Below, in pieces: positions 1 through 64,000 of a stretch of 64,000 nucleotides of DNA. Location: positions 6,703 through 70,702 of the forward strand of contig CAUZDW010000015.1 in the NCBI GenBank assembly GCA_963578825.1. Reading direction: 5' to 3'. The translations under genes were made by a program, and so were the position numbers. The stretch is from Vicinamibacteria bacterium (GTDB lineage: Bacteria; Acidobacteriota; Vicinamibacteria; Fen-336). The notes beneath the pieces were generated by a model. The model was not told the origin of the DNA. It searched no databases and was given only the letters and a program-made list of their open reading frames with translations. Positions within the stretch are counted from its first letter, which is position 1. Every line of letters starts with the position of its first letter.

Positions 1-303
1 CGCCGCATCCTCTCGCAGCTCAAGTGCGGCGCCGCCCTCGTCACCCGGGGCGAGCACGGGATGAGCCTCTTCGAGCGAGGCCGCTCCCCCGTCCACGTCT
101 CGGCCTCCGCTCGAGAGGTTTTCGATGTGACCGGCGCCGGCGACAGCGTCATTGCCACGATGGCCCTCGCCGTCGTGGCCGGCGCTACGCTGCCCGAAGC
201 CGCTGTCCTGGCCAACTGCGCCGCGGGAGTCGTGGTCGGCAAGGTCGGCACGACACAGGCGACGCCGGACGAGGTGCTCGCCACCCTGCGCGGCGGCGCC
301 TGA
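1..303 (+). CDS. pfkB-family carbohydrate kinase, C-terminal part (RfaE/HldE heptose-7-phosphate kinase-like); 5' end lies outside the window
   Basis: Frame +1 runs open from base 1 to the TGA at 301-303. The motif DVTGAGDSVIATMALAVVAGA...ANCAAGVVVGKVGT is the pfkB C-terminal signature (DTxGAGD plus anion hole). Confidence 0.6.
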   Translation, partial: RRILSQLKCGAALVTRGEHGMSLFERGRSPVHVSASAREVFDVTGAGDSVIATMALAVVAGATLPEAAVLANCAAGVVVGKVGTTQATPDEVLATLRGGA

Positions 304-352
304 GGAGGCAGAGAGGCCGCAGGCCAGGCGGCGCCTGCGGCCCCGAGAGACG

Positions 353-826
353 TCACCCGTCGATGGGCGCCGACTCTCTTCGAGGGCGGCGCGTCCTCTG
401 TTGACGGCCCTTGTGGCCGGAGCCACGGGCCGCCTTGAGGGCCTCGAACTTCTCCTGCTGCTCTGCGGTCAGGACGGACGAGAGCTGAGCTTCGAACGCC
501 GCCCGAGCCGACTCCACGCTCTTCTTGTGAGCGTAGACGGCCTTGGCGGCCTCGCCGACGAGGATCTCTGGCTCGTCGGCCTCGAGGGACTCCTGAACCC
601 TCCGCCGCAGGATGCGGCCCTCCTCCTGGAGCGGCCTCATGTCATCGCGGTGCTGAGCGTGGAGGGCGCGCCACTGCTCCTGCTGCCGTTCATCGAGGCC
701 CAGGTACTGGATGGCACCCTCGCCGCTCCCGCGCCCCTCGGGATGACCCTGCCGCTGCTGCAGGGCAGCGGCAGGCACGGCGCAAAGGGCCGCTCCCAGG
801 ATCGTGACACCGATGATTCTCTTCAT
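353..826 (-). CDS. periplasmic LTXXQ-motif protein (Spy/CpxP/ZraP-like chaperone family)
   Basis: N-terminal signal peptide MKRIIGVTILGAALCAVPAAA. Charged helical repeats contain LTAEQQEKFEAL (LTXXQ). Its start overlaps the upstream stop by ATGA. Confidence 0.5.
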   Translation of the reverse strand: MKRIIGVTILGAALCAVPAAALQQRQGHPEGRGSGEGAIQYLGLDERQQEQWRALHAQHRDDMRPLQEEGRILRRRVQESLEADEPEILVGEAAKAVYAHKKSVESARAAFEAQLSSVLTAEQQEKFEALKAARGSGHKGRQQRTRRPRRESAPIDG

Positions 827-3300
827 GGCTCTCTCCTCGCTTCGTCATTCCCCGTCTCTTTGGAACGCTCGGAGGGAGCCAGGGTTGAATCCCCGCCAGC
901 CGGCGAAGAGCGCCGGGGAACCACGAACGCCAGAATGAAGATCAGGAGGAGGCTCAGGCCGCTGAGGGCCAGACCGGCCAGGGCGAGCGGCGGCCGATAG
1001 GCCATCTCGACGACGTGACGGCCAGCGGGAACGGCGACCGCACGGAACGCGAGATTGGCTCTCAGGAGGGCCGCGGGCCGGCCGTCGACCTGCGCCAGCC
1101 AGCCAGGATCGTACGTGTCGACCAGGACGACGTGGCCGTCCGTGGAGAGCTCAACGTCCAGGCGGACGCGGTCCGCGGTCTCTTCGGCAATGCGCACCAA
1201 CGAGGAGAAATCGGCCGGCGCACTTCGGGCCAGGACGGTCTCCAGTAGCACCTCGTCCCGTGGCTCGAAGGCCGGGTCCAGAATAGCGCCGACCGTGTCG
1301 ATCCCCACGGCCGTGCGGGTGCCACCCACGGCGTACGCCCGGGGAAGCGGATCGGGCACCCCCAGGAGCAGGATGGGATCCGGAAACAGACCCGGGATCT
1401 CGTCGAGGGGCTCCAGCTCGTCGCCGCCCACTCGATGGAGACCCACCACGTGGGTCACGGCTCCCACCTGCAACAGCCGGAGGAGACCGCCCGGCTGATC
1501 CTCCACCAGGCGGGCGAGGTGTGTCATCCGGGCGAGAGACTCCGAGTGCAGGCCGCGATAGTCGATGTCGAACGCCTGCAGCAGATCCCAGCGTCCCGCG
1601 GTCTGGGGCACGAGGCTCAACTGCATCCCGAGGGCTGTCGCCGCCGCGGCCGACCACCCGGGCGGGACACCGATCACCTGGTGCGCGTAACGACGGCCGA
1701 GCCGCCGCATCGCCACGCCCGGGTCGCTGTAGTCGTAGGAGTAGACCCGGACACTCGCCGGATCGCCGATGGCCTCGAGGACCTCGGGACGGTACACATA
1801 GAGCCCGGGCGGTGCCATCGGGTTGGGCCGGGGGTGCACCAGGGCGAGATCGCAGATGGCGACGGCAGCGAGACCGCCGGCGAGCAGAGCCGGGCTCCAG
1901 TTCCGTCGCGCCGCGAGCCAGGCCAGCGAGAGCGCCACCAGGGCCAGGGCCGCCCGAGTGCCCAGGGCCTGTCCCAGGGGCCGCAGCAGCGCGGCGACGG
2001 TCGCCGAAGGGCCGTCGCCGAACGCGAGCATTGGACGGAACGCGTGGGGAGACGTCAGGAGAAGGACGGCGGCGACACCGCTGGCGACACCGAGAATCGC
2101 CAGGGGCACGAGCGCGCGGCGCAGGTGTCGGTTCGACGCCGGGTGGCTGCGCCAGACCTCCATGCCCAACGCGGACAGAGCCGCCCAGGCGAATCCGACC
2201 AGGACCATGGCCTTCACGGGGTAGCGGAGGAGGCGCAGCGGCGGGACGAGAGTGGTGAGCCCATCGTAGAGAGGCGTGTGGGGGCCGAGTGCGACGAGCA
2301 GAGCCCCGAGGCCCAACCCCGCGAGGACGAACCGCCTCCGGCCGGGCGCACCCAGGAGGCCCGCCGCGACGAGGACCACCGCGGGCAGTCCGAGATAGAG
2401 GGACGTGAGGAACGGCTCGCGGCTCCGGCCGAGGGCTGCGGCGACGGCGGGGGCGAGGGGCAGGCTCCCGGGCACGCCCGGCGCCACCGTCTCGGCCAGC
2501 TCCAGCGGATGGAGCGACCAGTAGGTTCGGACGGACTCGGGCAGATCACGTCGAGACGAGCGGGAGACCACGTCGAGAGCCGCGAGCCAGAGGCCGGCCG
2601 AGAGGGCGACGGCCAGCGCGAGGGCCAAAGCGCCGCCGGCGACGAGGGGACGCCACGCCCGCCACCCCGCGCGCCAGGGCACGTGCAGCGCGGCGACCCA
2701 GGCGCCCAGGGCCAGGAGGGTCATGGCACACATCTCGGCGGAGCCGGCCAGGATCTGGAGCCCGAGGACGAGCCCGAGGACGGCCACGTCCCGGAGACGC
2801 CGGCGCTCGATCGCCCGCTCGGTCGTCAGGAAGACCGCCGGAATCCAGGCCGCGCTGGCGAAGTGGTGCCACAGGTCCACCAGGGAGAGGAACGGCCCTC
2901 CGAGGACCCAGATCGCCGCCCCCACCACCGCGGATAACCGGGCGACGGGAAAGCGTCGAGCCAGGGCGTAGAACGCCAGTCCGGAGAAGAGCACGTGGAC
3001 GAAGGCGAACACGGTGTAGTACGTCCAGGGCTCCAGGAGCAGGGTGAGCCATGTGAGCGGGTAGAGAACCTGGGCACCGGGGTCGGCCAGCAGGGGCTGG
3101 CCAAAGGCCGGGCTCGGGTCCCAGAGAGGCCATCCCCCGCCCGTCCACGCCCGGACGAACCCGCGGATCTGCGAGTGCCAGGCCAGGTGGACGTCGCGCT
3201 TGAAGAAGACCGCCCCGCCGAAGAGGGGCTCGCGAAACAGAGCGACCACCAGGACGGCCAGGCTGTAGAGGGCGAGGCGCTCGGCCTGCTTCTCCCGCAC
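823..3300 (-). CDS. YfhO-family polytopic membrane protein (putative glycosyltransferase)
   Basis: 825 aa. A multi-TM N-terminal half is followed by a large extracytoplasmic region and one C-terminal TM, which is the YfhO architecture. Residue composition is protein-like. Confidence 0.65.
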   Translation of the reverse strand: MREKQAERLALYSLAVLVVALFREPLFGGAVFFKRDVHLAWHSQIRGFVRAWTGGGWPLWDPSPAFGQPLLADPGAQVLYPLTWLTLLLEPWTYYTVFAFVHVLFSGLAFYALARRFPVARLSAVVGAAIWVLGGPFLSLVDLWHHFASAAWIPAVFLTTERAIERRRLRDVAVLGLVLGLQILAGSAEMCAMTLLALGAWVAALHVPWRAGWRAWRPLVAGGALALALAVALSAGLWLAALDVVSRSSRRDLPESVRTYWSLHPLELAETVAPGVPGSLPLAPAVAAALGRSREPFLTSLYLGLPAVVLVAAGLLGAPGRRRFVLAGLGLGALLVALGPHTPLYDGLTTLVPPLRLLRYPVKAMVLVGFAWAALSALGMEVWRSHPASNRHLRRALVPLAILGVASGVAAVLLLTSPHAFRPMLAFGDGPSATVAALLRPLGQALGTRAALALVALSLAWLAARRNWSPALLAGGLAAVAICDLALVHPRPNPMAPPGLYVYRPEVLEAIGDPASVRVYSYDYSDPGVAMRRLGRRYAHQVIGVPPGWSAAAATALGMQLSLVPQTAGRWDLLQAFDIDYRGLHSESLARMTHLARLVEDQPGGLLRLLQVGAVTHVVGLHRVGGDELEPLDEIPGLFPDPILLLGVPDPLPRAYAVGGTRTAVGIDTVGAILDPAFEPRDEVLLETVLARSAPADFSSLVRIAEETADRVRLDVELSTDGHVVLVDTYDPGWLAQVDGRPAALLRANLAFRAVAVPAGRHVVEMAYRPPLALAGLALSGLSLLLIFILAFVVPRRSSPAGGDSTLAPSERSKETGNDEARREP

Positions 3301-3306
3301 CTGCTA

Positions 3307-4878
3307 CTAGTGGCGGAAGTGGCGGACGCCTGTGAACACCATGGCAAGATCGTGCTCGTCGGCCGCCGCGATGGTTTCTTCGTCCCGCACCGAGCCGCCG
3401 GGCTGGATGATCGCTGTGGCACCCGTCTTCGCGATCTCGTCGATCCCGTCGCGGAACGGGAAGAAGGCGTCCGAGGCCACGACCGTGCCGGCCAGGGGGA
3501 GCACCGCCTTCTCGGCAGCGAATCGCGCGGCGTCGACCCGGCTCATCTGGCCCGCGCCCACCCCCACGGTCTGCACCGCGTTGGCGTAGACGATGGCGTT
3601 GGACTTGACGTGCTTGACCACGGTCCACCCGAAGAGGAGAGCCTTCCACTCTTCATCGGTGGGAGCCCGCTTGGTCACCACCTCGCAGCGATCACGCTCG
3701 ATCTGGTGCAGATCCCACTGCTGCGCCAGCAGCCCCCCCATGACCCGCCGCTGGTCGAACCCGCTCACTTTGTGGATGCTGGTGGTGTCCATGTTCAGCA
3801 CCCGAAGGTTCTTCTTCTTCGACAGGACCGCGACCGCCGCCGCATCGAACCCAGGAGCGATGATCGCCTCCACGAAGTGGGCCGTGGCCTTGCTGGCCGC
3901 CGCCTCGTCGACGCGCTCGTTGAAGGCGATGATCCCGCCGAACGCCGAGGTGGGGTCGCAGGCCCAGGCCCGCTCGCAGGCCTCCACCGAGCTCTCCCCA
4001 AGACCGGTCCCACACGGGTTCGTGTGCTTCACGATGACGCAAGCGGTCTCGTCGAGCTCCGTGGCCAGGCGCCACGCCGCGTCCAGGTCGAGGATGTTGT
4101 TGAAGGAGAGCTCCTTGCCCTGCAGCTTTCGGGCCGATGCCACCGAGTACAGCGTCGATCCCAGGTCGGAATAGAAGGCGGCCCGCTGATGTGGGTTCTC
4201 CCCGTACCGCAGGTCCTGCACCTTCTCGAATGTGGGACTCAGGCGATAGGGGAAGGTGTCGTCGTTCTCGGCGGGCACGTATGCCCCGTCCTGCACCTCC
4301 ACCTGGGCAAAGTAGCCGGCGATGGCGGCCTCGTACCGGGCGGTGTGGCGGAAGGCCTTTTGAGCCAGGTAGAGGCGGGTCGCGGCATCGATCCCGTCTG
4401 GACGGTCGAGCTGCTCGAGAAGGAGCCCGTAGTCGGCCGGGTCGACCAGCACCGCCACGTCCCTGAAGTTCTTGGCCGCGGCGCGGACCATGGTGGGGCC
4501 GCCAATGTCCACATTCTCGATGGCCTCGTCGAACGTGCAACCCTTGGACACGCGATCCTCGAACGGGTAGAGATTGACCACTACCACGTCGATGGGAGTG
4601 ATCTTCTGCTTCTCGAGGGCCTTCCGATGCTCGCTCACGTCACGCCGGGCGAGAATGCCGCCGTGGATCTTCGGGTGGAGCGTCTTCACTCGCCCGTCCA
4701 GGATCTCCGGGAACCCCGTGGCCTTCGAGACACCCGTGACCTTCACCCTGGCCTTCTTGAGCTCGGCGGCGGTCCCCCCGGTGGAGAGGATCTCGAATCC
4801 CCGCTCGGTGAGGCCACGGGCGAGGTCGACCACACCATCCTTGCGGTACACCGACAGGAGCGCTCTTCTAGCGGTCAT
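3307..4878 (-). CDS. purH: bifunctional AICAR transformylase / IMP cyclohydrolase
   Basis: [23 protein letters not shown]...[15 protein letters not shown] is a classic PurH N-terminus. The full length is about 523 aa. I took the ATG at 4876-4878 as the start; the ORF track extends 44 low-complexity codons further upstream. Confidence 0.9.
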
Positions 4879-5668
4879 GTTGTCTCCGGTTCTCTGGGAC
4901 GTGGGTCTCGGCCGTGACCTCGCGATCCTGTGGGGTGACCTCGACGGGCGTCCGCATCGAGGTCGTGTCGCCCCGCGCCTCGCGCCACACCGCCAGCCAC
5001 GTGGCGGCAATGCCGGTCACCGCGCGAGAGTAGGAAAGCGAGGCCACCGCCCATGCGGGGGAACGGTAGTCGAGCCGACGATGGTCGACGAGGCGGCCGT
5101 CGCGAAACAGCTCCGTGCGGATCACCGGGGCCTGCGGGCGACTTCGATCGAGCATCGATTGCCACAGCTCGGGAAGGTGCTCGCGAGTAACCTCGAGGGC
5201 CTCGGAATCGTCGAGGACCACCGGCATCCGGTCGAGGTTGGCGTCGAGGAGCGCATAGTACTCGCGCGGCACCCCGGCGGGCCATCCCTCCGGGACGCCC
5301 ACGAGAATCGGATCGGCGATGTCGGCCGGGACACGCAGGAGCCCTCCGAGCCGCACGAGGCCCTCGCTGACCCGGCCCTCCTTCAAGAGCGTCACCACCC
5401 GGCCGGTCTCGTAGTCCAGCGCGGCCAGCGTCTCGGGTTGCAACCGCCCCCCGGGGATCTCCACTGCCAGCGCCCGGACGATGTCCGGCGGGAAGCGGTC
5501 GATCTCCCTCCGGATCTGCGTCTCTCGCTCCCCCAGCAGCCGCGACAGCGACCGCGGCAGCAGCCGGCGGGCGTCCCGAGACAGAGCCGTCATCGTCTCC
5601 GCGGGCCAGGCCAGGGCCGGATCCGGGAGGAGTGCGAGCAGGATGATCGGAAAGAGACTTCGCTTCAA
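4868..5668 (-). CDS. secreted hypothetical protein
   Basis: A TTG start (GTG alternative at 5674) gives MKRSLFPIILLALLPDPALA|WPAE, a clean Sec signal peptide. The same frame stays open upstream to the ATG at 5938, so a longer fused product cannot be excluded. Its end overlaps the purH start by 11 nt. Confidence 0.4.
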   Translation of the reverse strand: MKRSLFPIILLALLPDPALAWPAETMTALSRDARRLLPRSLSRLLGERETQIRREIDRFPPDIVRALAVEIPGGRLQPETLAALDYETGRVVTLLKEGRVSEGLVRLGGLLRVPADIADPILVGVPEGWPAGVPREYYALLDANLDRMPVVLDDSEALEVTREHLPELWQSMLDRSRPQAPVIRTELFRDGRLVDHRRLDYRSPAWAVASLSYSRAVTGIAATWLAVWREARGDTTSMRTPVEVTPQDREVTAETHVPENRRQHDR

Positions 5669-5670
5669 CG

Positions 5671-6263
5671 TCACTTCACGATCCGCGCCTTGAGCGACAC
5701 CTTTTCCCTTGCTCGAGTCCAGGCGGAAGTCCACCGCCCGGGCTCCCTTGTCACCCAGGATCTTCGCGGTCTGCTGTCCGATGAGCTGCCTGAAGCTCTC
5801 GTAGGCCGGCGCCTCCCCCTCGCCGAGGCACTGGCGCTCCTCCACGTAGCGCTGGTAAAGAGCCTGCACCTGCGCGTCGTCGGCTTCCACACTCCCGATA
5901 CGAAACTCACGACCGGTCCCTCCGCCGCCCGCGGGCATGCGGTGCTCCCGCTCGGGCGCCGGCGGGGGAAGGACGTCGGCCTTCAGCCCGTGGACACCGA
6001 AGGTCTTGCCCTCCTCCCGGGCCCGCAGTCTCTTCTGCCACAGCTCGTTGAACGTGTTGAAGCGGGCGGTGAGGGTCTGATAGCGGAAGCGCGCCGTGCT
6101 GTTGCTGATCTCCTGGTACGCGTACTCCCGAATCGTCTTCTCGACCCTGCGCTGCAGCTCGTTGGGCGGCTTGGCTTCTATGCCGGTGAAGAACAGCTCC
6201 CACTTGCGTATGCAGCTGGCGGATGTTGGTGTTGAGGAGATCGATGTCTTCGGAGAGACCCAT
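5671..6263 (-). pseudogene. conserved hypothetical protein with an apparent +1 frameshift; true pseudogene or sequencing indel
   Basis: The ATG at 6263 lies 2 nt after the TGA of the upstream ORF. It encodes MGLSEDIDLLNTNIRQLHTQ, then reads as garbage. The protein-like sequence continues in the +1 frame: WELFFTGIEAKPPNELQRRVEKTIREYAYQEISNSTARFRYQTLTARFNTFNELWQKRL...FRQLIGQQTAKILGDKGARAVDFRLDSSKGKG. Both alternative frames hit stops immediately before the TTG/GTG start of the next gene. Confidence 0.35.
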
Positions 6264-6265
6264 GG

Positions 6266-6673
6266 TCAGGCCTCCCCGCCCACGAAGATCCAGAAGAGCG
6301 GAAGCCACAGCTCGTGTCCATAGGGCGCCTTCTTGCCGTCGATCTCCACCTCGGTGCCCGTGCGACCACGCACGAGCTCGAAGAGGTCCCGCAGCGTTCG
6401 CGCGGCGCCCGGGTCGAAGGCGGCGTGGTGGACGCGATCGCCCGCCTCCCCGTCCTCCCGGTAGACCGGAGACAGACGTGCGAGCTCGACCGCGCGCTCG
6501 TATTCCGAGCCCTCGAAAGCCTCGAAGCTCAGGCCGACACGGACGGGCCGGGGGCGGCGGCCGGGATAGAGAAGGTCGACCATTTCGTCGGAGAGATGGG
6601 AGACGTCCTCCTCGTCCCGCGGCAACACCCGCGGCAGGCGGTCCGCAAAGTCCGGCGGGCGCTCCCGACGCAT
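6266..6673 (-). CDS. hypothetical protein (135 aa)
   Basis: Protein-like composition: EMVDLLYPG...YERAVELARLSPVYREDGE...ELWLPLFWIF. Divergent from selA. No family recognised. Confidence 0.35.
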   Translation of the reverse strand: MRRERPPDFADRLPRVLPRDEEDVSHLSDEMVDLLYPGRRPRPVRVGLSFEAFEGSEYERAVELARLSPVYREDGEAGDRVHHAAFDPGAARTLRDLFELVRGRTGTEVEIDGKKAPYGHELWLPLFWIFVGGEA

Positions 6674-6774
6674 CGGGCGAGGATACCACGGGCCCCGCCT
6701 CCGGCGGCAGGCCGCGCACCGGCCCTCCGGCGTGCTCGCTCGGCGGAGGGTTCGGGCGTGTATAGTCTTCTTCC

Positions 6775-8169
<1,395 letters not shown>

Positions 8170-8175
8170 GACGCA

Positions 8176-8526
8176 TCACAGCGCGTTCAGATCACCGTGT
8201 ACGGTCTCCCCCTCGAACAGGGTCAGAAGAACCCGGGTCTCGGAGATGTCGGCCGGATCGATCTCGAACACGTTTTGATCGAGATCGATCAGGTCGGCCA
8301 GTTTGCCGACCTCGATCGAACCGGTCCGGTCCTCGTGCTTGTTCAGGAATGCCGCATTGATGGTGAACGCGACCAGGGCCGCCAGCAGGCCGGCGAGGCT
8401 GAGGGGGGCCGAGGGCGTGGGCTTGCCCTTCGGCGAAAACGCCTGGACCAGGAGGACGACGAGGCCCGTCGCGGCCACGATCATCGCGGGGACGATCGGC
8501 CTGAGGTCCAGCTCGCCGCCGCTCAC
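8176..8526 (-). pseudogene. chimeric ORF: about 50 codons of the nuoN 5' end fused in-frame to about 65 codons of an amidohydrolase 3' end
   Basis: The start overlaps the nuoM stop by ATGA, as expected for nuoN, and MSGGELDLRPIVPAMIVAATGLVVLLVQAF is a NuoN-like first TM. The tail TINAAFLNKHEDRTGSIEVGKLADLIDLDQNVFEIDPADISETRVLLTLFEGETVHGD is the canonical amidohydrolase C-terminus. No further NuoN sequence occurs in any frame before convergent selA. Confidence 0.6.
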
Positions 8527-10061
8527 CGCTGCACCTCGCCGGGCACCGACTGCAGATCGGCGCCTGCGGCGGCAACCGACTTGGTCTTGTCATGCACTTG
8601 CAGGACGAGGGCGTCGGCCGCCGGCTCGATGCGCCTGGTGAAGTAGGGGCTGGCCACGCCCATGATGATCGCGAGGGCGACCAGGGGGACGAGGATCACC
8701 GCCTCACGAAGGCTGAGGTCCGAGAGCTTCCGGTTCTTCGGGTGGGTCACCTCTCCATGGAACACCCGCTTCACGAGCCACAGCATGTAGGAGGCCGCCA
8801 GGACGACGCCCAGAGAAGCGAACACCACGAGGGTCGGACTGAAGGGCCACGCCCCGACGAGGATCAGGAACTCGCCCACGAAGCCGTTGAAGCCGGGCAC
8901 GGCGATGGACGAGAGGCTGATCATCAGGAACACCGCCGCGTACCAGGGCATCACCGACTTGAGGCCGCCGAACTCCGAGATGAGCCGGGTGTGGCGCCGG
9001 TCGTAGAGCATCCCCACCAGGAAGAAGAGCGCCCCGGTGGAGATGCCGTGGCTCAGCATCTGGAAGACCGAGCCGACGAGGCTCGTGGTGGTGCAGGCGG
9101 CGATCCCGAGCATCACGAAGCCGAGGTGGGACACCGACGAGTACGCCACGAGCTTCTTCAGATCGGGCTGGACCAGCGCGACGAGGGCTCCGTAGAGGAT
9201 CCCGATGACGGCCAGAACGGCGATGAACGGGGCGAAGCGCATCGCCGCATCCGGGAAGAGAGGAAAGGCGATTCGCAGGAAGCCGTAGCCCCCCATCTTC
9301 AGCAGCACCCCAGCCAGGAGGACCGAGCCCGCCGTCGGCGCCTCCACGTGAGCATCGGGCAGCCACGTGTGGAACGGGAACATCGGGACCTTGATGGCGA
9401 AGGCCAGGGCGCAAGACAAGAAGAGCCAGGTCTGGATCGCCGGGTCCACCGGGACCGCCACGAGGGCGGCCAGATCGAAGGAGCGCACGCCGGCCACCCG
9501 GTACAGAACGAGGAAAGCGACCAGCATCACCACGCTGCCGGCAAAGGTGTAGAGAAAGAACTTCACGGCGGCGTAGATGCGCCGCTCGTGCCCCCAGACC
9601 CCAATGAGGAAGTACATCGGGATGAGCATCGCTTCCCAGAACACATAGAAGAGGAAGAGGTCGAGGGCCACGAAGACCCCGATCATCCCCGCCTCGAGCA
9701 ACAGCATGAAGATGATGAACTCGCGCACGCGCTTTGCGATGGAGCTCCACGACCCCAGGAGGGCCAGCGGCGTGAGGAAGGTGGCGAGTACGACGAGCCA
9801 CAGGGAAAGCCCGTCGATGCCCACGTGGTACGAGATCCCCCAGTCCGGAATCCACGGCGCCCGTTCCACGAACTGCATGCCCGCAACGTCCTCGAAACCG
9901 CGAACGAGGAGAAGCGACAGCCCGAAGCCCACGGTGGAGAAGACCAGGCCGAGAATCTTCTGCAGGGTCTTCGACTCGCGCCGGGTCACCGCGATGGCCA
10001 GCGCGCCCACCACGGGCAGGAGAATCAGGAGCGTGATCAGGTGTTGGTTCAGGACACTCAT
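8523..10061 (-). CDS. nuoM: NADH-quinone oxidoreductase subunit M
   Basis: 512 aa antiporter-like subunit. Motifs FELMLIPMYFLIGVWG, HTWLPDAHVEAPTAGSVLLAGVLLKMGGYG and KKLVAYSSVSHLGFV. Confidence 0.9.
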   Translation of the reverse strand: MSVLNQHLITLLILLPVVGALAIAVTRRESKTLQKILGLVFSTVGFGLSLLLVRGFEDVAGMQFVERAPWIPDWGISYHVGIDGLSLWLVVLATFLTPLALLGSWSSIAKRVREFIIFMLLLEAGMIGVFVALDLFLFYVFWEAMLIPMYFLIGVWGHERRIYAAVKFFLYTFAGSVVMLVAFLVLYRVAGVRSFDLAALVAVPVDPAIQTWLFLSCALAFAIKVPMFPFHTWLPDAHVEAPTAGSVLLAGVLLKMGGYGFLRIAFPLFPDAAMRFAPFIAVLAVIGILYGALVALVQPDLKKLVAYSSVSHLGFVMLGIAACTTTSLVGSVFQMLSHGISTGALFFLVGMLYDRRHTRLISEFGGLKSVMPWYAAVFLMISLSSIAVPGFNGFVGEFLILVGAWPFSPTLVVFASLGVVLAASYMLWLVKRVFHGEVTHPKNRKLSDLSLREAVILVPLVALAIIMGVASPYFTRRIEPAADALVLQVHDKTKSVAAAGADLQSVPGEVQR

Positions 10062-12031
10062 GACCAGAGGAGATAGCCCAGGAGCGCCACAGCTCCCGCG
10101 AGGATGAGCAGCACGTACTGGCGCACGAGCCCGGTCTGCAGCGGACCAAGCGTCGCCGCCAGGGCTTTCGTCATGGAGCCGGCACGATTGACGGCGCCGT
10201 CGATGAGGCGGGCGTCGATCTGCTCCCAGAGCAGGGCGCGGCTCCCGTCGATCACCACCCGCCGGACGAATGCGTTGTAGACGTCATCCCAGTAGTACTT
10301 CGCCGCGAAGATCCGGAGCGCGGGACGGAGCGAGGAGGCGATGCTCGCCCGGGCGCCGGGAAGGGCCAGGTAGAGGTAGTAGGCGATGAGGATCCCCGCG
10401 ATGGCGGTGAGAGTCGCCAGAACGGGCAGCCACGCGACGTGGGCGAGATGCCCGTCGCCCACGCGAAACACCGGTCCCACGATCTCCGGGATCGAGACGA
10501 GATGCCACCCCTCCGGCTGGCCCAACTCCCCCGGTCTCCCGGGCAGCGGTATCCCGAAGCCCCCCACCGCCGAGGCGATGGCGAGAAGCACGAGGGGCAC
10601 CACCATGAGCCACGGCGACTCGCGCACGTGGTGCTCGGCATCGTCCCCGCCACGGAAGGTCCCGAAGAAGGTCAGGAAGACGAGCCTGGCCATGTAGAAG
10701 GAGGTCAGGAGCGCGGTGAAGAGACCGATCCCGAAGAGCACGGGATGCCCGAGAGCGGCCGCGAGGATCTCGTCCTTGCTGAAGAAGCCAGCGAAGAACG
10801 GGATGCCTGCAATCGCCAGGGTCCCCACGAGGAACGTCCCGAACGTCCACGGAATCTTCGTCCTGAGGCCGCCCATCCTCGTCATGTCCTGCTCGCCGGA
10901 CATGGCGTGGATCACCGAACCCGAGCCGAGGAAAAGAAGAGCCTTGAAGAAGGCGTGGGTGTAGAGGTGAAAGACCCCCACGCCGAACGCGCCCATGCCG
11001 CACGCCAGGAACATGTAGCCGAGCTGGCTCACGGTGGAGTAGGCGAGGACCCGCTTGATGTCGGTCTGGACGAGAGCGATGGTGGCGGCCATGAGCGCGG
11101 TCGCGGCGCCCACGACCGCGACGGTCATCATCGCCGTTTCCGACACGTGATAGAGCGGGCCGAGCCGAGCCACCATGTAGACTCCGGCGGTCACCATCGT
11201 CGCGGCGTGGATCAGCGCCGAGACCGGCGTCGGGCCCTCCATGGCGTCGGGAAGCCAGACGTGGAGCGGGATCTGGGCGCTCTTGCCGGTCGCCCCGATG
11301 AACAGGAGGAGGCACGCGATCGTCGCGGGACCGAACTCCCACAGCCTCTCGGGAGCCAGCGAGCCGGCGTTGTCGGCGATGTCCACCAGGTCGAGGCTTC
11401 CGAAGGCGTGGAACATGAACGCCATGCCGAGGATGAGCCCCACGTCGCCGATGCGGTTCACGATGAAGGCCTTGAGGCCCGCGGCCGACGCGCTGTCCTT
11501 GCGGTACCAGAACCCGATCAGGAGGTAGGAGCACAGGCCCACCCCCTCCCACCCCACGAACATCAAGGGGAGGTTTCCGCCCAGGACCAGCAGGAGCATG
11601 AAGAACGTGAAGAGGTTGAGGTACGAGAAAAAACGGACCCGTTCCTCGTCGTGGGCCATGTAGCCCAGCGAGTAGATGTGGATGAGCGCGCCCACGCCGG
11701 TGACCACCAGGGTCATGAGCGAGGAGAGCGGGTCCACGAGAAGGCTGAACGGCACGCGGAAGCCCCCGGCCTCCATCCACTCGAACCCCAGATAGGGCTG
11801 GGAGAACCTCAGGCCCGTCGGGCCTGCCACCAGGCCGTAGAGCCGCGCCGTCGTCCAGGCCGAAAGGCCGAACGCGATGAGCACGGTGGCGCAGGCGAGC
11901 CACCCGGCGCCGCTCTCTTCCTTGTCCCTCTTGATCCAGTCCCCGAAGAGGGCCAGGACGACGAAGCCGAGAAGCGGCAAGAGAAGTACAGCGATGGGCA
12001 GAACGGTGTCGAGTTTGGTCAGCTCGAGCAC
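10058..12031 (-). CDS. nuoL: NADH-quinone oxidoreductase subunit L
   Basis: 657 aa. Motifs HVWLPDAMEGPTPVSALIHAATMVTAGVY and KRVLAYSTVSQLGYMFLA, with a long C-terminal extension typical of NuoL. Confidence 0.9.
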   Translation of the reverse strand: MLELTKLDTVLPIAVLLLPLLGFVVLALFGDWIKRDKEESGAGWLACATVLIAFGLSAWTTARLYGLVAGPTGLRFSQPYLGFEWMEAGGFRVPFSLLVDPLSSLMTLVVTGVGALIHIYSLGYMAHDEERVRFFSYLNLFTFFMLLLVLGGNLPLMFVGWEGVGLCSYLLIGFWYRKDSASAAGLKAFIVNRIGDVGLILGMAFMFHAFGSLDLVDIADNAGSLAPERLWEFGPATIACLLLFIGATGKSAQIPLHVWLPDAMEGPTPVSALIHAATMVTAGVYMVARLGPLYHVSETAMMTVAVVGAATALMAATIALVQTDIKRVLAYSTVSQLGYMFLACGMGAFGVGVFHLYTHAFFKALLFLGSGSVIHAMSGEQDMTRMGGLRTKIPWTFGTFLVGTLAIAGIPFFAGFFSKDEILAAALGHPVLFGIGLFTALLTSFYMARLVFLTFFGTFRGGDDAEHHVRESPWLMVVPLVLLAIASAVGGFGIPLPGRPGELGQPEGWHLVSIPEIVGPVFRVGDGHLAHVAWLPVLATLTAIAGILIAYYLYLALPGARASIASSLRPALRIFAAKYYWDDVYNAFVRRVVIDGSRALLWEQIDARLIDGAVNRAGSMTKALAATLGPLQTGLVRQYVLLILAGAVALLGYLLWS

Positions 12032-12032
12032 G

Positions 12033-12344
12033 CTATCCCTTCAAGAGGTTGAACGCGTCCAGGTCCAGCGTGTCCTTGTGCCGATCGAGCGCGATGACGA
12101 TGGCGAGCCCGACCGCCGCTTCCGACGCGGCCACCACCATGACGAAGAACACCAGGACCTGGCCGTCGAGAGTGCCGTGTGCCCGGCTGAACGCCACGAA
12201 GGCCAGGTTCACACCGTTCAGCATGAGCTCGATGCACATGAGCACGGTGATGACGTTGCGCCGGAGGAAGACGCCAAGGACACCGAGGGCGAAGAGAACG
12301 AGGCTCAGCAGGATCGCGTGGTGGACGAAGCCGGGACTCTCCAT
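12033..12344 (-). CDS. nuoK: NADH-quinone oxidoreductase subunit K
   Basis: 103 aa: [53 protein letters not shown] took the internal ATG at 12342-12344 as the start; the ORF track extends upstream into garbage. Confidence 0.85.
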
Positions 12345-12348
12345 GACG

Positions 12349-12843
12349 CTAGAGCTCCTTCTTCGCCAGCACCACTGCTCCCACGAGGGCAGCGAGGATG
12401 AGGATGGAGGTGGCCTCGAAGGCGTAGAGGAACTGCGGCGAGAAGAGGATCCGGGCCATCTCGACGGTCGAGGCATCGAAGCTCGGCGCCGGCGCCAGCT
12501 CGAAGCGCAGCAGGACCGTCCCCGCCTGGAGGACCAGGAGCGCCACCAGGGCCAGCGCCAGGCCACGCAGGGTACGCGCGCCTTCGCCGGGGCCGTCCTC
12601 CTCTCGTTTCACGTTCAGGAGCATCAGGACGAAGAGGAAGAGCACCATGATCGCGCCCGCGTAGACGATCACCTGCAGGACGGCGATGAAGGGCGAGCCC
12701 AGGAGCCCGAAGATGACCGCGACCGAGCAAAGGGTCACGATGAGGGCAAGGGCCGAGTACATCGGGTTGCGCTGGGAGATGACGACCACTGCCGAGGCGA
12801 CGGCGATGGCGGCGAAGGCGTAGAAGAGGATCGCGTCCATCAT
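12349..12843 (-). CDS. nuoJ: NADH-quinone oxidoreductase subunit J
   Basis: 164 aa: [72 protein letters not shown]. The start overlaps the nuoH stop by ATGA. No nuoI lies between nuoH and nuoJ. Confidence 0.8.
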
Positions 12844-13874
12844 CAACCCGAGATCGCCACCCAGGCGGCGAACACCATGACCCAGACGGCCACCAGCGGA
12901 ATCAGCACCTTCCACCCCAGGTGCATGAGCTGATCGTAGCGAAAGCGGGGCAGCGTGGCCCGCAGCCAGATGAAGACGAAGAGGAAGAAAGCGACCTTCA
13001 AGCCCCACCACACGAAGCCCAGGGGGAACCCGGCCAGGGTCTCCGGCATCCCGGGGATGCCCGAGTGCCAGCCGCCGAGGAAGAGGTTTGCGAGCAGCAC
13101 GGTCACGGTGATCATGTTGATGTACTCGGCCATCTGGATGAGCGCGAAGCGCATCGACGAGTACTCTGTGTGGAAGCCCGCCACGAGCTCGCTTTCGGCC
13201 TCGGGGAGATCGAAGGGGGTCCGGGCGACCTCCGCCGTGGCTGCGAGGACGTACACGAGGAAGGCGGGGAAATGCAGGAAGACGTTCCAGTTCAGGAACC
13301 ACCCCGACTGGTCTGCAACGATGTCGTTGATGCGGAACGACCGGGCGGCCATGATCAGGGTCACCCAGGAGAACCCCAGCGCGAGCTCGTAGGAGAACAT
13401 CTGAGCCGACGACCTGAGGCCGCCGAGGAGCGAGTACTTGTTGTTGGCGGCCCACCCTGCGATCACGATCCCATAGACCCCGATGGCCGTCACAGCTAAG
13501 ATGAAAAGCAGCCCCACCTCGATGTCGGCGATCTGGATCTGAAGCCTCCGGCCGAAGGCCTGGAAGGGCGGGCCGTACGGGATCACCGCCGTCGCCAGGA
13601 GCGCCGTCGCCACAGCCACCACCGGAGCCGCCAGAAAGGCCCACTTGTCGGCTGCCGCGGGCATCGCCTCTTCCTTGAAGAAGAGCTTGATCCCGTCGGC
13701 GACGGGCTGGAGGATGCCGAAGGGGCCGGTCCTGTTCGGGCCGAGCCGATACTGCATGAGGGCGAGGGTGCGCCGTTCGACCCACGTCATGAGCGAGAAA
13801 CCCCCGAGCAGCGCGCTGATCACGATGACGATGGTGACGACGGCGATCAGGAGCTCCTCGGCCAGGGATGTCAC
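12843..13874 (-). CDS. nuoH: NADH-quinone oxidoreductase subunit H
   Basis: 343 aa: MQYRLGPNRTGPFGILQPVADGIKLFFKEE...FDLPEAESELVAGFHTEYS, a canonical NuoH/ND1. Confidence 0.9.
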   Translation of the reverse strand: MTSLAEELLIAVVTIVIVISALLGGFSLMTWVERRTLALMQYRLGPNRTGPFGILQPVADGIKLFFKEEAMPAAADKWAFLAAPVVAVATALLATAVIPYGPPFQAFGRRLQIQIADIEVGLLFILAVTAIGVYGIVIAGWAANNKYSLLGGLRSSAQMFSYELALGFSWVTLIMAARSFRINDIVADQSGWFLNWNVFLHFPAFLVYVLAATAEVARTPFDLPEAESELVAGFHTEYSSMRFALIQMAEYINMITVTVLLANLFLGGWHSGIPGMPETLAGFPLGFVWWGLKVAFFLFVFIWLRATLPRFRYDQLMHLGWKVLIPLVAVWVMVFAAWVAISG

Positions 13875-15706
13875 GCGGGGACCGCCTTGCCCGTCCTGGC
13901 CCCGGCGCTGGCCTTCGCCTTCGCCTTTACTTCTTCAAAGGTGGGCGCCACCGACTTCCAGCAACGCTTCTCGCGAACGTGGTACTCGAACTCCTCCCGA
14001 AACTTCGTGAGCGACGACCGGGGAGGAGCGATTGCGGCGTCCCCGAACGGGCAGACCGTCTTTCCCGCGATCGAGTCCGTGATCTTCCAGAGAAGGTCCA
14101 GGTCCTTCTCCTCCGCCTCGCCCGCCTCGATTCGCTCGAGCAGCCGCAGCATCCAGCCCGTCCCCTCCCTGCAGGGGGAGCACTTGCCGCAGGACTCGTG
14201 CTTGTAGAAGTACGAGAGGTTCTTGGCCATCCACACCATGCAGGTGGAGTCGTCCATCACGATGGTCCCCGCCGAGCCGAGCATCGAGCCCGCTTTGGCC
14301 ACGCTGTCAAAGTCCATGGCGATGTCGATCTCGTCCGGCGTGAGGACCGGGGTCGACGAGCCCCCGGGAACCACCGCCTTGAGCTTGCGGCCGTTCCTGA
14401 GCCCCTGGGCGTATCCCTGATCGAAGATCAGGTCACGGAGGGTGATCCGCCCCATCGGGGCCTCGTAGCTTCCCGGACGCACGACGTGGCCGCTGATGGA
14501 GTAGAGCTTGGGTCCCCCGTTCTTCTCGGTCCCGTAGCTGGCAAACCACTCCGCCCCCCGCTCGAGGACGAGAGGCACGTTGGCCAGCGTCTCCACGTTG
14601 TTCACGATCGTCGGACAGCCGTACACCCCGACCACCGCCGGGAAGGGAGGCTTGATGCGAGGCTGGCCGCGCTTTCCTTCCAGGGACTCGATGAGGGCCG
14701 TTTCCTCGCCGCACTCGTACGAGCCGGCGCCGCGATGGACCCACACGTCCACGCCGGTGCCGAGCACGTTCTTGCCGACGATTCCCGCCGCCCGCGCCGT
14801 GGCGAGTTCCACGAGGGTGCGCGCACCCTCGTGGAACTCGCCACGGATGTAGATGTAGGCCGTCTTCGAACGGATCGCGTGGCACGAGACGACGATGGCC
14901 TCGATGAGCCGATGCGGGTCCCGCTCGAGGATCACGCGGTCCTTGTAGGTGCCAGGCTCGCTCTCATCGGCGTTGACGCAGAGATAGCGGGGCTTCGGGT
15001 TGTCCTTGGGCAGGAAGCCCCACTTCATCCCCGTGGGGAACCCGGCCCCTCCGCGACCGCGAAGGCCCGAGCGCTTGACCGTCTCGATGATGTCCCCGGG
15101 CTCCAGCTTCAGCCACTCGCCCAGCTTCGCGTAGCCCCCGGAGGCCTTGTACACGTCGATGGAGGTGGAGTTCTCCTTCCAGACGTTCTGAAAGAGGATG
15201 TGCTCGCCGGGGCTCTTCGGCCAGTCGAAGGTGCGCCGAACCGTCTCGCCGGCGAGGACGTGGTCGATGTCCGATTCCGAGGCGTGCTCGAGCCACTCGC
15301 CGTTCACCTGCACGGCCGGCGCCCCACCGCAGGCGGCGAGGCATTCGACCTCCTTGACCGTGAACTTCCCGTCCCCGGTGGTGCCCCCGGCTTCGATCCC
15401 GAGCTTGCGGCAGGCGTGCCCGAGGAGGCCCTCCGAGCCGCCGAGGGCACACGACAACGTGGTGCAGACCTCGATGAGGGTCTTTCCCTTCGGCTGGAGG
15501 TGGAACATCGTGTAGAAGCTGGCGGTGTCCTTCACCTGCGCGGGGCTCAGGTCCAGAAGCGTCCCGACGTACTCCATCGCCTCGGGGCTGATCCAGCCCT
15601 CCTGCTCCTGAACCAGCCGGAGCGCCGGCAGGAGGGCGGAGCGCTTCACCGGGTAGCGGGCGACGGTGTCCTCGAAGGTCTTCAGGTTGTCGGGGGTGAG
15701 CTCCAT
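13871..15706 (-). CDS. nuoEF: fused NADH dehydrogenase flavoprotein module, NuoE-like thioredoxin-fold [2Fe-2S] domain plus NuoF
   Basis: N-terminal 170 aa carry NuoE motifs CTTLSCALGGS...ECLAACGGAPAVQVNG. The same frame continues without a stop into NuoF: GRGGAGFPTGMKWGF, CNADESEPGTYKDR, ESCGKCSPCREGTGW. I took the start as the MELTPDNL ATG at 15704-15706, 4 nt after the nuoA stop. The stop overlaps the nuoH start by ATGA. Confidence 0.85.
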   Translation of the reverse strand: MELTPDNLKTFEDTVARYPVKRSALLPALRLVQEQEGWISPEAMEYVGTLLDLSPAQVKDTASFYTMFHLQPKGKTLIEVCTTLSCALGGSEGLLGHACRKLGIEAGGTTGDGKFTVKEVECLAACGGAPAVQVNGEWLEHASESDIDHVLAGETVRRTFDWPKSPGEHILFQNVWKENSTSIDVYKASGGYAKLGEWLKLEPGDIIETVKRSGLRGRGGAGFPTGMKWGFLPKDNPKPRYLCVNADESEPGTYKDRVILERDPHRLIEAIVVSCHAIRSKTAYIYIRGEFHEGARTLVELATARAAGIVGKNVLGTGVDVWVHRGAGSYECGEETALIESLEGKRGQPRIKPPFPAVVGVYGCPTIVNNVETLANVPLVLERGAEWFASYGTEKNGGPKLYSISGHVVRPGSYEAPMGRITLRDLIFDQGYAQGLRNGRKLKAVVPGGSSTPVLTPDEIDIAMDFDSVAKAGSMLGSAGTIVMDDSTCMVWMAKNLSYFYKHESCGKCSPCREGTGWMLRLLERIEAGEAEEKDLDLLWKITDSIAGKTVCPFGDAAIAPPRSSLTKFREEFEYHVREKRCWKSVAPTFEEVKAKAKASAGARTGKAVPA

Positions 15707-15710
15707 TGCG

Positions 15711-16061
15711 CTACCAGTCCATGGCTCCGACTCTCCATTCGTAGACGAAGCCGACACCGAGGACGAAGAAGAAGCCGCCCATGACGCTCAGGCCGTAGAC
15801 GCCCAGCTCGTCGAGGATGAGGGCCCACGGATAGAAGAAGGCCGTTTCCACGTCGAAGAGAATGAACAGCATGCACACGAGGTAGAACTTGACCGGGAAC
15901 CGCTCCCGGGCTGTCCCCACCGGGGGCACACCGCACTCGTACGTGCTCAGCTTCCCCTCGTCCGGACGAGGACGCCCCAGGAGGTTCGACATGGCCAGGG
16001 TGAAAACGCCGAAGCCGACTGCTACCGCGCCCAAGATCACGATCGGGAGGTAGCTGGGCAT
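15711..16061 (-). CDS. nuoA: NADH-quinone oxidoreductase subunit A
   Basis: 116 aa: YECGVPPVGTARERFPVKFYLVCMLFILFDVETAFFYPWA. First gene of the minus-strand operon; divergent from pyk. Confidence 0.85.
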   Translation of the reverse strand: MPSYLPIVILGAVAVGFGVFTLAMSNLLGRPRPDEGKLSTYECGVPPVGTARERFPVKFYLVCMLFILFDVETAFFYPWALILDELGVYGLSVMGGFFFVLGVGFVYEWRVGAMDW

Positions 16062-16264
16062 GGTCAGAGCGTCTGGCGATCGCGCGGAAGCGATCCTGTG
16101 TTATCGGTGAACGCCGGCGAGCAGGGACGGCAGTCGACGCCGGAATATAGCGTCCGGCCTCGCAGGGTGTCAAACCCCCCGATGGTCCAGATGCCCGCAA
16201 ATGCGTGTGAACAAGCGCCTCCCGACGATCGCGTGGCCGTGCTGGCTTATACTCGTCGCGACTC

Positions 16265-17673
<1,409 letters not shown>

Positions 17674-17677
<4 letters not shown>

Positions 17678-18120
17678 CGAAAACGCCCCGGGACCAGGCC
17701 TGTGTCGGGCGTTTTGGGGTCGCGACGGCGGCGGGGCTCGTCGTGACCCTGGCCCTTCTCTGCGCCTGCTCGCGCCATCCCGATCCCAAGAATTACAAGT
17801 TCCCACCAGCCGAGGCCCCGGCGGTGGGCACGACGGCGGAAGGAATTGCGTCCTGGTACGGTCCCGGCTACCACGGCAAGACCACGGCCAGCGGCGAGAG
17901 GTTCGACCAGGACGCCCTGACGGCCGCACACCCCTACTGGGCGTTCGGCACCCGGGTGAAGGTGACGCTGGTCTCCACGGGCAAGAGCACGGTGGTGCGC
18001 ATCAACGACCGCTTCCCGGCATACAAGGGGAGGCTCATCGACGTCTCCCGGGGCACTGCCAGGGAGATCGGGCTCATCGGGCCGGGCACGGGGACGGTGC
18101 GGCTCGAGGTGGTGCGGTAG
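17674..18120 (+). CDS. RlpA-like lipoprotein (double-psi beta-barrel, septal-ring lytic transglycosylase family)
   Basis: GTG start overlaps the pyk stop (GTGA). Signal peptide plus LLCAC lipobox. GIASWYGPGYHGKTTASGERFDQDALTAAHPYWAFGTRVKVT...VVRINDRFPAYKGRLIDVSRGTAREIGL is the RlpA DPBB signature. Confidence 0.7.
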
Positions 18121-18252
18121 GATCTCGACGTCCGCCTATCCTCTTTTTGGGGCTGCAGTTACCCGGTTGAGGGGCGATCGCCGCAGCCACGGGGAAAGTC
18201 CGCCACCCGGGGGGCGCAAAAGGTCTACACTGAGGCCCCCTTTCGAGGTCAC

Positions 18253-18956
18253 ATGCACAACGCATCCAGCCAAGGCCAGGTGATCCTGGACCGGGCCTAC
18301 GACGCCTTTTCCGGCAAGGGGCTCGTCTACCAGGGGATGGACCATCTCGTGGGCAGCCTGGCGGACATGCGCTGGAGCTGGACCTCGGGAGCCCGGGGAT
18401 GCTGGAGGACCTCCGGGAGTTCTGCGATCGAGTCGCCCGGCCCGAGATGCACCACGACACCGAGCATGTCTACACCTGCGGTGCGGGCCAGAACTCGTTC
18501 ACCGTGGATCCCTATGGTCGCCTCCAGATGTGCCAGCTCTCGCGCAAGAACTTCCATGATCTGAGCGAAGACACCTTCGCCAAGGGCTGGCACGAGCTGT
18601 TTCCGCGGCTGCGGGCCCGCACGTGGCAATCGAACGACACGTGCCGGACATGCAACCTGATGTCGCTCTGCGGAAGCTGCCCCGGCGCCGCAGAGATGGA
18701 GACGGGCGACCCCGAAGCCATCATCCCCGGTTTCTGCGAGGTCACGCACCTGCGGGCCTGGGCTGCGATGGGAGAAGGGAGCGGTCACAGAAGGGATGCG
18801 ACGTGCTGCCTGGGCGACGGGCACCTGGCAGCCCGCCCCGACGACGAGGTGGCGGCACGGCTGGGCGGGGGCTGCGGCTCGTGCGGTCACGCCTCGCCCG
18901 AACCGGAGGAGCGTCTGGTGAAGCTGGAGCGGCGACGCGCTCCGGCCCGTTCCTGA
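18253..18956 (+). pseudogene. radical SAM/SPASM peptide-maturase remnant; only the linker and SPASM domain survive, and there is an internal frameshift
   Basis: 18399-18956 encodes a complete SPASM/twitch domain: CGAGQNSFTVDPYGRLQMCQ...CRTCNLMSLCGSCPG...PGFCE, with 7 Cys. About 45 protein-like codons (QVILDRAYDAFSGKGLVYQGMDHLVGSLADM) lie upstream in another frame. No radical-SAM core (CxxxCxxC barrel) can fit, because the rlpA-like gene ends at 18120. Confidence 0.55.
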
Positions 18957-18961
18957 CCGGC

Positions 18962-19825
18962 GTGCCCCGCCGCACTCTGCGCCTGAGCGTTGGCGGCCTG
19001 GTTCTCGCCGTCGAGTCCCGCCGTCCCACCCCGGCACTCGATCCCCCACCGGACCTCGAGCCCTTTCTCGTGCGGCGGGGCGCCGACATCCGCCTCTCGC
19101 TTTCGGAAGAGGCTCCACCTCCCCCCGAAGGCGAGCTGCTCTTCGACTCCGGCGGCGTCTGGCGAGTGCACCGTCATGGCGGCCAGCTCCTCTACGACTT
19201 CCGCGTCCCGAGGCTTCGTCCTCCGGTCTACAAGGCGGTGGTCGTCGACGAGGGCCTGAGGAAAGGCCGCCTGCACTTCCCGCGCTTCGAGGGGGGACCG
19301 GCCTGGTCCCTCGACTACCCGCTGGACGAGCTGCTCTTTCAGCACCGTCTCGTTCGTGAAGGAGCAATCGAGGTCCACGCCTGCGCCGTCGCCTGGCGCG
19401 GCCGCGCCGCGGTTCTCTGCGGCCAATCGGGAGCCGGCAAGTCGACCACCGCCCACCTGTGGCGCCGCCACACCCGCGGAGCCCGCATTCTCTCGGACGA
19501 TCGCGTGGTCCTCAGGCCATCGGCGCGAGGGGTGCGGGCCTGGGGCACGCCGTGGCACGGTGACGGGGGTTTCGCCTTGCCGGAGTCGTCGCCCGTTGGC
19601 GCGATCTTCTTCCTGCGACACGGGCGCCGGACCCGTGTGCGCCCCCTCGGGCGCGCCCAGGCCGCGGCCCGGCTCCTCGCCCGCGGCTTTCCGCCACCCT
19701 GGGATTCCCGGGCCATGGCCCGCGCCCTCGACACCTGCGCGGCGGTGACGTCCGCCGTCCCGGCTTTCGAGCTGGCCTTCTGTCCGGATCGAAGTGCGGT
19801 CCACGCCGTGCGGGAGATCCTCTGA
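18962..19825 (+). CDS. HprK-related kinase (HPr kinase C-terminal-domain-like P-loop protein)
   Basis: AIEVHACAVAWRGRAAVLCGQSGAGKSTTAHLWRRHTRGARILSDDRVVL matches the HprK C-domain Walker A GxSGxGKS plus LVADD-like motif. A GTG start at 18962 is proposed; the listed ORF extends upstream into garbage overlapping the SPASM frame. Confidence 0.6.
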   Translation: MPRRTLRLSVGGLVLAVESRRPTPALDPPPDLEPFLVRRGADIRLSLSEEAPPPPEGELLFDSGGVWRVHRHGGQLLYDFRVPRLRPPVYKAVVVDEGLRKGRLHFPRFEGGPAWSLDYPLDELLFQHRLVREGAIEVHACAVAWRGRAAVLCGQSGAGKSTTAHLWRRHTRGARILSDDRVVLRPSARGVRAWGTPWHGDGGFALPESSPVGAIFFLRHGRRTRVRPLGRAQAAARLLARGFPPPWDSRAMARALDTCAAVTSAVPAFELAFCPDRSAVHAVREIL

Positions 19826-19832
19826 CCGGAGG

Positions 19833-20309
19833 CTAGAGGAGGGGCTCCCCCGCCTTGAGGACCCAGGCGCTGTGATGCTGCTTGAATCCGATCCGGGGGT
19901 AGTGCCCCTCCGCCGCCGGCGCCGAGAGCAGGATGAGCGTCGCTTCGGGCGCCGCCGCGCGCGTTCTCTGGATCAGCGCCCGACCAACACCGCTGCGATG
20001 GTAGGAGAGTCGCACCGCGATGTCGGAAAGGTACGTCGCGTAGTGAAAGTCGCTCACCGAGCGGGAGATCCCCACGAGCACGTCGTCGTCCCACGCGGTG
20101 ATCACCAGGTTGGCGTGACGCAGCATCCCGGCCATGCGCTCACGATCGGAGACCGGGCGCCGCTCTCCCAGCGTCGAATCTCCGTAGAGGTCGATCATCG
20201 CGTCGATGTCAAGATCGTTTCCGCTGTGGTACTGAATCACGCAGCCGTCCTTCCCGCCCGGTCGTTCCGTATCGTTTGATCCGGCTCCTCGCGCGAGCCT
20301 GGCCCGCAT
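19833..20309 (-). CDS. GNAT-family N-acetyltransferase
   Basis: HRSGVGRALIQRTRAAA is an acetyl-CoA-binding Q/RxxGxG/A motif, with GNAT-like beta-strand context. An alternative GTG start lies at 20240. Confidence 0.6.
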   Translation of the reverse strand: MRARLARGAGSNDTERPGGKDGCVIQYHSGNDLDIDAMIDLYGDSTLGERRPVSDRERMAGMLRHANLVITAWDDDVLVGISRSVSDFHYATYLSDIAVRLSYHRSGVGRALIQRTRAAAPEATLILLSAPAAEGHYPRIGFKQHHSAWVLKAGEPLL

Positions 20310-22762
20310 TATTCACCAGACTGCTGCAGCGCCGCGCCATGGCGCGCCCGAAATCCCGCGGCAATGCCGGGTATACTCGATGGGTTCCGGACATGCGCGA
20401 CACAGCAAGAAGGGTGTACTCGCCGCAGCGCTTCCGCGTGGTGGTGGCGCTGCTCACCCTCATCTTCCTTCCGATCGTCATCGGCGCCTCGGTCCTCATC
20501 TACCACTACGTCCGGTTCAGCGTCCTAGTGGAGCAGCGCCTGCAGGGCGAGCGCTGGCAGATTCCCTCCCGGGTCTACGGCCGCCCCCTGGTGCTTCGGC
20601 CCGGGCTCGTGATGGACGCGGGCTGGCTCGCCGACATCCTGAACGGGCTGCGCTACACCCAACGGACGAACGAGCCCGCGGCGCCCGGGGAGTTCGCGAC
20701 CGTCGACGAGGGCCTGCGCCTCTGGCCCAGGGTCGTGCCGGGCGGCGTCGACGAGCCGCTCCTCGTCGTCTTCGACGAGGGAGTGGTGAAGGAGATCCGG
20801 GATCGAGAGGCGCGGACGTACACCTCCCAGACCCTCGAACCCGAGCTCATCACGTATCTCTTCGACGAGAGCCGGGAGAAGAGACGTCGGATCCGCTACG
20901 AGGACCTGCCCGAGCATCTCGTTCAGGCCGTCCTCGCCATCGAGGACCGGCGCTTCTTCAGCCACCCCGGGCTGGACCCATTCGCCGTGGTGGGCGCGAT
21001 CGTGCGAAACCTGAGGACCGACAGCGAGATCCCCCACGGCGCCAGCACGATCACCCAGCAGCTCTGCAAGAACTTCTTCCTGACCCCGGAGCGGACCCTC
21101 GAGCGCAAGATGCAGGAAGCGTTCCTCGCGTTCGTGCTGGAGCGGCGGGCCTCGAAGGAGGAGATCCTCGAGCTGTACCTGAACGAGGTCTACCTCGGCC
21201 AGGGAGGCTCGTTCAGCCTGAACGGAGTGGGCCAGGCGGCGAGCCGCTACTTCCGCAAGGACGTCGGCAACCTCACCCTGCCGGAGTCGGCTGTCCTGGC
21301 CGGGATGATCCAGCTGCCGAACCGCTACAACCCCTTCCGCCACCCCGAGCGCGCGACCGCTCGACGAAACGCCGTCATCCGTGCCATGAACGACGCCGGC
21401 TTCATCGACGTCGAGACGATGGAGCAGACTCTGGCCACCCCGCTCCTGGTGGAGTCGACGAGCGTCGACCTCACCGACGCCCCGTACTTCGTGGACCTGG
21501 TCCGCCGCCAGCTGGCACAGCGCTACGATCCGAACGACCTCACGACGCAGAACCTCTCTATCTACACGACGCTCGACCTCCATCTGCAGGCCCTCGCCCA
21601 GCGGGCGCTCGAGCAGGGCCTCGACGACGTCCAGGAGATGATCAAGAAGCGCACGGAGAAGATGGTGCAGGGATCGCTCATCGCGATCGAGCCCCTGAGC
21701 GGCAAGGTGGTGGCCCTCGTGGGAGGCCGCTCGTACGGAGCGAGCCAGTACAACCGGGTGACGGAGGCCCGCCGCCAGCCCGGAAGCACCTTCAAGCCGT
21801 TCGTCTACCTCGCCGCCTTCGAAGCCACGTTCGAGGATCCGAGCCTGCCACCCATCACACCGGCGACGATCGTCGAGGATGCTCCCGCCGTATTCTTCTA
21901 CGAGGACAGGGAGTACACTCCCCAGAACTACGAGAACACGTACTTCGGATTCGTCACTCTTCGCCGTGCCCTAGCCAAGAGCCTGAACGTGGCCACGGTC
22001 AAGGTGGCGGAGATGGTCGGCTACGAGCGTATCGCCCACCTGTGGTCGGAGAAGCTGGGCAGCGGGGCTCCGATCCAGCCGTTCCCCGCCATCGCCCTCG
22101 GCTCGTTCGAAACGACCCCTTTCGAGATGGCCACCGCGTACAACGTGCTGGCCAGCGGCGGATACAGGATCGAGCCGGTGACGGTGCTCCGGGTGAACGA
22201 CGAGGGCGGCCGGGTCCTCGAGCAGCACTACGCCCCGGTCCCCGAGCGCGTCATCCGGGAAGAGTCGGCGTTTCTCCTGACGAGCATGCTGCAGAGCGTC
22301 ATGACCGAGGGCACGGCGGCGTCGTCGAGGGCTCGCGGCTTCACCCTGGACGCCGCCGGCAAGACGGGCACCACGAACGACTACCGCGACGCCTGGTTCG
22401 CCGGCTACACCCCCGACCTCCTGTGCATCGTCTGGGTCGGCTTCGACGACAACACCCCCGTGGGGCTCTCCGGCACCCGGGCCGCCCTGCCGATCTGGGT
22501 GAATTTCATGAAGGGGGCTCTGAACGGGACCGAGAACGTGCCATTCACGCCGCCCGGGGAGAACGTGATCTTCGTCGAGATCGATGCGGAGACGGGCCTC
22601 CTGGCGACCCCTCTGTGCTCGAAGACCCGCCGCGAGACCTTCATCGCGGGCACCGAACCCCGGGTCCGCTGCCAGGCACACACCGTCGAGTGGCGGCCGA
22701 TCTCGGACCCCGAGGGAATCGCAGCGGCGCCTCTCACGAGCCTTCCCCTTCGTCGCCCTTGA
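20276..22762 (+). CDS. mrcA: class A penicillin-binding protein (transglycosylase/transpeptidase, PBP1A-like)
   Basis: GT51 motifs: AVLAIEDRRFFSHPGLD, TITQQLCKNFFL, ELYLNEVYLGQG. Transpeptidase motifs: STFKPFVYLAA (SxxK), SLN, KTGTT. An N-terminal TM anchor is present. The true start is probably an internal ATG at about 20339. Confidence 0.85.
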   Translation: MIRLLARAWPALFTRLLQRRAMARPKSRGNAGYTRWVPDMRDTARRVYSPQRFRVVVALLTLIFLPIVIGASVLIYHYVRFSVLVEQRLQGERWQIPSRVYGRPLVLRPGLVMDAGWLADILNGLRYTQRTNEPAAPGEFATVDEGLRLWPRVVPGGVDEPLLVVFDEGVVKEIRDREARTYTSQTLEPELITYLFDESREKRRRIRYEDLPEHLVQAVLAIEDRRFFSHPGLDPFAVVGAIVRNLRTDSEIPHGASTITQQLCKNFFLTPERTLERKMQEAFLAFVLERRASKEEILELYLNEVYLGQGGSFSLNGVGQAASRYFRKDVGNLTLPESAVLAGMIQLPNRYNPFRHPERATARRNAVIRAMNDAGFIDVETMEQTLATPLLVESTSVDLTDAPYFVDLVRRQLAQRYDPNDLTTQNLSIYTTLDLHLQALAQRALEQGLDDVQEMIKKRTEKMVQGSLIAIEPLSGKVVALVGGRSYGASQYNRVTEARRQPGSTFKPFVYLAAFEATFEDPSLPPITPATIVEDAPAVFFYEDREYTPQNYENTYFGFVTLRRALAKSLNVATVKVAEMVGYERIAHLWSEKLGSGAPIQPFPAIALGSFETTPFEMATAYNVLASGGYRIEPVTVLRVNDEGGRVLEQHYAPVPERVIREESAFLLTSMLQSVMTEGTAASSRARGFTLDAAGKTGTTNDYRDAWFAGYTPDLLCIVWVGFDDNTPVGLSGTRAALPIWVNFMKGALNGTENVPFTPPGENVIFVEIDAETGLLATPLCSKTRRETFIAGTEPRVRCQAHTVEWRPISDPEGIAAAPLTSLPLRRP

Positions 22763-22803
22763 CCGTGCCCAGGAGGCGGTTTACCCTCTGAGGCTCGAGC
22801 AAC

Positions 22804-22878
22804 GGGCGCTTAACTCAGCGGTAGAGTGCCACCTTCACACGGTGGAAGTCGCAGGTTCGAACCCTGCAGCGCCCACCA
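22804..22878 (+). tRNA. tRNA-Val (anticodon CAC)
   Basis: GGGCGCT/AGCGCCC acceptor stem, ACTC/GAGT D-stem, CCACC/GGTGG anticodon stem with loop TTCACAC, GCAGG-TTCGAAC-CCTGC T-arm, then discriminator A and an encoded CCA. Folded by eye. Confidence 0.85.
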
Positions 22879-22907
22879 ACGCCCTCCTCCACTCCCCAAA
22901 ACGACAC

Positions 22908-23630
22908 GTGAGCCCCCCCGCAGCGCCCGGTTCCGTCCCGGATCACCAGGCCACGAAGCGCCCGTACCGGTACTACGACCTGGTGATGGCGGCCTTCGTC
23001 ACCGTGCTTCTGTGCGCGAACGTGATCGGGGCCGCCAAGGTGGCCCAGATCGGCCGGTTCACTTTCGGAGCCGGTGTTCTCTTCTTCCCGATCAGCTACG
23101 TGTTCGGGGACATCCTGACGGAGGTCTATGGCTACGCCCGTGCCCGAAAGGTCGTCTGGGCCGGTTTCGCCGCCCTCGCCTTCGCTTCGTTCATGAGCTG
23201 GGCGATCCTGGCCTTCCCCCCCGCAAAGGGCTGGCCCCACCAGGAGGCCTACGAGACGGTCTTCGGCGCCACCCCCCGGATCGTCCTCGCCTCGCTCATC
23301 GCCTACTTCTTGGGAGAATTCTGCAACTCGTACGTGCTCGCAAAGATGAAGCTCTTCACGAAGGGTCGACAGCTCTGGGCCCGGACGATCGGCTCTACCA
23401 TCTTCGGCGAGGCGGTCGACTCTGCGATCTTTTACCCTATCGCCTTCCTCGGCGTGTGGGAGACCGAGCTGGTCTGGCGCGTGATGCTGAGCAACTACAT
23501 GCTCAAGGTGCTCTGGGAGACGCTGATGACGCCGCTCACCTACCGCATCGTGAACTTTCTGAAACGCGCCGAGAACGAAGACTGCTTCGACAGCGACACG
23601 AACTTCACGCCGTTCTCCCTGCAGACGTGA
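22908..23630 (+). CDS. queuosine-precursor transporter (YhhQ/DUF165, VUT family)
   Basis: RPYRYYDLVMAAFVTVLLCANVIGAAK...PISYVFGDILTEVYGY...GEFCNSYVLAKMK are YhhQ-family hallmarks. A GTG start at 22908 follows directly downstream of the tRNA. Confidence 0.7.
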   Translation: MSPPAAPGSVPDHQATKRPYRYYDLVMAAFVTVLLCANVIGAAKVAQIGRFTFGAGVLFFPISYVFGDILTEVYGYARARKVVWAGFAALAFASFMSWAILAFPPAKGWPHQEAYETVFGATPRIVLASLIAYFLGEFCNSYVLAKMKLFTKGRQLWARTIGSTIFGEAVDSAIFYPIAFLGVWETELVWRVMLSNYMLKVLWETLMTPLTYRIVNFLKRAENEDCFDSDTNFTPFSLQT

Positions 23631-23642
23631 CGACAACGCGCG

Positions 23643-24284
23643 TCAGTCCAGCTCGGTCGGGAGAGCCGGATCCCGGTGGTGCGCGAAGGCGATGGCGATC
23701 TGTCCGGAGGTCGTGCGGTCGGGATCGAGCTCGAGCTCGCGAATCGCGTCTTCGTTGAAGAAGCCCACGTCGTCGATCTCGTGACTGGTCCGCGGCTCGC
23801 CACTCTCGAGGTGGCACCCGATCAGGATCTTGTACGTGTAGTCCAGCGAGGGCGGGTGTTCGTGGCGTGTCTTGTCCAGGATCGCCAGCGCCTTCTCCGC
23901 TCGCACGCGGTAGCCGCTCTCCTCGAGAGTCTCCCGCTCGGCCGCGGCGCTGGGCGTGTCTCCCACGTCGGCCCAGCCCCCGGGAAACGTCCAGCCCCGG
24001 GATCGACGCTCGCGCACGAGGAGCAGCTCGTCGCCGCGGAAGACCACCGCACGCACGTCCACCTTGGGCGTGGGATAGCCCCTTCCGGAGGTCAAGACGG
24101 GCCGCACCGCGTCGGTGTCTTCATCCAGGCCGGCGGCGGTCATCTCGACGGCGATTTCCCGAAGCTGCTCGTATCGCTCCCGATCGTAGGGATCCTCGGA
24201 GTACGTGAGCCCGGTCTGGGCGATCGCCTGGACTCTCTGGGCCCAGCGGAGCCAGTCGGGCCGCCGATCTTCGTCGCCGCTCAC
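23643..24284 (-). CDS. NUDIX hydrolase with an N-terminal extension domain
   Basis: Nudix box GGWADVGDTPSAAAERETLEESG (Gx5Ex7REUxEExGU). A GTG start at 24284 overlaps the upstream stop (GTGA). The ORF track extends upstream into garbage. Confidence 0.75.
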   Translation of the reverse strand: MSGDEDRRPDWLRWAQRVQAIAQTGLTYSEDPYDRERYEQLREIAVEMTAAGLDEDTDAVRPVLTSGRGYPTPKVDVRAVVFRGDELLLVRERRSRGWTFPGGWADVGDTPSAAAERETLEESGYRVRAEKALAILDKTRHEHPPSLDYTYKILIGCHLESGEPRTSHEIDDVGFFNEDAIRELELDPDRTTSGQIAIAFAHHRDPALPTELD

Positions 24285-25303
24285 CGGCCGACGGCACCGT
24301 CCACGGCGGCCCGGCGCGCGCGCTCCAGCTCGTCGTCGATCACCTTGGCAAACGCCTCGAAGGGTTGGGCCCCCACGAGCGGCCGGCCGTTGATGAAGAA
24401 CGCGGGCGTCCCGGAGACACCGAGGCGCGCACCTTCCCGGGCGTCCTCCTCCACGAGCGAGGCGTAGCGACCCAAGTCGAGACATCGGGTGAAGGCCTCG
24501 GTGTCGAGACCGAGCGTGGTGGCGTGCTCCTTCAGGTCCGCGGGTCGGAGCTTGCTCGAGTTGGCCCACAGCCGATCGTGCATCTCCCAGAAACGATCTT
24601 GATCTCCCGCGCAGGACGCGGCTTCCCCGGCTTTCTGGGCCTGTTGGTGGAACGCGAGGGGAAAATGACGAAAGGCGAACCGCACCTCGTCTCCGTAGAC
24701 TTCGCGGACACGCTTGAGCGCCGGACGGGCTCGGACGCAGTAGGGGCACTGGAAGTCGGAGAACTCGACGATGGTCACGGGGGCGTCGGCGCTCCCGCGC
24801 ACCGGGCCGTCGCCCGTCCCGACCTCGAGGCGAAACGGCTCGAGCCGCACCTCCACCGGATACTTCCCCCGCAGCTCCAGCGCGAAGGCCGCCCGGCGCT
24901 CGCCCTGGCGCTGCCGCCCGAGGCCGGTCACGATCTGCCGGATGGCCTCCGCTTCGCCCACGCCACCGAAGCGGGCGCGGTTGGCTTCGTAGAACTCTTT
25001 CGCCTCGGCCGGACTGACGCGAGCTTTGTTGGTGACCTCCGTGCGTGTGAGCTCCGCCACGCTCACGCGCCGTGCTGCCGCCTCCCGATCGAGGAGCGCC
25101 TGTGCGATGAGCTCTTCGAGCCCCTTCCGCCGAAGCTGGTCTTCTCGTTGGCGCAGGTCCAGCATCTGTCCCTGGATCGTGGCCTCGAGGGCCTCGGAGC
25201 TGATCGGCATTCCGTCGACGATGGCCACCGCTTCGTCGGCCGCGGCGACGCCGGGCACCAGCCCCGCCACCAACGCGATCGCCGCTACTCGTGTCTGCCT
25301 CAT
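24281..25303 (-). CDS. DsbA-family thiol:disulfide oxidoreductase with an N-terminal chaperone-like domain, periplasmic
   Basis: Signal peptide MRQTRVAAIALVAGLVPGVAAA. Thioredoxin-fold active site FSDFQCPYC. C-terminal motif GTPAFFINGRP. The ATG at 25301-25303 was chosen as the start. Confidence 0.75.
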   Translation of the reverse strand: MRQTRVAAIALVAGLVPGVAAADEAVAIVDGMPISSEALEATIQGQMLDLRQREDQLRRKGLEELIAQALLDREAAARRVSVAELTRTEVTNKARVSPAEAKEFYEANRARFGGVGEAEAIRQIVTGLGRQRQGERRAAFALELRGKYPVEVRLEPFRLEVGTGDGPVRGSADAPVTIVEFSDFQCPYCVRARPALKRVREVYGDEVRFAFRHFPLAFHQQAQKAGEAASCAGDQDRFWEMHDRLWANSSKLRPADLKEHATTLGLDTEAFTRCLDLGRYASLVEEDAREGARLGVSGTPAFFINGRPLVGAQPFEAFAKVIDDELERARRAAVDGAVGR

Positions 25304-25572
25304 GGGCCTTCCTCTCCATCCCGCCGGGGCGGGGGCTCGCCGAACGCGAGGGCGCCGAAGCTGACGACGCTCTCGGGGTCGATGTTCCACTCCTCATAGC
25401 GTAGCAGCGTCCCGCGAGGAGAGCCCGTCGCCCTCAGAAACGTGTAGAAAGCGGAGGTCCCGCACCATCGAAGGCATACCGGAAGGGGTCTCGGAGCAGG
25501 ACCCCGGGTCGGTCCCTGACCGGCGAGGGCATCACGTCGAGTCCCCGGCGCAGGGGCGGCAGTCGCTGGGAC

Positions 25573-26007
25573 ATGGAACGGGCATCGTACACCCCACTCC
25601 CGGGGGTTGTAGTATTGAAGATGGTGGCAGCGGGAACGCATACATGGGTCTGCCCGGCGTGTGGTCGCCGGGTGCCGCTTCGGGTCGGATCGTGTCATTG
25701 CGGGATGTCACGGGAGCGGGCCGAGGAGCTGGCCGCAGCCCAGGCTCGAGCTGTGCAGCCAGCGGCGCGACCCGCGCGACCGACGGCGCGCAGCCCCCGG
25801 ACGCCCAGCGAGCCGCTCCCGGGCGACGTCAAGGCTCTCCTGGTCGGAGCCGCTCTGGTGGCGCTGGCGGGGATCGGCTGGCTCGCCTTCGGGCCCCCAT
25901 CCGACCCGATCGTCCCGGTGCTCGGGTTCGTCGACACCGGCCCTCCCCCCGCCCCGCGACCCTCGCCTCCCCCAGAGCCGGCTTTCAAGCTCCCGTGGTG
26001 GAAGTAG
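25573..26007 (+). CDS. hypothetical zinc-ribbon membrane protein
   Basis: WVCPACGRRVPL...GSCHCG is a CxxC...CxC ribbon. It is followed by a Pro/Arg linker and one TM (LLVGAALVALAGIGWLAF). Confidence 0.35.
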   Translation: MERASYTPLPGVVVLKMVAAGTHTWVCPACGRRVPLRVGSCHCGMSRERAEELAAAQARAVQPAARPARPTARSPRTPSEPLPGDVKALLVGAALVALAGIGWLAFGPPSDPIVPVLGFVDTGPPPAPRPSPPPEPAFKLPWWK

Positions 26008-26056
26008 GCTCGGGCGCCGACACCCCTTCTCGCACGCGTCCACCGAAGACGAGCTC

Positions 26057-27148
26057 ATGAGGCGCGTCCGGCGATGGGCTGCGCTGCTCGTGTACCTTGC
26101 GGCCGTCCTGGTCTTCTTCGAGATGAGTGCGCGAGCCGTGCTCTCGCGCAAGGAGATGTTTCGCCTGGTGGCAGGTGTGGACGAAGCCTCGTCGCGGCTT
26201 CGCTGGGCGCGGCGGCAGGATCGCCGTCCCCTGGTCCAACCCTTCGACGTCTACCATCCCGTTCGAGGCTGGGCGCTGCGACCCGGGTTGCGCGACGTCC
26301 CGGCGTTCGACGGCAAGCGGTTGAGCTCCACCGACCGCGGCTACCGGGGGCGCGACAGTGTGGGCGATCAGGATTCATCCGGACGAGTGCGAATCGCGGC
26401 CCTCGGCGACTCGTTCACATTCGGCGAAGACGTGGGCGACGACGAGACGTGGGTCCGACAGCTCGCAATCCTACATCCGGGCGTCGAGACGGTGAACCTC
26501 GGGGTCCACGCCTACGGGCACGACCAGATGCTCCTCACGCTACGCGAGGAAGGCCCTCGGCTGCGCCCGGACATGGTGCTCGTAGGTTTCGTGCACATCG
26601 ACCTCGAGCGCAACCGGACGGCGTTCTTCGACTACGCCAAGCCGAAGTTCGTCCTCGAGGAGGGATTGCTCGAGCTCGCCAATGTCCCGGTCCCGACTCC
26701 GGAGGAGCTCCTGGCAAGCGAAAGGTGGCGCTCCAAGTTCCTCGATCTCATCTCCATGCTGCGCGCCCGGGTGTGGGACCGCACGGGCCTCGAAGCGCGG
26801 GCCCGCGACGCCCTCGGGGTGGCCCTGCTCGAGGCCCTTCGCGACGGGGCAGACGACGTCGGGGCCCGACCCGTGTTCGCCTACCTGCCCATCCTCGATG
26901 AGATCGGAGCATCGGATCCTTCGCCGAGCGAACGCTTCTTCGAGGCGACGTGCCGTGCCTCGGGGCTGGCCTGCGTCAACCTGCGCCCGGCGTTTTCTCT
27001 CCGAGTCCGGGCCGGCCAGCGGCTCAAGAGGCGCGGACACTGGGGGCCGACGGAGCACCGCGCCGCAGCAGAGGACCTCCTCGCCCTGCTCAGCGAACGA
27101 GGTCTCGTGCCTCCTCCCGGCGCGACCGACCGTCCCGTGCAGCACTGA
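26057..27148 (+). CDS. SGNH/GDSL-family hydrolase
   Basis: An N-terminal TM or signal (MRRVRRWAALLVYLAAVLVFF), block I motif RIAALGDSFTFGEDVG (GDSx), and a C-terminal catalytic DxxH-like HWGPTEH. The ATG at 26057 was chosen; the track ORF starts far upstream in garbage. Confidence 0.6.
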   Translation: MRRVRRWAALLVYLAAVLVFFEMSARAVLSRKEMFRLVAGVDEASSRLRWARRQDRRPLVQPFDVYHPVRGWALRPGLRDVPAFDGKRLSSTDRGYRGRDSVGDQDSSGRVRIAALGDSFTFGEDVGDDETWVRQLAILHPGVETVNLGVHAYGHDQMLLTLREEGPRLRPDMVLVGFVHIDLERNRTAFFDYAKPKFVLEEGLLELANVPVPTPEELLASERWRSKFLDLISMLRARVWDRTGLEARARDALGVALLEALRDGADDVGARPVFAYLPILDEIGASDPSPSERFFEATCRASGLACVNLRPAFSLRVRAGQRLKRRGHWGPTEHRAAAEDLLALLSERGLVPPPGATDRPVQH

Positions 27149-27947
27149 GGGTCGGCGCCGAACTCGACGATGGCCCTTCCGCGCTCAGCACACCGGGCTG
27201 GGTGGAGGGCGGCGTCAGCGTGTGCTCGAAAGCGGCGCGCACGAGCAGGGCGACAGCGGGGTCGACAGACAGCCTGGACGCGGTCAGGTGCTCGCGCTTC
27301 AGGCTCTCTGCCATGAGGATACCGCCGTGGCGGAGCGATGGGACGAGCGCGTGAATGATCTCGTGGGCGATGACCCATCCGAGCGCGACGCCGAGATTGC
27401 GGCGCGCGAGCACCAGGAGGTCGTTCGTCGACGAGCTCTGCGGCAACCCGAGCGCGGCGCGGACGCTGCCCACGTGGATCCAGACGAGGGGGTGGCCTCG
27501 AACCTCAGTCGGTGCCGCGCCCAGCACGGGACGTCCGGAGTCCCGGCGCACCAGGAGACGATTGACCAGGATGATGCGGATCTCCCCCGGGCGGGCGGCT
27601 TCGCCACCGCTGTCTTGACGCCAGATAACGTCGAGACCGACCTTTTCCAGGATCGATCGAACCTCGGATCGCGCAACCCCGCCCAGGCCCACCGCCGCGC
27701 TGCCGACGTCCAGCCAGGCCAGGAGCACCGCGGGGGTGCCGGAGGGTGCCGGGACCAGCCGCGAGGGCCATGCTGTCTTTCCGCGATGCGGCTCGGGGTC
27801 GCCCGCCCCCGCCGTGTTCGGGACAAGGGCGATGGCCAACGCCAGGATCTCGGCAGTCCCTCGTGGCGCCACAGGCCCTCCTCTCGCCCGCCCCGCGATC
27901 CACCTCATCCCAGGGCGGAACGCTCGACACAACTCGTGACGTGTCAC
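27090..27947 (-). CDS. putative zinc metallopeptidase-like protein (HExxH)
   Basis: VIAHEIIHALVP provides HExxH. Composition is moderately protein-like. The 3' end overlaps the convergent SGNH gene by about 59 nt. No family assigned. Confidence 0.3.
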   Translation of the reverse strand: MTRHELCRAFRPGMRWIAGRARGGPVAPRGTAEILALAIALVPNTAGAGDPEPHRGKTAWPSRLVPAPSGTPAVLLAWLDVGSAAVGLGGVARSEVRSILEKVGLDVIWRQDSGGEAARPGEIRIILVNRLLVRRDSGRPVLGAAPTEVRGHPLVWIHVGSVRAALGLPQSSSTNDLLVLARRNLGVALGWVIAHEIIHALVPSLRHGGILMAESLKREHLTASRLSVDPAVALLVRAAFEHTLTPPSTQPGVLSAEGPSSSSAPTLSAARDGRSRREEARDLVR

Positions 27948-28101
27948 TCAGGGAGACGCTCGGATGGTGCGCAGCGTTGCGTGAGTTGGCGGGAGAAGGG
28001 AGGGAGGCCCGGATGAGGGGCGAAGTCACTGAGAACGACTGGGTTGGGACGACGCCTGAGGCTACGGCGGGAGGCCTATCGGGGAAACTGGACGGCTCGG
28101 C

Positions 28102-30263
28102 TCAGCGCAGATCCGTCACCACGTACAAGTCAGACAAACGCCGGATCAGTGAGAAGGCCCAGGCCTCGCCCGAGTGGGCCACCGTCACTTTTGTGAGGCC
28201 AAGCACACCGGAGCGGTCGGGGGGAGCCAGATCGGCGACGTATTCGCTTCGGCCCGTCGCCATGTCCACACGCCAGAGGGCCTCGGGCATCTGGAGTATC
28301 CGGTCTCGGAAATAGACCCGGTCGTGCTCGTCCCAGGCCACGGCTCGCCACTCGGGCTCGGCCCCGGCGAGCGGGACGGGATCGCCGCCGGTTGTGGAGT
28401 ACACGCAGTGGGCCTCGCCGTGGGGGCACCGAGTCACGAAGCGGGTCCCGTCGGGTGAGAACGTGTTGGAGTAGAGGACGACGCCATCGGGTAGCGGCAG
28501 CGGTCGCGACTCCCCGCTCGCTGCATCGACGAGCCAGGAGGCCCATCGGCCGGACGAGTCGCGGGTGGAGACGTAGATCGTCTTGCGATCCGGAAGCCAC
28601 CCGGCCATCTCGTGTGTCGCGGCTCCGGGGATCCGGCACTGGCGGGACTCTCCGGCGCCGGTGGGCACGATCTGAACGTGGTCGGGCGTTGTCACCGGAA
28701 TCATGAGGGCCCACTTCCCGTCGATGGAGAGGCTGGTCCCCCGCCCGGGGCCCAGCCTCATGGGCAGAGAGCCGTCGGTGGACCGCAGGTAGGACGTGTA
28801 GTCCGGCCCGCCTCCGTCACCGCTCTCGACGAGGAGAACCTGGCTCCCGTCGGCCGACAGCCCCTCGGCGCCGGAGACGTCGAGCCATGTGAGCTCGTGC
28901 AGCTTCTCCTGAGCGGTGCGCCCCAGGAACGTCTCGCCTCCGGTCCCGGTGCGCTCCAGGAGAACCCGGCCGTCGGGAGCAATGTCGTGCAGCACGAGCC
29001 GGCCCATCGCCGCGTGGATGTGTCGGACCCGCCCGTCTCGCGTGAGGGCATGGAGCTCGCTCTTCACTCCGACGCGGGCAGCGGTGAACCAGACCTCGTC
29101 GCCGCCCGGCGACCATGCCAGCCCGTCGAGGCTGCCCCAGGGGCCCGAGACCGCCAGGCGCTCGCCGTCGCGATTCATGATGACGACCTGCCCGCGATCG
29201 TCGCCGAACATCATGTGCTCTTGCAGCGCCAGCAGCTCTCCATCCGGGGAGAGGCGGAGGCGACTCACGTCGTTCGTCTCGCCGAGGGAGCGACCGATCG
29301 GGTACTCGAGTCGGAAACGGTTTTCCTCGATGCGCACCACCGCGAACTCTGATGCGTCGGCCGTCCAGTCGGCTGCTCGGATGCCCTGCGAGACCTCCCG
29401 CGGCGGCCCGCCGGCCAGCGGTGCCCGAGCCAGGACCCGGCGCCGGAGAAAAGCCACCTCCGAATCGGAGGCCGCCACGATGCGGGAATTGACGATGCCG
29501 AGCGACCGGCTCTCACGGGCGCCACTGTTCATGAGCTGCATGTCCCGGGGGCGACCTTCCCACGACGCGACGTAGACGACCTGATGCTCCGGGCCGAACC
29601 GAGCCGGGGTGATGGCACCCCGATGGAAGGTGATCCTCTGGAAGCTGGGGGCGGGGCCTCGCTCTGCGGGAGACCACCGAGACGATAGGCAAAGGCAAGA
29701 GCGCTGAGGAAAACCACGGCGGCGGCGAGCACCAGCGCCACCGTGCTCCAGCGCGGCTCGACGGCAGCGCCTGGCGCGAGCATCGGGTCTCCCACACCGG
29801 CAGCGCTGCCGTCGGTGGACTGGCCTTCCGCGACGGGTCGCGGCCAGTCGTGTACCGTTGCGGGCGGCACCGCCCTCTCCACAGAGCCGCCCACCCAACG
29901 ATAGCCCCGGCGGGGCAGGGTCTCGACGTAGCGAGGGTGCAGGGCACTGTCGCCGAGGGCGGAACGGATCTGGCGAATGCAGAAGTTCAGCGATTGCTCG
30001 AAATCGACGAAGGTCCCGGCGGGCGAGACCGCGGACTGGATCTCTTCGCGAGTGACGACACGCCCGGGCTGGTCGACGAGCAGGGCCAGGACTTTGAAGG
30101 GCTGGGGCTGGAGGCGAACGAGGGCTCCGTTACGGCGCAGCTCGCCGCTCTTGACGTCCATTTCGAAGGCGCCAAAGCGGACGGCGTGAACCACGCCACC
30201 CTCCCGGGCCTGCGAGCTCGATTCCGCCATGCTGTGCACCCCGTTCCGGGCCGGGGCCGACAA
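28102..30263 (-). pseudogene. CadC/OmpR-type winged-helix transcriptional regulator with a TM segment and a periplasmic TolB-like beta-propeller; single-base frameshift, or sequencing indel, in a poly-C tract
   Basis: The 30263-29529 frame carries a trans_reg_C domain (LVRLQPQPFKVLALLVDQPGRVVTREEIQSAV...LPRRGYRWV) and a TM (WSTVALVLAAAVVFLSALAFAY). The 29898-28102 frame carries SFQRITFHRGAITPARFGPEHQVVYVASWEGRP... plus propeller repeats. The frames meet in gaggccccgcccccagc at 29640-29660. One extra C would restore ...SEAPPPSFQRITF. Confidence 0.65.
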
Positions 30264-30286
30264 TCATCCACGAGTTTGGACGCTCG

Positions 30287-31597
30287 ATGCACACGGCGCC
30301 CCATCCGGGAGGTTCCCCTCAAGTGAATAGGACGTTGCTCGGCGCTTTTACGTTCCTTGGAATTTTTGCTTTTCTTTTTCAAAGCTGTTCCGCCCATGGC
30401 CAGGATCCCGATCTGGAGCGGGCCCGACGGCTCTTGAGCCGGCACCCGGTGCTCGATGGACACAACGACCTCCCGTGGACGATCCGCGGGAAGACCGGGG
30501 CGATCGGGGACCTCGAGGCCTACGACCTGGGGCAGCCGACGAGCGGCGACACCGACCTCGAGCGCCTCCGGGCCGGCGGTGTGGGCGGACAGTTCTGGTC
30601 GGTCTACGTGCCAGCCGACCTCGGAGGCGGAGCCGCACGCCGGCAGCTCGAGCAGATCGACCTGGCCCGACGGCTGATCGATCGCTACCCGGAGGACCTG
30701 GCCCTGGCGACGACCGCGGCCGACGTCGAACGCATCATGAAGGAGGGCCGGATCGCGTCGCTGCTCGGCGCCGAGGGCGGCCACGTCATCGAGGACTCCC
30801 TCGGGGCGCTGCGCGCCTACCACGCCCTCGGCGTGCGCTACATGACGCTGACGCACAGCGCCACGCTCAACTGGGCCGACTCCTCCAGCGGGGATCGCCG
30901 CCACGGGGGCCTCACCCTCTTCGGCGAGGAGGTTGTGCGCGAGATGAACAGGCTGGGCATGCTCGTGGACCTCTCCCACGTCTCGCCCGAGACGATGGAG
31001 GACGCCTTGCGAGTCTCCGAGGCGCCGATCATCTTCTCTCACTCCTCCGCGCGGGCCGTGTGCGACCACCCGCGCAACGTTCCCGATGCCATCCTCCGCC
31101 TCCTGCCCGACAACGGCGGCGTCGTCATGATCACGTTCGTCGCCTCGTTCATCTCGCCGGAGTGGGCGGCGGTCTACGACCCGATGCGGAGGGAGTACAA
31201 GAGACGGATCGCGAGAGTCGAGGATTCCGCCGAACGGAAACGGGTCCTAGAGGAGCTCAAGCGGGCGCTTCCACCGATCCGGGTCACCCTCGGGGAGGTG
31301 GCCGATCACGTGGAGCACGTGCGCCGGGTCGCAGGCGTCGACCACGTCGGCCTCGGCGGCGACTTCGACGGCAACGACTCGTGGCCGGAGGGGCTCGACG
31401 ACGTCTCCACGTACCCGAAGCTCTTCGCCGAGCTGATTCGACGGGGATGGAGCGACGCCGACCTCGCCGGGCTTGCAAACGGCAACATCCTCCGGGCGAT
31501 GCGGCAGGCCGAAGAGGTTGCCGCGAGGCTGCAGCTCGAGCGCCCGGCTTCGACGGCCACCCTCGAGGCCCTAGACGGGCCTCCCTCGGAGCCGTGA
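30287..31597 (+). CDS. membrane dipeptidase (peptidase family M19)
   Basis: VLDGHNDLPW, HVIEDSLGALRAYHALGVRYMTLTHS, MLVDLSHVS and GLGGDFDG are M19 zinc-ligand blocks. It has an N-terminal signal peptide. The true start may be the GTG near 30329. Confidence 0.85.
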   Translation: MHTAPHPGGSPQVNRTLLGAFTFLGIFAFLFQSCSAHGQDPDLERARRLLSRHPVLDGHNDLPWTIRGKTGAIGDLEAYDLGQPTSGDTDLERLRAGGVGGQFWSVYVPADLGGGAARRQLEQIDLARRLIDRYPEDLALATTAADVERIMKEGRIASLLGAEGGHVIEDSLGALRAYHALGVRYMTLTHSATLNWADSSSGDRRHGGLTLFGEEVVREMNRLGMLVDLSHVSPETMEDALRVSEAPIIFSHSSARAVCDHPRNVPDAILRLLPDNGGVVMITFVASFISPEWAAVYDPMRREYKRRIARVEDSAERKRVLEELKRALPPIRVTLGEVADHVEHVRRVAGVDHVGLGGDFDGNDSWPEGLDDVSTYPKLFAELIRRGWSDADLAGLANGNILRAMRQAEEVAARLQLERPASTATLEALDGPPSEP

Positions 31598-32592
31598 GCG
31601 GACTTCCGGCGGACGGCCTCGCGATCGAGATCGCCCGTCCCGGCCCCCCCGACGTCCTGCGGCCGATCCGCAGGCCCGTGGACCCACCGGGCCCGGGCGA
31701 GATCCTGCTGCGCGTGGCGGCCGCGGGCGTCAACCGCCCTGATCTTCTCCAGCGCGAGGGCCGGTATCCGCCACCGCCCGGGGCAAGCGACATCCCCGGC
31801 CTCGAGGCGGCGGGGACCGTGGTGGCTGTGGGGGACGGCGTGAGCCGCTGGAGCGTGGGCGACGAGGCCTGCGCGCTGTTGGCCGGCGGCGGCTACGCCG
31901 AGTACTGCCTGGCACCGGCCCCTCAGGTGCTGCCCCTCCCCCGGGGCATGGCGGCGCTCCAGGCCGCCGCTCTTCCCGAGGCCGTCTTCACCGTCTGGAC
32001 CAACGTGTTCGAGCGCGGGCGGCTCGCTCGGGAAGAAACCCTGCTGGTCCACGGGGGGACGAGCGGCATCGGCACCACCGCCATCCAGCTCGCCCGGGCC
32101 CGGGGGGGCCGTGTGTTTGCCACGGCCGGCACCGCCGAGAAGTGCGCTGCATGTGAGCGTCTCGGCGCCGTGCGGGCGGTCAACTACCGCGAGGAGGATT
32201 TCGTTCCGATCGTGAAGGAGCTCACCGACGGACGAGGCGTGGACGTCATTCTCGACATGGTCGGTGGGCGCTACATGAGCCGAAATCTCGACTCGCTGGC
32301 TCGAGACGGGAGACTCGTCCTCATCGCGTTCCTCGGGGGCGCGACGGCCGAGGTCGACTTTCGGCCGGTGCTCCAGCGCTGGCTCACCATCACGGGCTCG
32401 ACGCTACGGCCCCGATCCATCGAGGAGAAGGGTCGGATCGCACGTGCCGTCGAGACCGAGGTCTGGCCTCTCTTCGAATCGGGAGCCATGGTCCCTGTCA
32501 TTCACGCGACCCTGCCCCTGGCGCAGGCGGCGGAGGCGCATCGCCAGCTGGAAGAGGGCGGGCACATCGGCAAGCTCGTGCTCGTCCCCTGA
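31594..32592 (+). CDS. qor: NADPH:quinone oxidoreductase (MDR/zeta-crystallin family)
   Basis: A GTG start overlaps the dipeptidase stop (GTGA). AGVNRPDLLQREGRYPPPPGASDIPGLEAAGTVVAVGDGV...LVHGGTSGIGTTAIQLARARGGRVFATAG is the MDR Rossmann GxxGxxG signature. Confidence 0.8.
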   Translation: MSGLPADGLAIEIARPGPPDVLRPIRRPVDPPGPGEILLRVAAAGVNRPDLLQREGRYPPPPGASDIPGLEAAGTVVAVGDGVSRWSVGDEACALLAGGGYAEYCLAPAPQVLPLPRGMAALQAAALPEAVFTVWTNVFERGRLAREETLLVHGGTSGIGTTAIQLARARGGRVFATAGTAEKCAACERLGAVRAVNYREEDFVPIVKELTDGRGVDVILDMVGGRYMSRNLDSLARDGRLVLIAFLGGATAEVDFRPVLQRWLTITGSTLRPRSIEEKGRIARAVETEVWPLFESGAMVPVIHATLPLAQAAEAHRQLEEGGHIGKLVLVP

Positions 32593-32670
32593 CAATCGAT
32601 CTGCACCTTGGCGCGCCGCGCCGCGCCGGCCTCTCGCCCGAGCGAGCCCGGCGTGCCCACCGAAGAGTCG

Positions 32671-34197
32671 TCAATCCTTCAGCGGCTCGATCCACGGTGC
32701 AGCACCTAGGCGATGCGGCTCGGCGGCCAGGTCGACCTTGGGGTCGATCAAGCGCTGACGCTCCCGACCGTTCAGACTGACCTCGACGTTCGTCCGGACG
32801 CTCACACCCGGGTGGCCGCGCGCCTCCAGGTTCTGCGCCAGATGCCGGGCGAACTGGTGGATCATGTGGGGTCGCGTGGCCATCTTCCTGTACTGCCACC
32901 GTTCCAGCAGCTCCCTCGGATCGATCGTCCAGTTTCGCCCGCTCTTGGGATCCGTCACGCGGAACCTCGCCGTGCCTCTCTTGCTGCGCAGCTTCATGTG
33001 CCAGGAGAAGTTGTGACCCTCCTCCGTCCAGCTCACGGCGCCCGGAATGACGAAGTGGCGCAGAGGGATGACGACCTGCAGCGTGAACCAGACGACGACC
33101 AGCGCGCACGTCAGCCCGTGTCCAGTGGGCGCACCTCGCTCGAGCGTCGCTCCATCTCGGTCGAGGTCGCGGCGGGCGAGGTCGGGTGAGTGGCGTCGAG
33201 GGCTCGAGCGCTCGCCTGGCCCTTCCTTCCCTCGGAGCGCCGCGGCCGTGGTTGCCAGCCCTACGGGCACGAGCTCCAGCTCTTTCCGGAGCCAGGCGAC
33301 TGCCAAGCCCAGCGCCACGCCCCCCGACCAGGCGAACCGCGCCCTCGCATCCGGTGCCGCCTGAAGATCGCGGACCAGGCGGCGCGGCCAGTCAGGCGGG
33401 AAGAACAGCGTCGTGGCGGCGAGGGCCAGCCAGGGGAAGATCCCGATCGAGAACAAACGATCGTTCATGAGGTGGAACGACGTGACGAGCGCGAACATGA
33501 GCGGACGCGTCCGACGCCAGAGAAGCGCTGGGACAGCCAACAGATCCAGCAGCAGCCCCCCGTAGGCGAAGAGGTAGACGACCCACTCGTCGGTGAACAG
33601 CGGGCCGATCAGCGGGAAGCTGGCCCGCCTGGCCAGCCAGGTGCGGAGCGGCTCTCCGCCAAGCCAGTCGCCGTTGATCTTCGCGACGCCACCGAAGAAG
33701 TAGACAGATGCCCATCTGTCCGGCCAGCAGCACCGGGCCCCAGGCCGGGATCCGATCGGCCCTCAGCCGGGGGCGGATCAGCGCGTCCACCGAAACAGCG
33801 CGGTGGGCCGGCACGAAGATCATCAGGAAGCTGATCAGAATGACGAAGTAGAAGTGATTCAGGTACCGCGCCTGCTCGAGCAGGAAGACGTAGGTAAACC
33901 CCAGGAAGAAGAGCGCGGCGCTCAGTCGGTAGAGAAAGCCCAACATGATGAAGAGTGCGAGGGCGCCGAGCGCGTAGAAATGGACGTACATCCCGTCGCC
34001 CGACCACGGACGAACCCACTCGAAGAACGGGTAGGTGAAGTGGTAGCAGGGCTCGAGCCAGTAGCGCGCGATCCAATCGTGATCGAGGTAACGCTTTACC
34101 TCCCAGAGCATCACGAGCCCGAACGCCACGCGGAAGAAGACGACACTCGCGATGTCGACTGGGCGAAGGAGCGCGGCGGCCAGGCGATGGGACGTCA
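32671..34197 (-). pseudogene. HTTM domain protein (vitamin K-dependent gamma-carboxylase-like membrane protein), split by a frameshift
   Basis: The N-terminal frame (GTG at 34197) reads RPVDIASVVFFRVAFGLVMLWEVKRYL...VHFYALGALALFIMLGFLYR...PAWGPVLLAGQMGI. The C-terminal frame reads VYFFGGVAKINGDWLGGEPLRTWLARRASFPLIGPLFTDEWVVYLFAYGGLLLDLLAVPALLW...FHLMNDRLFSIGIFPW. The frames join at about 33695-33720 with a 1-2 nt indel. Confidence 0.7.
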
Positions 34198-34429
34198 CGC
34201 CCGCCGCCTCCAGGCAGGGCTCTGAGGCGGGCGAGCAAGCGGCGAGAGGATGTCGGGCTGCAGGCGTGAAACCAGCTGCGTCGCTCGAGGCTGACAGCGC
34301 CACGAGCTGAAGGATGGTAGGTCGAGGCGGCGCACGGATTCAACCAGGGGGTTCTTCAGCGACCAGGACTCACCGGTGCAGACGTATCAGACTCAGCGGA
34401 GCCCACAGATCGAAGGAGCCCGGCGATGT

Positions 34430-34843
34430 CTACAGGTGCAGAAATCGATCCCGCTCCTCGGGAGCGGAGAGCGTGCAGGCTTCGGCCTGGCCGAACCACC
34501 GGTATCGGTGCGCCGCAACGTAGTCGTACAGGCGATCCCGGACGAAGCGGGGTACGATCACGCCGACCCAAAGCAGGCTCCAGGGAAGGCCGAGCCGGCG
34601 GAGGACCTGCAACGCGGCCGTGGACCGCTGGAAGGCCTGGCCGCTCGACACGAGCGCGAACGAGTCGAGGGTGTCGATGGGGAGATCGTGAGCGCGAAGC
34701 AGCGACCGGCCGACATCGCTCTGCAGTGGAGCGAATCGAAAACGCCGCCGTCGGTCGCTGGCGATGACGAACGAGACCCAGCGGTCACAGAGACCGCAAG
34801 TGCCGTCGAAGAGTATGACCGGCTCGCCGCTCATCGGATTCAT
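34430..34843 (-). CDS. thiol-disulfide oxidoreductase DCC family protein (DUF393)
   Basis: PVILFDGTCGLCDRWVSFVIASDRRRRFRFAPLQSDVGRSLL is the DCC-family CxxC motif and N-terminal block. Its position next to the HTTM gene matches the known HTTM–DCC pairing. Confidence 0.75.
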   Translation of the reverse strand: MNPMSGEPVILFDGTCGLCDRWVSFVIASDRRRRFRFAPLQSDVGRSLLRAHDLPIDTLDSFALVSSGQAFQRSTAALQVLRRLGLPWSLLWVGVIVPRFVRDRLYDYVAAHRYRWFGQAEACTLSAPEERDRFLHL

Positions 34844-34970
34844 CGTAACCCCGTTGCTCCGCCGGCGGACAGTCCGTGGCGCCGCGGCATATGGCTCCCG
34901 TGGCCTCGGGTTGCCGGCTGGCGGTTGAGGTATAGTCGAGAGTTGCGGGACGTGCTTTCAGGAGAGTTAA

Positions 34971-37682
34971 TTGAAGGGGCTCATCGACCGATTCCTCAAC
35001 AAGCCTGAATGGCAGGATTCGGACCCAGTCGTCCGGGCCGAGGCGGTGCTGCGCCTGCCCTCGTCCGAGCGCGAAGCTCTCGTGGCCATCGCCCAGGACG
35101 ACGACGAGCCTCGCGTTCGCCGGGCAGCGGCCAGGAAGCTGTCCGACACCGACACCCTGGTGAAGCTGGCGCGCTCCGATCCGGACGACGGCGTCCAGGA
35201 AGAGGCCGCCTCGCGACTCGTGCACCTCGTCGTTCACGCGACCGAGGAGGACGCGGCAACGACCGCCCTGGCCGCGTTGAGCCAGCCGAAGCATCTGTCG
35301 GTCGTGGCTCGCTCCGCGGCGCTCGAGCCGATCCGTGAGGCGGCGATCGGGGCCATGACAGACCCGCGCGCGCTGGCTGCGGTGGTGCGCGAGGCCGGCG
35401 ACGGCCCAACGCGCCTCCTGGCTCTCGGGCGGATCGAAGACGTCCCCACCCTCCTCGCGATCGCCCTCAAGTCGGACCAGAAGTCCATCGCAGTGGCCGC
35501 CGTGGAGCGGCTGAGCGACCGCGAGGCCCTCCAGGCCGTGTCCGAGAACGCCCGGGCCGGCTCCGCCGCGCGGCGCGCGAGGGCCCGGCTCGAGCCGGAT
35601 GAGCCCGCCGACGAGCGTCCCGCGAGTGCGCTCCCCTCTCCGGAGCAGGACGAGAAGGAAAAGGAAACGTACGAGCGGGCGCGAGCGCACCACGAGCAGG
35701 AGGCCGCGGAGCGCGCCGAGGCCCTGGCCGCCCGGACTCGGATCTGCGAATCGGTCGAAGGCGCCCAGAGCGAGACGATCCCCTCGGCTCTCGAGCAAGC
35801 CCGGGCGGAGTGGGAGACGCTGACGCCCCTCTCGAGCGCAGAGGCCGAGACCGCAAAGGCACGCTTCGACCAGGCCCTCGGTGCAGGCGAACGACGCCAT
35901 GCCGCCTTCCTCGCGGGGCTCGCCCGACGCGACGAGATCACGGCCCTCGTGACCCAGGCCGAAGAGCTGGCGGCCACCGAGAACGCCGGCGACCGATCGG
36001 CCTGGGCCGCGCTGAAGAAGAAATGGGGGGAGCTGGCCGCTTCTGCGGATCAGCCCGATCTTCGCACCCGCTTCGAGAGAGCGGCGGCAGGTTACGACGA
36101 GCGCCAGCGCGCCAGCCGCGAGGAGAGCGAGCAGAAGGACCGCCAGAACCTCGTCCGTCTCACCAGGCTCGCCGAGAAGGCCGAGGCCCTGCTCACGAAG
36201 AAGGACGCAGGGTTGCGCGACGCCGACCACGCCTCGCGGGAGATCCGCTCCGCACTGGACCATCCCGGGCACTTCCCCACCCGCGAGGATCGCGAGGGGA
36301 CCCTCGCGCGTCTCGAGACCGCCCGGAAGGCTCTCTACCCACGAGTGCAACAGCTTCGAGAGGATGCGGAGTGGAAGCGCTGGGCCAACGTGTCCGTGCA
36401 GGAGGAGCTGTGCACACGCGCGGAGGCGCTCGCCGAGGAGGAGGAGAACCTCGGGGAGGTCGCCGGCAAGCTGCGCGACCTCGACGCACGCTGGAAGCAG
36501 GCCAGAGAGGCGCCGAAGGACAAGTCCGAGGAGCTCTGGAAGCGATTCAAGACGGCACGAGACGTGGTCAAGGGCCGCGTGGACGCCTACTTCGCACAAC
36601 CGAACAAAGGGTTCGCGGAAAACCTCCAGAAGAAAGAAGCCCTCTGTGAGAAGGCCGAGGCCCTGGCCGATTCCACCGAGTGGGTGAAGACCGCCGCGGT
36701 GCTGCGCGGCCTGCAGGCAGAGTGGAAGGAGATCGGCCCGGTCCCTCGATCCCGGTCCGGCAAGATCTGGACCCGCTTCCGCCAGCCGTGCGATCGCTTC
36801 TTCACTCAGTGGCAGGCGCACCGGGGCGAGCAGAGCAAGGGCTGGGCCGAGAATCTCGTGCTGAAAGAGTCGCTGTGCGAGAAGGCCGAGGCCGTAATGG
36901 ATTCCACGGACTGGGAGCCTGTGGCCAGCGAGCTCAAGCGCCTCCAGACCGAATGGCGGACGATCGGGGCCGTCAAGAACAGCCGCTCCGACAAGGTCTG
37001 GCGGCGCTTTCGCAAAGCCTGCGACCATTTCTTCGATCGATACAAGCACCGCGACACCCTGGCCCTTCAGGCCGTGCAGGAGGCGAGAGAGCAGATCTGT
37101 GCGGATCTCGAGGGCCTCGTGCCGGAAGAGGGCGCCGAGACCACTGCCCCCGACGACCTCGTGGCCCGGGTGCTGGCGGCGCAGACGGCGTGGCGGCAGG
37201 CCGGGGAGCTGCCCCGTGACGCCATGGCGTCTCTGGCCGAGCGCTTCGCCCAGGTTCGCGATCGGCTCGTGACGCTCCATCCATCCACGTTTTCCGGAAC
37301 CGAGCTCGACCCCGAGGCCAGCCGGCGAAAAGCGGAGAAGCTGGTCGTCCGAGTGGAGGCCGCCCTGGAGGAAAACGAGGCGAAGCGAACCGCGACCGCC
37401 GCCGAGACCACCGAGGATCTCGCGGCACGGCTCCGCGAGGCGTTGGCCGCCAACACCATCGGAGGGCACGAGGCGGTCGAGGCCCGGTGGGCCTCCGCCA
37501 CTACCGAGGTCGAGTCCGCCCAGGCCGCGTGGCGGCGGCTCAGTCCCTTGACCGGCCCGGAAGCCACCGCGCTGGCGGAACGCTTCGACCGGGCCTGCAC
37601 GCAGTTTTTCGAGAAGCGTCCGCGTCCCGAGCCGGCACGACGCTCCGAGGGCGCGAAACGGCGGCCCCGCAGGCGCGCCTGA
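34971..37682 (+). CDS. DUF349 repeat protein with N-terminal HEAT/PBS-lyase-like repeats
   Basis: N-terminal repeats DDDEPRVRRAAARKLSDTDTL / SDPDDGVQEEAA are followed by at least 5 DUF349-like repeats: ELWKRFKTARDVVKGRVDAYF, GKIWTRFRQPCDRFF, DKVWRRFRKACDHFF, SAWAALKKKWGEL. 903 aa. The opposite-strand 973-aa ORF is GC artefact. Confidence 0.6.
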   Translation: MKGLIDRFLNKPEWQDSDPVVRAEAVLRLPSSEREALVAIAQDDDEPRVRRAAARKLSDTDTLVKLARSDPDDGVQEEAASRLVHLVVHATEEDAATTALAALSQPKHLSVVARSAALEPIREAAIGAMTDPRALAAVVREAGDGPTRLLALGRIEDVPTLLAIALKSDQKSIAVAAVERLSDREALQAVSENARAGSAARRARARLEPDEPADERPASALPSPEQDEKEKETYERARAHHEQEAAERAEALAARTRICESVEGAQSETIPSALEQARAEWETLTPLSSAEAETAKARFDQALGAGERRHAAFLAGLARRDEITALVTQAEELAATENAGDRSAWAALKKKWGELAASADQPDLRTRFERAAAGYDERQRASREESEQKDRQNLVRLTRLAEKAEALLTKKDAGLRDADHASREIRSALDHPGHFPTREDREGTLARLETARKALYPRVQQLREDAEWKRWANVSVQEELCTRAEALAEEEENLGEVAGKLRDLDARWKQAREAPKDKSEELWKRFKTARDVVKGRVDAYFAQPNKGFAENLQKKEALCEKAEALADSTEWVKTAAVLRGLQAEWKEIGPVPRSRSGKIWTRFRQPCDRFFTQWQAHRGEQSKGWAENLVLKESLCEKAEAVMDSTDWEPVASELKRLQTEWRTIGAVKNSRSDKVWRRFRKACDHFFDRYKHRDTLALQAVQEAREQICADLEGLVPEEGAETTAPDDLVARVLAAQTAWRQAGELPRDAMASLAERFAQVRDRLVTLHPSTFSGTELDPEASRRKAEKLVVRVEAALEENEAKRTATAAETTEDLAARLREALAANTIGGHEAVEARWASATTEVESAQAAWRRLSPLTGPEATALAERFDRACTQFFEKRPRPEPARRSEGAKRRPRRRA

Positions 37683-37699
37683 AGGGCCCCGGCCCGACG

Positions 37700-38857
37700 T
37701 TGCCACCCCGCCGCGGCGACCAGGTCCTCGAGCTGTTCGTCCTGGCGTCCGATCCCACCTTCGAGACGGCGAGCCTGCTGGCGTCGTTCAGGAACGCCAG
37801 GGTCCTGGCCCCGTTCCCGCGCCGGGGTGGCGAGGCGGGAGCCCGCTGGCAACGGATCATCCGAGCACACGAGCGGACCCTGGCCGTGCTCGAGGGGCGG
37901 GCCCGAGGGCGCTCGCTCCCCCGAGGCCGCGAGCTCCGTGCCTGGGGGCGAGACCTCTTCGAGCTGCTCTTTCCCGGGGACGTGCGCCGCCTCTACGACG
38001 TCGCCCGGTCGCTCCAGCCCAGTGGCGTCCTCGACATCGTGTTCACGTCGATGCTCGACTGGGTCGCGGACAAGCCGTGGGAGCTCGCCTACGACCCATC
38101 CCGCCGGACGTTCCTCGCGACCTCCGACGTCAACTTCGTCCGCAACGTCTTCACGACGGTCCCGGCGGAGGTCCGGCCACGACGGCGCGACCGCCTCCGG
38201 ATCCTCGTGGCCACGTCCGAGCCCAGAGGGACGACCCCGCTGGCCGCCCGGGAGGAAGCGGCCCTGGTAAAACGGGGATTTCGCCCGCTCGTCGATGCGG
38301 GCCTGGCCTCTGTGAGCGTCCTCCCGGGAGCCACACCCGAGGCTCTGCACCGCCGGCTGAGGGATCAGGCCGTCGACGTCCTCCACTACGTCGGCCACGG
38401 GCGCTACGACGAGGACGCCGGCGAGGGATGCCTCTTCCTGGAAGACGGGAAGGGGCGGGTCAAGCCGGTGGATGCCGCTGCCTTTCGCCAGATCGTCGGT
38501 CGCCGAGGGGTGGATCTCGTATTTCTCAATGCCTGCGAGAGCGGTCGCGGGGGGAGAGTGGACTTCAATCGAGGCATGGCTTCCGCCCTCGTCGCCGCAG
38601 GCGTCCCCGCGGTCGTGGCCAACCAGTACGCCGTGCTGGACTCCGCCGCCACGACGTTCGCCCGGGAGCTCTATGCCGCCCTCGCCCGCGGAGGCTCCCT
38701 GGGACACGCGACCCGGGAGGCCCGCGTGTCGCTCGGGAATACGGTGGGCACCGGAGCGATCGACTGGGCGGTGCCGGTCCTGTACGCCCGAGACCCCAGC
38801 GCCACACTTCGACCCGCCCGGAGAAAGCGCACCACGAAAGCGAGGGCGCGGCGTTGA
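37700..38857 (+). CDS. CHAT-domain protein (caspase-like peptidase family)
   Basis: DVLHYVGHGRYDE...VDLVFLNACESGRG is the CHAT His/Cys dyad context (xHYxGHG ... LNAC). A TTG start at 37700 lies 18 nt after the DUF349 stop. The track ORF begins upstream in garbage. Confidence 0.7.
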   Translation: MPPRRGDQVLELFVLASDPTFETASLLASFRNARVLAPFPRRGGEAGARWQRIIRAHERTLAVLEGRARGRSLPRGRELRAWGRDLFELLFPGDVRRLYDVARSLQPSGVLDIVFTSMLDWVADKPWELAYDPSRRTFLATSDVNFVRNVFTTVPAEVRPRRRDRLRILVATSEPRGTTPLAAREEAALVKRGFRPLVDAGLASVSVLPGATPEALHRRLRDQAVDVLHYVGHGRYDEDAGEGCLFLEDGKGRVKPVDAAAFRQIVGRRGVDLVFLNACESGRGGRVDFNRGMASALVAAGVPAVVANQYAVLDSAATTFARELYAALARGGSLGHATREARVSLGNTVGTGAIDWAVPVLYARDPSATLRPARRKRTTKARARR

Positions 38858-40035
38858 CCCGGGCGCTCGTCGGCCCGCTCCTGCTGGCACTCGCGCTGCG
38901 CGCCGGAGCGATCCTCGTCTCCGACCGGGTCGTGGCCGACGTCGAACGCTACCAGCGGGTGGGCCGCCATCTCATCGACGTCTCCTGGAACCCCTACGAA
39001 ACCGCGCGCCTCTACCCCTACCCGCCCGTGTGGGCGGCGGCCGAGGCCGGGGCGGAGTGGCTCGACAGGCGAGGCCTGGTCTCCTTTCCGATTGGCGTCA
39101 AGCTCCCCGTGCTGTTCGCCGACCTGCTGCTCGTGGCCGCCCTGGTGGCCGCCGGGCGTGCAGGGCGAGCGCCTCCGGCGGCGGCCTGGATCTACGCCGC
39201 TCATCCGGTCAGCGTGCTGATCACGGGCGTTCACGGGCAGTTCGATTCCATCGCTCTCCTCTTCGTTGTGCTGGCGCTGGGGGCGCTCAGCCGCGGCAGG
39301 CGCGACGTCTCGGCGCTGTCTCTCGCCGCGGCCATCGCCACGAAGTCGTTCCCGGTGGTGCTCCTCCCGTTCCTCGCCCTCGGGGGTGGTGCGTCGTGGC
39401 GGCAGGCGGCACGCTACGGGGGCCTGGCGCTGGGGTCGGTGGCCCTCCTGCTCCTGCCTTTCGCACTGGCGGACCACCCCGCGCTCCGCCGAGAGCTCCT
39501 GGCGTACTCCGGGATCGCGGACTTCGGCTGGACCGGCCTCGTCCGCGGCCTGTCCTGGCTCGCCAGCGGTGATCTCGCCCGCAGTGAGGCCCGCTTCTGG
39601 CCCGCGGCATCGGTGGCCTCCAAGGCCCTGTTCCTCGGCGCCTGGAGCGTCCTCGTCGTTGCGGTGCGCCGCGGACGGATCGTCCTCACTCCGGAACGGG
39701 CATGCCTGGCCACGCTCCTGGCCTTTCACGTCCTCTACGGGTTGCAGAGCGCGCAGTACCTTCTCTGGGTCGTGCCGCTCGGTGTGCTCCGGCCAGGTCG
39801 CGCACTGACAATGCACGCTGCGGCCGCGACCGCCGGGCTCGTGGGCTTCTACCTCTTCCTGGCGCCCGGGGTCCTCGTGCCCCGACCGCTCGACGAGACG
39901 GCCCTCGTGTGGGCGGGCCGTCTCTGGGTCGTCGGAGTCGGCGCGACGTTCGTGGTGTGTGCGATCTGGCTCGCCGGGTTGGTGCGCGAGGGCCTCGACC
40001 CGCCCCGCCTACGGGGCCTTGCGCGCGGCGATTGA
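38854..40035 (+). CDS. GT87/DUF2029-like polytopic membrane glycosyltransferase
   Basis: A TTG start overlaps the CHAT stop (TTGA). DVSWNPYETARLYPYPPVW, followed by 9-10 TM segments, matches DUF2029/GT87 mannosyltransferase-like proteins. Confidence 0.5.
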   Translation: MTRALVGPLLLALALRAGAILVSDRVVADVERYQRVGRHLIDVSWNPYETARLYPYPPVWAAAEAGAEWLDRRGLVSFPIGVKLPVLFADLLLVAALVAAGRAGRAPPAAAWIYAAHPVSVLITGVHGQFDSIALLFVVLALGALSRGRRDVSALSLAAAIATKSFPVVLLPFLALGGGASWRQAARYGGLALGSVALLLLPFALADHPALRRELLAYSGIADFGWTGLVRGLSWLASGDLARSEARFWPAASVASKALFLGAWSVLVVAVRRGRIVLTPERACLATLLAFHVLYGLQSAQYLLWVVPLGVLRPGRALTMHAAAATAGLVGFYLFLAPGVLVPRPLDETALVWAGRLWVVGVGATFVVCAIWLAGLVREGLDPPRLRGLARGD

Positions 40036-40881
40036 GGCAACGTGGCGACCGTCGTACTCGCCTTCACGGTGCCGGATCACGTCGAGCGGGGCCACGAGCC
40101 GCGGCAGCTCTCCCGGCTCGAGGAGGTAGTCCGGGTTCGACGGCGACCCATGCTGCGCCTGCTCCTTCGTGAACGTCTCGTAGATCAAGACGCCCCCGGG
40201 GCGCAACGCCCGGACGAGCGCGGGGAAAAGTGGCCGGTGCAGATAGCGGAAGACGATCACGAGCCCCCACTCCCCGTCGCCCAGGTCGACGTCACCGTTC
40301 TCGAGATCGACGACCGCGGCGTCCAGCGGCAGACGAAGCCGGCGGGCGAGGGCATCCAGCTTCTCCATGCGGCCGGCGTCGCGATCGATCGCGTGCACCA
40401 AGAAGCCCGCGTCGGCGAGCAGCAGGGCGTGACGGCCACGCCCGCAGGCCACGTCCAGGGTTCGTGCGCCGGCAGGAACGAGTGACGTGTGCGCCATGAG
40501 CCACGACGCCGGGCCCGCGATGGGCGCGGGGCCTGTCTCGACCGTTCCCTTCCAAGCCTTCAGTCCTTCCGTCATGTTGAAGACGTTGGAGACACCCGCG
40601 TCGCCGAGACGGCGGGCCGCGCGATACGAGCGCACGCCGTCGGCACAGTAAACCAAGACCGGCCGGCCATCGTCGGGGAGAACCGCCGGAGCCGAGGCCA
40701 CCATCGCCAGCGGCAGGAGAAGCGAGCCCGGAACGTGGCCGTCCTCCTCGTGCTCTCCGGCCGTGCGCACGTCGAGTGCCACGGCGCCCTCGGCGAGCAT
40801 CTTCTCCGCCTCGGCAGGCGAAACGTCCTGGAACGGCCGGGACGCGCGGTCTATAGTCTCCGGGGACACGGTGCCGCACAT
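40009..40881 (-). CDS. rhodanese domain fused to a TehB-like SAM-dependent methyltransferase
   Basis: The N-terminal half is a rhodanese with active-site loop VLVYCADGVRS. The C-terminal half shows SAM motif I LDVACGRGRHALLLADAGFLVHAIDRD, EWGLVIVFRYLHRP, PGGVLIYETFT and a TehB-type end GRHVASIAARK. Confidence 0.65.
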   Translation of the reverse strand: MCGTVSPETIDRASRPFQDVSPAEAEKMLAEGAVALDVRTAGEHEEDGHVPGSLLLPLAMVASAPAVLPDDGRPVLVYCADGVRSYRAARRLGDAGVSNVFNMTEGLKAWKGTVETGPAPIAGPASWLMAHTSLVPAGARTLDVACGRGRHALLLADAGFLVHAIDRDAGRMEKLDALARRLRLPLDAAVVDLENGDVDLGDGEWGLVIVFRYLHRPLFPALVRALRPGGVLIYETFTKEQAQHGSPSNPDYLLEPGELPRLVAPLDVIRHREGEYDGRHVASIAARKAP

Positions 40882-40939
40882 CTTATGGCTCGAGACAGGG
40901 AGATCGAGTGCGAAAAATCACGCCAAACAAGAGACGGTC

Positions 40940-41305
40940 GTGAACGCCCTGGATCCCCCTTCGTCGAGCCCGTCGCGCCGCCGGGGCCCCTGGCGATCCG
41001 TGTGGCTCTCGGGCCTCGTGTTCCCGGGCCTGGGCCAGCTCCTGTGTGGCCAGCCGCTGCGGGGGCTCGCCTTTGCCACCGGGAGCCTGGCCGTGGCCGT
41101 CGCCCTGGTGCTCCGGGTCGCGAAGGAGACGCTCGGGCGGCTGCCCACGGATCCCGCGGAGATCGATCCCCTGCTGCCGCTCCGACTGGCTCATGAGATC
41201 CAGCGGGACAACGCAAATTTTTTCTTCTGGATCACGCTGCTACTGGTCGCCCTCTGGGTTGGGTCGATCGCGGACGCCTGGTGGACGAGCCGATCGCAGC
41301 GGTAG
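40940..41305 (+). CDS. hypothetical small membrane protein
   Basis: GTG start. Two TM helices (VWLSGLVFPGLGQLLCG; NANFFFWITLLLVALWVGSIADAWW). No family recognised. Confidence 0.3.
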   Translation: MNALDPPSSSPSRRRGPWRSVWLSGLVFPGLGQLLCGQPLRGLAFATGSLAVAVALVLRVAKETLGRLPTDPAEIDPLLPLRLAHEIQRDNANFFFWITLLLVALWVGSIADAWWTSRSQR

Positions 41306-41377
41306 TCCCCAGGCAGAAAAGCCTGCGAAGCCCCACCCTGGCGGTTTCTCGGTGGCCACGAAAGAGGGAGAAAGCCA

Positions 41378-41878
41378 ATGCCGCTGAATTGGGACGGCGT
41401 TTTCGTCGCGGCGTTCATTCCTTTGATCGTTCGGCTCGTGTGGGACCACTCGGGACTCCTCGGCAAGACTTGGAGGGACGCCGCGGGCGTGAACCCGGAC
41501 GAGCCGGAATGGGCGAGGACCGCTGCGGTTGCAGGCTTGTCTCTGGTGTTCGGCTTCTTGATGGCTTCGATCGTAATGCCGCTGGTCATTCACCAGATCC
41601 ACGTGTTTTCCATCGTGCAGGGCGACCCCGCCTACGGGAAGGAAGACGCCAGGGTCACCCTGTGGCTCGAGGACTTCTTGAGGGAATACGGGGACAGCCA
41701 TCGCACCTTCAAACATGGTGCGGTGCATGGAGCCATCGCAGGCCTGTGCTTCGCGACACCGATGATCGCCATCAATGCGTTGTTCGAACGCAGGGGACTG
41801 AAGTACATCCTGATCACCAGTGGCTACTGGACCATCTGTCTCGCTTTGATGGGAGCCATCGTCTGCGGCTGGCGATAG
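41378..41878 (+). CDS. DUF1761-like membrane protein
   Basis: 166 aa with 4 TM segments. The FKHGAVHGAIAGLCFATPMIAINALFERRGLKYILI block resembles DUF1761. Weak call. Confidence 0.35.
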   Translation: MPLNWDGVFVAAFIPLIVRLVWDHSGLLGKTWRDAAGVNPDEPEWARTAAVAGLSLVFGFLMASIVMPLVIHQIHVFSIVQGDPAYGKEDARVTLWLEDFLREYGDSHRTFKHGAVHGAIAGLCFATPMIAINALFERRGLKYILITSGYWTICLALMGAIVCGWR

Positions 41879-41925
41879 GACCCGCCAACCCGGCCCGCCG
41901 TGACGTCACGGGGAGCTCCAGTCTG

Positions 41926-42274
41926 TCAGTCGCCGGCCGGGGCCTTCTCCGCGCGATAGAAGATCACGGTCGCCTTCTCGATGGTCACCAGCCCCTCCGA
42001 CCATGTCGTCGAGGACGGGCAGGAAGCCCTGGATCTTGTCCTCGGCGTCGACGATCTCGACGCGGATCGGCAGGTCTTCGGTGAGGCGGAGGATGCGGCT
42101 CGTGTGAATGCGGCTTTTCGCCCTGAAGCCCTCGAAGCCTCGGAACACGGTCGCCCCCGCAAGACCCAGACGATGGGCCTCCTTGACGATTGCCTCGAAC
42201 AAAGGGCGCCCCTTCCAGCGGTCGGACTCGCCCACGAAGATGCGAAGAAGCTGTCCCTCCCGCGGTATCTTCAT
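41926..42274 (-). pseudogene. DUF190 (CrcB-associated PII-like) protein with a 3'-proximal frameshift or indel
   Basis: The ATG overlaps the crcB stop (ATGA). MKIPREGQLLRIFVGESDRWKGRPLFEAIVKEAHRLGLAGATVFRGFEGF...VEIVDAEDKIQGFLPVLDDMV is DUF190. The family-like end EGLVTIEKATVIFYRAEKAP is in the +1 frame. One extra G at about 41990-42005 (gtcggagggg) separates them. Confidence 0.6.
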
Positions 42275-42657
42275 CCGATCCCCCGTGCGACGACGACGCC
42301 CGCCCAGACCGCGGCCAGGCCAAGGAGGACCTGGCCCACGGCGTTTGCGGCCGCGAGCGCGTGGCTTCCCTCGCGGGCGAGGCTCATGGTCTCGTACCCG
42401 AAGGTGGAGAACGTCGTGTACCCGCCCAGGACGCCGACCAGCCAGAACAGGCGCCCGGTGGGGCCGATCGGGCCGCGCTCCTCGGCAAGGATCGCCAGGA
42501 AGCCGATCACGAAGCAGCCGCTCACGTTGATCAGGAACGTCGCCCAGGGGAAGTCCGGCGGGACGAGGCGGTACACCAGCCCGCCCAGGATGTAGCGCAG
42601 CGACACGCCGACGAACCCTCCTGCGCCCACCACGAGCGTCCGAGCCCACTCCGACAT
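42271..42657 (-). CDS. crcB: fluoride ion channel CrcB/FluC
   Basis: 128 aa: GAGGFVGVSLRYILGG...FPWATFLINVSGCFVIGFL...GGYTTFSTFGYE is the CrcB signature. The start is the ATG at 42655-42657. Confidence 0.85.
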   Translation of the reverse strand: MSEWARTLVVGAGGFVGVSLRYILGGLVYRLVPPDFPWATFLINVSGCFVIGFLAILAEERGPIGPTGRLFWLVGVLGGYTTFSTFGYETMSLAREGSHALAAANAVGQVLLGLAAVWAGVVVARGIG

Positions 42658-42778
42658 CGCCCGAGTGTGGACCGCAAGACGGGCGCGATCAAGGGCTTGA
42701 CACGAGACCGCGCCGCACGGAGAGTTGGGGCGCTTTCCCAGTGAACGGCCCAATGGCATTGCCCCGCTGCTGCGCTCA

Positions 42779-44665
42779 ATGCGTCTCGCCGTCGGAGATC
42801 GGGAGAATCGCCTCTTGAACGAGCCCACGTTCCCCGACCTTCGCACCTTCATCGAGCAGCTGCGCAGCGACGGCCAGCTCGCCGTGGTCGATGCGGAGGT
42901 CGACGCGCGGCTCGAGGTGGCGGAGATCCATCGGCGGGTGATTGCTGCCGGTGGCCCGGCGCTCCTGTTCACCCGTGTTCGCGATGCAGAGATGCCTCTG
43001 GTCACCAACCTGTTCGGCACACCGCAACGAGCGGAGCGGGCCTTCGGGCGCCGACCCGGCCGCCTGATCCGCAGGCTCGTGGATGTGGCCGAAACGATGA
43101 TGCCGCCCACGCCCGGCAAGCTCTGGGGAGCCCGCGACCTGGCCCTCGAGGGGCTGCGGATCGGCCTCTCACGCCGGGGAAGCGGCCCGGTCACCGAGAT
43201 CGTCACGGACGACGTGCGCCTCGACCGCCTGCCCATCCTCACGTGCTGGCCCGAGGACGGAGGTCCGTTCCTGACCCTGCCACTCGTCTACACCGAGGAG
43301 CCCCAGCCCCTGGAGAGCGAAGCTGCAGGAGGGGGCAGCGCCCGGTCCCGGAGCAATCTCGGGATCTACCGCCTCCAGGTTCACGACTCGCGCACCACGG
43401 GGATGCACTGGCAGATCGGCAAGGGCGGCGGCTTCCACCATTCCGTGGCCGAGGGACGCGGGGAGGACCTCCCGGCAACCGTTTTCCTCGGCGGCCCGCC
43501 GGCGCTCATCCTTGCCGCGATCGCACCGCTTCCGGAGAACGTGCCCGAGGTCCTCCTGGCCTCTCTCATCGCCGGACGCCGCCTGGATCGGTGCCCCGGC
43601 CCGGGCCCCCATCCCCTCATCGCCAGCGCGGAAATGGCGCTGGTGGGCCACGTCCCCTCCGGGGTCCGGCAGCCCGAGGGGCCGTTCGGCGACCACTACG
43701 GCTACTACTCCCTTCGGCACGACTACCCCGTCTTCCGCATCGACCACCTGTGCCGGAGGCGGGACGCGATCTTTCCAGCCACGGTGGTGGGCAAGCCGCG
43801 ACAGGAGGACTTCTTCATCGGAGACCTGCTCCAGGAGCTTCTGTCGCCTCTGTTTCCCCTGGTGATGCCCGGGGTCGTCGACCTGTGGTCGTACGGCGAG
43901 ACCGGATATCACTCACTGGCGGCAGCGGTGGTCAAGGAGCGATACAAGCGCGAGGCCATGGTCTCGGCGTTCCGCATCCTCGGCGAGGGTCAGCTGTCGC
44001 TCACCAAGTTCCTGCTCGTGACGGATCGCCCGGTGGACCTCAAGGACTTCCGCGCGACCCTGGAGCACGTGCTCGCCCGCACGAGACCCGAGACCGATCT
44101 CTACGTCCTCTCCAACCTCTCGATGGACACCCTCGACTACACCGGACCGGTGGTGAACGAGGGGTCCAAGGGCGTGTGGCTCGGCCTCGGCGACCCGGTG
44201 CGAGAGCTGCCCAGGGAGTTTCACCCGCCGGTTGCACCGCCGGCCGAGGTGACCGATGTGCGTGTCTTCTGCGGTGGCTGCCTCGTGGTGGGCGGACCGT
44301 CGGCAGGCGAGGACCCGGGGGCGGCGGCGCGGCTCGCCCGGCATCCCGCCTTCGAAGGCTGGCTGTTGCTCGTTCTGACCGACGAGCCCAGGCGCGCAGC
44401 GGCCAGCCCGATGAGCTTCCTCTGGACGACCTTCACCCGCTTCGAGCCCGCGGCCGATCTGCACGCCGCCGCGACAAGCGTCGTGCGCCACCACATCGTC
44501 CATGAGCCTCCGGTCCTCATCGACGCCCGCCGTAAGCCGTCGTTCCCGAAGGAGGTGGCCTGCGATCCCCAAACGGCCGACCTCGTCACCCGTCGTTGGC
44601 GGGAGTACTTCCCGGACGGGGGTGTCGAGATGGGCGACTCGGAGGCGGCCCACGTGGGGCTCTAA
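42779..44665 (+). CDS. UbiD-family (prFMN-dependent) decarboxylase
   Basis: FPDLRTFIEQLRSDGQLAVVDAEVDARLEVAEIHRRV, then a conserved UbiD core (GIYRLQVHDSRTTGMHWQIGKGGGFH; E...GPFGDHYGYY). About 628 aa. Confidence 0.85.
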   Translation: MRLAVGDRENRLLNEPTFPDLRTFIEQLRSDGQLAVVDAEVDARLEVAEIHRRVIAAGGPALLFTRVRDAEMPLVTNLFGTPQRAERAFGRRPGRLIRRLVDVAETMMPPTPGKLWGARDLALEGLRIGLSRRGSGPVTEIVTDDVRLDRLPILTCWPEDGGPFLTLPLVYTEEPQPLESEAAGGGSARSRSNLGIYRLQVHDSRTTGMHWQIGKGGGFHHSVAEGRGEDLPATVFLGGPPALILAAIAPLPENVPEVLLASLIAGRRLDRCPGPGPHPLIASAEMALVGHVPSGVRQPEGPFGDHYGYYSLRHDYPVFRIDHLCRRRDAIFPATVVGKPRQEDFFIGDLLQELLSPLFPLVMPGVVDLWSYGETGYHSLAAAVVKERYKREAMVSAFRILGEGQLSLTKFLLVTDRPVDLKDFRATLEHVLARTRPETDLYVLSNLSMDTLDYTGPVVNEGSKGVWLGLGDPVRELPREFHPPVAPPAEVTDVRVFCGGCLVVGGPSAGEDPGAAARLARHPAFEGWLLLVLTDEPRRAAASPMSFLWTTFTRFEPAADLHAAATSVVRHHIVHEPPVLIDARRKPSFPKEVACDPQTADLVTRRWREYFPDGGVEMGDSEAAHVGL

Positions 44666-44738
44666 AGACGCTCGACCACTTCCTCTCCGGGAAGTCCGAG
44701 CACGACATCCAGGTGACGGCGGGCCTGTTGGTCGCTTT

Positions 44739-46442
44739 CTAGCGCCGCAGGGACTGGAGGCCGTCGGGCGGGCGAAAGGCGTCGAGGTAGTCGCGGACCT
44801 GGGTCGAATCGATCTCGGACTTTCGAACACGCCAGAAGGCAGCTTTGGGTCGGGGGCGGTGGCCAATTCGACCCAGCTCCTCGAGCTCCAGCTGGAAGAG
44901 CGCTTCGACGGACGGAAGCAGACCATCCGCAACGAGCGCCCGAGCGTGGGAGAGCAAAGCCTCCTCGAGTCGCTGGATCCCTCGCGAAGCGGCGCTGCAG
45001 AGCTGCTCCCTGGCCCGAAGCGTCTGCTCGGCCTGCCATGCGATCGGCCGCAGGAGCCGAGCTCGCACCGAAAAAGGCTGGGAGGCAGAGCCACCGTCGG
45101 AGGAGCTGGCCGGAGCACGCAGCAGCGGAATGTCGTCGAGGCAGGCCCTCCCCTCGGCTCGCCAGCGGGCAGTCACCTCGGGGAGCACCCCGGCCCGGCG
45201 GAGGAGTGCAAGGGGACCGCACAGCGCAGCCGTCAGTGAGAGCGTCTCCGTAGCAAGGGTTCGGTAGAGCCAGGCCAGCTCCTCCGCCACGGCGACGAGC
45301 CCGCTCGGCGTTGCGGCCGTGCGCTCCAGAATCCGCTGCTCGGCCTGACCGGCGGACCGTGTGGAGCGCAGCTGGGCACGACCGAGCCTCATCAGAAGCA
45401 GCGGATGAAGCAGGAGACGCCTGGGCTGCGTGGCGAAATCACGGCCGACGGTGCCCCCGATCGAGTCGGTCACCAGACAAGAGGGCAGGCCCCACCGCCT
45501 CGTCATCTCGGTGAGCAGCGACAGGTTCAGAAAGGGCCGACCCAGGAAGACCTGGACGAGAGGACGGCCGGCAGGAAGCCCGGGATCGAAGCGACGGAGG
45601 AGCTCGAGCAGCCCCGGCTCACACGCAGTGATGAGGCTCGTCATCAGGCGGGAGGGCGGGTCGAGGGCCAGCTCGCGATGGGTCGTTGCGGTGAACACAT
45701 CGTCTCGGCGCAGGGGCTGGATCAGAGGACGGATCTGAATGATCCAGGTCCGCTCGCCGTCGTCGGCCCACTCGACCTCCCAGTCACTCTCGCCGAACGC
45801 GCGCCGCAGGTCGCGCAGCAGCACCTGGAGACGCGCCCGGACCGGCTCGCGTTCGGTGGATCGCTCCCGACCCCGCCGCTTGGGCAGAGGCAATCGCTCA
45901 CCCCGGGTCATGCCGCCGACCAGGATCTCGGCCGGCCCGTTGGTCGCGTTGACTTCGACCAAGTCGTCTTCGTAGTCCCGCTCGGTGAGCGCCACGCCGG
46001 CACTGCGAGCTCGGACCATCTCCTGGAGGATCAGATCGCGCCGAAAGCCCCTCGGGCGGCCGATCGCCGACGCCCAGACGCCGGCGAGTCCCGCGGCCAC
46101 CGCGGCGGGCCGCCGGCTGTCGACGAAAAGACCCGAGACATGGCCCCCGGCCGGGCCATCGGAGTCGTCCTCGCCTGAGAAGGCCGCCCGGACGGCGAGC
46201 GCCCCTCGGAACTCCGGGAATCGGAGGAGGTGCACCAGGAGCGATGGGTCAGGGACGGAGACGGGTCGCCGGTCGGTTGGCGCCTCTACACGGACGAGGC
46301 CCCGCTCGACCGCCCAACGCCATGCGTCGTCGTGAACCACGACTCCCGGCGGCACCGGCAGTCCGGCTCGCGCCGCCTGGTCGAGCAACGCGGCCTTCGA
46401 GCCGCATCCCTTCCGGGCCACCTCCCCGGAGCCGAGGCGCAA
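44739..46442 (-). CDS. PEP-utilising enzyme family protein (pyruvate phosphate dikinase N-terminal ATP-grasp-like domain)
   Basis: N-terminus MRLGSGEVARKGCGSKAALLDQAARAGLPVPPGVVV is a PPDK_N glycine-rich nucleotide-binding start. The rest is protein-like but unassigned. Confidence 0.5.
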   Translation of the reverse strand: MRLGSGEVARKGCGSKAALLDQAARAGLPVPPGVVVHDDAWRWAVERGLVRVEAPTDRRPVSVPDPSLLVHLLRFPEFRGALAVRAAFSGEDDSDGPAGGHVSGLFVDSRRPAAVAAGLAGVWASAIGRPRGFRRDLILQEMVRARSAGVALTERDYEDDLVEVNATNGPAEILVGGMTRGERLPLPKRRGRERSTEREPVRARLQVLLRDLRRAFGESDWEVEWADDGERTWIIQIRPLIQPLRRDDVFTATTHRELALDPPSRLMTSLITACEPGLLELLRRFDPGLPAGRPLVQVFLGRPFLNLSLLTEMTRRWGLPSCLVTDSIGGTVGRDFATQPRRLLLHPLLLMRLGRAQLRSTRSAGQAEQRILERTAATPSGLVAVAEELAWLYRTLATETLSLTAALCGPLALLRRAGVLPEVTARWRAEGRACLDDIPLLRAPASSSDGGSASQPFSVRARLLRPIAWQAEQTLRAREQLCSAASRGIQRLEEALLSHARALVADGLLPSVEALFQLELEELGRIGHRPRPKAAFWRVRKSEIDSTQVRDYLDAFRPPDGLQSLRR

Positions 46443-46642
46443 GAGGACAGTGTGACCTGATGCTCCCCGCAGGAAACTGCGGCAGGAACCCCCCGTGTCG
46501 GACAGGCGACTCCGGCCGGCCGCGACAGCCTATCACCTATCACCGCAGAGGCCTGGCGCGGCATGACAATTTTCGGGCTCGCCAGAAATCCGACGGGGTG
46601 GAGCCGGGTTGCCCGCGTCCGAAGCCTCGGCTACATTCGCTC

Positions 46643-46651
46643 AGGAGGAGG
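46643..46651 (+). promoter_or_regulatory. Shine-Dalgarno AGGAGGAGG 7 nt upstream of the VKOR–DsbA TTG start
   Basis: tcAGGAGGAGGtcgcttcTTG read directly at 46641-46661. Confidence 0.5.
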
Positions 46652-46658
46652 TCGCTTC

Positions 46659-48065
46659 TTGAAGACGCCCCATTTCACCCGCCTCGCGGCTGCGCTGGGT
46701 CTATGCCTGGCGGGCGCGGCGATCTCCGGCCTGCTCCTATTGCAGCACCACGGCGAAGGCCGGGCGGTGGCCGCGGTCGACCAGGTCTGCGGCGACAGCG
46801 CGGACGGACCCAGCGGCTGTGAGACGGTTGCCCAGAGCTCCTGGTCGTCGATCGCAGGCTTTCCCCTTGCGGGCCTCGGCCTGATCTTCTATCTGGCGCT
46901 GGCTCTCCTTCTCGCGCCGACTCTCCTGGTCTCGGGTGACCAACGGACAACGCTGTCGGGCTTCGTTGTGCTGGCCCTGGCCCTGGGTCTTCTCGTCGAC
47001 CTGCTGCTCCTGGGCGTCCAGGTTTTCGCCCTCGGAAGCTTCTGCATTCTGTGCGTCATCACATACGCCCTCAGCGCGGGCGCCCTCTTCGCGCTGCTGC
47101 CGGCCTGGCGCGGCGCTCTCGCCCCGGCGGCCGCGCTCGGGCACCGGGAGGGACGGCTGGCCCTGGCGGGCTGGGCGCTCGGTGCGGTGGCCGTCGGCGC
47201 GGCCGTCCTCGGGCTGGAAGCAACTCTCGACCACCGCGAAGCCGGGCGGCAGATGGCGCTCCTCGGGTCACCGGCGCCCGCTTCCAGGCCGGAGACCGAG
47301 TCCGAGGTGACGGCGTCTTCGAGCCAGGCTCTCACCCCGGCCCCGCCGTCACCAACCACCACCACCGCCCAGGCGGAGACAAGCGATTCGGAGCACTGGA
47401 AGCAGCGGGCCCAGGAGCTCCAGCAGACCCTCGACGATCCCCAGAAGCTGGAGCAGTACTTCTCGAAGAAGGCCCAGCGAGAGTACGACTCGGCCGCGGC
47501 GGAACCGATCGACCTGGAGAACGTGCCGGTGAAGGGCCCGCCGGAGGCGCCGGTGAAGATCGTCGAGTACTCCGACTTTCTGTGCCCCTTCTGCCGCAAC
47601 CTGGCCGCGGGGCTCTCGCAGTTCGTGCCCCAGGCGGGGGGGCGGGTGGCCGTCTATTTCAAGAACTATCCCCTCGACCAGGATTGCAACGAGAGCCTGC
47701 CCCGTTCGACCCATCCCGGCGCCTGCGACCTCGCCAGGGGCGCGATCTGCGCCCACAACCAGGGGAAGTTCGAGGCGTACCACGACCGCGTGTTCTCCGC
47801 AGAGGGCCTCCACGATCCCGGAGTCGCCGAGGTTGTCCGCCTGGCCGAAGAGGCAGGCCTCAACCCGGCGGCCATGCAGGGCTGCCTCGAGGACCCGGCG
47901 ACCGAGGACACCCTTGCCGCCCAGATCGCCGAGGCGCGTCGCCTGGACGTTCGGGCCACACCCACCCTCTACGTCAACGGGAAGAAGTTGCCGCGCATCA
48001 AGGACCTGATGCCCGTGGTGGACAGCGAAGCCCGGAAGAAGGGCTTCCCCCCGCTCAAACCCTAG
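46659..48065 (+). CDS. vitamin K epoxide reductase (VKOR) domain fused to a periplasmic DsbA-like thioredoxin domain
   Basis: VKOR half: loop cysteines CGDSADGPSGCE and active-site FCILCVITYA in a 4-5 TM core. C-terminal half: KIVEYSDFLCPFC plus TPTLYVNGK. A TTG start has a strong SD. Confidence 0.8.
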   Translation: MKTPHFTRLAAALGLCLAGAAISGLLLLQHHGEGRAVAAVDQVCGDSADGPSGCETVAQSSWSSIAGFPLAGLGLIFYLALALLLAPTLLVSGDQRTTLSGFVVLALALGLLVDLLLLGVQVFALGSFCILCVITYALSAGALFALLPAWRGALAPAAALGHREGRLALAGWALGAVAVGAAVLGLEATLDHREAGRQMALLGSPAPASRPETESEVTASSSQALTPAPPSPTTTTAQAETSDSEHWKQRAQELQQTLDDPQKLEQYFSKKAQREYDSAAAEPIDLENVPVKGPPEAPVKIVEYSDFLCPFCRNLAAGLSQFVPQAGGRVAVYFKNYPLDQDCNESLPRSTHPGACDLARGAICAHNQGKFEAYHDRVFSAEGLHDPGVAEVVRLAEEAGLNPAAMQGCLEDPATEDTLAAQIAEARRLDVRATPTLYVNGKKLPRIKDLMPVVDSEARKKGFPPLKP

Positions 48066-48248
48066 GAGCCGCCTTGCCGGCGCGCCGCTTGCGTCGGGCC
48101 CGCCCTTTGGGCATTCTTATGGCTTGGTGGAGCACTCTCGCGGCGGTTTCTCCCTTGGGCACGGCAGCATCGCGCGGTCTGATTTGCGAGAGGGCGCCGG
48201 GCGATCTCGTCATGGGTGGGGTTTCGCCTTGCCCTCCCGGGAGCAGAT

Positions 48249-49275
48249 ATGAGGCTCGACGCCTGGATGCGCCAGGACCACTCGCTCGACGAGCGGCTGG
48301 ACGTCGTCGGGCGACTCTGCCAGGCGGTGAACGCCTTTCACAGCCGAGGCGAGGCGCTGTCGGCGCTGGATCCCACCCGCATCGAGCTGACTGCCGAGGG
48401 CGAATGCGACCTCTCGGCGGCCCGTCAGGGATCGCCGGCGGCCGGCTACGCCGCGCCCGACGCCGGGGGGGACGCTTCGCCCGAGCTGGCCGATGTCTAC
48501 TCGGTGGGGGCGATCACCTGGGAGGTGTTGGCGGGTCGGCCGGCGGGAGACAACCCCGCCCACCTGCTTCAAGGTGAAGTCCGATCTTCCGCGAGAGCTG
48601 GCCGACGCGGTGATGGCCTGCCTCGAGGGATCGGCCGACTGGCGGCCCAAGGATCTGACGTGCCTCGCACAGATGACGGCAGCGAGGCAGCAGAGCGAAC
48701 CTCGCCCGAAGATCTCACCTCGGATGCAGCGCCCGACCAGGACGGCGGCGCCGGCACGAACGAGTGTTCGCCGCGGCCCGTCTCGCACCTGGCCGCTCCT
48801 GGCGGCTCTGTTCGTCGTGATCGGTCTGGGCGGAGTCGCGGCCTGGCGATACCTCGGGCCAGGGGGGTCCGCCTCTTCCGAGTCCGCGGGGGCGCCGCCG
48901 CCGACACAGGCTCCCCCCACGACCGTGGCGTCGGCCATCGACCCGCCGCCCGACCCGGAGCCCCAGGTGGAGCCGCCGCCGGCCGCCGTCCCGGCGGTCC
49001 TCAACACGGTGTCCCCGCTGGAGGTGAAGCGCCCTGGCAAGGTGATGCTCGACCTGAGAGGGTCGGGTTTCCGATCGGAACACCGGGCCCGGGTTCTGTC
49101 CTTGAAGAAGGCTCCTCGTGGCATCACGGTGATCGGACAGAAGTTCGTGAACGAGAGCCTGCTCACGGTGCTCATCGAGCTCGATCCGAAGGCCGAGACC
49201 GGCGAGTTCGCCATCGCTGTGGAAGACAGCGACGGAACGCAGAGCGCGCCCGTAGTCTTCAAGGTCAACAAGTAG
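48249..49275 (+). pseudogene. Ser/Thr-kinase-like protein lacking the N-lobe and the catalytic HRD (pseudokinase), with TM, Pro-rich linker and C-terminal beta domain; internal frameshift
   Basis: 48249-48570 reads HSRGEALSALDPTRIEL where HRDLKPxN is expected, then SPELADVYSVGAITWEVLAGRP (subdomains VIII-IX). The kinase continues in another frame as FKVKSDLPRELADAVMACLEGSADWRP, followed by a TM and a Pro-rich region. The shift is at about 48560-48580. Confidence 0.45.
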
Positions 49276-49317
49276 GGGCGTCGGGGACACCCTTGGCCCT
49301 CTCCCGGAAGTAGGGTC

Positions 49318-50973
49318 ATGGACGCGCGAGCGCTTCTCGTCGTCGTCGTCGCGCTTCTCGTCGGCGGCTACTTCGTCTACGGGCGTTTCATCGCCCGGTT
49401 GGTGGGCGTCGACCCGTCCCGACCGACCCCCGCGCACACGAAGTACGACGGCATCGACTACGTCCCGGCACGCCAGTGGTTCGTGCTCTTCGGCCATCAC
49501 TTCTCGTCGATCTGCGCCGCCGGGCCCATCGTGGGTCCGGCCCTCGCCGTCGCCTACTGGGGCTGGGCGCCGTCGATCATCTGGATCGTGGTCGGCGGTG
49601 TGCTCCTGGGGGCGGTGGCCGACTTCACTTCACTCGTCGTGGCTGTGCGCCACGGCGGCGTTTCGATTGCCGAGGTCTCGGGCCATGTGATCAGCCGGCG
49701 CGCCCGCCTGCTCTTCTCGATCTTCATCCTGATCGCCCTGGTCCTGGTCCTAGCCGTCTTCGCCGTGCTGACGGCAGGCACGTTCGTCCAGGCACCCGAG
49801 ATCGTGGTGCCAAGCTGGGGCATCCTGCCCGTGGCCGCCCTGGCGGGTGTCGCGCTCTACCGCGGCCGCACCGGCGGAGCGCGCCTCGCCGTCGTCACGG
49901 TCCTGGGCCTCGGCGCAATCCTGGCGCTCCTGGCCATCGGGCACGCCTTTCCCCCGCCGGTCCCGGAGGTGGCAGGACTCAGCCCCCAGACCTTCTGGAT
50001 CGTCATTCTCCTGGGATACTGCGCGGTGGCTTCGGTCCTGCCTGTCCACTACCTCCTTCAACCTCGCGACTATCTCTCCTCGTACGTTCTCCTCACCACG
50101 ATCGGCCTGGGCCTCCTTGGAATCCTGGTCTCGGGACCCGACTTCCAGGCGGCGCCCTTCCATGGCTTCCAACCGACCGAGTGGGAGCTGGCCGGACCGC
50201 TCTGGCCCCTCATGTTCGTGACGATCGCGTGCGGGGCCATCTCGGGTTTCCACTCCGTGGTGTCCTCCGGCACCACGTGCAAGCAGCTCGACAACGAGGC
50301 CCATGCGTGCCGCATCGGGTACGGCGCGATGATCGTCGAGTCGACCGTGGCCACGCTCGTTGTGATCGCCGTGGGTGCAGGCCTGAGCGCGCCCCGCCAC
50401 GCGGAGCTCCTGAGGTCCCCCGGGGGCGCCATCGCCGCCTTCGGCGAGGGGTACGGCACCCTCACCGGCTCGATGCTCGGGACCTACGGCACGACGTTCG
50501 CCATCATGGCGCTCAACTTCTTCATCCTCACGACCCTCGACACCGCCACCCGGCTGGGCCGTTACCTGCTGGCCGAGCTCACGGGCTGGGAGAATCGATA
50601 CGCCCCGACGATCATCGTCGTGGTCGCCGCCGGGGCTCTGGCTCTCTCGGGGCAGTGGCGCATCCTGTGGCCTGCCTTTGGCGCGTCGAACCAGCTCGTC
50701 GCCGCGCTGACGCTGCTCGTCGTTTCCTGCTGGCTCCTCGATCGGGGCGCGGCGCACCGCGTCACCCTCATACCGGCGGTGTTCATGCTGGTGACGACCC
50801 TCGGCGCCCTCGTGTGGCAGATCCACGGGGCGATCACCGGGGTGGGCCGCGACGGCCCGGACTGGTTCCTGGCGGGGCTGTGCGCCGTGCTCATCGTCCT
50901 GGCGCTGGCGGTCACACTCGAAGCGCGGAGCGTCCTGTGGCGCCCGGCTCGCTCCGCCGAGACCTCTTCCTGA
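49318..50973 (+). CDS. cstA: carbon starvation protein A (peptide/pyruvate transporter family)
   Basis: 551 aa: GHHFSSICAAGPIVGPALAVAYWGWAPSIIWIVVGGVLLGAVADF...GFHSVVSSGTTCKQL is a CstA signature throughout. Confidence 0.9.
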   Translation: MDARALLVVVVALLVGGYFVYGRFIARLVGVDPSRPTPAHTKYDGIDYVPARQWFVLFGHHFSSICAAGPIVGPALAVAYWGWAPSIIWIVVGGVLLGAVADFTSLVVAVRHGGVSIAEVSGHVISRRARLLFSIFILIALVLVLAVFAVLTAGTFVQAPEIVVPSWGILPVAALAGVALYRGRTGGARLAVVTVLGLGAILALLAIGHAFPPPVPEVAGLSPQTFWIVILLGYCAVASVLPVHYLLQPRDYLSSYVLLTTIGLGLLGILVSGPDFQAAPFHGFQPTEWELAGPLWPLMFVTIACGAISGFHSVVSSGTTCKQLDNEAHACRIGYGAMIVESTVATLVVIAVGAGLSAPRHAELLRSPGGAIAAFGEGYGTLTGSMLGTYGTTFAIMALNFFILTTLDTATRLGRYLLAELTGWENRYAPTIIVVVAAGALALSGQWRILWPAFGASNQLVAALTLLVVSCWLLDRGAAHRVTLIPAVFMLVTTLGALVWQIHGAITGVGRDGPDWFLAGLCAVLIVLALAVTLEARSVLWRPARSAETSS

Positions 50974-50982
50974 CTCGATCGA

Positions 50983-52572
50983 TCAGGAGGAGGCGCCCCG
51001 CTCCCTCGCGGCGGCTTCGAGGGCGTGTCGGGCAAAACCCGCTCCTGCCTCGACCGCCAGGTTGACCGCCGTGTCGACGCCAGCCTCGCGGAGCTCCTGG
51101 ACCTCGTCGTCGTGCCGGGCCGGCACCGCCAGCATCCCCGCGAAGCCATGGTCGCGGAGGAGTCGGGCCGTGGTCAGGTTCTCCTGGTGACTTGCCAGGG
51201 TCAGAAGGACCAGTCGCAGCTGTCCATGCCTGCCAACGCGGTCGTAGAGGGCCAGATCGGTCGAGTCGCCGAACACCACGTTCCGCCCGGCTTTGCGTTG
51301 TTCGGCCGCGCGCCCCGGGTTGCGCTCCATGCCGACGACCTTGTCTCCCAGCTCGCCGCGCAGCGTGTCATAGGCACGCTCGCCCATGGGGGCCATGCCG
51401 ACGACGACGACCTCGGCCGGGCCGATGTCGATTGGCGCGTCCTCCGGCAGGGGTTCGTCCGTCTGAGATCGCTCGAGGCGCTCCCGAAAGCGACCATAGA
51501 GAGTGTGAGCTCGGTCGTTCAATGGCGAGGCCGCGATGAACGTGATCGCGACGGCGATCGCGAGGATGACCATCCATTCGGCCGGGATCCAGCCGGCCTT
51601 GTATCCGACCGCTCCGACGATCAGCCCGAACTCGCTGTAGTTCGCCAGCGAGAGCGACGCCAGAAACGCCGCCCTCGCCCGCAACCGGAAGCGGCAGATC
51701 AGCCAGAAGAAGAGCGCGGTCTTGAACGGCACGGCCAGACACAGCAGGGCGGCGACACCCAGGGCCGTCGGCGTTGGTGCACCGGCCAGGCCCACGGAGA
51801 GAAAGAAGCCGACGAGCAGGAGGTCCTTCACGTCGAGAAGAGACTTCGCCAGCTCCGAGGCCCGGGCGCTGCCGGCCAGAAGCCCACCGATCACGAGCGC
51901 ACCGAGATCCGGCTTGAGGCCGACGACGTCGAACAGGGCCGCGGAGCCCAGGGTGAGGACGAGCCCGTAGAGCAGCAGCAGCTCATCGTGCCCACACCTC
52001 TCCATCAGGCGGCTCAGCAGGGGACGCAGGAGGACGAGGCCGGCGACGAGGGCCATCGACCAGGGGGACGGAACCTCGCCCTTCGAAGCGGTGAGGAACA
52101 CGATGGCGACCACGTCCTGCATGATCAAGATGCCGATGGCGGTCTTGCCGTGCTGGGAGCCGACCTCGCCCTTCTCCTCCAACACCTTGATTGCGAACAC
52201 CGTGCTCGAGAAGCTCAGCGCAAAGGCGATCAGAAGGGACTGGGTGGCATCGAGCCCAGCAAACACTAAGAACCCGGCCGACGCTAGCCCCAGGACGACT
52301 GCACCCAGGGCGATCACCGTCACGAGCATGTGGATCGTGGCCCCAGCCCAGATCACCGGACGGGCGAGGGTCTTCAGCTGGAGCTTCAGCCCGATGCTGA
52401 ACAGCATCAGGAGAACGCCGATGTCGGCGATCTCGTCGACCAGGCCTCCGCTCCGGGCACCGAGAGCGTGGAGCACGAAGCCGGCGATCAGGTACCCGAC
52501 GAGGGGCGGCAGGCCGAGCCGACGGGCCCCGTAGCCGAAGACGAACGCGATGGCCAGCCAAAGAGATTCCAC
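50983..52572 (-). CDS. Kef-type monovalent cation:proton antiporter (CPA2) with C-terminal RCK/TrkA-N domain
   Basis: Na+/H+-exchanger TM core (LVGYLIAGFVLHALG...SSTVFAIKVLEEKGE), then a Rossmann RCK domain (VVVVGMAPMGERAYDTL...). Confidence 0.8.
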   Translation of the reverse strand: MESLWLAIAFVFGYGARRLGLPPLVGYLIAGFVLHALGARSGGLVDEIADIGVLLMLFSIGLKLQLKTLARPVIWAGATIHMLVTVIALGAVVLGLASAGFLVFAGLDATQSLLIAFALSFSSTVFAIKVLEEKGEVGSQHGKTAIGILIMQDVVAIVFLTASKGEVPSPWSMALVAGLVLLRPLLSRLMERCGHDELLLLYGLVLTLGSAALFDVVGLKPDLGALVIGGLLAGSARASELAKSLLDVKDLLLVGFFLSVGLAGAPTPTALGVAALLCLAVPFKTALFFWLICRFRLRARAAFLASLSLANYSEFGLIVGAVGYKAGWIPAEWMVILAIAVAITFIAASPLNDRAHTLYGRFRERLERSQTDEPLPEDAPIDIGPAEVVVVGMAPMGERAYDTLRGELGDKVVGMERNPGRAAEQRKAGRNVVFGDSTDLALYDRVGRHGQLRLVLLTLASHQENLTTARLLRDHGFAGMLAVPARHDDEVQELREAGVDTAVNLAVEAGAGFARHALEAAARERGASS

Positions 52573-52590
52573 TGAGGCTCCCTTCGTCGA

Positions 52591-54174
52591 CTACTGGCGG
52601 GCTCGAGGCTCGCCGCCAGGCGATTCATCCCATCGGTTGAAGACCCGGAGCCGACCCCGCCGATAGGCTTCCACGTAGTCGCTCGTCAGGCCCCTTGGCC
52701 GAGGATCCCCGACGTCCCACAGCAGCGCCACGTCGGTCCAGATCGGCCGGGTCCCGCCGGTCATCTCCCGGGCGGCCCTTCGAACGCCCGGCCGATACCG
52801 CAGCGGGAAGTGGCGCGTGCCCGCCTGGTAGTTCGTGGCCACGGCGTTTCCGGTCCCGAGACAGTAGAGATTCGGGTTGATGTAGTCGAAGGCCTTTCCC
52901 TGGTCCTGCTCGCCAAGGAGGACGAGGGTCTTGCCGCGACCGACGACGTCCGCCGCGGCCATGAACTCCTGGATGTCGCGGTTCGCGACGGGCAGAAACG
53001 AGGCCACGCAGGCGAGGTTCCAGATGTTCAGGACGAGCACCACGGCCAGGGCGCCGGAGCGCAGCTCCTTCTGTCTGGTCACGGCCAGTCCCGCGACGAC
53101 CAACAGCGGGGCGACGAGGGCCAGCCGGGCCCTGAGGTAGCCGGCGTGAGCGCCGAGATCGTCGGGCCCAAGAGCGAACGCGAGAATCGCGCACCCTCCG
53201 ATGACGAGCACGATGCGTCGGGCGGCCGCCCCGGGTTCGCCCCGGGCCGCGAAGGCCGCAACGACGCCTCCGACGGCGAGAGCTGCGAGGACCGCCAGTG
53301 TCGCGACGGTGAGGGCCGTGGCGGAAAGCCCCGCGTGACCCCCAAACCACTCGAGACGCAGCGAGGAGAGGGCGCCGCCCGAGGTCGGGGATCCGGCGGG
53401 GCCCGTCAGTCCGCGAAGAGCGCGCCGCAATCCTGCGGACTCCAGCACACCGGCCTGGGAGACGAACACGGCCACCAGGACCAGGCTCGGGGCAAGTCCG
53501 ACCAGGAGACGCGGAAGGCGACGGGCCCGATCGGCCGACACCGAAGCGAGGGCGACGACGAGCACGGCTGCGAGCACCCACGCCCCGAGGTGGGTGAAGA
53601 AGAGCACGAGAAAGAAACCCATGCAGAGGATCACGTCCCGCACAGTCTTGCTGTCGCGGCGGAGCTCTACCCAGGCCACCACCAGAAGGGCGAGGGCCGC
53701 GCCCAGGAGAAAGTTGTAGAAGCCGAGCCAGAAGGCCCGTCCGAACGCCATCAGGACCGCGACGCCCGTGATCGCTCCCCGGTCCGCTCCCAGGGCGCCA
53801 GCCAACCGCCAGGCTCCGAGGGGCCAGAGCACGAACCAGAGGGACACCAACACCTTCTCGGCCACCGTGGCGTCGAGCACCCGCGTCAGAGCCGCGAGCA
53901 GGAGGTGTGACGTCCAGTTGGGGAAGGGCTCCAGACGTCGCTCGAAGAGTGCACCGTAGCTCGTGCCCGCCTCGTTCAGGTCGCGAAATGCGATGGCGCT
54001 GGCCACGTGAACCGGCCCGTCCTGCGTGGGCACCCGAGGGAACGCCCAGATCAGCGCGATCTGGGCGACCACGACGAGGAGCCATACGGCCTTGGGGAAG
54101 AGACGAGGACTCCCCGCGAGGCTGGGAAGAGGCGCGCGGCCCGGCTCGGAGCCGCTGTGGGCGAGAGTCTCCAT
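52591..54174 (-). CDS. large polytopic membrane protein, possible GT-C-type glycosyltransferase
   Basis: 527 aa with at least 12 hydrophobic segments and a hydrophilic C-terminal domain. No diagnostic motif recognised. Confidence 0.35.
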   Translation of the reverse strand: METLAHSGSEPGRAPLPSLAGSPRLFPKAVWLLVVVAQIALIWAFPRVPTQDGPVHVASAIAFRDLNEAGTSYGALFERRLEPFPNWTSHLLLAALTRVLDATVAEKVLVSLWFVLWPLGAWRLAGALGADRGAITGVAVLMAFGRAFWLGFYNFLLGAALALLVVAWVELRRDSKTVRDVILCMGFFLVLFFTHLGAWVLAAVLVVALASVSADRARRLPRLLVGLAPSLVLVAVFVSQAGVLESAGLRRALRGLTGPAGSPTSGGALSSLRLEWFGGHAGLSATALTVATLAVLAALAVGGVVAAFAARGEPGAAARRIVLVIGGCAILAFALGPDDLGAHAGYLRARLALVAPLLVVAGLAVTRQKELRSGALAVVLVLNIWNLACVASFLPVANRDIQEFMAAADVVGRGKTLVLLGEQDQGKAFDYINPNLYCLGTGNAVATNYQAGTRHFPLRYRPGVRRAAREMTGGTRPIWTDVALLWDVGDPRPRGLTSDYVEAYRRGRLRVFNRWDESPGGEPRARQ

Positions 54175-54326
54175 GGTGGGATTGCGGGCACGGGGATTCT
54201 ACCAGCAGCACCGGATCGGGCTATTCAAGCCCGGCAGAGCTCCGCAGCCGGTGAGACGCGCTATCCTGATCGTCCCATGAACCCTGCCCCGGACGCCACG
54301 CCCCGTCGATCTCCTCCGAGACTCCG

Positions 54327-55112
54327 TTGAGCAGGCTCGTCGCCGTCCTGCGCACCGTCCTCAGTCTCATCTCGGTGGCCCTCGTCGGGTTGGCCTGGCT
54401 TGTGCTGGCATTGCCCCTCCGGCTGGTCGTCGTGCCGGGATCGTGGCTCTTCCCCCGCTACCGGCCGCGGCTCATCAGCCTCTACGTCAAGGCCCTCTCC
54501 TGGGCGACCTTCACTCTGCTCCGGGTGGGAGGCGGACGCTTCCGACGCAAGGGGGTCCTTCCCACCGGTTCGCCCATCTACGTGGTCGCGAACCATCAAG
54601 CCATCCTGGACACGATGCAGACGGCTCTGCTCGGCCAACCCTACGTGCCCGCGTTCGTGACCCGGTATCGATACGCCCGCTTCATCCCCCAGGTCTCGGT
54701 CTGCATCCGTCTGCTCGGCGGCCCGCTCGTCGACCTCGACGCGCGGAAGAGCCCCGGTGGCTCTATCGATGGCCTGCGCCGCGCCGCACGGGAGCTGACC
54801 CACGCCCTGCTCATTTACCCCGAGGGTCACCGCACGAAGACCGGGGAGGTGGGCCGGTTCCGTGTAGCGGGATTCGAGGCAATGCTTCGCGAGAGGCGGC
54901 TGCCCGTCTACGTCATCATCAATGACGGCTTGTGGCGGGCCCCTCGCCTCGCCGACGGGGTTCTCCGCGTGCATCTCATGGACGGGTGGTCGGAGGTCGT
55001 CGGCCGCTACGACCCTCCCGAGGACGACGCCGAGCTCCCGGCTTTCATCCAGCACCTCAGAGACGTCATCGTCGAGCGTCTGGCCGCCCACCGGTCCAGG
55101 TCAGAATCCTGA
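54327..55112 (+). CDS. lysophospholipid (1-acylglycerol-3-phosphate) acyltransferase, PlsC family
   Basis: An N-terminal TM anchor. VVANHQAILD is the HX4D block, and LIYPEGHRT is the xxPEGTR block. Confidence 0.75.
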   Translation: MSRLVAVLRTVLSLISVALVGLAWLVLALPLRLVVVPGSWLFPRYRPRLISLYVKALSWATFTLLRVGGGRFRRKGVLPTGSPIYVVANHQAILDTMQTALLGQPYVPAFVTRYRYARFIPQVSVCIRLLGGPLVDLDARKSPGGSIDGLRRAARELTHALLIYPEGHRTKTGEVGRFRVAGFEAMLRERRLPVYVIINDGLWRAPRLADGVLRVHLMDGWSEVVGRYDPPEDDAELPAFIQHLRDVIVERLAAHRSRSES

Positions 55113-55148
55113 GCCGAGGCGGTCATCCTCCCGCCATCACGCGGCGGA

Positions 55149-57842
55149 TCATCTCGGCGCTCCGCGAGCGAGGACCGGCTCCCCCACTCCGCTCGAGAGC
55201 CTGTTGACCGTGTGCGAGATCTCACGAACCACCATGGTGCCGTCCGCGGCCTTGAGGACGAGCGAGAGCTGCATCTGATCCACCTCCTGCAGGTCCTCCA
55301 TTTTGAGCGTGACCGTTCTTCCGTCCGGGGCGAGACTGGCGCCGAGGACCGTGACCGCTTCGGTTCCCTGCTCCCCGTCGAGCTTGAACAGGTCCGAACC
55401 GTAGCGGCTGCTGCGCCGGTAGTTCCAGCGACGCACGTCGTAGCTGTCGGTGTTCTCCGCTGACACACGGTCGAGGGGCTCGGTGAACGTGATCGAGATG
55501 CCGTCTTTCCCGCTCACGTGGAGCTCGGTGGGCATGTGGAGCGGTCCACCTTCGTAGCGCACCCGATAGAAGCCGCCGTCCGCCTTCTTCTTGGTCCCCC
55601 AGCCACGAAGCCCGGTCACGTAGAGCTGACCATCCTTCTTGCGAAAGTCGGGGCGCATCAAGCCGGTGTCGAAGTCGACCGGTAGCTCCACGGCTCCTCC
55701 TTGAAGCGTGGCGCCGACGCGCTCCATCAGGACCAGGAAGATCTTGCCCCGCCCATACGACGCGTGGACGAGATGCCCTTCGAGGGGTCCCCATCGGGCA
55801 TCCGGCACCCAGGCCTGCCCGCCCCCGGAGTTGTCGGCGCTGATCGGGAGATAGGTGATGGGACGGTCATAGTCGTCCACGCCCGAGGGCCCGATGCCGC
55901 CACCCCAGGCGTACCCGTAGTAGCCGCCGGGCTCGCACATGACGATGGGAGTCGAGGGGATCCAGTGGCCTTCCTGGTCGGACGTCGTGATCTGGCCCTC
56001 GGGCCCTATCGCTACGCCGTTCGGCACCCGGAAGCCTCGGCAGACGATCTCGAGCGTCTCTCCGGACGGATCGAGCTTCATGATCACGCCGTGATGGTCG
56101 ACCCGGGCCGGGAGCGCGTGGCGCGCCGCCTTGGCAAAGTAGAAGTTGCCGTCACGATCCCGATCGAGATCGAACGTGAACTCGTGAAAGTGGTGTGTGG
56201 CGAGGAAATCGTTGTTGAAGTTCTCGTAGAAATCCGCTTCGCCATCGTCGTTGAGATCGTGCAGCCGCGTGACCTGGTTGCGGTCTAGAACGTAGACCGT
56301 GCCGTCCACGACCTCGGCGCCCTGGGGCTGGTAGAACCCGGTGGCGTAGCGCCGCCAGACGAGCTCATCGAGATCGGCGTCGACGCCGTCGACGATCCAG
56401 ACGTCGCCGCTCCAGGTGGTGATCACGGCGCGGTCTTCCCCCTCGAAGAACGCGAAGTCTCCGGGGCGCATCCACGACTTCCAGGGGTTATCGGTGGGCA
56501 GTGTGATCTCGTCGACGACATAGGGGCCGGAGGCCGTACCGAGACGCCCACGAGTCGTCACCGTCTCCGGAAAGCGGGGAGGCCCTCCCCGAGTGAGCCT
56601 CGCCAGTGACCGCGACGCTTTCGCCCTCCGAATCACCGCGGCCAGGCGCGCCGGGTCCGCGCCCCTGGCGAAGAAAAGAGTCCACCTGCGGGTCTCATGG
56701 GAGGGCGGAAGGCGCAGGCGGATCTGCTCGCCATCGAGATGCCAACGGGCATCGCCGATCCCGACGAGCCCCACCAGCAACGGGCCGGCCTCGACGAGCG
56801 TCTTGCTGGCCAGCCCGGCTCCGGGCTCGAGCGAGGTCAGGTCGAGGAGCCGGGGATCACCGGAGGCCTCGGCGACCTGCAGCCCCATCTCCTTTTCGCT
56901 CGGCGCCACCTCCAGTGTCCGGGTGACGATCTCCAGACCGTCCCGGTTCTCGAAGCCGGGCAGATCCAGTACGGCGACGCCGCCGACCACATAGGAAAAG
57001 ACGACCTGGTCGCCGTGGACGGAGTAGCCGCGGTACTCCGCCCAGTCCCCGGGGAGATTGCCGAACCCGTCTGGACGCGGATCGGTGAAGCGCCCGTCCC
57101 GGGCCCAGCCGGGACCGACCGGCGTCTCGAAGACCGGCTCGCCGTCGACCCAGGGGTGCGGTCCGTGCTGCCAGTCGAACACGGTCCCGGTCAGCTTCAG
57201 GAACTCGCCGGTCCACCCGACCGCGTAGCGCAGAAGCTCGGTGTCGAAGACGATTCCCGCCCGATCATCCGGCGTGAGCGAAACGGCGTGGGCCTTGTAC
57301 GTGACGTTGTCGCCCGGGGTCTTGTCGGCTCGGGGATCCTCGGGCTCGCGGACGGTGATGCTGGCGGAGATCACCGATCCGTAGTCCATATCCAGCCACT
57401 CGGTCGACTCGGTGATGGCCAGGTCCTCCACCGACGCGTCCCACTGGGCGCCCTGATCGATCCAGGCCCGGAGGATGCCAATCTCCTCGCCCGAGAGCCG
57501 GCCGCCGGTCGGGGGCATCTCGAGCCCCTCTTCGAAGCCGGCCACGAGTCGGATCAGGCGGCTGCTCTCACTGTCCCCCGACTCGATCGCCGGCAGACCC
57601 GAGTAGCCACCCCGCACCGCGTCCTTCCTGCGCCACATGCTGTAGCCGTTCATCACCACGTCCCGGCCGTGGCACTCGTAGCAGCGCGCCGCGAGGATCG
57701 GCTCCACGTCCTTCAGGAAGTCGATCTCACGGTCGACGGGGGCCGGCAGCTTCTGCGAGGCGGCGTGGGTCAACAGCGCGACGGCACCGCACGCCGCGAT
57801 CACACAACACGTTGTCAACGCTCTCAGCGGGTTCATCTTCAT
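55149..57842 (-). CDS. secreted PVC-type heme-binding CxxCH protein with a planctomycete-cytochrome-like domain and a beta-propeller (sorbosone/glucose dehydrogenase-like) body
   Basis: Signal peptide, then FLKDVEPILAARCYECHG (PSCyt1-type CxxCH). The remaining roughly 750 aa have repeat character typical of the membrane-bound-dehydrogenase-like DUF found with TIM-barrel and DUF1080 partners. Confidence 0.65.
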   Translation of the reverse strand: MKMNPLRALTTCCVIAACGAVALLTHAASQKLPAPVDREIDFLKDVEPILAARCYECHGRDVVMNGYSMWRRKDAVRGGYSGLPAIESGDSESSRLIRLVAGFEEGLEMPPTGGRLSGEEIGILRAWIDQGAQWDASVEDLAITESTEWLDMDYGSVISASITVREPEDPRADKTPGDNVTYKAHAVSLTPDDRAGIVFDTELLRYAVGWTGEFLKLTGTVFDWQHGPHPWVDGEPVFETPVGPGWARDGRFTDPRPDGFGNLPGDWAEYRGYSVHGDQVVFSYVVGGVAVLDLPGFENRDGLEIVTRTLEVAPSEKEMGLQVAEASGDPRLLDLTSLEPGAGLASKTLVEAGPLLVGLVGIGDARWHLDGEQIRLRLPPSHETRRWTLFFARGADPARLAAVIRRAKASRSLARLTRGGPPRFPETVTTRGRLGTASGPYVVDEITLPTDNPWKSWMRPGDFAFFEGEDRAVITTWSGDVWIVDGVDADLDELVWRRYATGFYQPQGAEVVDGTVYVLDRNQVTRLHDLNDDGEADFYENFNNDFLATHHFHEFTFDLDRDRDGNFYFAKAARHALPARVDHHGVIMKLDPSGETLEIVCRGFRVPNGVAIGPEGQITTSDQEGHWIPSTPIVMCEPGGYYGYAWGGGIGPSGVDDYDRPITYLPISADNSGGGQAWVPDARWGPLEGHLVHASYGRGKIFLVLMERVGATLQGGAVELPVDFDTGLMRPDFRKKDGQLYVTGLRGWGTKKKADGGFYRVRYEGGPLHMPTELHVSGKDGISITFTEPLDRVSAENTDSYDVRRWNYRRSSRYGSDLFKLDGEQGTEAVTVLGASLAPDGRTVTLKMEDLQEVDQMQLSLVLKAADGTMVVREISHTVNRLSSGVGEPVLARGAPR

Positions 57843-57854
57843 GATTGTCCCGAG

Positions 57855-58718
57855 CTACACGTCACAGAGGGCGACGGCCTCGGCGAGCCCTTGCTCCGGA
57901 TCACGGGTGGGTATGAACTCCTGACCGACGAAGCCCGTGTACCCGACGTCCAGCAGGGCTTTCATGACCGCCGGGTAGTTGATCTCCTGTCGGTCGTCCA
58001 GCTCGGCGCGTCCGGGGTTGCCCGCGGTGTGGACGTGACCGAGCAGGTCCCGATACCGGCGCAGGCGCCGGATGACGTCTCCGTTCATCACCTGCACGTG
58101 GTAGATGTCGAAGAGCAGCTTGACGTTCGGGGAATCCACGCGGCGGACGATCTCCGCGCAGTAGTCCAGATCGTCACCCTGGTATCCCGGATGCCCCTTC
58201 ATCGGGTGGGTGTCGTCGCGAGTATTGAGCTGCTCGAGGCACACCGTCACGCCTTTGGCTTCGGCGCGACTCGCCAGGATCTTCAACACTTTCACGCAGT
58301 TGTCGGCCCCCTCCGCGAGAGAGATCTCGCCGCTCGTGGAGTCCATGGCATCTCGCCACTTGTAGCCGGTGAACGCGATGACGTTCGGGACCCCGAAGTC
58401 GGCACTTTGATCGATCGCCTCGTGGGTGCGAGCAAGGACCTCCTCGTGGTACACGGTGTTGTTCAGACCCCTGGCGAAGAGGGGATCGGGCATGCCGTTC
58501 GACGCAAGCGCGCACTCCAGGCCCTGCTCTCGCAGGGTGGACCACCTCTCGGGCGGGACCAGCTCGACGCTGGGACAGCCCAGCTCACGGGCGAGTGTGC
58601 AGACACGCTCGAGATCCCAGCCCCACTCCGTGGCGTCGAGACACCACAGAACCAGCGACTGCCGGATGCGCCCGTTCTTGACCACGGGCCCCGCTCCTGC
58701 GGGCTTTTCATGTGTCAT
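57855..58718 (-). CDS. sugar phosphate isomerase/epimerase (xylose-isomerase-like TIM barrel)
   Basis: CLEQLN...HPGY...FDIYHVQVMNGD...HVHTAG... are the metal-ligand blocks of the AP-endonuclease 2 / xylose-isomerase-like fold. Confidence 0.8.
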   Translation of the reverse strand: MTHEKPAGAGPVVKNGRIRQSLVLWCLDATEWGWDLERVCTLARELGCPSVELVPPERWSTLREQGLECALASNGMPDPLFARGLNNTVYHEEVLARTHEAIDQSADFGVPNVIAFTGYKWRDAMDSTSGEISLAEGADNCVKVLKILASRAEAKGVTVCLEQLNTRDDTHPMKGHPGYQGDDLDYCAEIVRRVDSPNVKLLFDIYHVQVMNGDVIRRLRRYRDLLGHVHTAGNPGRAELDDRQEINYPAVMKALLDVGYTGFVGQEFIPTRDPEQGLAEAVALCDV

Positions 58719-58958
58719 GGCACGTCCTCGCTATCATTGGGCGGGCGGGACGCCGATCCACGGATCGGTCGGCCGGCCCGGGTAGAGTCCTTGGAACCGC
58801 GGCGCCTATTGTAGGGCCGATCGACCGGGATCAACCGCCGAGAAGGGCGTTAGACTCTGCCCGTGCCCGACTCCCGGACCACGCCGGAGGCCCCGGGCAG
58901 CCACCTCACGGAATCGGCGCGATGGTGTGCCGGCGGACCCGTGGGCAGGAGGTCGTCC

Positions 58959-59672
58959 ATGAGCTTTCCCAGGTTCTTTTCCATGCTCGTCGCGGTCCCG
59001 GCCAGTCTCGCACTTGGCTGCGCCGCCCCTCCCGCCAGCGAGGCCCCCCCCATGAGCGAACCGGCCCCCGAGGAGCGAGCGGAAAGCTTCGCCCCCCTCT
59101 TCGACGGCGAGAGCTTCGAGGGATGGGAGGGGAACCTGGACTTCTTTCGCATAGAGGACGGCGCCGTCGTCGGCGGCCGCCTGGATGACGAGATCCCACG
59201 GAACGAGTTTCTCTGCACGACCGAGGAGTACTCGGACTTCGAGCTCCGGCTCCAGGCCAGGACGTCCAGGGAGGACGCCAACGGCGGCATCCAGATTCGC
59301 TCCCACCGCATCCCCAACGAGAGCGAGGTGGTCGGCTACCAGGTCGACATCGGCCTTCTGGGCGGCGAAACGCCGATCAATATCTGGGGCGCCCTGTACG
59401 ACGAGGCGCGACGGCGCGAAATGCTGGCCGTGGCCGATCAGGACGAGCTGGCGAAGGTGATTCGTCTGGACGACTGGAACGACTACGTCATCCGCGCCCA
59501 GGGGAAGCACACGGGCATATGGATCAACGGGTATCAGACCGTGGACTACACCGAGGCCGATCCGGACATCGAGCTCACCGGAATCATCTGTCTGCAGATC
59601 CATGCCGGACCGCCTGCGGAGATCCGATACCGCAACCTGGAGATCCGGAAACCTGGAGGCTCGGGTTCGTAG
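58959..59672 (+). CDS. DUF1080-family lipoprotein (3-keto-disaccharide hydrolase-like, concanavalin-like fold)
   Basis: AGGAGG SD at 58947-58952. Signal peptide with LALGC lipobox. FDGESFEGWEGNLDFFRIEDGAVVGG...WNDYVIRAQGKHTGIWINGYQTVDY is the DUF1080 signature. Confidence 0.75.
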   Translation: MSFPRFFSMLVAVPASLALGCAAPPASEAPPMSEPAPEERAESFAPLFDGESFEGWEGNLDFFRIEDGAVVGGRLDDEIPRNEFLCTTEEYSDFELRLQARTSREDANGGIQIRSHRIPNESEVVGYQVDIGLLGGETPINIWGALYDEARRREMLAVADQDELAKVIRLDDWNDYVIRAQGKHTGIWINGYQTVDYTEADPDIELTGIICLQIHAGPPAEIRYRNLEIRKPGGSGS

Positions 59673-59706
59673 GGCGCCGACCACCGCAGGCGTGCCGCCG
59701 GTGGTG

Positions 59707-61020
59707 CTACCAGGCCACGAGGGAATCCTCGAACAGCTGGGTCAGCTCCTTCTCCGCCGCCGGCCGCGGCGCGAGCTTGGTAACCCGTTCCTGGGGCAGC
59801 GTACCCTGGACCAGGGCCGGAATGTCGGACCGGCTGTAGCCGACTCCCTCCAGTCCGTTGGGAACATTCAAGCGTTGCATGAGCCCGACGATCCGATCCG
59901 ACAGGATCTCTCCCGCGTCTTCCGGTCGCGCCCGTGACACGTCGGCCCCCAGGATCTCGGCGGCCAGGAGATGGCGGTCGGGACACGCCTCGGCGGTGAA
60001 CCGGAAGACCGACGGCGCGTTCAGGATCACGGACATGCCGTGGGGCACGATCGGATGGTCATCCGGGTAACCCTCCGGGCGAAACTCCCGGACCATCCCG
60101 GACACGGGATACGACATCCCGTGGGGAAGGTGTACGCCGGCGTTTCCGAAGCCGACGCCCGCGTAAGAGGCCGCCAGCAGCATGCGCTCCCGGGCCTCCT
60201 GGTCGTCGGGGTCCTCCACGGCGCGGACCAGATACCTCGACACCATCCGCAGCGCCTCCAGCGACCAGACGTCGCTGATCGGGTTCGAGCCTTGATACGC
60301 CGGTCGGAGCAGAGGTCGCTCCGGGTGCGGGCGGCGGTGGAACGGAAGCGCCGTGAACGACTCGATGGCGTGGCTCAGCACGTCGAAGCCGCTCGCGACC
60401 GCGACCTGCCGGGGCAGGGTGCGCGTGTTCTCCGGGTCGAGGATGCCCAGCATGGGCCTGAGACGCCGATGGGCGATTCCCGTCTTGGCGTGCAGCTTCG
60501 TGAAGTCGAAGATCGCCGCCCCGGTGGTCTCGCTCCCGGTTCCCGCCGTCGTCGGCACCGCGATCAACGGCTTGAGGGCGCCGGGGATCGGAAGGCCCTT
60601 GCCGATCGGGGGGTTCACGTAGTCCAGGAAGTCCGCGACGGGATAGGTGGAGTACAGGTCCGCCACCTTCGCGGTGTCGATGGTGGAGCCGCCGCCCACC
60701 GCCACGAATGCGTCGAAGTCCCCCTGCAGAGCGGCATCGATCGCTTCCTGGAAGGACGTGTCCGTCGGCTCGACCCGCACACGATCGAACAAGGAGAACT
60801 CGATCCCGTTGTCGCTCAAAGACTCGAGCACCGTAGCGACCGGCGAGAGCCTGGCTAGATTGCGGTCCGTGAGCACCATCGTTCGTCGGGCCTTCATCTC
60901 GGCCAGGTCGAGGCCGATCTCGCGGGTCACCCCGGACCCGAAACGAATGCTGGAGCTGGCCATCTCGAAGGCGGTCTCGCGGGGCATGGCCGGGAGTATA
61001 CGGGACTTGCCCGCGGGCAC
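59707..61020 (-). CDS. iron-containing alcohol dehydrogenase (hydroxyacid-oxoacid transhydrogenase-like)
   Basis: VAVGGGSTIDTAKV is GGGSxxD, followed by AVPTTAGTGSETT and the His-rich metal site (VHLPHGMSYPV...HGMS). The true start is probably MPRETAF at about 60987. Confidence 0.85.
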   Translation of the reverse strand: MPAGKSRILPAMPRETAFEMASSSIRFGSGVTREIGLDLAEMKARRTMVLTDRNLARLSPVATVLESLSDNGIEFSLFDRVRVEPTDTSFQEAIDAALQGDFDAFVAVGGGSTIDTAKVADLYSTYPVADFLDYVNPPIGKGLPIPGALKPLIAVPTTAGTGSETTGAAIFDFTKLHAKTGIAHRRLRPMLGILDPENTRTLPRQVAVASGFDVLSHAIESFTALPFHRRPHPERPLLRPAYQGSNPISDVWSLEALRMVSRYLVRAVEDPDDQEARERMLLAASYAGVGFGNAGVHLPHGMSYPVSGMVREFRPEGYPDDHPIVPHGMSVILNAPSVFRFTAEACPDRHLLAAEILGADVSRARPEDAGEILSDRIVGLMQRLNVPNGLEGVGYSRSDIPALVQGTLPQERVTKLAPRPAAEKELTQLFEDSLVAW

Positions 61021-61157
61021 TCTGTCGCCCGGGCGGCGATGCGATATAGGATGCCCGGACGCAGATCGTTCCGAGGATATGCCCGACGGCGGAGGGGAGC
61101 ATGGCGGTCTATCGGCGAAAAGGTGGACGTCGCCGCCGCCGGAGAGACGCGGTCGCC

Positions 61158-62009
61158 GTGAGAGAGAGCTCGGGTCGATCCGAGAGGGCGCGGCAGCGCG
61201 AGCGGCAGCCGGTCCGGAGCGACACGACGATCCACGAGTGGCCCGAGGCCGGCCTCGTGCTGTTTCACGGACCGGCCGATCCCGAGGCGTCTGTCCGGGT
61301 CGAGTCCGGTCGGATCGTGGAGCTCGACGGCCGGAGCGAGGACGACTTCGATTCCCTCGATCGCTTCATTGCGCGCCACGCGATCGATCCGGAGGTGGCC
61401 GAGGAGGCCATGGCTCTCCCGCCGCTCGAGCTGGCACGACGACTCTTCGACCCGCACACCGACGCCTCCTCCGTGCGGCGGCTTTTCGGGGGACTGACGC
61501 CCGCCCGGCTCGTCGACGTGGTCTCGGAGCTCGACGTCCTCGAGATGATGCTGTCCGCGAGGAAGATGCGGCTCCGCAACCGGGTCGCCAACCAGGCCCA
61601 TGTCACCAACCTCCGCGACCACCCCGCCCTCCTCGCCGCGGACGCGGCTGAAGCCGCCCTCCGTGGCTTCGCCGAGGTCGAGACGACGGTCGGGGTGGCC
61701 GGTCTCACGCCGCTCAACGCGGTAGCGGTCCTGATCGGCTCGCAGGTGGGTCGCCCCGGGGTGCTGACCCAGGCGGCTGTCGAGGAGGGCGTCAACCTCC
61801 GACTGGCGATGAAGGGCCTGGTGAGCTACGCGGAGACGCTCTCCGTCTACGGCAACGAGGACCGCCGATCTGCTGACTGCCAATCAGCAGCGGCCTGGAA
61901 AGCTCCCTCCCTAGAGGAGCTTGCCGGGTGTGGTCACCGAATGGTCACCAGGAACTGGCTTCCGAAGCCCGGTTACGCGACTGGCACGCTTCCGCCCGTC
62001 GAGGGATGA
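61158..62009 (+). pseudogene. N-terminal about 45% of a coenzyme-B12-dependent diol/glycerol dehydratase large subunit (PduC/DhaB1-like); the rest of the gene is missing
   Basis: VELDGRSEDDFDSLDRFIARHAIDPEVAEEAMAL...RLVDVVSELDVLEMMLSARKMRLRNRVANQAHVTNLRDHPALLAADAAEAALRGFAEVETTVGVAGLTPLNAVAVLIGSQVGRPGVLTQAAVEEGVNLRLAMKGLVSYAETLSVYGNE is collinear with PduC residues about 45-260. Similarity stops at about 61860 and the frame terminates at 62009. No medium or small subunit genes follow. Confidence 0.7.
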
Positions 62010-62860
62010 TGGATCGCATGCCTGAGCCGATCGTCGAGCTCCTCAGAGAGGCCCAGAGAATCCTCGTTTTCACGGGAGCCGGAATCTCCACTGGAAGTGG
62101 CATCCGCGACTTCCGGGGGCCGAAGGGCGTCTGGAAGACGCGGCAGCCGGTGTACTACGAGGCGTTCCTGAGCTCCGAGGCGGCGCGGGTCGAGTACTGG
62201 GACCAGAAGCTCGAGGCGTGGCCGTCGTTTCGAGACGCCGAGCCCAACGCGGCCCACCGGGCCGTGGCGGCTCTCGAGGAGAAAGGCAAGCTCCTCTCGC
62301 TCGTCACGCAGAACATCGACGGGCTCCACGCCGCGGCCAGCATCTCTCCCGAAAAGCTGGTGGAGATCCACGGCACGAACCGCCAGGTCCAGTGCGTGTC
62401 CTGCGGCGAGCGCACCGATCCCGAGGCGCACATGGAGAGCTTCGCCGAAACGCGAACGCCGCCGCTGTGTCCGTGCGGTGGATACCTGAAGCCAGCGACG
62501 ATCAGCTTCGGCCAGAGCCTGCGGCCTGACGACCTTCAACGGGCGAGCGCGGCGGCCGGAGCCTGCGACCTCGTCGTCGCTCTCGGCTCCACTCTGTCTG
62601 TCCACCCGGCGGCATCTTTCCCACTGGCGGCAGCCGAGAGAGGGGTGCCGTACGTGATCATCAACCGCGGCGCGACCGACCACGACTCCCACCGCGCCGT
62701 GACGCTGCGCCTGGAAGGCGACGTGGTGGAGTTGTTCCCGCCGGCGGTGGAGGCGGCCCTGATCGTCCATTGCCCCCCCCACCCTAACGACAGCCCCATG
62801 AGGACCCCGCCGGGACGAAGGACAAGCCGGGGGACGACCGGGAAATCGGTGCGCCGCTAG
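62006..62860 (+). CDS. cobB: NAD-dependent protein deacylase, Sir2 family
   Basis: VFTGAGISTGSGIRDFRG and LVTQNIDGLH, plus a Zn ribbon CVSCGER...CPCGG. The ATG overlaps the stop of the dehydratase fragment. Confidence 0.85.
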   Translation: MMDRMPEPIVELLREAQRILVFTGAGISTGSGIRDFRGPKGVWKTRQPVYYEAFLSSEAARVEYWDQKLEAWPSFRDAEPNAAHRAVAALEEKGKLLSLVTQNIDGLHAAASISPEKLVEIHGTNRQVQCVSCGERTDPEAHMESFAETRTPPLCPCGGYLKPATISFGQSLRPDDLQRASAAAGACDLVVALGSTLSVHPAASFPLAAAERGVPYVIINRGATDHDSHRAVTLRLEGDVVELFPPAVEAALIVHCPPHPNDSPMRTPPGRRTSRGTTGKSVRR

Positions 62861-63936
62861 TCGCCGGCGGATTGTTCCGAGGCGCGGTCCACAGGATAGC
62901 TGCCGAGGAACTTCAGCTCGATCGTCCGCTTCTTCATCTCGTCGAGCACCGCGACCACCTTCTTGGCCTCGGAGGAGCCTTCGAAGTCGAGAAAGAAGGT
63001 GTAGTTGCCGGGATCGTTGCGCCGCGGCGTGGACGCGATCCGTGTCAGGTTGATCTTCGACTCGGCGAACAGACGCAGCACGTCGAAGAGACTGCCGGCC
63101 TTGTGGGTCGTGGCGAAGATGATCGAGCACTTCTCTTTTGCCGTGTCTCGTGGCTCTTTCGCGAGGAGCAGGAACCGCGTCGAGCTGGCCGGTCCGTCGT
63201 CGATGCCCTCCTTGAGGATCGTCAGATCGTAGAGCTGCGCCGCCAGTGGCGAGGCGATCGCCGCGGCTCCCCGGGGATTCTCCCGGGCCAGCATCTTGGC
63301 GGCTCCCGCGGTGTCGTAAAAGGGACGGGCCTCCAGCTTGTGACGCTCGATGAAGCCCGCACACTGGGCCAACACCTCGGGATGCGAATAGACGATGCGA
63401 AGCTCCCGGTAGTCGGTTTCTTCCACGGCCATCAGGCAGTGACTCACCGAGACGTTGACCTCGCCCACGACGCGGGCGCTCGTCTTCGTGAGCAGGTCGT
63501 TGACCTGGGTCACCGAGCCCTCGAGGGAGTGCTCCACCGGCACCACGCCCAGGTCGAAGTACCCCTCCTCGACGCCGAGGAATACGTCGGCGTACTCCAT
63601 GCAGGGGGCGTGTGCCGCCTCGGGGGCCAGGCGACGGGCGGCCAGCTCGTCGTAGGCTCCGTGCTCCCCCTGGAAGGCGATGAGCTCGCGGGCCTCGCCC
63701 TGGAGCCGCTTGCTCTCTTCGATGATGGTCCGGAGGAGCTGCTGTCCAAACGACGGCTCGACGAGGTCGAGATTGAGTCGACCGGCGCGTTCGATCACAG
63801 CCTTCTCGCGCTCGGTGTCCAGGACCTCGTCCTTGAACCTGCGGACGCGGAGCGCGAGCCCCATCCTCTCGTGGAGCAGGACGAGCAGCTGGCGGTCGAT
63901 CTTGTCGACCTTGCGTCTGATGTCATGAAGCGTCAT
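62857..63936 (-). CDS. pheA: bifunctional chorismate mutase / prephenate dehydratase
   Basis: An N-terminal chorismate mutase helix (LHDIRRKVDKIDRQLLVLLHERMGLA), a PDT domain (IAFQGEHGAYDE...) and a C-terminal ACT domain with ESRP-like FATTHKAGSLFDVL. Confidence 0.9.
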   Translation of the reverse strand: MTLHDIRRKVDKIDRQLLVLLHERMGLALRVRRFKDEVLDTEREKAVIERAGRLNLDLVEPSFGQQLLRTIIEESKRLQGEARELIAFQGEHGAYDELAARRLAPEAAHAPCMEYADVFLGVEEGYFDLGVVPVEHSLEGSVTQVNDLLTKTSARVVGEVNVSVSHCLMAVEETDYRELRIVYSHPEVLAQCAGFIERHKLEARPFYDTAGAAKMLARENPRGAAAIASPLAAQLYDLTILKEGIDDGPASSTRFLLLAKEPRDTAKEKCSIIFATTHKAGSLFDVLRLFAESKINLTRIASTPRRNDPGNYTFFLDFEGSSEAKKVVAVLDEMKKRTIELKFLGSYPVDRASEQSAGD

Positions 63937-64000
63937 CCCGCCACCTCGGCTTCGCTCTTCTGCTCGGCCATGAAGGCCTGCAGACTCCGGAGCTCGCCCA
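63933..64000 (-). CDS. 3' end of an upstream gene (the last roughly 22 codons lie inside the window), unknown function
   Basis: The frame ...GELRSLQAFMAEQKSEAEVAG ends at a TGA that overlaps the pheA ATG (ATGA). The rest is outside the window. Confidence 0.3.
   Translation of the reverse strand, partial: GELRSLQAFMAEQKSEAEVAG

Follow-up and report, generated by a model that had tools for sequence, protein, structure and literature searches.

The window, by which we mean the whole stretch of 64,000 nucleotides analysed, carries in positions 8176-16061 a series of minus-strand ORFs identified by Pfam and NCBIfam as nuoA, a fusion of nuoE and nuoF, nuoH, nuoJ, nuoK, nuoL, nuoM and a last ORF of 116 aa (Table 1). 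The initial annotation had read here the minus-strand order A-EF-H-J-K-L-M-N', and these assignments bear it out.

Table 1. Features of the nuo cluster in transcription order, with positions in the window.
Feature	Position	Strand	Description
sigma70-like promoter candidate	16144..16173	-	TTGACA-18 nt-TATATT, ~80 nt ahead of the nuoA start codon (ATG)
nuoA	15711..16061	-	116 aa; first gene of the operon; Pfam Oxidored_q4, 117 bits
nuoE-nuoF fusion	13871..15706	-	611 aa; Pfam 2Fe-2S_thioredx, Complex1_51K, SLBB, NADH_4Fe-4S
perfect palindrome	14797..14846		50 nt, within the NuoF portion of nuoEF
nuoH	12843..13874	-	343 aa; GTG start; Pfam NADHdh, 400 bits
nuoJ	12349..12843	-	164 aa; ATG start; Pfam Oxidored_q3
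nuoK	12033..12344	-	103 aa; Pfam Oxidored_q2; NCBIfam NF004320, 116 bits (cut-off 57)
nuoL	10058..12031	-	657 aa; GTG start; Pfam Proton_antipo_N, Proton_antipo_M
nuoM	8523..10061	-	512 aa; Pfam match; TIGR01972, 615 bits (cut-off 264)
nuoN remnant	8350..8526	-	codons 1-59 of nuoN; overlaps nuoM by GTGA
YtcJ-like amidohydrolase 3' end	8176..8349	-	57 codons and stop, in frame with the nuoN remnant

The subunits encoded by the cluster are orthologues of those of canonical complex I. NuoF, E, H, K, L and M pass the curated cut-offs of NCBIfam, and NuoA matches the NuoA equivalog models under their curated cut-offs. The fused protein, with its NuoE portion at about residues 1-165 and its NuoF portion at about 171-590, scores 582 bits with TIGR01959 (NuoF, cut-off 559) and 153 bits with TIGR01958 (NuoE, cut-off 142), and its top PDB matches are the complex I NuoF of M. 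smegmatis (8e9g) and T. thermophilus (2fug). NuoH reaches 332 bits with NF004741 (cut-off 305) and matches 8e9g_H and 4he8_H best, while NuoL reaches 743 bits with NF005141 (cut-off 556). In a further assembly, L005, nuoJ was called at the identical length of 164 aa.

Neighbouring genes of the operon either overlap or lie no more than 4 nt apart. Gaps of 4 nt separate nuoA from nuoEF and nuoJ from nuoK, 1 nt lies between nuoK and nuoL, and nuoL and nuoM share an ATGA. The tightness described in the initial annotation is thus real, but three of the overlaps are not ATGA: nuoEF/nuoH and nuoM/nuoN' are GTGA overlaps, the nuoH GTG start lying on the nuoEF stop codon in the former, and nuoH/nuoJ reads TGATG, with the nuoJ ATG and the nuoH stop codon sharing 1 nt. 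The putative promoter agrees with the consensus at 11 of 12 positions and is the sole promoter-like match in 7900-16400; it is a candidate by consensus match only, at a baseline of 0.6 matches on average in shuffled sequence. The genes from nuoA to nuoN' probably form one transcription unit.

The genes nuoB, nuoC, nuoD, nuoG and nuoI are absent, as had been noticed at the outset. E. coli NuoB, NuoCD, NuoG and NuoI gave no tblastn match in the 64-kb window at E ≤ 0.01, and Pfam scans of the other large ORFs of the window detected no nuo genes. On the extended contig, from 10 kb before to 10 kb after the window (about 84 kb in total), the five genes were found neither immediately adjacent nor farther along.

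The layout is not peculiar to this contig but common to a group of soil Acidobacteria. The initial annotation had suggested looking for such clusters in related genomes, and some 60 related loci with NuoEF identity of 63% or more have the same gene order. In a metagenome scan every locus above this identity had it, and nuoB, nuoC/D, nuoG and nuoI never occurred within 10 kb of these operons. Two long contigs, of 541 kb and 1.46 Mb, show the order pyk, A-EF-H-J-K-L-M-N, selA, and the layout occurs also in a relative with 88% identical NuoEF and in the NCBI MAG GCA_035542035.1, labelled 'Vicinamibacteria bacterium'. In 54 related loci nuoA adjoins nuoEF (gap 3-74 nt) and in 54 nuoEF adjoins nuoH (gap up to 302 nt), while nuoH adjoins nuoJ in 45 (gap up to 72 nt). 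Such gaps leave no room for the missing genes, so the layout did not arise by recent random deletion, and the earlier view of it as an evolved arrangement gains support from both the recurrence and the small gaps. That the contig is chimeric, an assembly artefact fusing two partial nuo loci, had been named as one of the findings that would speak against this view. Apart from the odd gene content nothing speaks for it, and the identical order comes from independent short-read and long-read assemblies of many samples and databases; we reject it as extremely improbable.

How well have the products of this operon been preserved? The subunits are under purifying selection, with dN/dS of 0.06-0.4. 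Of the positions conserved at ≥95% in complete-operon lineages, NuoA keeps 15 of 15, NuoH 54 of 58, NuoJ 12 of 13, NuoK 13 of 14, NuoL all 122 and NuoM 36 of 37. The N1a cysteines of NuoEF (C81, C86, C122, C126), its N3 cysteines (C506, C509, C512, C552) and its FMN/NADH motifs are invariant in alignment A2. At the same time the subunits of Vicinamibacteria share only about 50% identity with their counterparts in any lineage that has a complete operon. The clade forms a long isolated branch and could differ from the others beyond gene order.

The initial annotation left two options, a Q-module and NuoG encoded elsewhere or a new respiratory or ion-pumping module. In the latter, the membrane arm and NuoEF would work without Q-module and NuoG, by a novel docking of NuoEF or a non-homologous connector. 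The arrangement is old and maintained by selection, the clade has diverged by about 50% from every other complex I, and the five genes are missing from the surroundings of about 60 loci as well as from 84 kb here, all of which could be expected of such a module. We nevertheless consider it very unlikely, and it has found no positive support. NuoH and NuoA retain positions which are near-universal in enzymes with a Q-module, and NuoF and NuoE retain all cofactor motifs of the N-module. In the established structures of complex I the Fe-S path from NuoF to quinone requires NuoB, D, I and G, and that from N3 to the membrane requires G, I and B; the earlier statement that NuoEF could not feed electrons onward without the missing subunits therefore stands. 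To our knowledge, the N-module passes electrons to NuoG in every solved structure. Moreover, other Acidobacteriota, an aerobic isolate among them, have nuoB and nuoI off the operon, so a gene missing from the operon can hardly be taken as missing from the genome.

Such incomplete operons were detected in other Acidobacteriota. Loci without both nuoB and nuoI are L076, L080, L083, L086, L090, L095, L097 and L099, and many Terriglobia lack both genes as well, including the cultured Acidipila rosea DSM 103428 (L148). Only nuoI is missing in the Pyrinomonadaceae loci L140 and L170 and in L162. Fused nuoEF occurs also in some acidobacterial operons (L080, L082, L084, L086, L089, L172). Locus L093 presents the converse, B-C-D-E-F-G-I with separate nuoE and nuoF and no membrane-arm genes within 10 kb.

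Given this background, we think it probable that the cluster is the main complex I operon of a member of the class Vicinamibacteria (Acidobacteriota), in a split layout typical of the lineage, with the Q-module and NuoG encoded elsewhere. The operon encodes the whole membrane arm (NuoA, H, J, K, L and M, with N in relatives) and a fused NuoE-F flavoprotein oxidising NADH. NuoB, C, D and I, with the quinone site and clusters N2 and N6a/b, would come from another locus or loci, and so would NuoG with clusters N1b, N4 and N5. The products of the separate loci are expected to assemble into a normal L-shaped complex I, in which electrons would pass from NADH to FMN, N3 (NuoF), NuoG, NuoI, NuoB and quinone, powering proton pumping via NuoH/A/J/K and the antiporter-like subunits. 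The layout may stand at the end of a series, from Pyrinomonadaceae without nuoI, through Terriglobia without nuoB and nuoI, to Vicinamibacteria, where nuoC, nuoD and nuoG have left the operon too. The five genes were not found, and no Vicinamibacteria NuoD was recovered from the genome collection or the protein databases, so that their existence and place elsewhere are inferred. The evidence favours it because the encoded subunits are canonical orthologues with conserved positions and because the operons of Acidobacteriota form a graded series.

The missing subunits might also be lent by a complete nuo operon elsewhere in the genome, the cluster being a second, partial copy that consists of an additional membrane arm with the N-module tip. 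Several nuo operons per genome have been reported in other Acidobacteria, and locus L085 bears two adjoining sets of Q-module genes. We regard this as unlikely, since no named homologue of the closest complete-type NuoD (L076 type) bears a Vicinamibacteria label and the fetched Vicinamibacteria loci (±10 kb) hold no second cluster of NuoH, L and M paralogues.

In Vicinamibacteria bacterium the operon is incomplete for a second, separate reason, namely that nuoN is broken. The last ORF had been taken for a nuoN', and it does begin as NuoN, but it is a chimera and not simply a short nuoN, with about 59 aa of NuoN followed by an amidohydrolase tail of 57 aa. Its first 59 residues represent the NuoN N-terminus and, in alignments of 29-55 residues, share 60-79% identity with the NuoN N-termini of 12 related loci (L002, L003, L024 and L092 among them) and 45-55% with those of three others; full-length NuoN of relatives has 481-484 aa. 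The tail, residues 60-116, is the C-terminal end of an Amidohydro_3 protein (positions 409-472 of the 472 in the Pfam profile), for which the best database matches, 79% identical, lie in unrelated contexts. The stop codon of the ORF is 6 nt from that of the convergent selA. The truncation is real: the identical 116-aa ORF is present in the same context in at least 10 assemblies (ENA, JGI, Logan, NCBI), so the population has no operon-encoded NuoN. A deletion or replacement presumably took away all of nuoN from about codon 60 onward, leaving the in-frame stub.

The function of complex I in Vicinamibacteria bacterium is uncertain, nuoN being destroyed. Either NuoN would come from elsewhere, or the near-clonal population may have lost complex I activity too recently for decay to be visible in nuoA-M. 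That the operon is non-functional and nuoA-M are future pseudogenes concerns this bacterium only and not the conserved layout; we hold it to be a serious possibility, though not the likelier one. Besides the nuoN cut to 59 codons with its foreign tail, the palindrome in nuoF points this way, because it rewrites a conserved helix, turning the peptide TLE[K/T/Q]AL[A/T]EA into TLVELAT-A, and assembly L005 has a frameshifting deletion of 49 nt at this place. Against decay, nuoA-M have neither stop codons nor frameshifts in the window. There is also no surplus of private changes at invariant sites of nuoA-M and no rise in dN/dS, even in comparison with the closest relative L020, but both comparisons have little power in a nearly clonal population (1 mismatch in ~10.9 kb outside a contig end).

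The canonical 14-subunit complex I (E. coli nuoA-N, T. thermophilus nqo1-14, M. smegmatis nuoA-N) has orthologues of the NuoA, E, F, H, J, K, L and M encoded here, with chains of 8e9g and 4hea/2fug as top PDB matches and 29-46% identity to E. coli subunits, and cofactor motifs and conserved membrane-arm positions are kept. The window operon differs in lacking nuoB, C, D, G and I, in having nuoE and nuoF as one gene and in the nuoN stub. Split nuo loci, presumably yielding a normal enzyme, are found in the nqo operons of Rhodothermus marinus and in Aquifex aeolicus. As in these and in L093, complex I genes would be dispersed over several loci, but here the N-module flavoprotein goes with the membrane arm, apart from the other peripheral-arm subunits.

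Closer at hand are the nuoACD(EFG)HJKLMN operons of Terriglobia, of the same phylum, in which nuoB and nuoI have a locus-tag prefix different from that of the operon genes (Hausmann et al. 2018, ISME J, Supplementary Table S2b). There too peripheral-arm genes have gone from a collinear, tightly packed operon. However, Terriglobia-type operons keep nuoC, nuoD and nuoG, while in Vicinamibacteria NuoEF is the sole peripheral-arm product, and the subunits of the two types are only about 45-55% identical.

The HoxF/FdsB-type diaphorases have the same fused order of NuoE-like and NuoF-like domains, and 5xf9_A and 7e5z_B align to NuoEF residues 25-577 and 10-569. Such an identity is disfavoured for NuoEF, which scores higher to complex I NuoF, passes the NuoF equivalog cut-off and sits between nuoA and nuoH. 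The 11-subunit complex I-like enzymes (NDH-1, Fpo-like, Nuo11), which lack NuoEFG, show that a subset of the genes can naturally form one cluster (PMC3144371). Theirs is the opposite subset, with the Q-module (B, C, D, I) present and the N-module missing, whereas the window operon has E and F but no Q-module.

A single nuoA-N operon is typical, but not obligatory, for the 14-subunit complex I. The window (G+C about 68%) does not carry one full operon of this type: its gene order is A-EF-H-J-K-L-M-(N), flanked, according to Pfam, by a divergent pyruvate kinase gene and a convergent selA. Some 80 nt upstream of nuoA is a sigma70-like sequence, TTGACA-18-TATATT, the sole strong match in 8.5 kb. 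The genes follow one another closely, with gaps of 4 nt at A/EF, 4 nt at J/K and 1 nt at K/L, a 1-nt TGATG overlap at H/J, and overlaps GTGA at EF/H, ATGA at L/M and GTGA between nuoM and the truncated nuoN. The initial annotation gave the gene content correctly, but the ATGA overlaps that it reported at EF/H, H/J and M/N differ from the exact sequences.

Genes of the nuo cluster in the window
Gene	Position	Strand	Basis of assignment
nuoA	15711-16061	-	Pfam and NCBIfam
nuoE-nuoF fusion	13871-15706	-	611-aa single ORF; NuoE-type 2Fe-2S, Complex1_51K, SLBB and NADH_4Fe-4S domains
nuoH	12843-13874	-	Pfam and NCBIfam
nuoJ	12349-12843	-	Pfam and NCBIfam
nuoK	12033-12344	-	Pfam and NCBIfam
nuoL	10058-12031	-	Pfam and NCBIfam
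nuoM	8523-10061	-	Pfam and NCBIfam
116-aa ORF (NuoN::amidohydrolase)	8176-8526	-	Pfam and NCBIfam

The reported lack of nuoB, nuoC, nuoD, nuoG and nuoI held for the window and for 10 kb past each of its ends, by tblastn and by the Pfam families of the called genes. The E. coli NuoB, NuoCD, NuoG and NuoI proteins (from NC_000913.3) had zero tblastn matches at E<=0.01 in the whole 64-kb window, and its other large ORFs, scanned with Pfam, had unrelated functions and included no nuo genes. The 10 kb past each end, reached on contigs of the same organism through exact-protein look-up of the end genes, contained no nuo genes either. None of the five genes was found by tblastn within 10 kb on either side of the operon in any related locus. 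Among the other genes of the window, a UbiD-family decarboxylase (42701-44665) is present together with an HTTM plus vitamin K-dependent gamma-carboxylase lumenal-domain protein (32671-33762, minus strand) and a VKOR-DsbA fusion protein (46461-48065, plus strand).

The layout is a real, conserved gene-order variant of an ordinary enzyme. A chimeric assembly was rejected, because the junctions recur: nuoA-EF-H in L001, the part from nuoL/M to selA in 11 more assemblies, and the whole stretch in assembly L005, which is 100% identical save for a 49-nt deletion. An identical NuoEF lies in A-EF-H-J order on an independent 4.7-kb contig. The same gene order was seen in about 60 related loci. Contigs of 541 kb (ERZ25039514 contig_70603), 1.46 Mb (ERZ25039533 contig_39064) and 18.8 kb and the NCBI MAG GCA_035542035.1 all read nuoA-EF-H-J-K-L-M-N, with a full nuoN of 481-484 aa after which the convergent selA comes directly or past a peptidase M23 gene; the three contigs, unlike the MAG, have pyruvate kinase upstream. 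The fused NuoEF has a great many homologues. The best 120 are all at least 76% identical to the window protein, and two of them carry NCBI names, 'Acidobacteria bacterium' and 'Vicinamibacteria bacterium'.

Scanning metagenomes with NuoEF gave 80 loci, whose gene content was read by local tblastn. Where NuoEF is at least 63% identical to that of the window, the order is always A-E-F-H-J-K-L-M-N and never includes B, C/D, G or I. When the scanned loci are pooled with the looked-up ones, A is next to EF in 54 of them, with an extrapolated gap of 3-74 nt; EF is next to H in 54 (no more than 302 nt) and H to J in 45 (no more than 72 nt). Gaps so small leave no room for nuoBCD, nuoG or nuoI, and with an order common to about 60 loci they confirm that the arrangement is not a recent accident. 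NuoE and NuoF are fused in all 49 related loci having full coverage; the fusion was also found in some complete operons, and it was therefore rejected as a marker of the reduced operon.

The proteins of the window look like working complex I subunits. Pfam scores of NuoA, H, J and K all exceed the gathering score, and NuoF, NuoE, NuoH, NuoK, NuoL and NuoM surpass curated NCBIfam cut-offs (TIGR01959 and TIGR01958 for NuoEF), while NuoA and NuoJ match their NCBIfam equivalog models only beneath the cut-off. Among solved structures, NuoH and NuoF best match the complex I chains from M. smegmatis (8e9g) and T. thermophilus (4he8, 2fug). The fused NuoEF has the FMN/NADH motifs and the cysteines of clusters N1a and N3; in the alignment used for scoring these residues, all four cysteines of each cluster, the glycine-rich FMN loop, NADESEPGT and YECGEETAL are invariant. 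At positions at least 95% conserved among lineages with the Q-module (NuoB, C, D and I) still in the operon, the window keeps 15/15 in NuoA, 54/58 in NuoH, 12/13 in NuoJ, 13/14 in NuoK, 122/122 in NuoL and 36/37 in NuoM, and the Vicinamibacteria-type clade keeps them at 90-100%. Pairwise dN/dS is 0.06-0.4, with no elevation in pairs involving the window, and sites invariant in its relatives carry no surplus of changes private to the window. Relaxed selection in the window lineage thus leaves no signal by these two measures, the population being too clonal for a polymorphism test. A Mrp-type cation/proton antiporter was also rejected, since NuoL and NuoM models give the L and M ORFs much higher scores than Mrp models do, and the operon has NuoH, A, J and K (Mrp has no NuoH or NuoA).

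Loci with a NuoEF 47-54% identical to that of the window sit in fuller operons. The organisms named here come from a sample of GTDB genomes pulled with a NuoD alignment. Complete A-B-C-D-E-F-G-H-I-J-K-L-M(-N) operons were found in Chloroflexota, Actinomycetes, Planctomycetota and Geobacteraceae. Only nuoI is missing in Pyrinomonadaceae (L140, L170) and in L162. Both nuoB and nuoI are missing in Terriglobia operons, including that of the cultured Acidipila rosea DSM 103428 (L148), in the Polarisedimenticolia-like L076 type and in a Latescibacterota MAG (L144); otherwise complete operons without these two genes are those of L076, L080, L083, L086, L090, L095, L097, L099 and several of L141-L165. 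The pattern is widespread in Acidobacteriota, and the literature mentions it only in passing. Hausmann et al. described 'nuoACDHJKLMN operons', one with nuoEFG, and in their Supplementary Table S2b the locus-tag prefix of nuoB and nuoI differs from that of the operon genes. Only the Terriglobia MAGs of Hausmann et al. are documented to keep nuoB and nuoI at another place in the genome. The literature searched contained no description of nuo organisation in Vicinamibacteria; the layout is undescribed there, yet continuous with a known acidobacterial tendency. Vicinamibacteria would represent the extreme of this trend, where genes for the peripheral arm move out of the operon and stay in the genome.

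Other splits and duplications were met in the same comparison. Locus L093, on a 235-kb contig of 36% G+C, shows the converse split: B-C-D-E-F-G-I at 7665-13988, with separate nuoE and nuoF and no membrane genes within 10 kb. In L085 a second gene set, B-C-I-like-D (15384-18425), comes right after nuoH-nuoI. Six Verrucomicrobiota loci (L100, L102, L105, L106, L107, L111), whose NuoD proteins are among the best matches of the L076-type NuoD (60-65% identity), have a NuoD gene and no other nuo gene within 10 kb, except that nuoE adjoins it in L100; L107 is merely a 4.4-kb contig. Other Verrucomicrobiota loci of this sample have near-complete nuo operons.

Where, then, are the five missing genes? 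We infer that they are encoded elsewhere in the genome and are not absent, mainly because peripheral-arm genes leave operons in the acidobacterial trend while the genome keeps them, and also because the encoded subunits are canonical and the known electron path needs NuoG, NuoI and NuoB. Electrons from N3 in NuoF reach quinone at the NuoD/NuoH interface only via these three subunits. NuoG carries clusters N1b, N4 and N5 and joins NuoF to the Q-module, which holds N2, N6a/b and the quinone site. The initial annotation had also offered a previously undescribed respiratory or ion-pumping module. In such a module the membrane arm and the fused NuoEF would form a complex bypassing the canonical NuoB/C/D/I/G relay. 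A non-homologous module may couple NADH oxidation to proton pumping by the arm; alternatively, NuoEF and the membrane arm may each have new roles of their own. Positive evidence for such a module was not found, and we regard the bypass as very improbable.

Against those of any lineage with a complete operon, Vicinamibacteria subunits reach only about 50% identity, and for this reason no available query ranks their Q-module proteins among the matches listed. The NuoD of L076, chosen as the closest complete-type NuoD, gave none labelled as Vicinamibacteria among the best 120 matches listed, which were all at least 78% identical and belonged to Polarisedimenticolia or unclassified Acidobacteria. 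Genome contigs scanned with the NuoD alignment gave Verrucomicrobiota, Terriglobia and others, and no Vicinamibacteria, in the best 80 of a sample of 600. An exhaustive search of 50%-identity representatives, a library too coarse for this purpose, did not isolate a Vicinamibacteria Q-module clade, and the plasmid collection had no acidobacterial match.

The last gene of the operon, labelled nuoN' in the initial annotation, turned out to be an in-frame chimera. Its residues 1-59 match the NuoN N-termini of relatives, and residues 60-116 are the extreme C-terminus (57 aa) of an Amidohydro_3 (YtcJ-like) protein by Pfam. An assembler artefact was rejected, as the identical ORF lies between nuoM and selA in 10 or more assemblies of a nearly clonal population, from ENA (ERZ27247690, ERZ27247695, ERZ27247711), Logan (SRR9039920, SRR9039929, SRR9039963), JGI (3300031803) and NCBI (two MAGs), some of which may share read sets; the contigs of JGI 3300031804 and 3300060026 stop inside it. 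The sequences bearing it are almost clonal: apart from a contig end, about 10.9 kb contain one mismatch. That end is the first 150 nt or so of contig k141_331808 (L009:1-150, window about 10916-11051), which differ at 42 positions, against one in the remaining 10.9 kb, and are probably contig-end noise or a strain join. Full nuoN is present in 16 of the 16 related loci that reach so far.

The nuoN event was more than a simple local deletion, because nothing encoding an amidohydrolase lies between nuoN and selA in a relative whose NuoEF is 88% identical, and the tail finds its matches in unrelated contexts. No donor could be accepted: the best matches, at contig ends, are partial YtcJ-like genes with just 79% identity. 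Another locus may supply NuoN, or else complex I function was lost so recently in this population that nuoA-M are undecayed; a remote reading is that the organism runs a complex with only two antiporter-like subunits, without NuoN. Elsewhere in the window, an ORF at 61050-62009 (plus strand), beside SIR2 at 61877-62860, covers only positions 2-230 of 552 of the diol/glycerol dehydratase large-subunit profile and looks like another truncated gene; the same 302-aa call occurs in two other assemblies (L180, L181).

A second mutational event lies in the NuoF coding region, where the two 25-nt arms of a perfect 50-nt palindrome meet without a spacer (positions 14797-14846). In relatives the palindrome is limited to an 18-nt core, GAGGGTGCGCGCAC(C/A)CTC. 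The right arm in the window has become the complement of the left one, which turns the conserved helix TLE[K/T/Q]AL[A/T]EA into TLVELAT-A with one codon removed. This looks like a template-switch (quasi-palindrome) mutation. The 49-nt deletion of L005 falls at this palindrome and frameshifts nuoEF.

Vicinamibacteria are among the most abundant soil bacteria. If the split is true, a single message of closely coupled genes would give them the membrane arm and the NADH-module tip, and other loci would supply the quinone module and NuoG. Nature would then offer a test of the extent to which complex I assembly relies on gene order and co-translation. The accepted view of complex I mechanism is unchanged. 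The value of the case lies in a rare view of stepwise operon break-up (loss of nuoI, then of nuoB and nuoI, then of B, C, D, G and I), in a warning for annotation and in a natural loss of nuoN in the window organism. Two concrete mutations of a natural population, the truncated nuoN and the palindrome in nuoF, could show if complex I is dispensable there. One genome-mining rule scores complex I only for colocalised nuo genes (PMC4453560); rules of this kind, like operon-based annotation in general, may overlook the Vicinamibacteria clade or classify it wrongly.

Compared with the 14-subunit complex I, the window has the membrane-arm core NuoA, H, J and K. Of the antiporter-like trio it has NuoL and NuoM, with NuoN reduced to a 59-aa remnant, whereas the lineage as a whole has all three. 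The 11-subunit complex I-like enzymes keep nuoB, C, D and I without E, F and G, so the content of the window operon is the opposite of theirs. With the reduced nuo operons of Acidobacteriota, which have no nuoB and/or nuoI, it shares the reduction and goes further, being without C, D and G too.

Follow-up and report, generated by a model that had tools for sequence, protein, structure and literature searches.

NuoN, the ND2-type subunit of complex I (PF00361; TIGR01770), is a protein of about 480 amino acids with 14 transmembrane helices and a Proton_antipo_M domain. Selection with aminoglycosides or in the laboratory readily yields nuo mutants of Pseudomonas and E. coli. The locus described here resembles such spontaneous loss-of-function alleles in that the gene for one complex I membrane subunit appears to be inactivated while the operon is otherwise intact, and differs from them in that it belongs to a wild uncultured marine population and carries a foreign gene fragment at the scar. 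As a molecular event, the closest described counterparts are microhomology-mediated deletion and homology-facilitated illegitimate recombination (HFIR), as defined in PMC3240628. With both the locus has in common one illegitimate join at a short imperfect microhomology, and with HFIR also that selA, a homologous gene with a patch of extra divergence, contains or adjoins the opposite end. The lesion pattern is compatible with HFIR rather than diagnostic of it.

In the window, which is the whole 64-kb stretch of DNA that was analysed, the place of nuoN is occupied by a chimeric ORF, nuoN'::'amidohydrolase (8176..8526, minus strand), of 116 codons with a GTG start that overlaps the nuoM stop. Codons 1-51 (8374..8526, minus strand) are the 5' stump of nuoN, and the encoded residues 1-51 agreed at 51/51 positions with P0189, P0190 and P0193, which are intact NuoN proteins (484 aa) from sister strains. 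Codons 52-116 correspond to the C-terminal 65 residues of an Amidohydro_3 enzyme of the YtcJ-like type, and together with the stop codon they make up a 3' remnant of this gene (8176..8373, minus strand). In profile searches, ORF residues 47-110 matched positions 409-472 of the 472 positions of Amidohydro_3 (Pfam, E 7e-14) and residues 5-67 gave a weak match to NuoN (NCBIfam, E 1.5e-4), while PF00361 (Proton_antipo_M) had no match in the 116-aa ORF (Pfam). The sequence-only reading, that nuoN starts correctly and then turns into the C-terminus of an amidohydrolase, is therefore borne out by both profile libraries and by sister NuoN. Two of its details had to be corrected: the coupling to nuoM, described as ATGA, is a GTGA shared by the nuoM stop and the start of the ORF, and the distance to the selA stop, given as 7 nt, is 6 nt (8170..8175), which is the spacer between the convergent stops, as the ORF ends with its stop codon at 8176-8178 and selA ends on the opposite strand.

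The position directly after nuoM with overlapping stop and start codons, as well as the orthologous N-terminus, link the ORF to NuoN; however, the chimera is a remnant and not a member of this family. About 433 of the 484 NuoN residues are gone, the whole Proton_antipo_M domain among them. Likewise, the 65-residue tail aligns end to end with the C-terminus of YtcJ-like amidohydrolases (Amidohydro_3, PF07969), environmental members of which are 70-82% identical to it, but the chimera keeps only ∼11% of a protein of ∼580 aa, and the N-terminal and barrel parts are absent. When full NuoN and a full amidohydrolase were compared with all 64 kb by tblastn, only the NuoM/NuoL paralogues, the 5' stump and a 63-residue tail were returned. 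In agreement with the sequence-only reading, no further piece of NuoN was found in the window, nor was a second nuoL, nuoM or nuoN, or the 5' or barrel part of the amidohydrolase. Scans for promoters and terminators, tRNAs and Rfam families around the site gave nothing relevant.

The join could in principle have been produced by an assembler or during binning, by linking the nuoN start, the amidohydrolase tail and selA from different molecules. A dip in GC content across the fragment and the assignment of the amidohydrolase relatives to other phyla are in line with such a chimera, which the sequence-only reading had also put forward. However, the same junction was found on at least 10 contigs from at least 6 read sets, assembled by three pipelines (MEGAHIT, Logan and JGI). 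The exact 116-aa protein was called on at least 8 contigs and was also present at the ends of L010 and L011. Assemblies with the exact ORF comprise ERZ27247690, ERZ27247695 and ERZ27247711 (ENA MEGAHIT), SRR9039920, SRR9039929 and SRR9039963 (Logan), and 3300031803, 3300031804 and 3300060026 (JGI), and it also occurs in two NCBI MAGs. Genomes that carry the fusion include GCA_963578495.1 and GCA_963582615.1 besides the source genome. With the junction in the middle, 900 bp were 100% identical in nine sequences. In addition, both flanks are native and syntenic and lie just ∼200 nt apart, and the parents have only 7-12 nt in common at the join, which is far below any assembler k-mer and would not suffice to create a false path in a de Bruijn graph. 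As at least 10 contigs that were assembled independently have the identical junction, the assembly chimera was rejected, its probability being close to nil, and it is concluded from these assemblies that the junction is a real strain-level knockout of nuoN and no assembly error. A literature search on the sample identifiers gave no match.

One of the junction-bearing contigs, L001, was 99.6% identical to the window over 11 kb. With the exception of a mismatch at 9352, L001 differs from the window only in its final ∼150 nt. It is therefore counted as another independent assembly, and not as clear proof that a diverged strain carries the fusion. At this contig end (L001:1-150, compared with window 10916-11064 inside nuoL) 43 differences were observed, and the other 10.9 kb were near-identical; the divergent stretch represents an artefact of the contig end or else a strain variant produced by recombination.

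Relatives of the locus were found via SelA homologues graded by identity. SelA identity to the window was 96% for L095 and L096, 93% for L097 and 82% for L181, and L179, a contig of 379 kb, was ∼94% identical to the window at the nucleotide level. All five contigs carry a full nuoN convergent on selA, which encodes 484 aa where complete. The spacer between nuoN and selA measures 1-49 nt in L095, L096, L097 and L181, and in L179 it consists of a 460-nt repeat element. As to the earlier suggestion to compare relatives for whether selA normally lies downstream of nuoN, selA adjoins nuoN directly in the close relatives L095, L096, L097 and L181. L012, the nearest representative in a NuoM search of genome contigs, is more distant (NuoM 74%) and has a full 483-aa nuoN, followed by two other genes and then selA; the order selA, orf135, orf356, purH is common to L012 and the window. 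By tblastn, no amidohydrolase tail was detected at the locus in L012, L095-L098, L179, L180 or L181, within this limited sampling. Looking up the tail matches P0002 and P0009 and the NuoN-like P0048 gave short or unrelated contexts only. Separately, an 85-aa nuoN-like ORF was observed on a single contig (L093:17-274; JGI 3300037193). It tracks NuoN for ∼68 residues and then stops, with unrelated DNA and a BON-domain gene beyond it, and may represent a second, independent truncation of nuoN or a chimeric contig.

The extent of the lesion was determined by comparison with L095. In blastn, the window aligned with L095 at 95.7% over 7000-8150 and at 98.9% over 8368-10100, and the 217 nt in between (8151-8367) had no L095 counterpart and replace 1367 nt of L095. 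Compared with the sisters, the window lacks codons 52-484 of nuoN as well as the short spacer before selA, and ∼1.35 kb have become ∼0.2 kb. On the nuoN side, the window follows the sisters (L095, L096 and L097) through ...GCG GCC CTG G, after which it has T at 8372 where the sisters have C; beyond 8372 both read CGCG and then diverge completely. The T at 8372 is the first amidohydrolase-type base, the amidohydrolase relatives reading ...GCC CTC GTG GCG TTC ACN... at the join. The microhomology GCCCTGG(T/C)CGCG is common to sister nuoN (AALAAT) and the amidohydrolase relatives (ALVAF). Because the window, sister and amidohydrolase sequences agree and diverge there, the crossover lies inside this imperfect 12-nt microhomology (8368..8379, minus strand), with the reading frame kept. 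This narrows the breakpoint previously estimated at about 8360-8380. The boundary of the foreign piece on the selA side could only be placed somewhere in 8151-8178, because the last SelA codons vary among all relatives; the likeness of the selA tail of the window to that of L097 suggests a position just after the selA stop.

These comparisons bear on the nature of the rearrangement, which was first described as a deletion of at least 2 kb. A lesion does exist, but the nearest relatives show a replacement instead, and a deletion of ∼2.85 kb or more would fit only with an unsampled intermediate that carried the whole amidohydrolase between nuoN and selA, which is considered likely. The deletion reading is only partly supported, as none of the sampled relatives, within a limited sampling, has nuoN, the amidohydrolase and selA as successive genes. 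An inversion or a reciprocal translocation was considered and dismissed, as native syntenic DNA resumes within ∼200 nt on either side.

The inserted piece is foreign by composition. The 189 nt past the junction have a GC content of 0.582 and a GC3 of 0.794, compared with a GC3 of 0.88-0.98 in native genes (binomial p = 0.009), and a GC content as low as that of the fragment occurs in only 0.4% of the 189-nt windows of the 64 kb. The loci of the amidohydrolase relatives have a GC content of 0.43-0.62, mostly 0.54-0.62, and some of these relatives are labelled Woeseia or Gammaproteobacteria. In a metagenome search with the 67-aa amidohydrolase part as the query, the nearest relatives among the matches listed were L099 (82% aa identity) and L092 (83% nt identity), with the alignment reaching the stop; no donor above 82% aa identity was present among the matches listed. 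The end of the fragment coincides with the stop codon that is natural for the family. Many matches of the tail are short proteins, and it was considered whether amidohydrolase tails are a recurrent mobile cassette. This was rejected: sufficient upstream DNA was present for 61 relatives, and 59 of these have full-length ORFs of ∼580-600 aa. The nearest nucleotide relative among the matches listed (L092:193-624; JGI 3300010967) is itself degenerate and N-terminally truncated. It has lost ∼48 internal residues including the FGSDW region and adjoins a Ser/Thr kinase gene.

On the other side of the fragment, selA (6775..8169, plus strand) encodes 464 aa (TIGR00474, E 2e-158) and runs towards the nuo cluster in convergent orientation. 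Its 3' end is rich in substitutions that occur in the window alone, with 20 in 1050 nt (7100-8150) versus 7 in 2100 nt (5000-7100), a ∼6-fold density in the last ∼1 kb of selA (Fisher p = 1.6e-5). Changes unique to L097 likewise increase in the selA 3' end. The denser substitutions could simply reflect a faster-evolving region; possibly they are the trace expected of an imported tract anchored in selA. Divergence from L095 on the selA side (7100-8150) was also observed to rise from ∼1% or less to 4-7% towards the junction, and on the nuoM side (8531-8617, nuoM 3' end) it amounted to ∼3.6% in the first 250 nt. This rise on both flanks suggests a recombination tract around the lesion.

The 460-nt element in the nuoN-selA spacer of L179 (L179:11456-11915) is non-coding and MITE-like, with internal hairpins and, at its ends, imperfect inverted repeats of ∼45 nt. 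The same contig has a second, partial copy (L179:201-323), and related sequence follows selA in L180 (2800-2876) and L098 (8790-9050); no convincing copy was found in the window. Because this element sits in the spacer of L179 and related sequence is present in L180 and L098, the nuoN-selA spacer is regarded, from these contigs, as an insertion hot spot in the clade.

From these data we infer the following order of events. In this lineage, or else in a closely related donor, a complete amidohydrolase gene acquired horizontally would once have faced selA in convergent orientation. An illegitimate join guided by the microhomology would then have connected nuoN codons 51-53 to a point ∼65 codons before the amidohydrolase stop, removing all DNA between nuoN and the amidohydrolase tail. 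The join might have come about by a deletion within the chromosome of at least ∼2.85 kb (1.30 kb from nuoN and ∼1.55 kb from the amidohydrolase), or during an import of donor DNA anchored by homology in selA, as in HFIR. A whole amidohydrolase beside selA is proposed because a random patch of 200 nt rarely ends near the stop of a gene, and both the insertion hot spot and the excess of substitutions in the selA 3' end fit the acquisition of a whole gene. Among the matches listed and the loci of the relatives, no contig has a full amidohydrolase beside selA or nuoN. Since there is no such contig and the best relative among the matches listed has 82% aa identity, the intermediate and the donor are hypothetical.

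Alternatively, ∼200 nt of random foreign DNA might have been ligated in one step into a break or gap in nuoN, by double illegitimate recombination or as filler during end-joining at a double-strand break, and a full amidohydrolase would then never have been present at the locus. A clean replacement of 1.35 kb by 0.2 kb relative to every sampled relative is what such a capture would produce, as is the lack of an intermediate among the matches listed and the loci of the relatives. However, the piece ends 0-6 nt from the natural stop of a gene of ∼1.75 kb, for which the chance would be well below 1% if the breakpoints were random, and the surplus of substitutions that only the window has in the 3' end of selA would be left unexplained. 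The one-step capture is therefore considered unlikely. A recent, strain-level lesion in an uncultured marine population of Acidobacteriota (Vicinamibacteria-like), which arose by insertion of a whole amidohydrolase gene and a subsequent illegitimate join and left nuoN as a pseudogene, is taken as a whole to be the best explanation, with a probability of roughly 80%.

The remainder of the nuo cluster is intact in the window. NuoM (8523..10061, minus strand) has 512 aa (TIGR01972, E 1e-184), and nuoL, K, J, H, EF and A follow on the minus strand (10058..16061), with nuoK at 12033-12344, nuoJ at 12349-12843, nuoH at 12843-13874, nuoEF at 13871-15709 and nuoA at 15711-16061. The nuoEF gene is a fusion of nuoE and nuoF into a single gene of ∼612 aa. 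Genes for NuoB, C, D, G and I were absent from the cluster and from the larger ORFs of the 64 kb scanned with Pfam. A general decay of the nuo operon, which would account for the missing B, C, D, G and I, was considered and rejected: the layout nuoA-EF-H-J-K-L-M-N is intact in L012 and L179, likewise without these five genes, and because it is common to both contigs it is taken to be normal for the lineage. At 25661-29898, several long ORFs (495, 444 and 598 aa) gave no Pfam hits with E <= 1e-5, and their coding signal was weaker than elsewhere in the window.

As judged from its sequence, the chimeric ORF would keep helix 1 of NuoN and part of the next hydrophobic stretch, followed by a non-catalytic amidohydrolase tail. 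Because the GTGA coupling to nuoM is kept, expression of the operon probably still yields the 116-aa peptide. We infer that it is neither a functional NuoN nor a functional amidohydrolase, that nuoN is a pseudogene and that the cluster cannot supply subunit N of complex I. The earlier argument that a second copy would be needed for NuoN to be made is logically sound.

When changes were polarised with L179, 19 synonymous and 11 non-synonymous changes were assigned to the window branch in the other nuo genes, which is far from neutral (p = 2e-5) and similar to the 18:12 of the flanking control genes, a set with too few changes for dating the event. This remaining constraint would mean either that the lesion is very recent or that the cluster is still useful with NuoN supplied from elsewhere. 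In L008 (ERZ27247711), which is otherwise 100% identical to the window, 53 nt are missing (window 14786-14838; L008:5273-5276). This deletion lies between GGCG direct repeats in the NuoF part and frameshifts nuoEF, which accounts for the 306-aa fragment predicted there. The operon may have been hit by a second inactivating mutation, or the assembly may be wrong at this point.

The same data were weighed against the possibility that the chimeric ORF is a functional new gene, for example a small membrane-anchored protein under selection, or that the complex works without a canonical NuoN and has a shortened membrane arm. The fusion is in frame with the GTGA coupling to nuoM kept, it is present across several samples, and the other nuo genes do not evolve neutrally on the window branch. 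An in-frame join, however, has a chance of one in three, and the ORF retains only profile positions 409-472 of 472, so that the upstream barrel region with the metal ligands of the family is absent. Moreover, all copies are 100% identical and provide no signal of selection on the ORF itself, and one assembly, L008, carries the additional frameshift in nuoEF. A functional chimera is thus very improbable. Purifying selection on the other nuo genes would be compatible with a complex lacking NuoN as well as with a role of the chimera; that this widespread strain actually runs A-EF-H-J-K-L-M without any NuoN, as a naturally shortened arm, or that the 116-aa chimera has a role of its own, is given very little credence.

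As genome biology, this is a known kind of lesion and ordinary pseudogene formation, of which the locus is a new instance. In an uncultured acidobacterium of marine origin, it represents a cleanly resolved natural inactivation of a gene through illegitimate recombination with foreign DNA, with a base-precise junction and with sister strains that supply the intact allele. If the deletion in L008 is real, decay of the nuo cluster has begun. Metabolic reconstructions for this population should not assume a working complex I from the nuo cluster, and a comparison of the two strains with intact and truncated nuoN, which have ∼99% identity in the surroundings of the locus, could help to show whether life in this habitat requires complex I.

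Follow-up and report, generated by a model that had tools for sequence, protein, structure and literature searches.

The core of the eukaryotic GPI transamidase, PIGK and PIGU, consists of a clan-CD peptidase and a membrane protein with a GT-C fold. PIGK–PIGU in eukaryotes and PorU in type IX secretion cleave a protein and attach it to a glycolipid. A caspase-like fold with a His/Cys dyad is found in SAVED-CHAT (PDB entry 8tl0), Csx29/Craspase (7zoq), the anti-sigma protein DdvA (8rot), HetF and separase. In separase and TPR-CHAT the protease is also paired with a large helical-repeat element, and many bacterial CHAT proteases have a role in defence. The GT-C mannosyltransferases PimE (GT87) and MptA-MptB, which depend on polyprenyl-phosphate-mannose, occur in Corynebacteriales. 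We know of no report of phosphatidylinositol mannosides or lipomannan in Acidobacteriota, and of no characterised GT87 gene that is coupled to a peptidase. We know of just one biochemical study on DUF349. The protein concerned, MSMEG_2731 (Rv2731) from Mycobacterium, contains three DUF349 repeats and binds nucleic acids and ribosomal protein S1 (PMC3348880).

The window analysed here, a 64,000-nucleotide stretch of DNA from a Vicinamibacteria bacterium, contains three genes with a clear coding signal on its plus strand at positions 34971–40035, confirming the initial annotation. Their GC3 values are 0.85, 0.85 and 0.87 (genes 1, 2 and 3, respectively), against 0.55–0.77 for the overlapping alternative frames. 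Gene 1 (34971..37682) encodes a soluble helical repeat protein of 903 aa in which an N-terminal HEAT-like region is combined with six DUF349 repeats, gene 2 (37700..38857) a 385-aa stand-alone CHAT cysteine peptidase of the caspase-like clan CD, predicted to be cytoplasmic, and gene 3 (38854..40035) a 393-aa polytopic GT-C glycosyltransferase (GT), GT87/MptA_B-like. All three are members of known families, and the domain assignments made initially (DUF349/HEAT, CHAT and GT87-like) are borne out by Pfam matches above the cut-offs. The trio is flanked by a divergent gene upstream and a convergent gene downstream, contains no internal terminators better than chance, and is probably co-transcribed. 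Its surroundings are core chromosome rather than a defence island, with housekeeping genes as neighbours and no cas or CBASS genes nearby.

The start codons inferred initially are supported by homologue alignments, and no start was found that would uncouple the genes. As read from the sequence, a Shine-Dalgarno-like AGGAGAG (34961..34967, plus strand) precedes the TTG start of the DUF349 gene by about 4 nt, and the N-terminus of the protein matches that called for the gene of a related locus, L001, in an alignment that begins at residue 1. The DUF349 stop codon (37680–37682) and the CHAT start codon (TTG at 37700) are separated by a spacer of 17 nt (37683..37699, plus strand), not 18 nt as first counted; the corresponding spacer in related loci measures 2–67 nt. 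No convincing ribosome-binding site is present in this spacer, which has an AAGGG 13 nt upstream of the start. The CHAT start lies just 5′ of a conserved VLELFVLA motif, as it does in the homologues P0001, P0090 and P0101; no other start codon is in frame from 60 nt ahead of the DUF349 stop to where conservation of CHAT begins. The stop codon of the CHAT gene (TGA) overlaps the start codon of the GT gene (TTG) in the sequence TTGA (38854..38857, plus strand), as recognised initially, with a GAGGG 7 nt upstream. Of 17 homologues of the GT, 16 have N-termini that align with its start. A 4-nt NTGA overlap is observed at the same site in all 18 related loci examined, and is kept despite a CHAT C-terminal tail that differs by ∼14–20 residues between subgroups.

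In gene 1 the DUF349 profile (PF03993) matches six stretches (E 2e-74, 246 bits, above the cut-off). A scan of residues 1–240 alone in addition reveals a HEAT_2 repeat region at residues 15–81 (35013..35213, plus strand), with an E-value of 1.5e-6 and 28.8 bits against a cut-off of 27.7. No hydrophobic segment was found in the protein. It resembles MSMEG_2731 in its DUF349 repeats and in being soluble, helical and charged, but at twice the length it has six repeats and also the N-terminal HEAT region. That MSMEG_2731 binds nucleic acids and S1 (PMC3348880) points away from a role in the envelope.

The gene 2 protein matches the CHAT profile (Pfam PF12770, clan CD) over residues 83–360, with an E-value of 3e-30 and 106 bits against a cut-off of 24. 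The presumed catalytic dyad is indeed intact: His233 in the HYVGHG motif (codon 38396..38398, plus strand) and Cys279 in the LNACES motif (codon 38534..38536, plus strand) are invariant in alignments A1 and A2, and unchanged across 21 aligned relatives. Homologues show 62–98% identity to the window protein. The core of the structural model (residues ∼166–350, pLDDT 70–88) matches SAVED-CHAT 8tl0 with an E-value of 1e-10, and also Csx29, DdvA, caspases, MALT1 and metacaspases; its fold is the caspase-like α/β one. Beyond this core the model is poor (pLDDT 61), the N-terminal 160 residues having no reliable model. Neither a signal peptide nor a transmembrane segment is detected in the CHAT protein; the maximum 19-residue Kyte-Doolittle average, 1.49, is located within the caspase core, and the N-terminus, which has acidic residues, is unlike Sec or Tat signals. 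In contrast to the CHAT proteases of defence and signalling, the protein is fused to neither a sensor domain (SAVED, TPR or other) nor a transmembrane domain. The helical repeats are instead of the DUF349 type and present in trans, in the separate HEAT/DUF349 protein, and CRISPR or sigma-factor neighbours are absent from the locus.

Gene 3 passes the Pfam GT87 cut-off marginally (E 3e-6, 27.5 bits versus 25), shows a weak match to Pfam PIG-U, and most of its orthologues carry a precomputed match to PF26314 (MptA_B_family). The protein contains approximately 9–10 hydrophobic segments, and its AF2 model has a pLDDT of 87 and a pTM of 0.88. A Foldseek search with this model gives PIG-M (GPI mannosyltransferase I) as the best match (TM 0.64), with PIGU chains of human GPI transamidase as the second and third best PDB matches (TM 0.57–0.58; 7w72_U 0.58, E 6e-5); ALG6 (TM 0.62), ALG3 (0.60) and PimE (9dm5, 0.54) are also matched. 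The model is confident and has the polytopic GT-C fold. A candidate catalytic base and its Tyr partner are provided by the motif D29-V-E-R-Y33 (38938..38952, plus strand), at the start of helix 27–42 directly after TM1, of which D29, R32 and Y33 are unchanged in 18 orthologues. The spacing of D29xxxY33 equals that of D58 and Y62 in PimE, both of which are essential (PMC12041525), a likeness of spacing. With the PimE and MptA-MptB family the protein has in common its GT87 match, the PF26314 match of its orthologues, a size of ∼390 aa and many transmembrane helices; its model superposes on PimE 9dm5, and the spacing in its DxxxY after TM1 is that of PimE. Its host, unlike theirs, is an acidobacterium, and no sequence match to PimE is detectable in PDB searches.

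The order DUF349-CHAT-GT, on the same strand, is present in 20 of 21 related loci (L001–L018, L085 and L087), all from MAGs of Vicinamibacteria or Acidobacteriota with CHAT identities of 62–87%; the odd locus, L086, has a truncated CHAT plus GT, and the DUF349 gene is absent. The clade sample comprises 14 GTDB species representatives, all of them MAGs. No gene fusion joining parts of the trio is observed; a 1272-aa ORF of L014 was rejected as a fusion, being a frame artefact. Clustering of ORFs recovers the trio in 18/18 loci and the flanking gene clusters in 10–14 of the 18. Upstream, the flanks vary across the clade between an M19 peptidase, a GT2 gene or others, and downstream between a rhodanese-methyltransferase, NUDIX or LigB; M19 peptidase, rhodanese-methyltransferase, UbiD and DsbA are partly conserved. 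Throughout the clade there is a single, stable locus, which keeps its synteny within a housekeeping region. Identities to the window proteins are 62–87% for CHAT, as expected of a stably retained gene, 61–76% for GT and 55–71% for the DUF349 orthologues upstream of CHAT, and judged from these values the three genes are under similar constraint.

Conservation of the linkage, on which the initial annotation had made its case depend, thus holds within the clade but does not extend beyond it. The 66 nearest CHAT loci outside the clade (45–57% identity; Terriglobia, Thermoanaerobaculia, Nitrospira, Burkholderiales, Bradyrhizobium and others) are all free of DUF349 and GT-C genes within 8 kb, even when profiles are applied at E≤1. 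The trio linkage is limited to one narrow, uncultured Vicinamibacteria clade of soil Acidobacteria. In most of the 66 loci the CHAT module is part of a DUF7379 protein of ∼1150 aa (about 1100–1200 aa), from a family with 2042 relatives at E≤1e-30. These proteins hold the closest relatives of the full 385-aa CHAT protein, with 45–57% identity over residues ∼5–375, including the N-terminal extension. They differ by the DUF7379 domain at ∼200–380, with α/β-hydrolase-type motifs (HG ... THSRG), and mostly by a C-terminal domain of ∼200 aa, neither of which is present in the window CHAT, and by neighbourhoods that lack DUF349 and GT-C genes. Since the nearest CHAT relatives are modules of large DUF7379-CHAT proteins found in many phyla, gene 2 may derive from these.

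The reading that we prefer, with a probability of roughly 0.45, is that the trio constitutes a lineage-specific, translationally coupled, envelope-related operon in which an active GT-C enzyme has a caspase-like peptidase of the cytoplasm as its partner; the mechanism that we infer is as follows. The gene 3 protein would most likely be an active inner-membrane GT-C enzyme, which lengthens a glycolipid or glycan of the envelope at the periplasmic face with sugar, probably mannose, from a polyprenyl-phosphate donor. Gene 2 is predicted to encode a catalytically competent, cytoplasmic caspase-like (CHAT) endopeptidase, and the 4-nt stop/start overlap would cause CHAT and GT to be translated in a fixed ratio. 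The peptidase probably acts at the cytoplasmic face of the GT or else targets a protein in the GT's pathway, and the HEAT/DUF349 protein, produced from a shared transcript, may be its scaffold, regulator or substrate; physical contacts of CHAT with the GT or with the DUF349 protein may be involved. As the GT-C active site is periplasmic and CHAT apparently cytoplasmic, a direct shared substrate is not obvious.

This mismatch between CHAT topology and the side of the GT active site also favours a serious rival, which has a real chance of being correct although we lean against it. It holds that the three genes are co-transcribed neighbours from the clade ancestor with unrelated functions: the DUF349 protein would be associated with nucleic acids or ribosomes, the peptidase would work in the cytoplasm and the glycosyltransferase would serve the envelope. 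The overlap would persist only because there is no selection against it. With flanking genes also kept in 10–14 of 18 loci, background synteny is high, and conservation of the trio is therefore weaker evidence than it appears; general synteny of the clade being partly intact, the adjacency could be plain inheritance. Less readily accommodated are the retention of the trio in every intact locus though the flanks change, the overlap in 18/18 loci despite the indel in the CHAT tail, and the similar constraint on the three proteins. The link missing from 66/66 out-of-clade CHAT loci and the nucleic-acid and S1 binding of the Mycobacterium DUF349 protein, on the other hand, are in line with neighbours of unrelated function.

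Improbable is an obligate membrane complex of CHAT and the GT-C protein, a compositional counterpart of PIGK–PIGU with the HEAT/DUF349 protein as adaptor. The substrate of the caspase-like enzyme would then be one that the GT-C protein makes or holds, with proteolytic control of envelope glycolipid synthesis or protein–glycolipid transpeptidation as the possible activity. Very improbable is a GPI-transamidase-like machine, in which a complex of the clan-CD peptidase and a PIG-U/PIG-M-like GT-C protein cleaves a protein and joins it to a glycolipid. Strict translational coupling of a peptidase to a GT-C protein, the leading PIG-M and PIGU structural matches, and weak Pfam matches of the GT to PIG-U and of CHAT to Peptidase_C25 (the gingipain/PorU family) fit such a machine, but the resemblance to PIGU is common to all GT-C enzymes, PimE included, and the likeness to GPI transamidase is one of composition only. 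The window peptidase belongs to CHAT and not to C13 (Peptidase_C13, the legumain/PIGK family, is not among its Pfam matches), and has neither the signal sequence nor the membrane anchor that would place it outside the cytoplasm; the GT retains a candidate catalytic-type Asp in its DxxxY motif and looks like an enzyme rather than a PIGU-like scaffold, and counterparts of the other transamidase subunits (GPAA1, PIGT and PIGS) are absent from the operon. Very improbable too is the initial hint of defence or cell fate, with CHAT as the effector of an anti-phage or abortive-infection module: numerous bacterial CHAT proteases do act there, and SAVED-CHAT, Csx29 and BovA are the best PDB and PADLOC matches, but the PADLOC SAVED_CHAT match covers profile positions 67–277 only, i.e., the CHAT part, the GT has no PADLOC match and the DUF349 protein only marginal ones to PDC-M11B (E 0.0015–0.006), the HetF model (NCBIfam NF045509) reaches 23.3 bits against an equivalog cut-off of 1200, and the locus is a stable, housekeeping one that lacks a sensor domain and cas and CBASS genes.

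The searchable literature describes no caspase-like peptidase that is translationally coupled to a GT-C enzyme, in agreement with the novelty claimed initially for the trio: no publication was found that pairs 'CHAT domain' with DUF2029, and among the publications listed for GT87, GT-C, mannosyltransferase or PIG-U none mentions 'CHAT domain'. We know of no function in Acidobacteria for any of the three genes. If only inherited synteny is involved, the trio is unremarkable, a lineage-specific operon that encodes hypothetical proteins of uncultured soil bacteria. If CHAT and the GT truly cooperate, the locus would establish a new tie between regulated proteolysis and envelope glycoconjugate synthesis, and would offer a way into the functions of DUF349 and of the DUF7379-CHAT proteins, a very large and uncharacterised family.

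In the window, which has a G+C content of ~69%, the trio is encoded on the forward strand by the DUF349 gene (34971-37682), the CHAT gene (37700-38857) and the GT gene (38854-40035), assigned to the Pfam families DUF349, CHAT and GT87, respectively. Their third-position GC contents (GC3) are 0.85, 0.85 and 0.87, against 0.55-0.77 for overlapping alternative frames; this is the pattern of genuine genes in the window. The stop codon of the CHAT gene and the start codon of the GT gene share the sequence TTGA at 38854-38857, as the initial annotation had described, with GAGGG 7 nt upstream, while AGGAGAG precedes the TTG start of the DUF349 gene. The tight spacing reported for the DUF349 and CHAT genes was likewise found, but 17 nt, not 18 nt, separate the DUF349 stop from the CHAT TTG. 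The inferred starts of all three genes, including TTG codons, are supported by the N-termini of homologues. In an alignment of 14 CHAT orthologues a conserved VLELFVLA motif lies just 3′ of the proposed start, several homologous proteins (among them P0001, P0090 and P0101) begin where the CHAT protein of the window does, and between a point 60 nt upstream of the DUF349 stop and the first conserved CHAT residues TTG 37700 is the sole start codon in frame. The GT N-terminus, M-(T/R)RAL-GP-LLAL, matches the aligned N-termini of 16 of the 17 orthologues, and for the DUF349 protein the alignment to the gene called in the related locus L001 begins at residue 1. None of these three start checks revealed an alternative start that would uncouple the genes. 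At its 3′ end the GT gene overlaps a convergent rhodanese-methyltransferase gene (40009-40881, reverse strand) by 27 nt (40009-40035). A promoter scan detected no sigma-70-like sites, and a terminator scan gave weak matches inside coding sequence, near chance level.

The neighbourhood comparison shows that the linkage of the trio is conserved within one clade. Four loci reached via CHAT homologues (L001-L004) contain the DUF349, CHAT and MptA_B_family/GT87 genes in identical order. In addition, a broad CHAT alignment was scanned against one genome per GTDB species, and the best 80 loci were searched by tblastn with the three proteins of the window. All 14 loci with a CHAT identity of at least 62% (L005-L018), from Acidobacteriota or Vicinamibacteria metagenome-assembled genomes (MAGs), carry the full trio, whereas none of the 66 loci with identities of 57% or less has a DUF349 or GT partner within 8 kb. 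Searches of the same 66 loci with a GT profile HMM and, using phmmer, with the DUF349 protein (E≤1) also found nothing; these loci come from Terriglobia, Thermoanaerobaculia, Nitrospira, Burkholderiales, Bradyrhizobium, Planctomycetota, Horticoccus and others. At the edge of the clade two of three loci checked have the trio. The third, L086, contains a 5′-truncated CHAT gene and the GT gene beside dnaE fragments, without DUF349, which reflects either rearrangement or a join introduced by the assembly. The CHAT gene of this locus (3997-5951) misses its first ~137 codons, and locus L085 (782-4632) has two tandem partial DUF349 gene copies and a CHAT gene split in two; both oddities probably stem from rearrangements in these MAG contigs or from errors of long-read assembly. 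An NTGA overlap is present in each of the 18 loci inspected, where a GTG or TTG start codon is placed exactly 3 nt ahead of the point at which the CHAT stop codon ends; it persists although the CHAT protein of one subgroup has an extra basic tail of 14-20 residues. The DUF349-CHAT spacer ranges from 2 to 67 nt. ORF clustering places the trio in 18/18 loci, compared with 10-14 of 18 for the flanking families, which vary both upstream (M19 dipeptidase, a GT2 gene, others) and downstream (rhodanese-methyltransferase, NUDIX or LigB). An apparent DUF349-CHAT fusion in L014, a 1272-aa ORF, was rejected as a long-ORF artefact of high GC content, because it contains only the CHAT domain and its frame differs from that of the DUF349 gene. 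The trio was seen only in uncultured MAGs, with no named cultured Vicinamibacteria among the best 80 loci.

The CHAT protein matches Pfam CHAT with 106 bits (E 3e-30) and Peptidase_C25 below threshold. As previously annotated, its His/Cys dyad is intact: H233 (HYVGHG) and C279 (LNACES) are unchanged across 21 sequences, distant ones included. The AlphaFold prediction has low confidence overall (pLDDT 61), and over residues 1-43 and the greater part of 92-162 pLDDT stays under 50. For the model core (residues ~166-350) the SAVED-CHAT filament 8tl0 is a structural match (E 1e-10) and also the only match of the CHAT family profile among PDB sequences; other structural matches are Csx29, the anti-sigma factor DdvA, caspases, MALT1 and metacaspases. 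Homology shows that the N-terminal region is conserved in this CHAT subfamily and integral to it.

Homologues of the CHAT protein are numerous at 62-98% identity, the few named ones belonging to Vicinamibacteria. A HMMER scan of 1.84 billion representatives yielded 22,985 CHAT relatives, 2,042 of them at E≤1e-30. Beyond the protein's own cluster the best matches are mostly proteins of ~850-1200 aa, in which the full length of the 385-aa query (residues ~5-375) corresponds to roughly positions 550-930 at 45-57% identity, with DUF7379 (PF24096) in front of it. One such protein, P0127, contains LLIHG and THSRG motifs, which we take to be typical of alpha/beta hydrolases. By this comparison the Vicinamibacteria gene is a stand-alone version of a module that occurs elsewhere in another multidomain protein and in other neighbourhoods. 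The large DUF7379-CHAT family (~1150 aa; P0127 and L019-L084, e.g. L020 6336-9791 and L055 6264-9761) consists of an N-terminus of no known family, DUF7379 (HG...THSRG), CHAT and a C-terminal domain of ~200 aa, and ranges over Terriglobia, Thermoanaerobaculia, Nitrospira, Burkholderiales, Bradyrhizobium, Planctomycetota and the Opitutales-like Horticoccus. No relatives of the family were found in the PDB, and no paper on the family or mention of DUF7379 was found in the literature. The C-terminal domain is absent from the closest CHAT subgroup (54-57% identity; L032, L039, L042, L049, L051, L057, L068, L072 and L077), where in some loci the longest CHAT ORF is just ~350-415 aa. Genes for a GH44 glycoside hydrolase and a polysaccharide deacetylase follow CHAT in this subgroup (e.g. 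L051 9067-12173), probably as lineage synteny. Conserved partners of the out-of-clade CHAT proteins were also sought by ORF clustering, which gave only lineage-specific blocks (for example GH44 and polysaccharide deacetylase in a Thermoanaerobaculia-like subgroup, separate blocks in Nitrospira) and no gene clusters in common with the window.

The DUF349 protein matches its Pfam family in six stretches (E 2e-74), and residues 1-240, scanned alone, match HEAT_2 at residues 15-81 with 28.8 bits (cut-off 27.7), so that the DUF349/HEAT label given earlier holds. The literature search found one experimentally studied DUF349 protein, MSMEG_2731 from M. smegmatis, with three DUF349 repeats; it binds RNA as well as single- and double-stranded DNA, and its interaction with ribosomal protein S1 has a 1:1 ratio (PMC3348880). 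Searching PDB sequences with the DUF349 protein, with the GT and with P0127 yielded no informative match. Hydrophobic segments fit for a signal peptide or anchor are found in neither the DUF349 nor the CHAT protein (maximal 19-residue Kyte-Doolittle averages 1.23 and 1.49), the N-terminus of the CHAT protein contains acidic residues, and both proteins are predicted to be cytoplasmic.

The GT protein scores 27.5 bits against Pfam GT87 (cut-off 25), with a weak PIG-U match. Its model is good (pLDDT 87, pTM 0.88), and the best PDB matches all have the GT-C fold: the GPI mannosyltransferase I PIG-M/Gpi14 (9wno, TM 0.64), PIGU of the human GPI transamidase (7w72_U, TM 0.58), PimE (9dm5, TM 0.54), ALG6 and ALG3. 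Residues D24, R25, D29, R32 and Y33, right after TM1, are invariant in the orthologues. The GT comparison covers the clade, to which all of the best 120 homologues listed for the GT, as for the CHAT protein, belong. The D29xxxY33 spacing equals that of D58 and Y62 in PimE, which are both essential; D58, which sits at the first juxtamembrane helix's tip, has been proposed to act as catalytic base (PMC12041525). Because PDB sequence searches produced no residue-level GT-PimE alignment, we regard the equivalence of these residues as probable. With the matching spacing of this invariant motif, the GT resembles a catalytically active glycosyltransferase more than a non-catalytic subunit of the PIGU kind. 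Some GT orthologues (P0322, P0371, P0372, P0378 and P0382) have a Ser/Pro-rich insertion of 10-70 residues (…ADSSSPGQTKL…; columns ~318-390 of the GT alignment) in the loop that follows the invariant segment SAQYLLW, whereas the GT of the window lacks it.

The most likely reading, to which we assign a probability of roughly 45%, is that the trio forms a co-translated operon specific to the lineage, in which CHAT and the GT-C protein are functional partners. The anatomy of the trio and its conservation are observed; from these we infer the rest. On the periplasmic face the GT-C protein would add sugar to an envelope lipid or glycan, and the cytoplasmic CHAT peptidase, produced in a fixed ratio with it, would act at or close to the part of the enzyme that faces the cytoplasm, or else on another protein in that pathway. 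An adaptor, regulator or substrate role may fall to the HEAT/DUF349 protein. The main rival, inherited synteny with no functional link, is quite possible, as the clade is narrow, flanking synteny is partly retained, linkage is confined to the clade, and the sole studied DUF349 protein associates with nucleic acid and S1. A machine resembling GPI transamidase is attractive in composition, combining a clan-CD peptidase with a PIGU/PIG-M-like GT-C protein, but appears very improbable, since the predicted topology does not fit, the peptidase family is wrong and the GT retains a catalytic-type Asp. The initial annotation had remarked that CHAT domains usually mark regulated proteolysis in defence or cell-fate systems; a defence role here is similarly improbable and was rejected on the housekeeping context and the PADLOC results, in which the CHAT protein matches only the CHAT part of SAVED_CHAT, the GT has no match and the DUF349 protein has only marginal PDC-M11B matches (E 0.0015-0.006). 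Against NCBIfam HetF the CHAT protein scores 23 bits, with a cut-off of 1200.

The window is ordinary chromosome, not a defence island, and shares long-range gene order with L001. It encodes PurH, SelA, NADH dehydrogenase subunits, pyruvate kinase, PBP1A, tRNA-Val, Vut_1, DsbA, an M19 dipeptidase, an HTTM/VKGC-like gene, the trio, the convergent rhodanese-methyltransferase, UbiD, VKOR-DsbA and CstA. The tRNA-Val (CAC; 22804-22878, forward strand), between the PBP1A and Vut_1 transporter genes, is the only RNA found by Rfam and ARAGORN in the whole window. A partial nuo cluster at 8.5-15.8 kb includes a fused NuoE-NuoF, a single 638-aa ORF (13874-15787, reverse strand) joining a NuoE-type 2Fe-2S thioredoxin-like domain to the NuoF FMN and 4Fe-4S domains. 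Divergently upstream of the operon, an HTTM/vitamin-K-dependent gamma-carboxylase-like gene (32671-34303, reverse strand) is split over two frames, with HTTM profile positions 2-156 at 33395-34303 and HTTM 210-259 plus the VKGC lumenal domain at 32674-33540; being frameshifted, it is a pseudogene or reflects a sequencing error. It is missing from the syntenic L001, where the M19 peptidase gene directly precedes DUF349. The bordering stretches 31598-32670 (~1.07 kb) and 34304-34970 (~0.67 kb) have no convincing coding frame (an ORF at 34376-35008, forward strand, has a GC3 of only 0.65) and may have been left behind by the insertion through which the HTTM gene arrived. A VKOR-DsbA fusion protein is encoded ~12 kb from the HTTM/VKGC-like gene (46461-48065, forward strand), and the presence of VKGC-like and VKOR genes in one bacterial neighbourhood may merit attention.

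Searches combining 'CHAT domain' with DUF2029, or with glycosyltransferase and Acidobacteria, found no paper in the searchable literature, and those with GT87, GT-C, mannosyltransferase or PIG-U none among the matches listed, in agreement with the earlier remark that the coupling is undescribed. Each gene of the trio adds one more member to a known family, and their coupling is an arrangement without prior description. With a case for joint function that rests on synteny in one clade, the trio is a clean, conserved and testable oddity.

Follow-up and report, generated by a model that had tools for sequence, protein, structure and literature searches.

The closest described counterparts of the locus presented here are the BT2156-BT2160 and AL1-AL5 clusters of Bacteroides thetaiotaomicron and Alistipes, in which glycosides are cleaved by oxidation, elimination and hydration (PMC8121099; bioRxiv 10.1101/2024.03.25.586180). 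These clusters combine a Tat-exported Gfo oxidoreductase with bound NAD(P) (AL3/BT2158), a DUF1080 protein with a lipoprotein signal (AL2, BT2157), a Sec-exported TIM barrel of the lyase type (AL1, BT2156), a cytosolic Gfo reductase and a regulator. LacA is a flavoprotein of the GMC/FAD type, ThuB is a Gfo/Idh/MocA enzyme, and the product of ThuAB is 3-keto-disaccharides. The systems to which they belong, LacABC/G3DH and ThuAB, are cytochrome-c-linked periplasmic glycoside 3-dehydrogenases (summarised in PMC8121099 and PMC9007349).

Two further groups need to be considered. Soluble glucose dehydrogenase (sGDH) of Acinetobacter calcoaceticus, TTHA0570 and Streptomyces Adh make up the kin of sGDH, which correspond to the Pfam family GSDH. 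The characterised enzymes of this fold normally attack free aldoses at the anomeric C1 rather than glycosides at C3. The fungal AA12 pyranose dehydrogenase is fused to a cytochrome b. The PVC-type haem-binding CxxCH proteins (TIGR02604, HEAT repeats and TIGR02603) are abundant in Verrucomicrobiota, Planctomycetota and Acidobacteriota. Purified Lac161_ORF7, which consists of TIGR02604, HEAT and cytochrome c parts, cleaved lactose in vitro with a Km of 1.8 mM and complemented a Lac- phenotype in S. meliloti, though not in E. coli (PMC5342196).

The window, that is the whole 64-kb stretch of acidobacterial DNA that was analysed, contains a cluster of three genes, encoding a large haem protein (BIG), a TIM barrel (TIM) and a DUF1080 protein. 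Open reading frames and domain searches confirmed all three genes at the positions given by the first-pass annotation, and Pfam found the PSCyt1, AP_endonuc_2 and DUF1080 domains that had been proposed for them. In line with the accompanying statement, the roles ascribed to DUF1080 proteins and sugar-phosphate-isomerase-type TIM barrels in the literature include 3-keto-glycoside cleavage (bioRxiv 10.1101/2024.03.25.586180; PMC8121099; PMC9007349). The window shares with the Bacteroides and Alistipes clusters the combination, within one small cluster, of a TIM barrel of the xylose-isomerase type with an exported oxidoreductase; the candidate oxidoreductase of the window is, unlike theirs, a Sec-exported cytochrome c-propeller protein.

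In BIG (55149..57842, minus strand, 897 aa; ORF with Pfam and NCBIfam matches), a c-type haem domain is combined with DUF6797 and a propeller of six blades. The protein resembles a redox enzyme, and we regard it as a candidate cytochrome-c-linked carbohydrate dehydrogenase. A Sec signal peptide (residues ~1-27, 57762..57842, minus strand, MKMNPLRALTTCCVIAACGAVALLTHA) is predicted from the translation, and residues 5-28 form a hydrophobic signal-like helix in the AF2 model (pLDDT 87 for the whole protein); attachment of c-type haem requires periplasmic export. The PSCyt1 class-I cytochrome c domain (PF07635; residues 54-113, 57504..57683, minus strand) clears its cutoff of 22 with 43.3 bits and holds the single CYECH of the protein at residues 54-58, with Met109-Pro110 as the likely axial ligand site. 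C54, C57, H58, M109 and P110 are invariant in 29/29 homologues with this domain, and a profile alignment matches the haem domain with cytochrome c6, the MP motif included. All class-I features (CxxCH, distal Met, signal sequence) are present in the sequence. Next comes DUF6797 (PF20601; residues 197-293, 56964..57254, minus strand), matched over the full length of the model at 96.1 bits (cutoff 24.9). It is part of an all-beta region (~150-420) preceding the propeller, which is of high confidence within the full-length AF2 model and, when modelled alone, gives weak matches to N-terminal beta-sandwich domains of glycoside hydrolases. The AF2 secondary structure ends with a C-terminal beta-sandwich (residues ~781-890, 55173..55502, minus strand).

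The propeller itself (residues ~427-780, 55503..56564, minus strand) gives weak NHL, SGL and TIGR02604 matches. The best Foldseek matches of the BIG model are 2ism, 8re0, 1cq1 and 3das, at probability 1.0, with the highest target-normalised TM (0.71) for 2ism; 2ism, 1cq1 and 3das are PQQ glucose/aldose dehydrogenases. In its fold, the propeller resembles the PQQ-dependent soluble glucose/aldose dehydrogenases. On the sequence level the similarity is marginal (E ~0.3 at the HMM level), with a local profile match of BIG 586-645 to sGDH 216-273 that covers the blade motif of the PQQ site (GFRVPNG..SDQEG..GGYYGY in BIG versus GHRNPQG..SEQGP..GGNYGW in sGDH). Here R605, N608, D622/Q623 and GGYYGY align with what we take to be R228, Q231, E245/Q246 and GGNYGW of sGDH. 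In this alignment BIG seems to share with sGDH the conserved Arg and the Gln/Asp positions as well as the motif GG-aromatic-G-aromatic of the PQQ blade. H553, R605, N608, D622, G625, W627, R730, R760 and R762 are invariant in the family alignment, and H553 is a candidate for the equivalent of the catalytic His144 of sGDH, as R760/R762 are for R406/R408. Unlike sGDH, BIG has an N-terminal c-type haem, the extra DUF6797 beta region and the C-terminal beta-sandwich. By analogy with the AA12 enzyme, the fused cytochrome may serve as a built-in electron outlet. PF07995 (Pfam GSDH) does not match BIG of the window, and a few distant members of its family (P0112, P0117) carry it.

The fold and the partly conserved PQQ-site motifs, which match sGDH, raise the possibility, rather unlikely in our estimate, that BIG acts in the periplasm as an aldose 1-dehydrogenase linked to cytochrome c, with chemistry of the sGDH/AA12 type, and converts free reducing sugars to lactones. 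The neighbouring genes would then form a sugar-acid route (aldonate dehydratase, 2-oxo-acid isomerase, aldehyde reductase), and DUF1080 would bind or cleave a glycan instead of acting as a 3-keto lyase. The C1 chemistry of the fold, as well as BIG scores below the GSDH and TIGR02604 thresholds, count against 3-keto chemistry.

Like the PVC-type CxxCH proteins, BIG is an exported propeller protein with a c-type haem. It differs from them in lacking HEAT repeats, in carrying DUF6797 and in having PSCyt1 as haem domain at the N-terminus, where they have TIGR02603 at the C-terminus. Assignment to this type was rejected: TIGR02604 reaches 27 bits against a cutoff of 122, and NCBIfam gives no TIGR02603 match in BIG. 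A flavoprotein dehydrogenase of the LacABC/G3DH type was likewise rejected for this locus, as domain searches found no FAD or GMC domain, and hence no such catalytic subunit, in BIG or its neighbours. BIG differs from both LacA and ThuB in having neither GMC/FAD nor Gfo/Idh/MocA domains. What BIG would share with LacABC and ThuAB is periplasmic glycoside oxidation with electrons passing to cytochrome c. LacABC genes also occur near DUF1080 genes, and in two close relatives (L001, L085) a divergent ThuA-like gene lies 10-20 nt after BIG.

TIM (57855..58718, minus strand, 287 aa) is a Hyi/OtnI-like barrel of the xylose-isomerase type (PF01261, 97 bits). Its best NCBIfam matches are OtnI (105 bits, cutoff 325) and Hyi (98 bits, cutoff 353), both spanning only the C-terminal two thirds; as the scores are far under the cutoffs, neither equivalog assignment was accepted. 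The nearest PDB entries are 3ngf and 1k77. Compared with the xylose-isomerase-like entries 8qrz, 8qvc and 7bvr, which may be lyase and C-glycoside enzymes, ketose epimerases and Hyi/OtnI are far nearer to TIM, which reaches only E 0.015-0.2 with 8qrz and 8qvc. No signal peptide was found in TIM of the window clade, which would make it cytoplasmic, unlike AL1, and Tat signals are present in many members of the wider family. That family is very widespread, with at least 7998 matches and ~70% identity even in a gammaproteobacterium. Its neighbours across 80 metagenome loci are NAD epimerases and MOFRL/DUF4147 proteins, which we take to be of the glycerate-kinase type, not DUF1080 or BIG. Judged by sequence, TIM probably does not belong to the known lyase subfamily, and this part of the earlier reading is not supported. 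The type of TIM, its lack of a signal peptide and the neighbours of its wider family speak against the 3-keto reading, and 2-oxo-tetronate isomerase and hydroxypyruvate isomerase as its best families favour oxidation of free sugars at C1.

The DUF1080 (3keto-disac_hyd) lipoprotein (58959..59672, plus strand, 237 aa; PF06439, E 9e-37) lies in a mechanical ORF that opens at 58863. Its start is almost certainly ATG 58959, as AGGAGGTC stands upstream, the start is conserved in relatives and the public gene call also gives 237 aa. This start yields MSFPRFFSMLVAVPASLALGC..., a lipoprotein-type signal with the lipobox LALGC; AL2 likewise is a DUF1080 protein with a lipoprotein signal. The nearest PDB entries are 4jqt and 3hbk. 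A glycan-directed role of DUF1080 beside a C1-oxidising BIG has a precedent in one DUF1080 protein reported as an endo-glycanase, at least as it is cited in PMC9007349.

TIM and BIG run in one direction, separated by 12 nt, and are predicted to be co-transcribed across this spacer. DUF1080 diverges from them across ~240 bp (58719..58958), so that the trio does not form a single operon. When the intergenic region is aligned with L093, L087 and L091, a TACAAT element proves to be conserved; short inverted repeats and the Shine-Dalgarno sequence of DUF1080 also lie here, whereas a search for a sigma-70 consensus promoter gave none. The gene said to lie immediately downstream, an Fe-dependent alcohol dehydrogenase by Pfam and NCBIfam (Fe-ADH; 59707..61020, minus strand), is indeed adjacent but does not lie downstream of the module. 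It is convergent with DUF1080, a hairpin separating the two, and is not co-transcribed, nor is it conserved: L093 has an MR_MLE dehydratase instead, and it is absent in L083, L087 and L091. Fe-ADH is probably outside the module. Its best NCBIfam scores are ErcA and lactaldehyde reductase (both E ~3e-56), and it adjoins a diol-dehydratase remnant, a pairing expected after cleavage of a deoxy-sugar acid. In L093 the MR_MLE gene, an aldonate-dehydratase homologue of the arabinonate/galactonate type, is co-transcribed with DUF1080. Both observations suit a sugar-acid route after aldose 1-oxidation; on the other hand, the MR_MLE gene and Fe-ADH each occur in one lineage only, and the diol dehydratase is truncated.

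Within the 64-kb window there are no other TIM-family or DUF1080 genes and these two adjoin, which, together with the recurrence of the arrangement in related contigs, makes the clustering look non-random. Unlike the Bacteroides and Alistipes clusters, the window has no cytosolic Gfo reductase and no regulator gene; no Gfo/Idh/MocA gene lies in or beside the cluster. An AL1-like TIM (~350 aa) and a cytosolic Gfo, whose absence from the window speaks against the 3-keto reading, are present in sister loci: L087 and L091 hold essentially the full set, with Tat-Gfo, cytosolic Gfo, a second TIM and DUF1080.

The divergent DUF1080/TIM pair and its conserved intergenic region are common to the window, L093, L087, L091 and further contigs. 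The gene after TIM is BIG in the window, L093, L083/84, L086 and L002, while in L087 and L091 it is a Gfo/Idh/MocA protein of ~450 aa, accompanied by a HEAT protein. In L087 this Gfo/Idh/MocA protein has a Tat signal, as read from the sequence, and among the NCBIfam families it matches BT_2158_fam glycoside 3-dehydrogenase best (E 3e-41, under the family cutoff). By gene order, BIG takes the place, beside the same DUF1080/TIM pair, of a periplasmic homologue of the BT2158-like glycoside 3-dehydrogenases; aldose 1-oxidation leaves this unexplained, as it does the ThuA-like neighbours and the DUF1080-BIG fusions described below. A handful of related contigs make up this slot-replacement argument. 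L086 has a PQQ-dehydrogenase-cytochrome c-DUF1080 fusion directly upstream of TIM-BIG, and in L083 an operon joins the DUF1080 orthologue to a PVC-type haem-propeller protein (962 aa) and another TIM barrel. Five genomes with BIG proteins 67-88% identical to that of the window retain the 12-nt TIM-BIG spacer. The whole TIM-BIG/DUF1080 arrangement is confined to a narrow clade with Bryobacterales as the closest named relatives.

Recurrence of the trio in the PVC superphylum and Acidobacteria, as assumed in the first-pass annotation, did not hold: TIM is beside BIG in only one genome among 80 genome loci of the BIG family, and no Pfam family except cytochrome c recurs beside BIG in these loci. 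Orthologues of BIG at ~60% identity adjoin esterase/amidohydrolase or POT/GHL10 genes, and such unrelated contexts count against a 3-keto function. Near BIG-family genes, at a distance of no more than two genes, DUF1080 is over-represented (6/284 versus 2/574 at greater distance; Fisher p = 0.018), and each of the six near ones shares the strand of the BIG-family gene. DUF1080-PA14-DUF6797-propeller fusions exist in P0091 and L060, and at least two lineages have such fusions. BIG-related loci often show insertion elements and rearrangements.

It could be assumed that the three proteins share no pathway: TIM would be a Hyi-like isomerase of general function, DUF1080 would act independently in the periplasm, and BIG would be an uncharacterised redox protein brought in by rearrangement. 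The lack of a conserved neighbour of BIG, the wide spread and varied contexts of the TIM family and the frequency of insertion elements would fit, but we consider this improbable, since the TIM-BIG spacer and the divergent TIM/DUF1080 promoter region are conserved, DUF1080 is enriched beside and fused to BIG-family genes, and the sole TIM and DUF1080 genes of the window adjoin.

The cytochrome partner of BIG-family proteins varies in placement: it may be an N-terminal PSCyt1, a C-terminal Cytochrom_C or a separate gene, and a cytochrome c gene lies just downstream of the BIG-family gene in 9/75 loci. This shuffling speaks for a core function in electron transfer. It also weakens the idea that BIG is itself a non-Koshland glycoside-cleaving enzyme like the 'novel beta-galactosidase' Lac161_ORF7, with the haem serving another purpose. 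That purified Lac161_ORF7 released products from lactose (PMC5342196) and that a related DUF7133 signature is sometimes present in BIG-family proteins would agree with such a role. Yet the low TIGR02604 score of BIG sets the two apart, and the mechanism of Lac161_ORF7 was never established and could be oxidative too, so that we hold this idea to be very improbable.

We tentatively read the locus as a lineage-specific form of the oxidative (3-keto) cluster by which Bacteroides and Alistipes use glycosides; a variant of the 3-keto-glycoside pathway is plausible here. The module idea had to be narrowed, as linkage of the trio is restricted to a narrow clade, but its core gains support from the DUF1080/TIM pair with its BIG-or-Gfo slot, the fusions, the enrichment and the ThuA-like neighbours. 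Further points in its favour are the carbohydrate modules of the family (PA14, malectin and Laminin_G_3 occur in its members), the DUF1080 contexts in L083 and L086, and the Lac161_ORF7 precedent. We infer the cofactor, the substrate, C3 as the position of oxidation and the role of TIM. BIG would be exported by Sec and receive one c-type haem in the periplasm, where the propeller of the sGDH type, probably aided by PQQ or a comparable cofactor, would oxidise a sugar hydroxyl of a glycoside, with electrons passing from the propeller through the fused cytochrome c domain to the respiratory chain. The DUF1080 lipoprotein would carry out elimination and hydration of the keto-glycoside, and the keto-sugar product may then be imported and processed in the cytoplasm by the co-transcribed Hyi/OtnI-like isomerase. 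An uncharacterised haem-propeller protein in the slot that close relatives fill with a homologue of a known glycoside-oxidising enzyme points to a possible new, respiration-linked start to oxidative sugar breakdown.

The three genes from which the first-pass annotation had built an oxidative 3-keto-glycoside module are real, as judged from open reading frames and domain matches, and they lie side by side in the window, whose G+C content is about 68%. The largest, which we call BIG (55149-57842, minus strand), encodes an 897-residue protein with a signal-type N-terminus, a PSCyt1 haem domain with a single CYECH motif, a DUF6797 region and a propeller giving weak NHL, SGL and TIGR02604 signals. 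TIM (57855-58718, minus strand) encodes a 287-residue barrel matching AP_endonuc_2, and the DUF1080 gene (ORF 58863-59672, plus strand) matches PF06439 with an E-value of 9e-37. The DUF1080 reading frame almost certainly starts at the ATG at 58959, which is preceded by a strong conserved Shine-Dalgarno sequence and is also the start in the public gene call; from this ATG the product has a lipoprotein signal (..LALGC). As the spacer between TIM and BIG is only 12 nt long, these two genes almost certainly form one transcript. The DUF1080 gene, however, is divergent from TIM across a gap of about 240 bp, so the proposal of one gene cluster holds for the adjacency of the three genes, while only TIM and BIG share a transcription direction. 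No further TIM-family or DUF1080 gene was found elsewhere in the 64-kb window.

The divergent intergenic region (58719-58958) can be aligned between the window and three related loci, L093, L087 and L091. A TACAATAGGC element and short inverted repeats (e.g. CCGATCC-GTG-GATCGG) are kept in all four, and they persist though the downstream oxidoreductase differs between loci. These conserved stretches could represent a shared promoter and operator. A promoter scan of the region found no sigma-70 consensus, and no regulator gene adjoins it in the window.

An AlphaFold model of BIG, built on 40 homologues (pLDDT 87, pTM 0.83), consists of a helical cytochrome domain, an all-beta region with DUF6797, a six-bladed propeller and a C-terminal beta-sandwich. 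In a Foldseek search of this model against the PDB, PQQ-dependent enzymes ranked first, including TTHA0570 (2ism, target-normalised TM 0.71), the soluble quinoprotein glucose dehydrogenase (sGDH) of Acinetobacter (1cq1, 1c9u and others) and a Streptomyces aldose sugar dehydrogenase (3das). At the sequence level the relation is marginal and local: a profile search aligned BIG 586-645 with sGDH 216-273 at E of about 0.4, and hhalign, run with an sGDH sequence not drawn from a database record, gave the same register, in which GFRVPNG, SDQEG and GGYYGY of BIG pair with GHRNPQG, SEQGP and GGNYGW of sGDH. In sGDH, the matched blade is the one binding PQQ and Ca2+. Membership of BIG in either the sGDH or the TIGR02604 family by sequence was rejected, both scores being below threshold. 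Residues H553, R605, N608, D622, G625, W627, R730, R760 and R762 are invariant in 40 diverse homologues. The alignment of the haem domain to cytochrome c6 takes in the Met-Pro ligand motif, and none of the 29 homologues having this domain departs from C54, C57, H58 or M109. The DUF6797 region modelled alone gave low confidence (pLDDT 68) and weak matches to glycoside-hydrolase beta-sandwich domains, which we did not use as evidence. We read BIG as an exported carbohydrate dehydrogenase passing electrons to cytochrome c; its cofactor would be PQQ or another one.

The match lists of TIM and DUF1080 repeatedly share contigs, and we mapped loci of the window's own clade from annotated look-ups, drawing TIM to point right. 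In the window, a rightward Fe-ADH gene faces the leftward DUF1080, and TIM and BIG follow on the other side of the divergent region. L093 has the same arrangement, with a leftward MR_MLE gene in the place of Fe-ADH. The L083/84 loci have sulfatase, sulfatase, TIM and BIG to the right, and DUF1080, a TIGR02604-HEAT-CxxCH gene (962 aa) and a second barrel gene (TIM352) to the left. In L086 a PQQ-DH-cytochrome c-DUF1080 fusion, TIM, BIG and a TonB receptor all point right; the fusion (L086:3898-6732, 944 aa), directly upstream of TIM-BIG, joins a membrane-type PQQ glucose/quinate dehydrogenase propeller to cytochrome c and a C-terminal DUF1080. L002 shows TIM with a Tat signal followed by BIG. 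In L087 and L091, TIM is followed by Gfo450 and a HEAT gene, and the leftward arm consists of DUF1080, TIM350 and a levoglucosan-DH-like Gfo (called only in L087). A further JGI contig has TIM and a transposase on the right, with DUF1080, TIM350, Gfo, an unassigned gene and MFS on the left.

In L087, the Gfo protein encoded after TIM carries a twin-arginine signal (SSRRAFLG...), and its best NCBIfam match is the BT_2158_fam glycoside 3-dehydrogenase (E 3e-41, below the family cutoff). By this match, L087-type loci agree in gene content with the clusters of Bacteroides and Alistipes, in which an exported and a cytosolic Gfo accompany a TIM barrel and a DUF1080 lipoprotein (bioRxiv 10.1101/2024.03.25.586180; PMC8121099). 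In the window's lineage, BIG takes the slot that the exported Gfo and HEAT proteins fill in those loci. This non-orthologous replacement in a conserved gene context is the strongest argument for BIG as the oxidising partner. The window nevertheless differs from its sister loci in lacking the candidate AL1-like 350-aa TIM and the cytosolic Gfo reductase; the 350-aa TIM of L087 had no matches among PDB sequences. The exported HEAT-repeat protein (about 648 aa; L087:9253-11199, L091:5504-7447) always follows the BT2158-like Tat-Gfo gene. It was rejected as a hidden cytochrome, the L087 copy having no CxxCH. HEAT repeats also join propeller and haem domain in PVC-type haem proteins.

There are further, independent links between DUF1080 and the BIG family. 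Two fusions of the form DUF1080-PA14-DUF6797-propeller were found (family protein P0091 and the Tepidisphaeraceae locus L060). Among 80 genome loci, DUF1080 genes from other subfamilies occur six times at a distance of at most two genes from BIG, always on its strand, against 2 among 574 genes farther off in these loci (odds ratio 6.2, Fisher p = 0.018). Two close relatives without TIM, L001 and L085, have divergent ThuA-like genes 10-20 nt after BIG; ThuAB is a known system forming 3-keto-disaccharides (PMC8121099). A related TIGR02604-HEAT-cytochrome c protein from a Chthoniobacter-like clone, Lac161_ORF7, cleaved lactose when purified and rescued Lac- S. meliloti, but not E. coli; its authors named it a beta-galactosidase (PMC5342196). 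Such behaviour would be in keeping with an oxidative mechanism that depends on cytochrome maturation and on 3-keto enzymes acting downstream.

The slot replacement, the fusions, the adjacency statistics and the fold make BIG a plausible oxidant in an oxidative, DUF1080-linked module for sugars or glycosides. The first-pass reading is thus supported in part; the wide recurrence that it claimed for the trio is wrong, and a lyase role of TIM is doubtful. On balance we favour the view that BIG works with DUF1080 in the periplasm, as a carbohydrate dehydrogenase linked to cytochrome c.

The trio had been said to recur in the PVC superphylum and Acidobacteria, and we reject it as a generally recurring module. 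In 80 BIG-family genome loci from Acidobacteriota, Verrucomicrobiota and Planctomycetota, the window's TIM subfamily stood beside BIG in one genome only, and BLAST clustering of neighbours found no widely shared one. A Pfam scan of the immediately adjacent genes gave cytochrome c as the sole recurrent family; AP_endonuc_2 did not rank among the 25 commonest families on either side, and DUF1080 turned up twice among 77 upstream genes and twice among 75 downstream ones. Bryobacterales orthologues of about 60% identity lie beside esterase/amidohydrolase/ThiC or POT/GHL10/Gfo genes. The reverse survey, centred on TIM (80 metagenome loci, 60-72% identity), found BIG beside TIM in none and DUF1080 once, which indicates that the TIM family as a whole is not dedicated to the module. 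Its commonest neighbours there were NAD epimerases and MOFRL/DUF4147 proteins, the latter of the glycerate-kinase type. This family is huge and highly conserved, with at least 7998 matches and about 70% identity even in Nevskia.

A specific 3-keto-glycoside mechanism for the locus is possible, though we would not call it probable. Its main rival, periplasmic oxidation at C1 followed by sugar-acid catabolism, fits the fold, since the sGDH-fold enzymes known to date oxidise free sugars at the anomeric C1. It also fits the absence of the AL1-like barrel and the cytosolic Gfo reductase, and the finding that DUF1080 in L093 shares its transcript with a homologue of aldonate dehydratases. The TIM protein itself is much nearer to 3ngf, YgbM, ketose 3-epimerases and YcjR than to 8qrz, 8qvc and 7bvr, and its best NCBIfam matches, both far below cutoff, are 2-oxo-tetronate isomerase and hydroxypyruvate isomerase. 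Having no signal peptide, it must act in the cytoplasm of the source organism, which again suits the C1 route. Tat signals were present on about 40% of the sampled TIM-family proteins and absent from the rest; the window's clade showed none, and the copy beside BIG in L002 has one. A single enzyme family thus seems to act both inside and outside the membrane.

The last point for C1 oxidation is the Fe-ADH (59707-61020, minus strand), which scores about equally for ErcA and lactaldehyde reductase and adjoins a truncated diol dehydratase. The first-pass annotation had placed it immediately downstream; it is convergent with DUF1080 and not conserved in related loci, and we rejected it as a module member. 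Between the two convergent stop codons (59673-59706) lies a GC-rich hairpin (CCACCG ... CGGTGG) without a T-run, which looks like a bidirectional terminator. The neighbouring 302-aa ORF (61101-62009, plus strand) covers no more than positions 2-230 of the diol/glycerol dehydratase large-subunit model, which has 552 positions. It is directly followed by a SIR2 gene, has no medium or small subunit beside it and resembles a truncated remnant. L093 retains a 62-aa dehydratase piece, 85% identical, in the corresponding position.

The DUF6797-propeller family comprises 1,049 clusters at 50% identity (E <= 1e-30) and is without a characterised member; our literature search found no paper mentioning DUF6797, and none on a glycoside 3-dehydrogenase with a PQQ or haem propeller. 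Among named relatives, those nearest to BIG come from Bryobacterales MAGs (Acidobacteriota; 60-67% identity). The electron-transfer partner is shuffled within the family, being an N-terminal PSCyt1 (confined to a Bryobacterales-type clade), a C-terminal Cytochrom_C or a separate cytochrome c gene, which came next downstream in 9 of 75 loci. Other family members bear PA14, malectin or Laminin_G_3 modules. The 80 genome loci (L003-L082) hold 127 members, so many have two or more BIG-family genes within 10 kb. In L093, a second PSCyt1-domain gene begins right after BIG (38% identical over residues 41-136).

Glycoside cleavage by oxidation, elimination and hydration has been recognised recently, and its known oxidases are NAD-bound Gfo proteins or flavoproteins. 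It is a speculative and rather unlikely idea that the DUF6797-propeller family forms a new class of glycoside dehydrogenases, (quinohaemo)proteins linked to cytochrome c. Among aerobic Acidobacteriota, Verrucomicrobiota and Planctomycetota of soil and freshwater, such enzymes would take the place of the NAD-bound Gfo proteins of gut Bacteroides, start DUF1080-dependent non-hydrolytic cleavage and pass electrons directly to respiration. If the haem-propeller protein is the oxidant at the present locus, this would be a variant within a known kind of system rather than a new category, and it would suggest an oxidative reading of the 'novel beta-galactosidase' Lac161_ORF7. It would also provide the first function for a very large uncharacterised family, help to explain why bacteria of soil and freshwater have such expanded sets of DUF1080 and 'PVC-type' haem proteins, and mean that cells can conserve energy from glycoside cleavage by way of cytochrome c.
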